Of a stretch of DNA of 24,000 nt, positions 1 to 24,000 are shown in pieces. The notes beneath the pieces are model-generated. The model ran no database searches, had not been told where the DNA came from, and worked only from the letters and a program-made list of their open reading frames with translations. The position numbers and the translations under genes were made by a program. The stretch is taken from NCBI RefSeq assembly GCF_016481275.1, contig NZ_JAEMNW010000001.1, forward strand, positions 1,145,531 to 1,169,530, written 5' to 3'. Source of the DNA: Antrihabitans sp. YC2-6 (GTDB taxonomy: Bacteria > Actinomycetota > Actinomycetes > Mycobacteriales > Mycobacteriaceae). Each line of letters begins with the position of its first letter. Within the stretch, counting starts at the first letter, position 1.

Positions 1-1241
1 GCCGCCACCGCGCACATGGCCGCCGCTGCAAACCAGGCGATCGTGTACTGCCCGGTCGCGTCCCGGACGACACCGGCCGCGACCGACGCGAACGCCGCGC
101 CGATCTGGTGCGCGGCAAACACCCAGCCGAAGACGATGGTCCCCGATTCGCCGAACGCGTCGCGGCACAATGCGGCGGTCGGCGGAACCGTCGCAACCCA
201 ATCGAGGCCGTAAACGACGACGAAGAGGACGATGCTCGGTTTGACGGTGTCGGCCAACAGGATCGGCAGGAGCATCAATCCGACTCCACGGAACCCGTAG
301 TACAGCGCGAGCAGAATGCGCGGATCGACGCGGTCGGTCAACGCGCCGGATGCGATCGTGCCGACGATGTCGAAGACGCCGACGACGGCAAGCAGTCCGG
401 CAGCCGTCGTCTCGGCCATTCCGTGGTCGTGCGCCGAAGGAATGAAGTGCGTGCCGATGAGCCCGTTGGTTGTGGCGCCGCAAATGGCGAAACCGCCTGC
501 GAGCGCCCAGAAGGTGCGCGTCTTCGCAGCCTCCCGCAGCGCCTGCACGGCGCGTCGGGCAGCGCCATGACCGGATGGCGGTCGCTCGAGAGCGATATCC
601 GACGACATCCCGTACGGCCGCACGCCGCGATCGACCGGGTAATCCCGCAGGAACGTAAGCACGAGGGGCACGACGAGCAGCGCCGCGAACGCGATGATCA
701 GCGACGCGATCCGCCATCCGGACCGTTCGGCAACCCAGGCGATGACCGGCAGAAAGATGAGCTGACCCGTTGCGCTTCCCGCTGTCAGGACACCCATCAC
801 CAAGCCACGGCGCTTGACGAACCAGCGATTCGCGATCGTCGCCGCAAATGCGAGCGCCATCGAACCCGTGCCGAGCCCGACCAGGACCCCCCACAACAGC
901 ATCAGCTGCCAACTCGCCGTCATGAAGATGGTCACGCCGCTGCCCGCGGAGATCAACAGAAGCGCGCACGTGACGACCTGGCGAATTCCGAAGCGATCCA
1001 TGAGTGCCGCGGCGAACGGCGCCGTCAGTCCGTACAACACGAGGTTGACGCCCACCGCCGTCGACAGCAGCCCACGCGACCAACCGAATTCGTCTTCGAG
1101 CGGCACCATCAGCACACCGGGCGCTGCCCTGAACCCTGCGGCACCGATCAGTGCGACAAAGGCAACGGCGGCAACGATCCACGCTGGATGCAGTCGATGC
1201 CCGCCGCCCGTCGGTGCGGCGCGCACGATTGGCTTGTTCAC
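1..1241 (-). CDS. MFS transporter (oxalate/formate-antiporter-like MFS_1), 3' end outside window
   Basis: Hand translation of the minus strand from GTG at 1241-1239, with an in-frame TGA two codons upstream. It gives MNKPIVRAAPTGG..WIVAAVAFVALIGAAGFRAAPGVLMVPLEDEFGWSRG..., multiple hydrophobic helices and the typical MFS loop DRFGIR. The frame stays open to base 1. The ORF track omits it because it runs off the window edge. Confidence 0.8.
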   Translation of the reverse strand, partial: MNKPIVRAAPTGGGHRLHPAWIVAAVAFVALIGAAGFRAAPGVLMVPLEDEFGWSRGLLSTAVGVNLVLYGLTAPFAAALMDRFGIRQVVTCALLLISAGSGVTIFMTASWQLMLLWGVLVGLGTGSMALAFAATIANRWFVKRRGLVMGVLTAGSATGQLIFLPVIAWVAERSGWRIASLIIAFAALLVVPLVLTFLRDYPVDRGVRPYGMSSDIALERPPSGHGAARRAVQALREAAKTRTFWALAGGFAICGATTNGLIGTHFIPSAHDHGMAETTAAGLLAVVGVFDIVGTIASGALTDRVDPRILLALYYGFRGVGLMLLPILLADTVKPSIVLFVVVYGLDWVATVPPTAALCRDAFGESGTIVFGWVFAAHQIGAAFASVAAGVVRDATGQYTIAWFAAAAMCAVA

Positions 1242-1274
1242 ATTTCAACCGTAGCGGGCAGCCTGTGCGGGGTG

Positions 1275-3167
1275 TCAGCCCTGCAGTGCCTCGATCGGGA
1301 TCGAGCCCGCCGCGAAGAGCTCCTCGACTCGCGCGGGTGGAACCGGCCGCGAGATCAGGAAGCCTTGCGCCCTGTGGCAACCGAGTTCGAGCAGCGTGCG
1401 CGCCGCGATCTCGGTCTCGACGCCTTCGGCGACAAGTGCCAGACCGAACGAATTTGCAAGTCCAACTATCGATTTCACGATGGCCAGGTCGTCGGCATCT
1501 TGACCGAGCCGCTGCACGAAACCCAGATCGATCTTCAGGGCGTCGACCGTCAGCGCCTTGAGGTGCGACAACGACGAGTAGCCGGTCCCGAAATCGTCGA
1601 TCGCAACTTGGACGCCGATCTTCTTGAGACCCTCGAGAGTGATTCGCGTGCGCGTCAGGTCTTGCACAACAACGTGTTCCGTTATTTCGAGGCACACCGA
1701 GGCGCCGTCAAGACCGAATTCCTTCAGCACCTTGTCGACGGAAGCCACGAAATCGAGACTGACGAGCTGGACCGGGGACACATTGATTCGGAGCACGATG
1801 TCGGACGCCAAGCCTTTGCGCCGCCATTCCGCGAGTTGCCGGCACGCCTCACGGATGACCCATCGGCCCAGTTCACCGGCCAAGTTCGTGGCCTCCGCGA
1901 CCTGAATGAACATGCCGGGGTACAGGAGTCCGCGGGTGGGATGCTCCCACCGCACGAGCGCTTCGACGGCAAGAATCTTGCCGGTGCGCAGGTCGACCTC
2001 GGGCTGGTAGTGCAGGAGCAGCGAATCGCTTTCTACCGCGTGCCGCAGATGCAACTCGATGTCGTCGCGCAGGGCGTGCTGCGCACGCATTTCGTCACTG
2101 AATGTCACGATCCCGTTGCCACCGGCAGACTTGGCGGCCAAAACAGCCTGGTCGGCCTGCCGCAGTACGTCCGATACCGAAGTTTCACCGGGAATTCCCA
2201 CGGCGACGCCGATGCTCACGCTGCGACTCACTTTTTCGCCGCCGACCACGACCCGCTCGCCGAAGAATCGCTTGATTCGCTCAGCCTCCCGCTGTGCATC
2301 GCTCGCCGTCAGGGGGACGGCGGGAACGATCACAAACTCGTCTCCCCCGAGGCGCGCAATCATGTCTCGCGGGTCGGTCTGATCGCGCAACCGCTTGGCG
2401 AGTGCCCGGATGAATTGGTCGCCCGCGGCATGGCCCAGGAAGTCGTTGAGCGCCTTCAGCCGATCCAGATCGATGAAGAGCGCCGCCACTGGGCCCGGTT
2501 GGCCTGGCTTCAGCCGGTGCTCCATGTACTCGAGAAGAGCGCGTCGGTTCGAGAGACCGGTCAGGTCGTCGTGCGCGGCAATGTGGCGCAGTCGCTCTTC
2601 GGCTTCGATTCGGCCCTGCAGTTGCGCGAAGAGTGCCGCGATGGCCTTGAGCGAATTGACCTCGTCATCCGACCAGTGACGATCGGAACTCTTGGTCAAA
2701 GTGACATTGCCGGTGGGTATTCCCGCAGATACGAGTGGCGCCGAAACGAACGAGACTTCCGGCCAGCCGGCACCGGCCAGCACCCGTTCCTCGTACTCGG
2801 GAAATTCGCCGCGCGGCCGGCCGAAGTACGGAAACGTGCGGGTTTCCGACGCTCTGAATGCATCATCGGCATCGGCGAAGTAGATCACTCCGAGCGGATC
2901 GGGCACAGGCTTGACCGGACGTACGGGGCACTCCGCGACAAGAACCGTCGCGTGAATGTTGTGGTCGTTGTACCTCAGGCAGGTGTGGTCCACCTCGAAA
3001 AACGCGAGCAATTCCGCCAGTACGCCTTCGGTCACCGACACCATCGTCGTGGCGTCAGCACCCATCAATCTCGTCGCAATGTCTGTGACGAGAAGATCGA
3101 GACTCCGCCGGATATCGACGCTACTCACCGAATCGCCTCCCATACCGCCAGCACCAAAGAGCCACAC
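1275..3167 (-). CDS. GAF-GGDEF-EAL c-di-GMP synthase/phosphodiesterase (Rv1354c/DcpA-like)
   Basis: 630-aa ORF with motifs HDDLTGLSNRRAL, RLGGDEFVIV (GGDEF), EALVRWEHP, DDFGTGYSSLSHL, KIDLGFV and EGVETE (intact EAL). The N-terminal ~170 aa look GAF-like. The start could be GTG at 3167 or ATG at 3143. Confidence 0.9.
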   Translation of the reverse strand: MWLFGAGGMGGDSVSSVDIRRSLDLLVTDIATRLMGADATTMVSVTEGVLAELLAFFEVDHTCLRYNDHNIHATVLVAECPVRPVKPVPDPLGVIYFADADDAFRASETRTFPYFGRPRGEFPEYEERVLAGAGWPEVSFVSAPLVSAGIPTGNVTLTKSSDRHWSDDEVNSLKAIAALFAQLQGRIEAEERLRHIAAHDDLTGLSNRRALLEYMEHRLKPGQPGPVAALFIDLDRLKALNDFLGHAAGDQFIRALAKRLRDQTDPRDMIARLGGDEFVIVPAVPLTASDAQREAERIKRFFGERVVVGGEKVSRSVSIGVAVGIPGETSVSDVLRQADQAVLAAKSAGGNGIVTFSDEMRAQHALRDDIELHLRHAVESDSLLLHYQPEVDLRTGKILAVEALVRWEHPTRGLLYPGMFIQVAEATNLAGELGRWVIREACRQLAEWRRKGLASDIVLRINVSPVQLVSLDFVASVDKVLKEFGLDGASVCLEITEHVVVQDLTRTRITLEGLKKIGVQVAIDDFGTGYSSLSHLKALTVDALKIDLGFVQRLGQDADDLAIVKSIVGLANSFGLALVAEGVETEIAARTLLELGCHRAQGFLISRPVPPARVEELFAAGSIPIEALQG

Positions 3168-3259
3168 CCATTCTGGGGACTCCCCGAGAGTCGTAAGCGT
3201 AGCCGTCGCGATCTCGTAACTCGACCGCAGCGCGTAATTCTTACGGTTCGATGGTCAGG

Positions 3260-4336
3260 TTAGCGACTACATTGGGTGCGAGCAGGAGATTCCGGTTGAC
3301 ATAAACCGTCGAGTGCATCGTCGAGGCAAACTCGAATACGGCCGGAAGGCAAAGACAGCCCTTGGCCGAATCGCCGAATCGCCGCAGCCACAATTGCTCC
3401 GCCGAGCTGCACGTCGGATCCGAGCTGAGGCCACGTCGACAATGACGTCCCAATCTCTGACATCGATGCGAGCAGTTGCGGAGACATCGAATCGCGCTCC
3501 AGAAAATCGATTACGAACTCGGCGCGGTCGGCCGGCGACATAGCTGCGAGGGACCCCCTGTCGATCGCACCTACCAACCCGTGCATGAGTGGCCAATTCG
3601 GATCCAGATCGTATCGTTCGACATCGAGCAGGCCACGATCGCTCGTTTCCATCAACACCGGAATTCCGCGTCCACGTGCCGCTTCGCGAACCGCAATCTT
3701 GATATCCATCGAGTCGCATTCCTCGACAACCAGATCGAGCCCGTCGAGGAACGCGGCGATAGAGCTGTCCGAGATCCCGGAAGGAACAGCGTCGACCCGC
3801 AAGTACGGATCCACCTCAGCAATGCGACGGGCGGCAACGTATGCCTTGTTCTCGCCGATGTCGAGGACCGAGGCAGGAATTCGATTCAAATTCGACAACG
3901 AGATCTCGTCGAAATCCGCCAATCGAAGCTCGCCACAGAGTCCTTCGAGCGCGATTGTGTGTGCAATGGCGTGTCCGACGCTCAGCCCGACAACACCGAT
4001 GGTCAGCGCCTCGAACCTCGCCTGAGCCTCCGACGTGATCTTGTTGCGGTTCCGGTCCAGGCGCAATCGGCGAAAGGCACGGGGGCCAGGTAGGTGGAGA
4101 ACCGCGCGACGCCACGGGTAGTACACCCAACGCGCAGGCTCATCTCGAATCTCTGCCGGCAATGGTGGAACCAGCTCAGCCATCTCCTCGGTCAACAGGT
4201 TGCTTTTGTCGACTACGAGAACGGAATCGTCACGGCGCAACCGCTCGAGATACGCGGCATCGGCAGGATCTGCGATGTCGAGCACCCTGGGCGCGTACTG
4301 ATCGGCCGGCAATTCTTGTATGTGCCTATTGGTCAC
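3260..4336 (-). CDS. E1/ThiF-like adenylyltransferase-fold protein, Rv1355c (MoeY) family-like, short form
   Basis: This is the C-terminal 358 aa of track ORF 3260..5002. It has a ThiF-type nucleotide loop region (IGVVGLSVGHAIA), LADFDEISLSNLNR, and DLVVEECDSMDIKIAVREAARGRGIPVL. The N-terminal ~100-aa extension includes RWVYYPWRRAVLHLPGPRAFRRLRLDRNRNKIT. The proposed GTG start at 4336-4334 overlaps the upstream TGA (GTGA). The Arg/Pro-rich upstream 222 aa of the track ORF are an off-frame artefact. Confidence 0.75.
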   Translation of the reverse strand: MTNRHIQELPADQYAPRVLDIADPADAAYLERLRRDDSVLVVDKSNLLTEEMAELVPPLPAEIRDEPARWVYYPWRRAVLHLPGPRAFRRLRLDRNRNKITSEAQARFEALTIGVVGLSVGHAIAHTIALEGLCGELRLADFDEISLSNLNRIPASVLDIGENKAYVAARRIAEVDPYLRVDAVPSGISDSSIAAFLDGLDLVVEECDSMDIKIAVREAARGRGIPVLMETSDRGLLDVERYDLDPNWPLMHGLVGAIDRGSLAAMSPADRAEFVIDFLERDSMSPQLLASMSEIGTSLSTWPQLGSDVQLGGAIVAAAIRRFGQGLSLPSGRIRVCLDDALDGLCQPESPARTQCSR

Positions 4337-5115
4337 AGTTTGGCCAATGCCACGTTGAATCTGTCTGTGGGCAGACCGATGCTGTCTGCGAGATCCATCC
4401 ACTCGGACAACGTCGTCAGCACTTGGCCGTGATCGGCCACATCTGCGAACGTTTCGCGATCCCACCAAACCAACTTGGTCCGATAGCGATCGGTGGGGTA
4501 TGCCGCCGCTGGAATCTCCTCCACCGGAAGGCCACCGGATTTGCGCCACAGCGGCAGGACATGGTCCGCGCCGGTACCGACGGCATACTTCACGTTCCAA
4601 ATCGCCGTCGCATGCAGAATGCACCGCGAGATCACGTCCGAGATAGCGGACTTGTTTTTGGCGTCGGGCGCTACCCACCCGGTTTTCAGCTCGACGACGC
4701 CGTCGTCGAGCCTGTCCGCGACGAGCTGCCGAACTGCATCTTGACCGACGCAGCCTTCCCATTCCTCGACCGCATGGGCTTCGTCGGCGAATGTGTACGG
4801 ACCCTGGCAGCGGACGCCACCGACAATCGCACCCTGTGAATCCTCGACCACGAAGAAGAGCGTTGTGGAAGCCCCGTCTTCGATTCGGTCGTATTCCAGG
4901 GCGCTCACGACACCATAGGCCTGGTAGCTGTGCAGCGCGCCGTCCAGATACTGGCGCCACATCTCGGGATCCCGTCGGGGGGTGCAGAGGCGGACCCGGC
5001 ACTGCGACCGGCGATCGAAGAATCCCGGGTGGGCATCGATTCCAAGCGTGCGCAGGTGTGTTGCCGAAGCCGCGATGGGATCAGACTGGGTGTCTGCGAA
5101 CATAACGTCGGTCAT
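4333..5115 (-). CDS. Hypothetical protein, possible GNAT / autoinducer-synthase-like acyltransferase fold (Rv1356c-sized)
   Basis: Track ORF 4333..5253, trimmed to ATG at 5115 (MTDVMFADTQ...) because the upstream codons are A/T-rich and look non-coding. The coding-like composition continues throughout. Segments LEYDRIEDG..TLFFVVEDSQGAIVGGVRCQ and VELKTGWVAP...LPLWRKSGG resemble LuxI/N-acyl-amino-acid-synthase-type GNAT cores. That assignment rests on motifs only. Confidence 0.6.
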   Translation of the reverse strand: MTDVMFADTQSDPIAASATHLRTLGIDAHPGFFDRRSQCRVRLCTPRRDPEMWRQYLDGALHSYQAYGVVSALEYDRIEDGASTTLFFVVEDSQGAIVGGVRCQGPYTFADEAHAVEEWEGCVGQDAVRQLVADRLDDGVVELKTGWVAPDAKNKSAISDVISRCILHATAIWNVKYAVGTGADHVLPLWRKSGGLPVEEIPAAAYPTDRYRTKLVWWDRETFADVADHGQVLTTLSEWMDLADSIGLPTDRFNVALAKL

Positions 5116-5353
5116 TTTGGTTCCAATCGGTCTCTGAGTCCGCAATACAAGCGGAGTCTGGGATGAAACTCGGCGGCGAGCCTTATTAGGCAGCACGCCG
5201 TCGCATCCAATTATCCCGATAGTTTTCGGTAACGGAACAGTCGCAGAGAACAATTGCTCAAACGTCCAATCAGCAATAAATAGCTGAATGGTTGCGACAT
5301 GTCAGAATGTCGACGAAAAGGCCGAAATCGATTGCGCGAGTTGCTTTTCGGAG

Positions 5354-5788
5354 TTAGCTGGCGACCGAGATAAGGAGCTCGACACTACCGTCCCGATGGA
5401 AAATTTCCATTTCCGCACCGTAGGCACGCGTTATCGATCCGAGATCGGCGGCTGCCTTGGCCTGCACCCACAGATCCTCAATTGGATCGGAATACTCGCC
5501 ATTAGGTTTGAACACTGCGTAAATACCTTTCGGCACCAACGCAAAAACGTCTCCGAACGGGATCTCATCCGTAGATTCATACGCAAAACAGACCAAAACA
5601 TTGCTTTGGCCGGTCGAATCAGGGATGTAGACGGTAAAGACTTCGTTTCGATCTTCGGCACGCTCCCAGAGGCGGCCCTTCAAGAATTCGACCAGTTCGC
5701 TGGAACCGACCTTGAACCCCGGCGTCACTCTCGGCACGACAAGCCCGCCGAACAACTGCCGCTCCCGGATGACGAATGCTTGGCTCAT
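5354..5788 (-). CDS. GyrI-like (AraC effector-binding / SbmC-like) small-molecule-binding domain protein
   Basis: Internal ATG at 5788 of track ORF 5354..6157 gives 144 aa: MSQAFVIRERQLFGG...LVPKGIYAVFKPNGEYSDPIEDLWVQ...EMEIFHRDGSVELLISV, a typical GyrI-like pattern. The track ORF upstream of this ATG overlaps the next gene out of frame. Confidence 0.7.
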   Translation of the reverse strand: MSQAFVIRERQLFGGLVVPRVTPGFKVGSSELVEFLKGRLWERAEDRNEVFTVYIPDSTGQSNVLVCFAYESTDEIPFGDVFALVPKGIYAVFKPNGEYSDPIEDLWVQAKAAADLGSITRAYGAEMEIFHRDGSVELLISVAS

Positions 5789-5808
5789 AGGTCGCTCGCC
5801 GCCCTCGC

Positions 5809-6264
5809 TCACGCCTTCTCGCCCGGGCGCTCGATGGAGAGGTACAGGTCGATCTTGTACGCATGCGGGTAGCACTCGAAGTCCCCCGCGAAGGTTCGCT
5901 TTATCTCGTTGTGTTCCTCGGCGTAATTGATCTGCGTCCACAGGTCGGCCATCACCTTCGGAAACTGGCCGATGGCGGAGAACCGGGCGTAGTGACCACG
6001 CGGTACCCGAGCGACCAAATGGCCGCGCGTGACGGCGTCGAGTGACGAGCACTCGTAGCCCACGATCTGCGTATTGTACGTTTCCAGATCCGGCGAGAAA
6101 TCCGTATATATGGACGCGAGCGGCCCGGCAAAGTCCTGTTTCAGGACCGCCGACCACGCTTCTTCGAGCGCTTGATCGCGCAATTTGCCCAGGGCCCGCT
6201 TCGGACTGCGCACCGGCAACCCAGCCACCCAGGTCTCACCGCGTTCCACAATCTGAAACTGCAT
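5809..6264 (-). CDS. GyrI-like (AraC effector-binding / SbmC-like) small-molecule-binding domain protein
   Basis: 151-aa ORF: MQFQIVERGETWVAGLPVRS...ARVPRGHYARFSAIGQFPKVMADLWTQINY...GDFECYPHAYKIDLYLSI. A GAAGGAG Shine-Dalgarno sits 5 nt upstream of the ATG, and a TGTTAGAAT extended -10-like element lies further upstream. Confidence 0.75.
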   Translation of the reverse strand: MQFQIVERGETWVAGLPVRSPKRALGKLRDQALEEAWSAVLKQDFAGPLASIYTDFSPDLETYNTQIVGYECSSLDAVTRGHLVARVPRGHYARFSAIGQFPKVMADLWTQINYAEEHNEIKRTFAGDFECYPHAYKIDLYLSIERPGEKA

Positions 6265-6490
6265 CGGACTCCTTCGAATCAGACCGGGCGAACCTTCGAG
6301 CGGAGCGCCACAATTCTAACAATTGCCGAAACTTACAGCCGGAGAAAGAGGCGCTGACCGCTTTACGCCGAACTGTTGCGCCTACGAAGAACACAATAAT
6401 TGGAGCAACTCACTGTGCTGCGAGGAGGGACCGTATTGCAAATAAGCATGCCCTGTGCGAGCGATCGGCAAATGCCGTTGACGATTGTAC

Positions 6491-6566
6491 TGGTGGAGCT
6501 GAGGGGAATCGAACCCCTGACCTCTTCGATGCGAACGAAGCGCGCTACCAACTGCGCTACAGCCCC
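6491..6566 (-). tRNA. tRNA-Ala (anticodon CGC), CCA encoded
   Basis: The reverse complement is GGGGCTGTAGCGCAGTTGGTAGCGCGCTTCGTTCGCATCGAAGAGGTCAGGGGTTCGATTCCCCTCAGCTCCACCA. It folds as a cloverleaf with a 7-bp acceptor stem carrying the G3:U70 Ala identity pair, anticodon stem CTTCG/CGAAG with loop TTCGCAT, and a GGTTCGATTCC T-arm. Confidence 0.95.
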
Positions 6567-6655
6567 GTGCGGTCACGTTCAACCGCGCTGCGCAACTCTA
6601 GCAGGCACCCCGCCGGTACTCCGAATCGAGGTCTGCCAAAGCCCGGATTCCGTAC

Positions 6656-7537
6656 CTATTCGCCTGCTGCCCTTCGCATTCCACCGGCGCCCTTGGGCTC
6701 AGATGTACGTCTGCCCATCGTCATATCCGGATGATCCAGGTAGTCGAAAGCTGGGTCTTCGTCATCACATTCGAGGACGACAGCACCCGGGCGGCGCAAT
6801 CGCGTCGGTACCAGACGCAACTCGTCATCGGTTGCCGACTCGACACCGAGCCGGGCACGCCCGAGCCGGGCCATGCGGCGACGGCGAATCTCTTCTTCCA
6901 TCCGCACCTGCTTGCGCAGGTAGCTGAGGTACGTCGCGAGCATGGCCACCGCGATGGCGCAGGCCCACCACATCTTCGGCGAGATGATCATTCCGAGTGC
7001 CGCCGTCATCAGCGACGCCAGCACGAGCCCAAGCACCGCACGTTGCCGGAACGAGTAGCGTGCGGCACGCGCTATCGCATCGGCCTGCGGATCGAAACCA
7101 CCGCGACCGCGCCTGCTCGGGACGTAGTCCTCCTGCGACTCGCCGTCGCGGGCGGTCGGTCGGCCGGACCGGCGCCTCGGCTCGTCACGCCGATCGACAT
7201 CATCGTCGCGACGGTCGAAGTCATCGCCGCCTCGATCGAAATCGTCGTCGATCATGTCGCTTGCTTCGTCTGCGCGAGTGTCCATCAGGTCCTCCGCGTC
7301 GATGCCGGGTCTTTGGGTACGAGATTCCATTGGCGTCGGTTGCCAATCAGGATCACTGTCATGGCCCGTCGCCGGCGAGTATGCAGCGCGACGTTTCGAA
7401 CCGCCGCGGAACAACACCCTGGTGGCGAGCGCGACATCGGTGGTTTGCCGGATGCGCGGATGCCGGTCGGCGAGCAGCGGAAACAGGACGAAAAGCCACA
7501 GCACGACCAGCCCGATCCACAAGATCGAATTCGGCAT
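6656..7537 (-). CDS. Divisome membrane protein SepX/GlpR family (Rv0996-like)
   Basis: Track ORF 6656..7549. ATG at 7537 is preferred because GGGAGG lies 11 nt upstream. The protein has an N-terminal TM helix (SILWIGLVVLWLFVLFPLL), an acidic/basic disordered repeat region (DDDFDRGGDDFDRRDDDVDRRDE), a second TM hairpin and a basic C-terminus. Its position two genes downstream of moeA and the GNAT gene matches the conserved actinobacterial cluster. Confidence 0.75.
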   Translation of the reverse strand: MPNSILWIGLVVLWLFVLFPLLADRHPRIRQTTDVALATRVLFRGGSKRRAAYSPATGHDSDPDWQPTPMESRTQRPGIDAEDLMDTRADEASDMIDDDFDRGGDDFDRRDDDVDRRDEPRRRSGRPTARDGESQEDYVPSRRGRGGFDPQADAIARAARYSFRQRAVLGLVLASLMTAALGMIISPKMWWACAIAVAMLATYLSYLRKQVRMEEEIRRRRMARLGRARLGVESATDDELRLVPTRLRRPGAVVLECDDEDPAFDYLDHPDMTMGRRTSEPKGAGGMRRAAGE

Positions 7538-7670
7538 TGCGGTGACCACCTCCCGTCCGCGCCACTTGCTCTGACGACAACTCTGACGGTCCCAAGGCTA
7601 GTGTCCGACACGCCGCGAACCCCCGCGACGCGCCGGATGCTCAACCACAACTGTCACTTCAGTAACAGAG

Positions 7671-8327
7671 CTACGCCCAGCTGGCTTTGCCCGCCCGACA
7701 GAGGCGGTCCACGACCGTCCCGACGACCTCTTCTTGCGTTATCCCGACGAGCAGGTGGTCACGCCACGCGCCGTCGACGTCCAGATAGCGCTCGAGCAGG
7801 CCTTCCGTCCGAAATCCCACGTTTCGCAGAACTGCTTGGCTGGCAAGGTTTTCCGGCCGGACGGTGGCCTCGACCCGGTGTAACCCGACCGGACCGAAGC
7901 AGTGATCGAGCCCGAGCGCGAGGGCTGCCGTCGCGACGCCGCCGCCACCGACATCCTTCGCCACCCAGTAGCCGATCCAGGCCGACCGTAGCGGTCCGCG
8001 GATGATGTTTCCGATCGTCAGCTGACCGCAGAACCGGCCGTCGACCTCGATGACAAGCGGAATCATGTGGCCCTTACGGGCTTCCGACTTCAACGTCGAC
8101 CACAACCCTGGCCAGTTGGACGTGTGATGGCGAGCCTCCCACGGCCCGGTCCCGGTCGGTTCCCACGGCTGCAGATGGTCGCGATCACGCGTGCGGATCC
8201 GGCTCCAGACCGACCCGTCACGCAACCTGATCGGCCGCAGGCTCACCACTCCCGCAGCAACCCGCACCGACCCCAACTGCGCAGGCCAACCGGGATGGCT
8301 CGACCACTTCACTACGTTGTTTCCCAT
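7671..8327 (-). CDS. GNAT family N-acetyltransferase (RimJ-like, Rv0995-like)
   Basis: The last 218 aa of track ORF 7671..9509, starting at ATG 8327: MGNNVVKWSS...LRPIRLRDGSVW...IGYWVAKDVGGGGVATAALALGLDHCF...LHRVEATVRPENLASQAVLRNVGFRTEG. The remaining upstream 394 aa of the track ORF run out of frame through moeA and are an artefact. Confidence 0.85.
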   Translation of the reverse strand: MGNNVVKWSSHPGWPAQLGSVRVAAGVVSLRPIRLRDGSVWSRIRTRDRDHLQPWEPTGTGPWEARHHTSNWPGLWSTLKSEARKGHMIPLVIEVDGRFCGQLTIGNIIRGPLRSAWIGYWVAKDVGGGGVATAALALGLDHCFGPVGLHRVEATVRPENLASQAVLRNVGFRTEGLLERYLDVDGAWRDHLLVGITQEEVVGTVVDRLCRAGKASWA

Positions 8328-8344
8328 GTTGGTGCGGCCGCGAC

Positions 8345-9604
8345 TCAACCACGTTGCGCGAGAAATGCAACATCCACTTCGTCGCCGGTGCGTATTTCGG
8401 TGACGTCTGGATCGATCACGACGAGGCAATTGGCCTCGGCAAGCGTCGCGAGCAGGTGCGAAGACGACCCGGGTGCCCCGCCCAGTGCCTGAACCAGGTA
8501 CTCCCCCGTCGATTCGTCGCGCATGAGCTGCGCGCGCAGGAATCCCTTGCGGTTCTTGATCGATGTGATCGGGCCGACCGTGCGTGCGGAGACGATTCGC
8601 CGCATCGGCTGCCGCCGCCCGAGTGCTATTCGAATGAGCGGGCGGACCATCACCTCGAACACCACAAGCGCACCAACAGGATTGGCCGGTAGGAGAAAAG
8701 TCGGAACTTCGTCGCGGCCGAGTTGCCCGAAACCCTGCACAGAGCCGGGATGCATTGCGACACGCTCGACTTCCAGCTTGCCGAGTTCGGCCAACGCCTC
8801 CCGCACCTGCTCGGAGGCGCTGCCGCCGACCGCCCCCGCAATGACGACGAGTTCGGATCGGATCAGCTGGCCTTCGACGATCTCCCGCAACCGTTTCGGA
8901 TCGGTGCCGACTATCCCGACGCGGTTGACGTCCGCGCCGGCGTCGCGGGCCGCTGCCGCCAGCGCATAGGAGTTGACGTCGAAAACCTGACCGGGTCCCG
9001 GGACTCGATCGATGTCGACCAACTCGCCGCCGACCGAAATGATCGACACCCGAGGTCGCGGGTGAACGAGAACCTTGTCGCGCCCGACCGCCGCGAGCAA
9101 CCCGACCTGAGCAGCGCCGATGATCGTGCCCGAGCGGACAGCGACATCGCCGGGCTGCACGTCGTCGCCGGCCCTGCGAACGAAATCGCCGGACCTGACG
9201 GGCGCGAGGACCTTGATGCGGTCGCGGCTGCGGTTGGTCCGGTCGAGCGGGAGAACAGCATCGGCAAGGGTCGGCATCGGAGCACCGGTGTCGACCCGGA
9301 CAGCTTGGCGGGGCTGCAAACGCGTCGGCGTGCGTGACCCCGCCACCACTTCGCCGACAACAGGAAGGAGCACATCGGCGGTGTCGGCGGCTTCGCCGCG
9401 GCCGTCGATGCCGACGGCTGCCACATCGACACTTCGCACGGCATAGCCGTCGATAGCGGCTTGATCGAAGCCCGGCAATGCGTTCTCGGTGATCACTTCC
9501 TCGGCGCACAGCAGACCCTGCGCTTCCGATATCGCGACTCGGACCGGGCGCGGAGCGACAGCCGCAGCAGTCACTCTCGTCAATTGGTCCTCGACCGAGC
9601 GCAT
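8345..9604 (-). CDS. moeA: Molybdopterin molybdenumtransferase MoeA family (gephyrin-like; Glp-type by context)
   Basis: 419-aa ORF with a typical MoeA N-terminus (MRSVEDQLTRV...PGFDQAAIDGYAVR) and central and C-terminal MoeA domains. It lies between galU and the RimJ-like gene, as in Rv0993-Rv0995. Confidence 0.9.
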   Translation of the reverse strand: MRSVEDQLTRVTAAAVAPRPVRVAISEAQGLLCAEEVITENALPGFDQAAIDGYAVRSVDVAAVGIDGRGEAADTADVLLPVVGEVVAGSRTPTRLQPRQAVRVDTGAPMPTLADAVLPLDRTNRSRDRIKVLAPVRSGDFVRRAGDDVQPGDVAVRSGTIIGAAQVGLLAAVGRDKVLVHPRPRVSIISVGGELVDIDRVPGPGQVFDVNSYALAAAARDAGADVNRVGIVGTDPKRLREIVEGQLIRSELVVIAGAVGGSASEQVREALAELGKLEVERVAMHPGSVQGFGQLGRDEVPTFLLPANPVGALVVFEVMVRPLIRIALGRRQPMRRIVSARTVGPITSIKNRKGFLRAQLMRDESTGEYLVQALGGAPGSSSHLLATLAEANCLVVIDPDVTEIRTGDEVDVAFLAQRG

Positions 9605-9640
9605 GGCTCCCTTCCGGTACGTCCTGTCAGTGCAAGCGGC

Positions 9641-10585
9641 TTATTCGTACGTCGTGAGCTGGGGCGCCCAGTCGTCGCTGAGCCGGTGCACCAGCCACTC
9701 ACGCAGGGACGGTCCGTATTCGTCACTGTCCAAGGCAAAGTCAACCGCAGCGCGCAGGTAGCCGCCAGGATTTCCGAGGTCGTGTCGCGCACCGCGATGC
9801 ACGACGACGTGAACCGGATGACCCTCCGAGATCAACAATGCGATGGCATCGGTCAGCTGAAGCTCACCGCCGGAACCGGGTTTGATCCGGCGCAGGGCAT
9901 CGAAGATTGCACGATCGAGCAGGTACCGGCCTGCGGCGGCGAACGTCGAGGGCGCATCCTCGATCGCCGGCTTCTCGACCATGCTCAGCACTTTGAGGAC
10001 GTTCGGGTTCACCGCGTCCGGCACTTCTTCGACCTCGAAGACGCCGTAGGCGCTCACCTGGTCTTTGGGAACGTCGATCGCACACAGCACCGAGCCGCCG
10101 CGCTTACGCCGAACGCGCGACATCACATCGAGCACACCTCGCGGTACGACGAGATCGTCGGGCAGCAGAACCGCGATGGCGGTCTCGTCGTCGTCGAGGA
10201 CCTTTTCGGCCTGCGCGACGGCGTGTCCGAGCCCGAGCGGTTCCTCCTGGACCACCGACTCGACTTCCAGCAGTCCTGGCGCTTTTCGCACCTTCTCGAG
10301 CAATTTGAACTTGCCCTTGGCCTTGAGCTTGCTTTCGAGGACGAGGTCTTCGACGAAGTGCGCCACGACGCCGTCCTTACCGGGCGACGTCACGATCACG
10401 AGCCGCTCGGCTCCCGAATCGGCCGCCTCTCCGGCAACCAACTCGATACCCGGCGTGTCCACGACGGGAAGCAATTCCTTCGGCACTGTCTTCGTCGCCG
10501 GTAGAAACCTGGTTCCCATGCCTGCAGCGGGCACCACGGCTGTTCGAAAGCACGGCGTAACGGTTTCACCAGTGCCAGCTGTCAT
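9641..10585 (-). CDS. galU: UTP--glucose-1-phosphate uridylyltransferase
   Basis: Track ORF 9641..10618. ATG at 10585 is preferred (MTAGTGETVTPCFRTAVVPAAGMGTRFLPATKTVPKELLPVVD...). The GalU signature AAGxGTRFLPATK is present. Confidence 0.9.
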   Translation of the reverse strand: MTAGTGETVTPCFRTAVVPAAGMGTRFLPATKTVPKELLPVVDTPGIELVAGEAADSGAERLVIVTSPGKDGVVAHFVEDLVLESKLKAKGKFKLLEKVRKAPGLLEVESVVQEEPLGLGHAVAQAEKVLDDDETAIAVLLPDDLVVPRGVLDVMSRVRRKRGGSVLCAIDVPKDQVSAYGVFEVEEVPDAVNPNVLKVLSMVEKPAIEDAPSTFAAAGRYLLDRAIFDALRRIKPGSGGELQLTDAIALLISEGHPVHVVVHRGARHDLGNPGGYLRAAVDFALDSDEYGPSLREWLVHRLSDDWAPQLTTYE

Positions 10586-10605
10586 ACCCAACACCCTATC
10601 TACTC

Positions 10606-11253
10606 GTGGCGTGCGCATTGCGTCCGATGCAGCCTATGGTGAACCGCGTGAACTCGCGCGCAGATCGGCGCCAGCCCGATTCACCCGGCAAAGCGGAGTG
10701 GCGCAAAAGAATTCTGCGCGCCCGTCGGGCCTTGGATTCCGCCGTTCATGAATCCGAAGCCCATTCGCTCGCCGCCGCTGCGCGGGTGCTGGCAGTCGCA
10801 GACGCCACGGTGTGCGCATATGTCCCGGTAGGCAGCGAACCCGGCTCTATTGCAATGCTCGACGAACTGGTGAGCGGCGGCTCGCGCGTGTTGCTACCGG
10901 TCGCGCGCGAAGCGGGCCCACTGCGTTGGGCGCAATACGAGGGGACCGACTCGCTCGTCCCGGCGCCGTTCGGGTTACTGGAACCCGCGGGCCACGTCCT
11001 GGCCGAAGAAGAGATCGCGTCGGCGACAATCGTTCTCGTGCCCGCGCTCGCGGTGGACCGCCGGGGAGTACGGCTCGGCCGTGGCGCGGGGTTCTACGAC
11101 CGCACCCTCGGAATGGCCGGTCCACGTGCACGTTTGCTTGCTGTTGTGCGCGACGACGAGGTTGTCGACCACCTGCCCGCGGACCCGCACGACAGGCCGA
11201 TTCACGCCGCGCTGACACCCAATCATGGGATCATCGAACTCGGTGCCTTGTGA
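10606..11253 (+). CDS. 5-formyltetrahydrofolate cyclo-ligase
   Basis: 215-aa ORF containing KAEWRKRILRARRAL, VPALAVDRRGVRLGRGAGFYDR and a typical C-terminus. The true start may be one of the internal Met codons (10627 or 10636), because the galU start lies only ~20-50 nt away on the other strand. Confidence 0.85.
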   Translation: MACALRPMQPMVNRVNSRADRRQPDSPGKAEWRKRILRARRALDSAVHESEAHSLAAAARVLAVADATVCAYVPVGSEPGSIAMLDELVSGGSRVLLPVAREAGPLRWAQYEGTDSLVPAPFGLLEPAGHVLAEEEIASATIVLVPALAVDRRGVRLGRGAGFYDRTLGMAGPRARLLAVVRDDEVVDHLPADPHDRPIHAALTPNHGIIELGAL

Positions 11254-11287
11254 GATCGCTCGCGGAATAACACCAGGAATAGCGGTG

Positions 11288-11314
11288 TTGGCACTGTGGC
11301 CGGTAGAGTGCTAG
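11288..11314. promoter_or_regulatory. CIRCE-like HrcA operator upstream of the FmdB/Ruc-type gene
   Basis: TTGGCACTG-N9-GAGTGCTAG compared with the CIRCE consensus TTAGCACTC-N9-GAGTGCTAA: 15 of 18 positions match and the 9-nt spacer is exact. It sits 47 nt upstream of the GTG start at 11361. Confidence 0.75.
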
Positions 11315-11360
11315 AACTTGCGCTCTTCGGTGAACCGGAGCAAACACTGCGGAGGAAACA

Positions 11361-11681
11361 GTGCCTACCTATTCGTATGCGTGTACTCAGTGCGACAACC
11401 GATTCGACATCGTGCAGTCGTTCTCCGACGATGCGTTGACGGTCTGCTCCGAGTGCTCGGGCAAGCTCCGCAAGCTGTTCAACTCGGTCGGAATCGTCTT
11501 CAAGGGCAGCGGTTTCTACCGCAACGACAGCCGGGACAGCAAGGCCGGTTCCAGCGTGACGGCCTCTTCGGACTCCTCGAGCAAGTCCGAATCCAGCTCA
11601 TCGAGCGACTCGGCGAAAAAGTCCGAAACCAGTTCGTCGACCCCCGCCAAGCCGTCGACGACACAGGCCGTGGCCAGCTAG
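11361..11681 (+). CDS. FmdB-family zinc-ribbon protein with disordered Ser-rich tail (Rv0991c/Ruc-like)
   Basis: GTG start with GGAGGAAACA immediately upstream. The protein begins MPTYSYACTQCDNRFDIVQSFSDDALTVCSECSGKLRKLF (CxxC...CxxC) and ends in a low-complexity S/K/E-rich C-terminus. Confidence 0.9.
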   Translation: MPTYSYACTQCDNRFDIVQSFSDDALTVCSECSGKLRKLFNSVGIVFKGSGFYRNDSRDSKAGSSVTASSDSSSKSESSSSSDSAKKSETSSSTPAKPSTTQAVAS

Positions 11682-11687
11682 TTCGCG

Positions 11688-11716
11688 GGTTATCCACAAG
11701 CTTTCGGTTATCCACA
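11688..11716 (+). repeat. Tandem direct repeat of GGTTATCCACA (two perfect TTATCCACA DnaA-box-type 9-mers, 18-bp period)
   Basis: GGTTATCCACA occurs at 11688-11698 and again at 11706-11716. A third partial TCCAC motif lies at about 11736. The repeat sits between the FmdB-type gene and the SAF-domain gene. Confidence 0.6.
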
Positions 11717-11768
11717 GGTGCCGCCTTTGCGACCCGTCCACGAGGTTGGTGCGATCTAGGCTCCGGTC

Positions 11769-12419
11769 ATGCCACGCCAGCACCGCCTTGCTCCAGCTCT
11801 GCACCACCGCCTGTCCGAGTCCATGCGGCCCAACTGGGCGCGTACCGTACTGGCTCGACGTATAGCCGCGGCAGCACTTCTCGTGCTCGCCGCGGCCTTG
11901 TTCGTTCGTGGTGACCCGAATACCGAGCGCGCGGCCGTGGTCGTCGCACATCGCGACCTTGCACCGGGCCGAGTGTTGAGCGCCGAGGACGTCACCGTCG
12001 TCGAAAACCCGGCGGCAACCCTGCCCGCCGGGGCACTGCGCGAGGCGAGCGACGTGATCGGCCGAACGCTGGCGGGTGCTGTTCGGGACGGCGAAATGCT
12101 GACCGATGTCGCGGTACTCGGTCCGCGTCTGGCCGCTGCAGCGGTTGGTTCCGCGGATTCCCGCGTCGTTCCGGTGCGTTTGGCCGACCCGGGCGTTGCT
12201 GAGCTGTTGCGGGAGGGTGATCGTGTGGACGTTGTCACAGCCGACGACCGCACCGACCCCACCACACTCGCGACCGATGCGGCGGTGGTCCTGGTCGCGC
12301 GGACGGGTACCGAGCGCGCGAGCTCGGAACCGGTCGTCATGCTGGCGCTGCCATTGCGTGAGGCCGGAGCGGTTGCCGGAGCGTCGCTCACGAAGGCGCT
12401 GACGGTTATCTTGCACTGA
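11769..12419 (+). CDS. SAF domain-containing protein (Rv0990c-like)
   Basis: 216-aa ORF with an N-terminal TM/anchor (ARRIAAAALLVLAAALF) followed by a SAF-like segment (VVVAHRDLAPGRVLSAEDV...DVIGRTLAGAVRDGEMLT). TAGGCT lies 6 nt upstream of the ATG, which suggests a leaderless mRNA. An alternative start is ATG at 11823. Confidence 0.7.
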   Translation: MPRQHRLAPALHHRLSESMRPNWARTVLARRIAAAALLVLAAALFVRGDPNTERAAVVVAHRDLAPGRVLSAEDVTVVENPAATLPAGALREASDVIGRTLAGAVRDGEMLTDVAVLGPRLAAAAVGSADSRVVPVRLADPGVAELLREGDRVDVVTADDRTDPTTLATDAAVVLVARTGTERASSEPVVMLALPLREAGAVAGASLTKALTVILH

Positions 12420-12529
12420 AACCGAATGGATTTCGACAACGTAACTAAGCACGCGGCGAGCCCACTCAGTCGTTAGCATTCTCGAGTATCCGGTAGGCAC
12501 CAACCACAGCGAACGATCGGAGTTTCAGA

Positions 12530-12946
12530 ATGCTCAAGGGCTTCAAAGACTTTCTTATGAAAGGCAATGTCGTAGACCTGGCGGTCGCGTTCGTCATGGG
12601 CACGGCGTTCACCGCGATTGTCACGGCATTCAGCACCAAGATCATCAACCCGATGATCGCCGCACTCGGCGGCGGCAACAGCATCGGACTGGGTTTCCAA
12701 ATTCGCGGCGACAACCCGAACACGTTCATCGACATCGGCGCTGTCATCACGGCCGGCATCAACTTCACGTTGATCGCGGCAGTCCTCTACTTCGTGCTCG
12801 TGATGCCGATGGATACCGTCAAGAAGCGCCGGATTCAGGAAGGCGACGTCGAACTCTCCGACAACGACGTGCTCATCCAGATTCGCGATCTGCTTTCCAC
12901 CGGCAGCGCGCCGGGGGTCGAAGGCGGCAAGCACGGCGGCGCCTAA
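12530..12946 (+). CDS. mscL: Large-conductance mechanosensitive channel
   Basis: 138 aa beginning MLKGFKDFLMKGNVVDLAVAFVMGTAFTAIV, the canonical MscL N-terminus and TM1. GGAG lies 8 nt upstream of the start. Confidence 0.95.
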   Translation: MLKGFKDFLMKGNVVDLAVAFVMGTAFTAIVTAFSTKIINPMIAALGGGNSIGLGFQIRGDNPNTFIDIGAVITAGINFTLIAAVLYFVLVMPMDTVKKRRIQEGDVELSDNDVLIQIRDLLSTGSAPGVEGGKHGGA

Positions 12947-12966
12947 AGCGCTTCGCTTTTCTCGCG

Positions 12967-12994
12967 GGCCCAGCACCGAACAAGGTGCTGGGCC
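12967..12994 (+). terminator. Stem-loop downstream of mscL (11-bp perfect stem, 6-nt loop)
   Basis: GGCCCAGCACC-GAACAA-GGTGCTGGGCC, 21 nt after the mscL stop codon. There is no clear U-tract, which is common in actinobacteria. Confidence 0.6.
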
Positions 12995-13016
12995 TAGCTT
13001 TACCCCCGACCTCCCG

Positions 13017-13075
13017 CCGAGTGTGCACCTTTCGCTGCCTGCACTCGACAATGCGGCGAAAAGTGCACACTCGCG
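13017..13075. repeat. Long imperfect inverted repeat (about 18-bp arms, about 20-nt loop) in the convergent intergenic region
   Basis: CCGAGTGTGCACCTTTCGC ... GCGAAAAGTGCACACTCG. An 11-bp perfect core (CGAGTGTGCAC / GTGCACACTCG) is present, and each arm contains a GTGCAC palindrome. Confidence 0.5.
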
Positions 13076-13090
13076 GGGTGACTGGACACG

Positions 13091-13131
13091 AAAAAGCCTG
13101 TGCCCGACCGGTTTACCGGTCGGGCACAGGC
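13091..13131 (-). terminator. Rho-independent terminator of the porin gene
   Basis: On the minus strand: GCCTGTGCCCGACCGG-TAAA-CCGGTCGGGCACAGGC, a 16-bp perfect stem followed by TTTTT. It begins 31 nt after the porin stop codon. Confidence 0.85.
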
Positions 13132-13161
13132 CGTCGAACTCAACTACGAACAGCTATCCGA

Positions 13162-13821
13162 TCAGTTACGGAAGATCGGGCCATACGCAACGACGGTGTC
13201 GCCGTTGTCGCTGACAACCTTCACGTACGGACGGATGCTGGTCTGACCGAGCACACCGGTGACGGTGCCCTGAATACCACCAATGGCGATCGAGCCCGAA
13301 CCACCCGTGACAGAGCCCTCTGCGACGTCTACGGAAACGATACCGGGACCGAAGCTGGCGCCAATTTCCATGCCGATAACCGGGATCAGGTTTGTGAACA
13401 GCAACGCTATTCCTGCACCATCCTGGTCGGCGGCGAGGTCTAGCTCAAGGTCTGGCGACTGCCACTTGAAGTAGACGCGACCGTCGGCAGTTGCAGGATA
13501 GCCGATCTGGTAGCCGAGAGTCACGGTCCCCGAGAAGTCGTCACCTGCAACGAAGCCTGCGCGACCGCTGTGGAAGAACTCCCGTGAAACCGGGTTACCG
13601 TCGAGCGGCGGTACAAACGAAATGCTCGTGTCGATCGTCTGGGCCTCGATGCGGTTTCCGCCGCCATCGACGATGTAAGCCGATCCATCGAGTGCGGCCG
13701 ATGCGGTGCCGCTGTTACCCAGCGCCAAAGCAATCGTGGCGACAGACGCGATGGCTACCGCGCGGATGAATCCCAATCCACGGCGCCGGCGGAACGTACG
13801 TGTTTCCGTCATCAACCTCAT
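13162..13821 (-). CDS. MspA-family porin precursor
   Basis: 219-aa ORF (or ATG at 13812, MTETRTF). The signal peptide ends ..GNSGTASA|ALDG. Mature regions REFFHSGRAGFVAG, TLGYQIGYP, GPGIVSVDVAEGSVTGG, GTVTGVLGQTSIRPY and GDTVVAYGP align motif-for-motif with M. smegmatis MspA as I recall it (REWFHSGRA, LGYQIGFP, GPGIQEV, GTVTGAAGGVLLRPF, GDSVTTYGEP). Confidence 0.85.
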   Translation of the reverse strand: MRLMTETRTFRRRRGLGFIRAVAIASVATIALALGNSGTASAALDGSAYIVDGGGNRIEAQTIDTSISFVPPLDGNPVSREFFHSGRAGFVAGDDFSGTVTLGYQIGYPATADGRVYFKWQSPDLELDLAADQDGAGIALLFTNLIPVIGMEIGASFGPGIVSVDVAEGSVTGGSGSIAIGGIQGTVTGVLGQTSIRPYVKVVSDNGDTVVAYGPIFRN

Positions 13822-14368
13822 CCATTCATTTTTCAGTGCCGCCCGGCAAGAGCGGCCCCAGCCACGGCTCTCGAGGCTGGGCGAGCAGTTCCCAATGGGA
13901 TCCAGCGGTAGTATTTCGCAAAGTGATTACGGTCATGTAACGGCCCGCAAACTCCTCGCAAACTACGCTGAACGTGGTCTAAGCGCAGAAAAGGTGAACC
14001 ACGCTTAGGACCGGCTCGAAACAGGACACTAACGGGCTGATAAAGAACCGGCAACGGCAAGCCTCACCGGGCAAGTGTGATCTACATCACATTCGGCCTT
14101 CGCAATGTTTCCCGAGGCCCGAACTGGGCGCCTCCTGTGATCTTGGTCATTGCCCTGACCTGCAAGTTCACGTCAATGACACAAAACCACAGAGATTGCA
14201 ACAATCAATTGCCGAACCCGGCACAGATCAGTGCTGCTAGACGTGATGCGGTGGTACCTCTCCGCGAATCCAATCGTCGGCATGTTTACCTGACGACCTT
14301 TCGTCGGAATTTTCTTCGTCACACCATTTATCGGACAAAGATTCGCCAAAAACGCGATCCAACTTTGC

Positions 14369-14400
14369 CCGATCGACCGCTTTCGATTGCGGTCGATCGG
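14369..14400 (-). terminator. Stem-loop downstream of moaB (12-bp perfect stem, 8-nt loop)
   Basis: CCGATCGACCGC-N8-GCGGTCGATCGG, 37 nt past the moaB stop codon. On the minus strand a TTTTT run follows about 20 nt later. Confidence 0.55.
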
Positions 14401-14436
14401 ACCGACCGGTATTGCTTTCGGTCCCGTCGGAGATTT

Positions 14437-15015
14437 CTATTCCGCCAATCCGGAAAGCTCGCCGATCACGTGCGTCGCCAGCGGAGTCAAAGTAGCCATG
14501 CCGTCGCGGATCGCGGCGCGCGATGCGGCGAGGTTTACGACGAGTGTGCTTCCCGACACGCCGACCAGACCGCGTGAGAGACCTGCATCGAGCGCGCCGG
14601 CAGCCAGACCCGAAGAACGGAGGGCCTCGCTGATACCCAACAATTCGCGGTCGAGGACGTCGGCAGTCGCATCCGGCGTGACGTCACGCGGCGACACACC
14701 TGTACCGCCGACCGAAATGACAAGGTCGACGCCACCGATCACCGCAGTGTTCAGCGCGTTCCGGATTTCGACCTCGTCAGCGGCGACGAGAACCGTCGCG
14801 TCGACGAGGAAGCCTGCTTCGTTGAGCAACTCCGTGACCAGCGGGCCGGTACTGCTCGACCCGTCTGTGTGGGCAACACGGTCGTCGACAATCACTACGA
14901 GAGCACGGCCCGCAACTGGGACATCGATTTCCATGCTGCCTACCGTAGTGCCACGCAGTTCTCGCGTAGAGACCTGCCCGGGAAACGAATACTGGGTACG
15001 CCCGATCGTCCGCAT
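14437..15015 (-). CDS. moaB: Molybdenum cofactor biosynthesis protein B (MoaB/MogA family; Rv0984-like)
   Basis: Sequence includes ALVVIVDDR...STGPLVTELLNEAGFLVD...DLVISVGGTGVSPRDVTPDA...GLVGVSGSTLVVNLAAS. The ATG at 15015 overlaps the pepD TGA (TGATG), indicating translational coupling. A shorter start (MEIDVP) is possible. Confidence 0.85.
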   Translation of the reverse strand: MRTIGRTQYSFPGQVSTRELRGTTVGSMEIDVPVAGRALVVIVDDRVAHTDGSSSTGPLVTELLNEAGFLVDATVLVAADEVEIRNALNTAVIGGVDLVISVGGTGVSPRDVTPDATADVLDRELLGISEALRSSGLAAGALDAGLSRGLVGVSGSTLVVNLAASRAAIRDGMATLTPLATHVIGELSGLAE

Positions 15016-16358
15016 CAACGGCCACCGGTCTCGGGTGCCTGCGTCAGCGTGACCTCGACCGACTTCTCGTTTCTGCCGTTCTCGTCGGTGTAGGTCACCG
15101 ACACCTTGTCTCCTGGCTCGCGGGACCGGATGGCGGCGATGAGTGCGTCTCCGGAATCGATGCGACGCTCGTCGACCTTGATGATGACCGAATTCTTCGG
15201 AATCCCCGCAAGCTCGGCAGGTCCGCCCGCGGTCACATCCGTGACGCGTGCGCCGTTGGCCTCGTCCTGCGACGGAACCTGCACACCGATGAGCGCGTGC
15301 GTGGCTCTGCCCGTCGTACGCAATTCGTCGGCGATGCGCGCTGCGGTATCCACCGGAATCGCGAAGCCGAGACCGATCGAGCCGCTCTGCGCCTGCTGAC
15401 CGGACTCGCCGCCCAAGGTCGCGATGGCGGTGTTGATGCCGACGAGCTTGCCGTTCATGTCGACGAGCGCGCCGCCGGAGTTGCCAGGATTGATCGCAGC
15501 GTCGGTCTGCACCGCGTCGATGACGGTGTTCTGATTGTTCGAGTCACCGCTCGTCGACACCGGGCGGTTGAGCGACGACACGATTCCGCTGGTGACCGTG
15601 CCGGCCAGGCCGAGCGGCGAGCCGATCGCGACAACCTGCTGGCCGACCTGCAAACCCGACGAATCACCGAGTTCGATCGGCGTCAAGCCGGTCTTTCCGT
15701 CGACCTTGATCACGGCGAGGTCCGAAACTGCGTCGGCACCGACGACCGTTGCGGGCGCGGTGGACCCATCCGAGAAGACCACGGTGATTCTGCCGTCGCG
15801 GCCTGCGCCGGACGCGACGTGATTGTTGGTCAGGATCATGCCGTCCGACGAGAGGACCACACCCGAACCTTCACCTTCGGCACGCTCGCCCACGATCTTG
15901 ATCATCACGACGCTGGGAACGACCTTGTTCGCGACCGCCTGCACCGAACCCGCCGGCGCGTTGATAGCCGGAGTCGCGCTGGTCTTGGGCGCATCGAGCG
16001 CGTTCGTGCTCGATGCACCACTGGAACTGTTCGAATTCTCGGTGGCCAACACGCCGACCGCACCGCCGACGCCACCACTCACCAGTGCAAGGACGCAAGC
16101 CCCCGCGACGAGTCCCGCACGACCGCGGCGGCGCGGAGCCACCGGCTGGGCCTGCGTCGGCGCGTATCCATAGGTTCCGTACGCGGGTGGCTGCTGCGGA
16201 AAGTCCGCAGGTCCGAACTGCGCTGCTGTACGGTGCGCGTGGACGTCGGTGCGGCGAATGTCGGACGTGTTGTAGTGACCCGAATCGGTGGGATAGCCCT
16301 GGCTCGGCTGGTTGCCGGCGCCGGATTGGCCCTCGGCACCTATCTGGTTGTCGGACAT
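15015..16358 (-). CDS. pepD: HtrA/PepD-type trypsin-like serine protease with C-terminal PDZ domain
   Basis: ATG at 16358 (MSDNQIG...) is preferred because AAGGAAG lies about 10 nt upstream. The protein has a Pro/Gln-rich N-terminus, a TM helix, catalytic motifs TNNHV, DLAVIK and NPGNSGGALVD, and a PDZ domain at the C-terminus. Confidence 0.9.
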   Translation of the reverse strand: MSDNQIGAEGQSGAGNQPSQGYPTDSGHYNTSDIRRTDVHAHRTAAQFGPADFPQQPPAYGTYGYAPTQAQPVAPRRRGRAGLVAGACVLALVSGGVGGAVGVLATENSNSSSGASSTNALDAPKTSATPAINAPAGSVQAVANKVVPSVVMIKIVGERAEGEGSGVVLSSDGMILTNNHVASGAGRDGRITVVFSDGSTAPATVVGADAVSDLAVIKVDGKTGLTPIELGDSSGLQVGQQVVAIGSPLGLAGTVTSGIVSSLNRPVSTSGDSNNQNTVIDAVQTDAAINPGNSGGALVDMNGKLVGINTAIATLGGESGQQAQSGSIGLGFAIPVDTAARIADELRTTGRATHALIGVQVPSQDEANGARVTDVTAGGPAELAGIPKNSVIIKVDERRIDSGDALIAAIRSREPGDKVSVTYTDENGRNEKSVEVTLTQAPETGGR

Positions 16359-16433
16359 CGGTCCCCGCTTCCTTACTAGTACGGCTCGGTCGAGCGGTAC
16401 CCATACGTGTCTTGCGTCAAGCATGTCGACGGC

Positions 16434-16452
16434 GGCTGAGAGCGAACTGAGA
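16434..16452 (-). promoter_or_regulatory. MprA-box-like direct repeat upstream of pepD
   Basis: Minus strand reads TCTCAGTT-CGC-TCTCAGCC: two 8-bp direct repeats with a 3-nt spacer (11-bp period), in the mprB-pepD intergenic region. Confidence 0.65.
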
Positions 16453-16482
16453 CCGGCATATCAGTTTGCCGAGACAATGCTG

Positions 16483-18003
16483 TCAGTCCACCTGCGGCGA
16501 GCCCGGTTCCCTGCCGCGCCGGTCCCCTGGCTCGAATGTGCCCGGTTCGCCGGGCAGCACGATCCTGATTATTGCGCCCCCCCGCGTCGATGTCCCGATC
16601 GCGATCGTTCCGCCATGTTTGACGACCACCTGCCGCACGATCGCCAATCCCAGCCCCGAACCGGGCATCGAGCGCGACGCCATGGTCCGATAGAAGCGTT
16701 CGAAGACGAGCTCACGCTCTTCCGCCGGGATGCCGGGTCCGGCGTCGTCGACCGACAACTCGATCAATCCGCCACCCAGATGCCGCATCAGCACGTCGAC
16801 CCGCTCCCCCGGCGGGCTCCATTTCGCCGCGTTGTCGAGAACGTTGAGAACCGCGCGTTGCAAACCGGCCTCGTGGCCGTACACGAACCACGGCTCGAGG
16901 ACCGCTGTGAACGCAATTTCGTTGCGGCGCCTGCGCGCTCGTTCGAGTGCACGCTCGACGACGTCCGCGAGGTCGACCCGTTCGTAAACGGTTTCAGGCG
17001 CATCCTCGCGGGCAAGGTCCACGAGATCGCCTACCAGCGTGGACAATTCCTCGATCTGCGCGATGACGTCGGCGCGCAGTTCGATCATGTCCTCGTCCGG
17101 AACCCGTGGCGCCCCAGGGCGACTCGACGCGATGAGCAGTTCCGTGTTGGTGCGCAACGAGGTCAGCGGCGTACGCAACTCGTGGCCCGCATCGGCGACG
17201 AGCCGGCTCTGGCGGTCGCGCGACTCCGCGAGCGCACGCAGCATCGTATTGAAACTCTCTGTGAGCCTTGCCAGTTCGTCGTTGCCGGTGACCGGTATAG
17301 GTGTCAGGTCGTCGGTTCGGGCGACGCGCTCGGCCGCTGCGGTCAACCGGGCAATCGGCCGCAGTCCAGTCCGTCCGACCGCCGTACCGGCAACCGCTGC
17401 CAGCACGACTCCGCAGCCACCCACGATGAACAACACCCACGCAAGCCGGTCGAGGACCTCACCGGTCGGCTGGAGCCGTTGGGCGAGAACGAGAGTGCTG
17501 CCGGTATGGGTTCGCGCGGTGAGGACGCGGTGGCCGTCGGCGGTGTGCAGTGACGTCTGTCGTTCACCTTTCGCCACGGCCATTTCGTCGGCGCCGATCG
17601 GCGCGTTCGATCCCGGCGGCATGTAGACGTTCAGGTCGGGGAAGATCAGCGCAACGCTGATGTCCTTCGAATAGAACGTCGCAAAGTCGATGAACCGGAC
17701 GTCGAGCGCGTCGAGGTTGTTGTCGATCAGGGTCGCGGCGCGTGTCTTCAACTGTTCGTCGACGTCCGCGTACAACGCTCGCGCCACAACCGCGTAGGCG
17801 GCGATCGCCATCACAGCCACCGCGATAGCGACCACGGACGCCGCAAGCAATGTGACGCGCCAGCGCAACGACACCGAGCGCGTCAACGGCATGGGTGGAC
17901 GCATTTCGTTCGCGACCGAAACACCGACCGGCGCCAACGGCTTCGTGCCCGATGCACCTCCGTTGACGCCGGTGGGAGTGTCTCGGTGCAGCCCCAACCT
18001 CAC
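16483..18003 (-). CDS. mprB: Two-component sensor histidine kinase MprB
   Basis: 506 aa with two TM segments, a HAMP domain, the H-box AGHELRTPLTSL, and HATPase motifs (DNAAKWS, DDAGPGI, GSGLGLAIV). It lies immediately downstream of mprA. The start could be the internal MRPPMPL. Confidence 0.9.
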   Translation of the reverse strand: MRLGLHRDTPTGVNGGASGTKPLAPVGVSVANEMRPPMPLTRSVSLRWRVTLLAASVVAIAVAVMAIAAYAVVARALYADVDEQLKTRAATLIDNNLDALDVRFIDFATFYSKDISVALIFPDLNVYMPPGSNAPIGADEMAVAKGERQTSLHTADGHRVLTARTHTGSTLVLAQRLQPTGEVLDRLAWVLFIVGGCGVVLAAVAGTAVGRTGLRPIARLTAAAERVARTDDLTPIPVTGNDELARLTESFNTMLRALAESRDRQSRLVADAGHELRTPLTSLRTNTELLIASSRPGAPRVPDEDMIELRADVIAQIEELSTLVGDLVDLAREDAPETVYERVDLADVVERALERARRRRNEIAFTAVLEPWFVYGHEAGLQRAVLNVLDNAAKWSPPGERVDVLMRHLGGGLIELSVDDAGPGIPAEERELVFERFYRTMASRSMPGSGLGLAIVRQVVVKHGGTIAIGTSTRGGAIIRIVLPGEPGTFEPGDRRGREPGSPQVD

Positions 18004-18016
18004 TGTGCCGAACGCC

Positions 18017-18703
18017 TCACGGTGGGGTCTCCCGCAATACGTAGCCGACGCCGCGCACGGTATGGATCAGCCGCGGTTCGCCGTCCGCCTCGGTCTTGCG
18101 ACGTAGATAGCCGACGTAGACCTCGAGCGCATTTCCGGACGTCGGGAAGTCGTAACCCCAGACTTCCTCGAGAATCCGGCTGCGCGTGAGCACACGACGG
18201 GGGTTGGCCAGCAGCATCTCCAGCAGGGAGAACTCGGTGCGAGTCAGGCTGATCTGCCGATCCCCGCGCGTGACCTCACGGGTCACCGGGTCTAGGCATA
18301 GGTCGTCGAATTGCATTGCCTCCGAATCCATCCCCGGCTCAGGAGCCGCACGGCGCAGCAGTGCGCGCAGCCGTGCGAGCAGTTCCTCGAGCGCGAACGG
18401 TTTCGGCAGGTAGTCGTCGGCTCCCGCGTCGAGACCGGCGACCCGCTCGGAGACCGAGTCCCGCGCGGTGAGGACGAGAATCGGCAAGTCGTCACCCGTG
18501 CTGCGCAGCCGTCGGCACACCTCGAGTCCGTCGAGCCGGGGCATCATCACGTCGAGGACCAACGCGTCGGGACGAGACAGGGTGGTCTTGTCGAGAGCAT
18601 CGACACCGTCGACTGCCAGGTCGACTGTGTATCCGTTGAAGGTGAGCGAGCGGCGCAACGACTCCCGGACGGCCCGATCGTCGTCGACTACCAATATGCG
18701 CAT
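18017..18703 (-). CDS. mprA: OmpR-family response regulator MprA
   Basis: ATG at 18703 gives [16 protein letters not shown]...[10 protein letters not shown]...DDYLPKPF plus a winged-helix C-terminus ([12 protein letters not shown]...VYVGYLRRK). The upstream 53 codons of the track ORF overlap rpmF out of frame. Confidence 0.92.
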
Positions 18704-18723
18704 GTCAACAGTTTGGCCCGCGC

Positions 18724-18742
18724 GACTGAGATCTGTCTGAGA
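18724..18742 (-). promoter_or_regulatory. MprA-box-like direct repeat upstream of mprA
   Basis: Minus strand reads TCTCAGAC-AGA-TCTCAGTC, with the same 8-3-8 architecture as the site at 16434-16452. It lies 21 nt upstream of the mprA ATG. Confidence 0.65.
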
Positions 18743-18756
18743 ACTCGCTCTGTGAC

Positions 18757-18918
18757 CTACGGTACGAGGCCGAGTCGGGCAGCCTTGAGCAGCCTCCGCG
18801 GCACCTTGCGGACAACGCCGTCGACCGTGACCGGAACCAGTTCGGGGTTGTTCGCCTTCCATTGCGCCCGGCGCTTACGCGTGTTCGACCGCGACATTCG
18901 GCGCTTCGGGACGGCCAC
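18757..18918 (-). CDS. rpmF: 50S ribosomal protein L32 (Cys-less form)
   Basis: GTG at 18918 gives (M)[52 protein letters not shown], 53 aa with no CxxC motifs. The start is 1 nt after the rpmE2 stop codon. Confidence 0.9.
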
Positions 18919-18919
18919 G

Positions 18920-19183
18920 TCAGGCACCCGCCTTTCGCGAGCGACGGCCGTAGCGACGCTCGAAGCGCTCGACCCGGCCGGCATTGTCGAGGACCCTGTG
19001 CGCCCCGGTCCAGAACGGGTGCGAGTCGGATGTCACATCCACGACGATCAGCGGATACGTGTTGCCGTCGGTCCATTCGACGACGCGGTCGCTGACGCTC
19101 GTCGAGCGCGTGAGGAAGCGGAATCCGGTGCCGGAATCCTGGAAGACCACCGGGTGGTAGTCGGGGTGAATGTCCGGCTTCAT
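18920..19183 (-). CDS. rpmE2: 50S ribosomal protein L31 type B (zinc-independent paralogue)
   Basis: ATG at 19183 gives [28 protein letters not shown]...[10 protein letters not shown], with no Cys residues. The ATG overlaps the upstream gene's TGA (ATGA). Confidence 0.9.
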
Positions 19184-20454
19184 GCCTGATCCTCTCGTTC
19201 GCTGTCGACAAATGGCGATTCGCTTGTGCCGCATGGTTCTTCGTGCCAGTCACCGAACGGGTCGGGCCAGTGGCGCCATTGCGCCTGCTCCAGCAACTCG
19301 TCGTCGGTCACGAGCGCCCACTGCAAGGCACGGTCGATTTCGGACGGGTCCGCATCGTGCACCAGCGCAATCAACGAGTTGTCCCTGTCACCGAACCGGT
19401 CCGACCACCGCAGAGCGGCCATGACCCGACGTTCCGGCGACTCGGCTTCACGCTCGGGCTGAGTCATCGACACCAGCCACTTCCCCGCATGCCCGACTCG
19501 AAGTCCGCCACCGGCAGACTCCAGCCACAGCGCGTTCTCGGGTTGGGTCGCCACCCAGATCCGGCCCCGAGCCGTGACAACGCCGTCGAGCAAAGTGTCG
19601 ATGGCCTCGTGCAGGCGTTGCGGGTGGAACGGGCGTGCAGCCGAGAATTCCACGATCGCGACGCCGTTCTCGTAGGTCAACGGCGGTTCACCGCGTAGCA
19701 GCGGCCCATGCGGGTCGGCAAATGCGCCGTGGCGCGCGTTCGCGGGAACCACTGCCAGTAGCCCGCGCACGTCGAGTCGGGCACCGTCGGTCCACAGCAT
19801 CGGCACCGACGGCGCAAGCCTTGCCAGTACAGCGGTCAGCTTGGCGGCGGCGAGGGGGTCTGCAGCGTTGCCACTCACGACGAGCGCATCTGCGTACTCG
19901 ACCTGACCGACAACGACCTGCGCGACGGTCCGATCGTCACCGGGTCCGTTGCCGCATTCGGCTACCCGGCCGGCGAGCGTGTCGTCGCCGGTCGCGTCGG
20001 ACAGCCAGGACTCGGCGTCGATGCAGGTGAGCACCGCAGCCACTTGCACATCCCTGCTGGCGGGTCCGTCGATCTGCCCGACCACGCCGGACACGACCAC
20101 GTTTTCGATCGCCCAGCACACGGCTTCCGGTTCCAGCGTGCGGTCGAGTTCCACGACGATCCGGCGAACCTGGCTGCGTACAGCCAACTTTCGCAACAGC
20201 GGCAGCAAGTCTGCGCGGACCGTGCACGAGACGCAGCCGTTGACCAGTTCGAGAATCGACACGTTCTCACGGCCGTCCGAATTGATCACCGTTCGATGGA
20301 CGACCCCCTGCGCGACATCACGGAGATCGTGGTGAACGAGAATCGTCCCCTCTTCGAGCAACGACCGTGCGGTTGTCGCAGTCGGCCCGGACCATCCCGA
20401 GACGAGGACAACCTCCGCTCGCCGATCCTGCCGCCTTCGAACCTGCTGGCTCAC
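19180..20454 (-). CDS. COG0523/G3E-family (CobW-like) protein with degenerate Walker A (Rv0106-like)
   Basis: Sequence includes [19 protein letters not shown] where GxxGxGKT is expected, [12 protein letters not shown] where GCxCC is expected, [14 protein letters not shown], and a CobW-C-like C-terminal half ([50 protein letters not shown]). The start is uncertain: GTG at 20454 has GAAAGG 6 nt upstream, and ATG at 20481 lies inside Zur box 1. The longer track ORF running to 20814 is an artefact. Confidence 0.8.
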
Positions 20455-20464
20455 GCTCACCCTT

Positions 20465-20483
20465 TCGATAACGATTGTCATTA
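20465..20483. promoter_or_regulatory. Zur-box-like operator 1
   Basis: TCGATAACGATTGTCATTA has the core inverted repeat GAyAA-CGA-TTGTC. It is an 18/19 copy of the element at 20519-20537. It sits in the divergent promoter region between a COG0523 gene and the Cys-less ribosomal protein paralogues. Confidence 0.7.
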
Positions 20484-20518
20484 ACGGTTTCGAACGGTAC
20501 CGTGAATCTTCGCCGTTG

Positions 20519-20537
20519 TCGACAACGATTGTCATTA
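20519..20537. promoter_or_regulatory. Zur-box-like operator 2
   Basis: TCGACAACGATTGTCATTA. The reverse strand reads TAATGACAATCGTTGTCGA, which resembles the actinobacterial Zur consensus of the TGAAAATCATTTTCA type. It ends 17 nt upstream of the rpmB ATG. Confidence 0.7.
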
Positions 20538-20553
20538 TTGAAGGGAGCTGCAT

Positions 20554-20790
20554 ATGTCCGCCCACTGCATGGTCACCGGACGCAAGCCAGGTTTCGGCAA
20601 GTCCGTATCCCACTCGCACAAGCGCACCAACAGACGCTGGAACCCGAACGTCAGCCGCAAGACCTACTACCTGCCCAGCGAAGGCCGCCGCGTCACGCTC
20701 ACCGTCTCGGCCAAGGGAATCAAGACCGTCGACCGCGACGGCATCGAAGCGGTCGTGGCACGAATTCGGGCATCCGGAGTGAAAGTCTGA
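20554..20790 (+). CDS. rpmB: 50S ribosomal protein L28 (alternative paralogue)
   Basis: [33 protein letters not shown]...[12 protein letters not shown], 78 aa. GAAGGGAG lies 7 nt upstream of the start. Confidence 0.92.
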
Positions 20791-20978
20791 TGGCGCGCAA
20801 CGAGATCCGCCCAATCGTCAAGCTGAAGTCCACCGCCGGAACGGGCTACACGTACGTCACGCGAAAGAACCGCGGGAGCGGAGCGACCCGAAGACACAGC
20901 AATGATTCCGCACGCCTTGTGCTGCGGAAGTACGACCCGCGGGTCCGCCGGCATGTCGATTTTCGCGAGGAGCGATAA
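20790..20978 (+). CDS. rpmG: 50S ribosomal protein L33 (Cys-less paralogue) carrying an ~8-aa internal insertion
   Basis: [62 protein letters not shown], 62 aa. The ATG overlaps the rpmB TGA (TGATG). Confidence 0.88.
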
Positions 20979-20981
20979 ACA

Positions 20982-21287
20982 GTGGCCAAGAAGTCCAAAA
21001 TTGCGCGAAACGAACAGCGCAAGATCATCGTCGCGCGCTACGCGGAGCGGCGCGCGGAACTGAAGGACATCGTCCGTCGACCTGCGAGTGGCGAGGCCGA
21101 GAAAGCGGCAGCACAGGTTGCGCTACACAAGCTTCCGCGCGATGCAAGTCCGGTACGATTGCGGAATCGAGACGCAGCTGACGGTCGTCCGCGCGGTCAC
21201 CTTCGAAAGTTCGGCTTGTCCCGGATCCGGGTCCGGGAGCTGGCTCATCGTGGTGAGTTGCCCGGCGTCCGGAAGTCGAGTTGGTGA
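20982..21287 (+). CDS. rpsN: 30S ribosomal protein S14 (long, zinc-independent form)
   Basis: GTG start. [28 protein letters not shown]...[35 protein letters not shown], 101 aa with no Cys residues. Confidence 0.92.
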
Positions 21288-21297
21288 GGAGCCAGCC

Positions 21298-21552
21298 ATG
21301 GCAGTCAAACGAGCACCGTCGAAGAAGGTTCGCGACGAGCAGGGTCGCCGACCGAAGAAGAACCCGCTGATCGCCGCGGGCATCGAAGACGTCGACTACA
21401 AGGACGTCAATCTGCTGCGCACCTTCATCTCCGACCGCGGGAAGATCCGTAGCCGCCGCGTCACAGGTCTGACACCGCAGCAACAGCGACAGGTGGCCGT
21501 CGCGGTCAAGAACGCCCGGGAAATGGCACTGCTGCCGTTCACGAGCAGGTAG
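21298..21552 (+). CDS. rpsR: 30S ribosomal protein S18 (alternative paralogue)
   Basis: ATG at 21298, preceded by GGTGAGGAG. Sequence: [24 protein letters not shown]...[50 protein letters not shown]. Confidence 0.9.
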
Positions 21553-21562
21553 CTGAGACCGA

Positions 21563-21601
21563 AAGGGCGGGTGTCGCGACTCCTTCGCGACACCCGCCCT
21601 T
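21563..21601. terminator. Bidirectional stem-loop between the convergent rpsR and lectin/LysM genes
   Basis: AAGGGCGGGTGTCGCGA-CTCCT-TCGCGACACCCGCCCTT, a 17-bp perfect stem. It lies 11 nt after the rpsR stop and 9 nt after the minus-strand gene's stop. Confidence 0.8.
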
Positions 21602-21609
21602 CTCGTCGC

Positions 21610-22182
21610 TTACGGGATGGTGAGGACCTGGCCCGGGTTGATCAGATCCGGGTTGTCGATGCCACTCGCGTTGGCGATTTCCTGGTAGCGGTTGCCGTCG
21701 CCGTAGAAACGCTCGGCGATTGCCCACAGGGTGTCACCCGGCTCGACCGTGTAGGTCTGTGCCGCCGGGGGCGCCTCGACCGGCGGTGCCGGCGCCGGCT
21801 CGGGCTCCGGAGCGGGCTCCGGCTCGGCCGGCGCGACGTACGGGGTGTCAGTGACCGTATTGGATGCCCACAGCGACGAACCGCTCGCCGAGTACAGCAC
21901 GACGTTGCGGTCTGCCTGGAGAACCAACTTCGCGCCGTCGGCGCTCTTGTTCGTCTTCGAATCCCACTTGACCTCACCGGAACCCGTGTAGAGAACGAAG
22001 TTGCTGTCGTTCTGCAGCGTTGCGCGCTCGACGCCGTGTCCGTTGGTACCGGTGGACCACACGGCCTTGCCGTCGTCCGACAGGACGAGGTTGCCGTCCT
22101 CCTGAAGCGTCAGATCGAACGGTCCCAAGTTGAGCGACTGTCCGCGGTTCAGGCTTTCGCCCGCCTGCAACGTGTCCGCCAC
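21610..22182 (-). CDS. Bulb-type (beta-prism II) mannose-binding lectin domain + Pro-rich linker + LysM domain protein
   Basis: GTG at 22182 is preferred (AAAGGGGAAA upstream). There are three QxDxNxVxY-type repeats (LQEDGNLVL, LQNDSNFVLY, LQADRNVVLY), the linker PAEPEPAPEPEPAPAPP, and the LysM segment YTVEPGDTLWAIAERFYGDGNRYQEIANASGIDNPDLINPGQVLTIP. No signal peptide is evident. Confidence 0.85.
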   Translation of the reverse strand: MADTLQAGESLNRGQSLNLGPFDLTLQEDGNLVLSDDGKAVWSTGTNGHGVERATLQNDSNFVLYTGSGEVKWDSKTNKSADGAKLVLQADRNVVLYSASGSSLWASNTVTDTPYVAPAEPEPAPEPEPAPAPPVEAPPAAQTYTVEPGDTLWAIAERFYGDGNRYQEIANASGIDNPDLINPGQVLTIP

Positions 22183-22420
22183 GTGTTTCCCCTTTCGGAG
22201 GATCGATGAATAATTTCCCCAGTGCCGCCACCGTGTTGCTGAGGCAGCGCGCACCGGAGCCGAACACTACTGCCGAGTAGGGCGCCACGCCCGACTTAGA
22301 ATCACGATTTCAAGCAATGTTCATGCTGAGAATTTGCCGAAGGCGTGTGACCTGCGACATTACGGCGACCCGCTCGCAGAAATTAGCTGCTGGATTGCTG
22401 GCGTGTCGTGGAAACAGGCG

Positions 22421-24000
22421 TCACTTCCGTCGCATGCGCATGTAGTCGCCGACCACAGCCGCACCGAGTCCGTCGAGATCAGGGGCAACCACCCGACCAC
22501 CGACCCGCCGTGCGATGCGATCAATGAACCTGGCGAGCCCCGGATGTTCGCCCAGCCGGAAGAACGTGACCTGCGCTTTCAGTTTGGCGAGGTTGTCCAA
22601 CTCGCGGATCGTCAGCGACAGGGTCCGCATGCTCGGCGGGTAGTCGAAATGCGCATAACCCTCCGGTTCCAGGTGCGCGGTCGGCTCTCCGTCGGTCACG
22701 ATCAACACGACCGGCTGTGCGTTCGGATTGCGACGCAGGTGCCGACCGGCCAACAGCAGCGCATGGTGCAGGTTTGTGCCCTGCTCGTAGGCCCCGTCGA
22801 GCCCTGCCAGCTCAGCGGTGGTCAAAGTCCTTGCGTGCCTGCCGAACCCGATGAGTTGCAGATCGTCGCCGCGAAAACGGGTCGAGATCAGATGGTTCAG
22901 AGCCAACGCCGTGCGCTTCATCGGCACCCAGCGGCCCTCGATCACCATCGAGAACGACGTGTCGACCAGCAAGGCGACAGCCGCCTGTTCGCGTTGTTCG
23001 GTCTCGGCAACTTCGACGTCGGATACCTGCAGCCGCACCGGAATTCGACCGGGATCACGTAGCACCGCGTTCGTGATCGTCCGCGTGACGTCCCACGGCT
23101 CGGTGTCGCCGAACGCCCATTCCCGACTCGCTCCGGTCGGCTCCCCCATCGCGCCGGCCTTGCGCGTTTCACGTTCACCGCGACGCCCGGACAGGCTGCC
23201 CGCAACATCACGCAGAGCCGATTCACCCAGGCGCCGCATGGCTTTCGGCGAGAGCCGCCATTGGCCGTCGGCACCCTTGTCGAGAAAACCCTCCTGCTGC
23301 AACGCCTTTTCGAGTTCGGCGAGGGTTTTCACGTCGGCCGCGGCCTCGTTCCCGAGGTGTTTGGCCAACAGTTCCAGGTCGATGTCATCGAGGTCGGCAC
23401 CCGCGTGCTGCTGCGAAAGTTGATCGCCGAGTTGCTCCAGCTCCGAAATCTCCTGCAGTGCATCGGTTCCCTCTCCGAGGCCCATGCCCTGGTCACCGCG
23501 GAAGCGCTCGGAACCTTCCCAGTCCTCACCCGGCCTGGCCATGCGGAGGTGCCGATCGAGGCGGCCGAGCTGGTTCATCAGCGACGGACTGCCGAATGCC
23601 TGCTGCGCCAACGCATCCAGTTCAGCCCGCTGCTCGGGCGACAGGCTGTTGCGCAGCCGCTGGGCGGCTGCCGCACGCCGCGCGAGCGAATCGAGCAGCT
23701 CGTCGACATTCTTCGGGTTCTCAGGAAAGAACTCGCCGTGTTTGTCCATGAACTCGGCGAATCGTTCGTCGGTGTCGTCGCCGCGGCCATGGGCGTCGAG
23801 CAGATCGTTGAGGTCCGACAGCATGTCGTCGATCCGTTGCCGGTCCTCGTCGGTTGCCCCCTCGAGGGCTTGCTTCATGCCCGCGAACCGTTGATCGAGT
23901 AACTCCCGACCGAGGAGGTCCCTGATCTTCTCGTAGTCCGCGCGGGCCTGGGAGCTTCGCCAGTCGTAGTCCGCCAACTCCTGCACGGCCTGCGCCGTGG
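22421..24000 (-). CDS. VWA (von Willebrand factor A) domain-containing protein, 5' end outside window
   Basis: MIDAS-type motif LLVDTSFSM, and VVLIVTDGEPTAH near the C-terminus. The acidic, helical N-terminal part stays open upstream of the first listed start (23986) to the window edge. Confidence 0.8.
   Translation of the reverse strand, partial: TAQAVQELADYDWRSSQARADYEKIRDLLGRELLDQRFAGMKQALEGATDEDRQRIDDMLSDLNDLLDAHGRGDDTDERFAEFMDKHGEFFPENPKNVDELLDSLARRAAAAQRLRNSLSPEQRAELDALAQQAFGSPSLMNQLGRLDRHLRMARPGEDWEGSERFRGDQGMGLGEGTDALQEISELEQLGDQLSQQHAGADLDDIDLELLAKHLGNEAAADVKTLAELEKALQQEGFLDKGADGQWRLSPKAMRRLGESALRDVAGSLSGRRGERETRKAGAMGEPTGASREWAFGDTEPWDVTRTITNAVLRDPGRIPVRLQVSDVEVAETEQREQAAVALLVDTSFSMVIEGRWVPMKRTALALNHLISTRFRGDDLQLIGFGRHARTLTTAELAGLDGAYEQGTNLHHALLLAGRHLRRNPNAQPVVLIVTDGEPTAHLEPEGYAHFDYPPSMRTLSLTIRELDNLAKLKAQVTFFRLGEHPGLARFIDRIARRVGGRVVAPDLDGLGAAVVGDYMRMRRK

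Follow-up and report, generated by a model that had tools for sequence, protein, structure and literature searches.

The window (the whole stretch of DNA analysed, 24,000 nucleotides) comes from Antrihabitans sp. YC2-6 and contains two overlapping genes on the minus strand, named here ORF A and ORF B, that are surrounded by a c-di-GMP turnover gene and by two genes for putative small-molecule-binding proteins. The features of the locus are:

4333..5115, minus strand: ORF A, predicted N-acyl amino acid synthase of the TrzA family, GNAT/LuxI-like (260 aa, ATG start, TGA stop at 4335-4333)
3260..4336, minus strand: ORF B, TrzS lacking the oxidase domain (FDO), predicted ThiF/E1-like ATP-dependent N-acyl-amino-acid cyclodehydratase (358 aa, GTG start at 4336-4334)
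4333..4336, minus strand: GTGA stop/start overlap of ORF A and ORF B (tcac on the plus strand, read directly)
3168..3259, no strand: 92-nt spacer, at the site of about 1.1 kb of FDO-coding DNA in full-length loci
1275..3167, minus strand: GAF-GGDEF-EAL c-di-GMP turnover protein, Rv1354c-like (Pfam EAL, GGDEF and GAF), directly downstream of ORF B
6264..5809 and about 5812..5354, minus strand: two tandem Cass2/GyrI-like small-molecule-binding genes (Pfam Cass2), upstream of ORF A

ORF A and ORF B correspond to two products annotated by NCBI in Antrihabitans sp. YC2-6, of 260 and 358 amino acids (100% identity and coverage), the first being named hypothetical protein. A mechanical ORF of 580 amino acids (3260..5002) is ORF B lengthened upstream across the coding region of ORF A. 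The GC contents of the three codon positions are 0.74/0.67/0.46 in this extension, 0.66/0.47/0.73 in ORF A read in its own frame and 0.67/0.46/0.65 in ORF B. Since the minimum falls on the third codon positions in the extension, this frame is non-coding there, which makes the ORF of 580 amino acids artefactual. The sequence, the NCBI annotation and the codon-position GC thus bear out the initial annotation, which had described two real genes joined by a GTGA overlap at 4333-4336 and hidden by a chimera. In-frame alternatives to the annotated GTG start of ORF B (4336) exist at codon 9 (TTG) and codon 18 (GTG). The annotations of A. stalactiti, A. cavernicola and Mycobacterium sp. DL99 show the identical overlap of 4 nt, and from the layout a translational coupling of the two genes through it is probable. 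A promoter and terminator scan of positions 2900-5500 recovered sites no more frequently than expected by chance, with none in the two intergenic gaps, and the sole Rfam match in the window is a tRNA-Ala.

The model NF005901 ("Rv1355c family") recognizes ORF B with 501.3 bits (cut-off 476, E = 4e-150), only from profile positions 9 to 349 of 722. The Pfam ThiF domain covers residues 94-228 and is accompanied by an N-terminal extension of about 95 amino acids, as is typical for TrzS. All the cyclase motifs are retained, LADFDEISLSNLNR is located at residues 139-152, and the alignment with full-length TrzS places the C-terminus of ORF B in the interdomain linker. The MoeB and ThiF family models give 47-60 bits against cut-offs of 152-450. 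On this profile evidence, ORF B is assigned to the Rv1355c/TrzS family as its N-terminal, cyclase-only part, which agrees with the affiliation proposed in the initial annotation; the "MoeY" molybdopterin label used there is historical, Rv1355c being TrzS (PMC12856293). The residue Asp208 of ORF B (motif EECDS) aligns with Asp130 of MoeB/TcdA, corresponds to Asp217 of the M. smegmatis TrzS and is invariant among 48 homologues. The substitution D217A in M. smegmatis TrzS abolished cyclisation (PMC12856293), and the corresponding mutagenic primer translates as VEEC[D>A]SLD, matching the context of Asp208. An ATP-dependent cyclisation by ORF B is plausible from the sequence. The AlphaFold2 model of ORF B (pLDDT 89.9) is compact and ordered from residue 7 to 353, with disorder only at 1-6 and 354-358. 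Its nearest sequence match in the PDB is TcdA (4d7a, 4rdh; profile E = 6e-15). The best structural neighbour is AclA (PDB 9egb), for which our literature search found no paper, and the others include ThiF, MoeB, MccB, PaaA and SUMO E1.

No model of Pfam or NCBIfam recognizes ORF A at E ≤1, and its homologues are also devoid of precomputed Pfam domains, so these libraries appear to hold no model for the family. The protein contains the motif EYD...FFVVEDSQGAIVGGVR. Its AlphaFold2 model (pLDDT 87.1, pTM 0.84) was matched by Foldseek to GNAT structures, namely FeeM (2g0b), BjaI (5w8a), RpaI (6wn0) and TofI (3p2h), with E values of 2e-6 to 2e-5. The predicted fold, a three-layer alpha/beta/alpha arrangement, is like that of FeeM/NasY and of the CoA-dependent LuxI-type enzymes BjaI and RpaI (Foldseek E values of 2e-6 to 1e-5), with target-normalised TM-scores that do not exceed 0.69 and a sequence identity of only 10-14%. 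According to the model, ORF A is predicted to be a GNAT nearest to N-acyl amino acid and acyl-homoserine-lactone synthases, as the initial annotation had suggested from motifs. A word-indexed protein search recovered 12 homologues, which gave ORF A the appearance of a rare orphan family; the sensitivity of this search was low, as a genome scan confirmed by tblastn found 372 relatives and a profile search 378 clusters. Most of the relatives lie directly upstream of a full-length Rv1355c-type gene, the downstream gene encoding a TrzS of about 700 amino acids in approximately 46 of 80 genome loci, and this fits the earlier proposal that ORF A resembles Rv1356c. In about 13 cluster representatives, TrzA, cyclase and FDO are fused into a single protein of 934-978 amino acids, which ties the trzA and trzS gene types functionally.

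Among 70 family members, 21 columns show a conservation of at least 85%, and ORF A has the consensus residue in every one of them. The genes located upstream of trzS in Rhodococcus, Nocardia, Nakamurella and Mycobacterium display 39-55% identity to ORF A (40-48% for those preceding a full-length trzS), and it is by comparison with these homologues, rather than with the sequence of Rv1356c itself, that ORF A is placed in the TrzA family as the counterpart of Rv1356c. The identity between ORF A and TrzA homologues of other genera (42-48%) is close to the inter-genus spread of the Rhodococcus-Mycobacterium type in the same matrix (43-49%), and in this matrix the counterparts in the two other Antrihabitans species are 39-43% identical to ORF A. 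Characterised tryptophan-specific enzymes occur among genera showing this 43-49% spread (e.g. Rhodococcus and Mycobacterium). The acyl-CoA-dependent N-acylation is directed at L-Trp in the case of TrzA and at L-Tyr/L-Phe in the case of TyzA and OxzA. Tryptophan as the substrate of ORF A would be an extrapolation and our best guess.

The stop codon of ORF B is separated by the 92-nt spacer from the start of the next gene (position 3167), and the trzS gene of full-length loci measures about 2.1 kb. PF00881 does not match ORF B, and no nitroreductase domain was detected in the ten other genes of the window that were scanned. A tblastn search of the 24-kb window with six FDO domains gave a best E value of 0.02 and no remnant, and an HMM built from 57 FDO domains gave a best E value of 0.49 against the six-frame translation of the window. 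The initial annotation had considered that there was no room for a nitroreductase-like domain, and neither the spacer nor these searches contain any trace of it. The whole FMN-dependent oxidase domain being missing from ORF B, O2-dependent desaturation is impossible in cis.

Homologues of 330-375 amino acids account for 70 of the 120 best matches to ORF B. In the neighbor-joining tree, the clade containing the sequence of the window together with Rhodococcoides is composed of 50-53 short sequences and three intermediate ones (425-536 aa), with none of 650 amino acids or more, and a second clade of seven members contains only short forms. All the short forms terminate inside the linker. Two candidates were removed from the short forms. 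At the locus L034, the spacing to the GGDEF-EAL gene is of the full-length type and blast splits the gene beside it into several segments, which looks like nanopore frameshifts in a long-read MAG. The gene P0113 (Rhodococcus sp. NPDC059234) is truncated where its contig ends, the FDO half (P0309) being located on a different one. Within the genus, the identity is 36-39% for ORF A and 55-58% for ORF B, against 70-84% for the neighbouring GGDEF-EAL, Cass2a and MoeA genes; at about 55% protein identity, synonymous sites are saturated. As both proteins diverge much faster than the neighbouring genes, their specificity may have shifted.

Of 83 loci, 78 have a GGDEF-EAL gene at no more than 5 kb from trzA, and this is also true of 13 of the 16 that have no trzS. 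At every short-form locus examined, except at the rearranged locus of Mycobacterium sp. DL99 (L088), the short trzS is next to a GGDEF or GGDEF-EAL gene, and this holds even where trzA is convergent (L081, L090) or is not found within 5 kb (L089). The sensor domain of the GGDEF-EAL protein in the window is a GAF domain. From the layout, co-expression of ORF A and ORF B with the GAF-GGDEF-EAL gene downstream is probable, and this suggests that the compound made by the pair, or the precursor of this compound, is an input to c-di-GMP signalling. On the other side of ORF A, the two Cass2 genes are themselves joined by a second GTGA overlap (5809-5812). Such a pair is also found directly upstream of trzA at five other loci (L015, L066, L077, L084, L087) and possibly belongs to the cluster in Nocardiaceae.

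The initial annotation had supposed that the module was undescribed, and in this respect it has to be corrected, since three related systems have been characterised biochemically as N-acyl oxazolone synthases. TrzA and TrzS (Rv1356c and Rv1355c in M. tuberculosis, with homologues in M. smegmatis and R. jostii RHA1) are responsible for N-acyl tryptazolone biosynthesis (Kleetz et al., J Biol Chem 2025; PMC12856293). Cyclisation obligatorily precedes desaturation in TrzS, within one polypeptide, and a cyclised, non-oxidised intermediate accumulates with the oxidase-dead variant R540A or under O2 limitation (PMC12856293). The gene order acyltransferase, ThiF-like, c-di-GMP gene is the same at our locus; the differences are the absence from ORF B of the FDO domain (about 360 aa, including Arg540 and Gln651 of TrzS) and the 4-nt overlap of the genes ORF A and ORF B. 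The proteins TyzA, TyzB and TyzC (Rv2336, Rv2338c and Rv2337c) produce N-acyl tyrazolones (Grigg et al., J Biol Chem 2023; PMC10404671), and combine a GNAT-type N-acyl amino acid synthase with a stand-alone ThiF-like cyclase, TyzB (318 aa). However, tyzB is always paired with an adjacent tyzC, whereas the neighbours in the window are trzA and the GAF-GGDEF-EAL gene, with no ORF of the nitroreductase family; moreover, ORF B belongs by profile score to the TrzS (Rv1355c) family, and TyzB and TrzS form separate subclusters in the published similarity network. OxzA and OxzB from Pseudoalteromonas rubra represent the first oxazolone synthetase (de Rond et al., bioRxiv 10.1101/2020.06.11.147165), in which an N-acyltransferase and a ThiF-type adenylating cyclase, encoded in the same order, act on an N-acyl aromatic amino acid. 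Unlike ORF B, OxzB is a proteobacterial ThiF-nitroreductase fusion, acts on Tyr/Phe and falls into a different ThiF subcluster of the published network. Finally, the tRNA t6A cyclodehydratase TcdA/CsdL is an E1-like enzyme that forms an oxazolone ring by ATP-driven cyclisation of a carboxylate onto a neighbouring carbonyl oxygen, with no oxidase partner; but it acts on a modified tRNA nucleoside, has no N-terminal extension, differs in its C-terminal subdomain and is only about 20% identical to ORF B. Among the systems found in our literature search (OxzAB, TyzACB, TrzAS and the stieleriacine, kyonggic-acid and thalassotalic-acid clusters), a ThiF protein without a nitroreductase was not found, these clusters having both together or neither. 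From sequence comparison, the locus appears as an oxidase-less version of the described TrzA/TrzS pathway, present here and in related Nocardiaceae.

Gene structure, family membership, intact catalytic motifs, FDO absence from the 24 kb, conservation of the short form across its clades and c-di-GMP linkage are observed directly, and from there we infer the substrates, the product and a signalling role of the pair. The interpretation that we favour, with some reserve, is that ORF A and ORF B form a TrzAS-type oxazolone-lipid module without oxidase, which would make an N-acyl amino acid and convert it into a saturated 5(4H)-oxazolone. ORF A would synthesize the N-acyl amino acid, L-Trp being the best-guess amino acid. 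By homology, ORF B would then use ATP to adenylate the carboxylate of this compound, and the attack of the amide oxygen would close the ring, giving a 2-alkyl-4-substituted 5(4H)-oxazolone (azlactone). The C-alpha/C-beta desaturation normally carried out by the fused FDO would drop out, and the enzyme-bound pathway should go no further than the saturated oxazolone. As saturated azlactones are labile, a different compound may be the physiological end product. We would advance only tentatively that the loss of the oxidase is old in both clades of short homologues (from Antrihabitans, Rhodococcoides and others), and that the cyclase-only enzyme has been kept because the functional product is the saturated 5(4H)-oxazolone itself. 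Conceivable roles of such a compound are a reactive donor of acyl amino acids, a route to racemised N-acyl-D-amino acids, as azlactones epimerise easily, and a ligand of the N-terminal sensor domain of the neighbouring protein.

The pathway could also be canonical but split, a stand-alone FDO encoded elsewhere desaturating the N-acyl amino acid or the released oxazolone to an unsaturated, tryptazolone-like product; we regard this as possible but doubtful. The FDO search for YC2-6 covered 24 kb, on a contig that measures at least 1.7 Mb, so that a stand-alone FDO located elsewhere could complete the canonical pathway. The cyclase TyzB and the FDO TyzC are separate proteins that act in either order (PMC12856293; PMC10404671). 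At the rearranged locus of Mycobacterium sp. DL99, trzA with the cyclase half and the FDO half with the GAF-GGDEF-EAL gene are intact ORFs 2.3 Mb apart. Stand-alone FDOs of 359-372 amino acids related to that of TrzS exist, and Actinobacteria have several FDO paralogues. However, besides its absence from the 24-kb window, no FDO was found within 5-6 kb of five other short-form loci (L081, L083, L084, L089, L090). The cyclase and the GGDEF-EAL gene behind it are 92 nt apart in the window, which indicates that the FDO was deleted, and not moved with its neighbour as in DL99. A protein search with the Nakamurella FDO domain gave 66 matches, mostly metagenome fragments, none of them named Antrihabitans or Rhodococcoides, in a search of low sensitivity where about one quarter of the proteins bear a source name. 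The obligate order of reactions within the single TrzS polypeptide also speaks against a split.

It is unlikely that ORF B has been repurposed into a mainly regulatory or sensory protein serving the adjacent diguanylate cyclase/phosphodiesterase, for instance by binding or activating an N-acyl amino acid ligand, instead of making a lipid end product. The persistence of GGDEF or GGDEF-EAL genes beside the short gene and beside trzA, even at loci without trzS, would be in keeping with such a role, but co-regulation explains this adjacency equally well, and the invariance of the catalytic motifs across the short forms, including the ATP-contacting Asp, points to retained enzymology.

That ORF B is a decaying, non-functional fragment of a full-length trzS seems very improbable. 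The initial annotation had named evidence of such decay as a refutation of its own reading, and decay would account for the coverage of only half of the NF005901 profile, for a third-codon-position GC lower than in the neighbouring genes (0.65 against 0.72-0.79) and for the faster evolution of the pair compared with its flanking genes. Yet the protein is cut exactly at the domain linker, as in about 60 short homologues from two clades (Rhodococcoides and Antrihabitans), with intact motifs and no frameshifted remnant; 58 columns are invariant across 48 ORF B homologues of 56% mean identity; the fold prediction is confident and complete; and the artefactual short forms were recognisable and left out. 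The short form of TrzS is therefore, as judged from these alignments, clade-wide and not a product of decay.

It is hardly credible that ORF B is a classical E1/MoeB/ThiF enzyme activating the C-terminus of a ubiquitin-like sulfur carrier or of a ribosomal peptide precursor, with ORF A modifying that substrate: its Pfam ThiF domain and its likeness to ThiF, MoeB, MccB, PaaA and SUMO E1 agree with this, but ORF B has no CxxC zinc motif, no Gly-Gly-ending ORF of at least 60 amino acids lies between 2900 and 6300 and no small precursor ORF lies nearby (the initial annotation had seen no such partner either), the nearest PDB sequence relative TcdA is a small-molecule-type cyclodehydratase forming an oxazolone on t6A, and TrzS orthologues act biochemically on N-acyl tryptophan (PMC12856293).

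The physiological role of bacterial N-acyl oxazolones has been posed as an open question (PMC12856293). If the pair is an oxazolone-lipid module without oxidase, acylation and ATP-dependent ring closure have been kept and desaturation dropped, and these loci would be a natural experiment on which step selection preserves. The compact stand-alone azlactone synthetase of 358 amino acids could also serve as a biocatalyst. The linkage of trzA to GGDEF-EAL genes across 83 loci, whether trzS is full-length, short or absent, suggests that oxazolones or their N-acyl-amino-acid precursors act via c-di-GMP. A functional saturated oxazolone, if true, would point to a signalling axis leading from the oxazolone or the N-acyl amino acid to c-di-GMP.

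The stretch between positions 3260 and 5115 of the window, which derives from a member of the Nocardiaceae (Antrihabitans sp. YC2-6), contains two adjoining genes, a trzA-type gene (ORF A) and a short trzS-type gene (ORF B), followed after 92 nt by a gene coding for a GAF-GGDEF-EAL protein:

5115..4333, minus strand: ORF A, 260 aa
4336..3260, minus strand: ORF B, 358 aa, GTG start
4333-4336: ORF A/ORF B overlap, tcac on the plus strand, where GTGA combines the start (GTG) of ORF B with the stop (TGA) of ORF A
3167..1275, minus strand: GAF-GGDEF-EAL gene

The two minus-strand genes and their overlap are read directly from the sequence, and NCBI annotates the same products of 260 and 358 aa, with 100% identity over the full length to proteins of Antrihabitans sp. 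YC2-6. A mechanical ORF list gives instead a 580-aa ORF, which is ORF B prolonged 5' across the coding region of ORF A. This extension is artefactual, because its GC content at codon positions 1/2/3 (0.74/0.67/0.46) is non-coding in the ORF B frame; the values are 0.66/0.47/0.73 for ORF A and 0.67/0.46/0.65 for ORF B in their own frames. The initial annotation had already called this ORF a chimera, and its description of the sequence was confirmed in every particular. A 1051-aa ORF (108-3263, plus strand) was also rejected as a gene; the ORF, whose low-complexity translation is rich in Arg, Asp and Gly, is a high-GC artefact that mirrors the GGDEF-EAL gene and upstream sequence from the opposite strand.

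Searches of Pfam, NCBIfam and the PDB sequences gave no match for ORF A. A word-indexed search yielded only 12 homologues, and the small family that this number would imply was rejected as a sensitivity limit: a profile of these 12 recovered 378 cluster representatives from an exhaustive library, and relatives occupy 372 places in species-representative genomes. The AlphaFold2 model (pLDDT 87.1) displays a GNAT fold, whose top Foldseek matches include the N-acyl amino acid synthase FeeM and the CoA-dependent acyl-homoserine-lactone synthases BjaI, RpaI and TofI. An alignment of 70 diverse family members has 21 columns with at least 85% conservation, and ORF A has the consensus residue in each of them. 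A Rv1355c-type gene of ~700 aa stands immediately 3' of the ORF A homologue, on the same strand, in about 46 of the best 80 genome loci, and in one of these (L052) both genes are fused in frame. Fifteen cluster representatives of the ORF A family measure 692-978 aa, of which at least 13 comprise ORF A-like, ORF B-like and flavin-dependent oxidase (FDO, a nitroreductase-type domain) segments in this order. The existence of these triple fusions links ORF A-type and ORF B-type proteins functionally. Single polypeptides of 934-978 aa with TrzA-like, ThiF-like cyclase and FDO parts, in this sequence, are P0181, P0197, P0221, P0231, P0238, P0242, P0248, P0256, P0266, P0275 and P0277; locus L052 belongs with them.

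ORF B contains a Pfam ThiF domain at residues 94-228. It scores 501 bits with the NCBIfam model NF005901 "Rv1355c family protein" (curated cut-off 476 bits), on profile positions 9-349 of 722 only, and the MoeB, ThiF and E1 models score far under their cut-offs in the NCBIfam scan. Alignment with full-length homologues (~700 aa) from the genome loci places the C-terminus of ORF B inside the interdomain linker, directly past the last conserved cyclase element PSGRxRxxL and directly ahead of the start of the nitroreductase-type domain, APSGGNxQPW. The motifs WVYYPWRR, RLDRNRNKIT, GVVGLSVGH, LADFDxxxLSNLNR, EECDS, METSDxGxLDVER and STWPQLG are intact, and 58 columns are invariant in the alignment of 48 homologues. 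Asp208 is aligned to the catalytic Asp130 of MoeB and TcdA. This residue (EECD208S) also corresponds to the experimentally essential Asp of TrzS, since the D217A mutagenic primer of M. smegmatis TrzS translates as VEEC[A]SLD (supplement of PMC12856293). The AlphaFold2 model built on the 48-sequence alignment (pLDDT 89.9, pTM 0.89) is disordered only at residues 1-6 and 354-358, and its top structural neighbours are the stand-alone ThiF-type enzymes AclA (9egb), ThiF, TcdA, PaaA and MccB. By sequence, the solved structure that ORF B matches best is TcdA, an ATP-dependent t6A cyclodehydratase that makes an oxazolone ring. The structure nearest to the model is AclA from Tenacibaculum discolor (PDB 9egb/9egc/9egd; Foldseek E = 3e-14; TM-score normalised to target 0.80-0.82), a stand-alone ThiF-type protein of ~250 aa solved with a substrate bound.

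The function of the ORF A/ORF B family is settled by published work. The first oxazolone synthetase described was OxzA/OxzB from Pseudoalteromonas rubra (bioRxiv 10.1101/2020.06.11.147165), and TyzACB is the M. tuberculosis system for N-acyl tyrazolones (PMC10404671). Rv1356c (TrzA) is an acyl-CoA:L-tryptophan N-acyltransferase (Kleetz et al., J Biol Chem 2025, PMC12856293), and Rv1355c (TrzS) acts on N-acyl-Trp in two steps of obligate order, ring closure at the expense of ATP followed by desaturation with O2; the mutation D217A abolishes all products, and R540A or limiting O2 leads to a build-up of the cyclised, non-oxidised intermediate (PMC12856293). The pair of the window is a module of this TrzAS, oxazolone-forming kind. 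The idea of an undescribed modification module consequently falls, and the initial interpretation is supported in part: its structural guesses, of a GNAT/LuxI-like acyltransferase, an E1-like adenylating enzyme and the lack of a protein substrate, proved right. Described N-acyl-amino-acid systems in the searchable literature have both the ThiF and the nitroreductase parts or neither; none has one alone.

The missing FDO was searched for in the whole window. A tblastn search with six FDO domains gave nothing better than E = 0.02, and an HMM of 57 FDO domains gave a best E of 0.49 on all six-frame segments. A Pfam scan detected no nitroreductase domain in ten other genes of the window (MoeA homologue, nucleotidyl transferase, GNAT acetyltransferase, HtrA-type protease, histidine kinase, response regulator, CobW-like and VWA-domain proteins, and two without match). 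As the initial annotation deduced from the 92-nt gap, no such domain lies beyond ORF B; and because the GGDEF-EAL gene is directly 3' of the cyclase half, the FDO is deleted rather than displaced. The main rival to an oxidase-less pathway is an FDO acting in trans and giving ordinary unsaturated oxazolones, a reading that we consider rather unlikely. The Tyz system is a precedent, and Mycobacterium sp. DL99 offers a second: a rearrangement with its breakpoint at the trzS interdomain linker has left trzA (4249-5004) and the cyclase half (5001-6050) at 4.51 Mb (L088), and the FDO half (6001-7119) and GAF-GGDEF-EAL gene (7152-8999) at 2.17 Mb (L091), 2.3 Mb apart on the same contig. Since both halves are intact separate ORFs, a trans-acting FDO would be possible in principle. 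The clean deletion in the window and the lack of a nearby FDO in six loci argue against it.

The window has the layout trzA, short trzS, GAF-GGDEF-EAL in common with L085, the closest metagenomic relative, and with A. stalactiti and A. cavernicola. Downstream of the short trzS, R. fascians A25f (L081) and R. kyotonense (L090) have a GGDEF gene and, behind it, a convergent trzA; an EAL gene in divergent orientation is additionally present in R. fascians. In R. kroppenstedtii (L089) the GGDEF gene is 5' of the short trzS, and no trzA is found within 5 kb. The GGDEF-only gene beside the short trzS in these three Rhodococcoides loci always codes for ~370-400 aa. No FDO was detected within 5-6 kb of the short-form loci examined. 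That ORF B was repurposed as a regulator toward a diguanylate cyclase, as this proximity might suggest, is improbable.

Lengths among the best 120 ORF B homologues stay at or below 680 aa, and 70 of them fall in the range 330-375 aa. A neighbour-joining tree built on the cyclase domain groups the window sequence with Rhodococcoides (fascians, kroppenstedtii, trifolii, kyotonense) in a clade with 50-53 short members, in which no protein reaches 650 aa; its three proteins of intermediate length (425-536 aa) all stem from short metagenome contigs. A second clade, including A. stalactiti and A. cavernicola, has seven members, all short. Every short form ends in the linker. L034 (frameshifts typical of a long-read MAG) and P0113 (gene ending at a contig edge, FDO half on another contig) were left out of the short forms as artefacts. 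Identity inside the short-form clades drops to ~52-58% with invariant active-site motifs, which indicates, at the sequence level, long-term purifying selection on a cyclase-only enzyme. The loss of the FDO is not recent decay, and with a short form conserved clade-wide we judge it very improbable that ORF B is a decaying fragment. A classical protein or peptide E1 is hardly conceivable, as the orthologues act on small molecules, no Gly-Gly partner lies nearby, in line with the initial annotation, and ORF B is devoid of the CxxC zinc motif.

Between the window and the other two Antrihabitans species (L083 and L084; neighbours syntenic), identity is much lower for ORF A (36-39%) and ORF B (55-58%) than for the flanking GGDEF-EAL (70-73%), Cass2a (81%) and MoeA (84%) genes. 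ORF B of the window groups with Rhodococcoides, not with these two species, and its third-codon-position GC is 0.65 versus 0.72-0.79 in neighbours. Divergence, grouping and GC fit a pair that either diversified fast or was replaced by recombination. Directly 5' of trzA, tandem Cass2/GyrI-like small-molecule-binding genes (5354-6264, minus strand) have their own GTGA overlap (5809-5812). The same pair is present in five other Nocardiaceae loci (L015 6830-7730; L066 6832-7727; L077 6853-7748; L084 3021-3913; L087 4134-5032) from Nocardia, Rhodococcus and Antrihabitans, with short or full-length trzS, and in no mycobacterial locus 5' of trzA; it may belong to the cluster without having been recognised as such. 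The sole RNA gene of the window (ARAGORN, Rfam) is a tRNA-Ala (anticodon CGC; 6491-6566, minus strand). Housekeeping genes occupy 7671-10618 and 15015-18862 (minus strand): GNAT acetyltransferase, MoeA homologue and nucleotidyl transferase, then HtrA-type protease, histidine kinase and response regulator, a setting that resembles the rimJ-moeA1-galU and mprAB-pepD regions of mycobacteria. Synteny with A. cavernicola covers the MoeA-acetyltransferase-Cass2 segment.

For the oxidase-less pathway, orthologue biochemistry suggests that ORF A would N-acylate an aromatic L-amino acid from acyl-CoA, and that ORF B would adenylate the carboxylate, the amide oxygen then closing the ring to a 5(4H)-oxazolone. 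The expected product would be the saturated azlactone, the species accumulating with TrzS R540A. Azlactones are electrophilic acyl donors, prone to hydrolysis in water and to easy racemisation at C-alpha, so the compounds that finally persist could be adducts or N-acyl amino acids in racemised form. Trp would be a tentative best guess for the amino acid, because ORF A shares 42-48% identity with TrzA homologues of other genera, similar to the 43-49% in the same matrix between genera such as Rhodococcus and Mycobacterium, where characterised Trp-specific enzymes occur; the strong divergence of the pair within Antrihabitans weakens this guess.

Judged by the searchable literature, two features are new: an oxidase-less architecture that is conserved, and the constant association of this architecture with c-di-GMP enzymes. 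Of 83 loci, 78 have a GGDEF-EAL gene no more than 5 kb from the trzA homologue, among them 13 of the 16 without trzS within 8 kb. In ten of these 13 (L003, L013, L017, L018, L033, L044, L045, L055, L064 and L074) it is directly 3' of trzA on the same strand (trzA at ~8001-8700, GAF-GGDEF-EAL from ~8760). Across the 83 loci the most constant pair is thus the acyltransferase and the c-di-GMP enzyme, and trzS is full-length, short or, within 8 kb, absent. The neighbours of trzAS include the c-di-GMP genes rv1354c and rv1357c (PMC12856293); our count puts numbers on this adjacency reported by Kleetz et al. and extends it.
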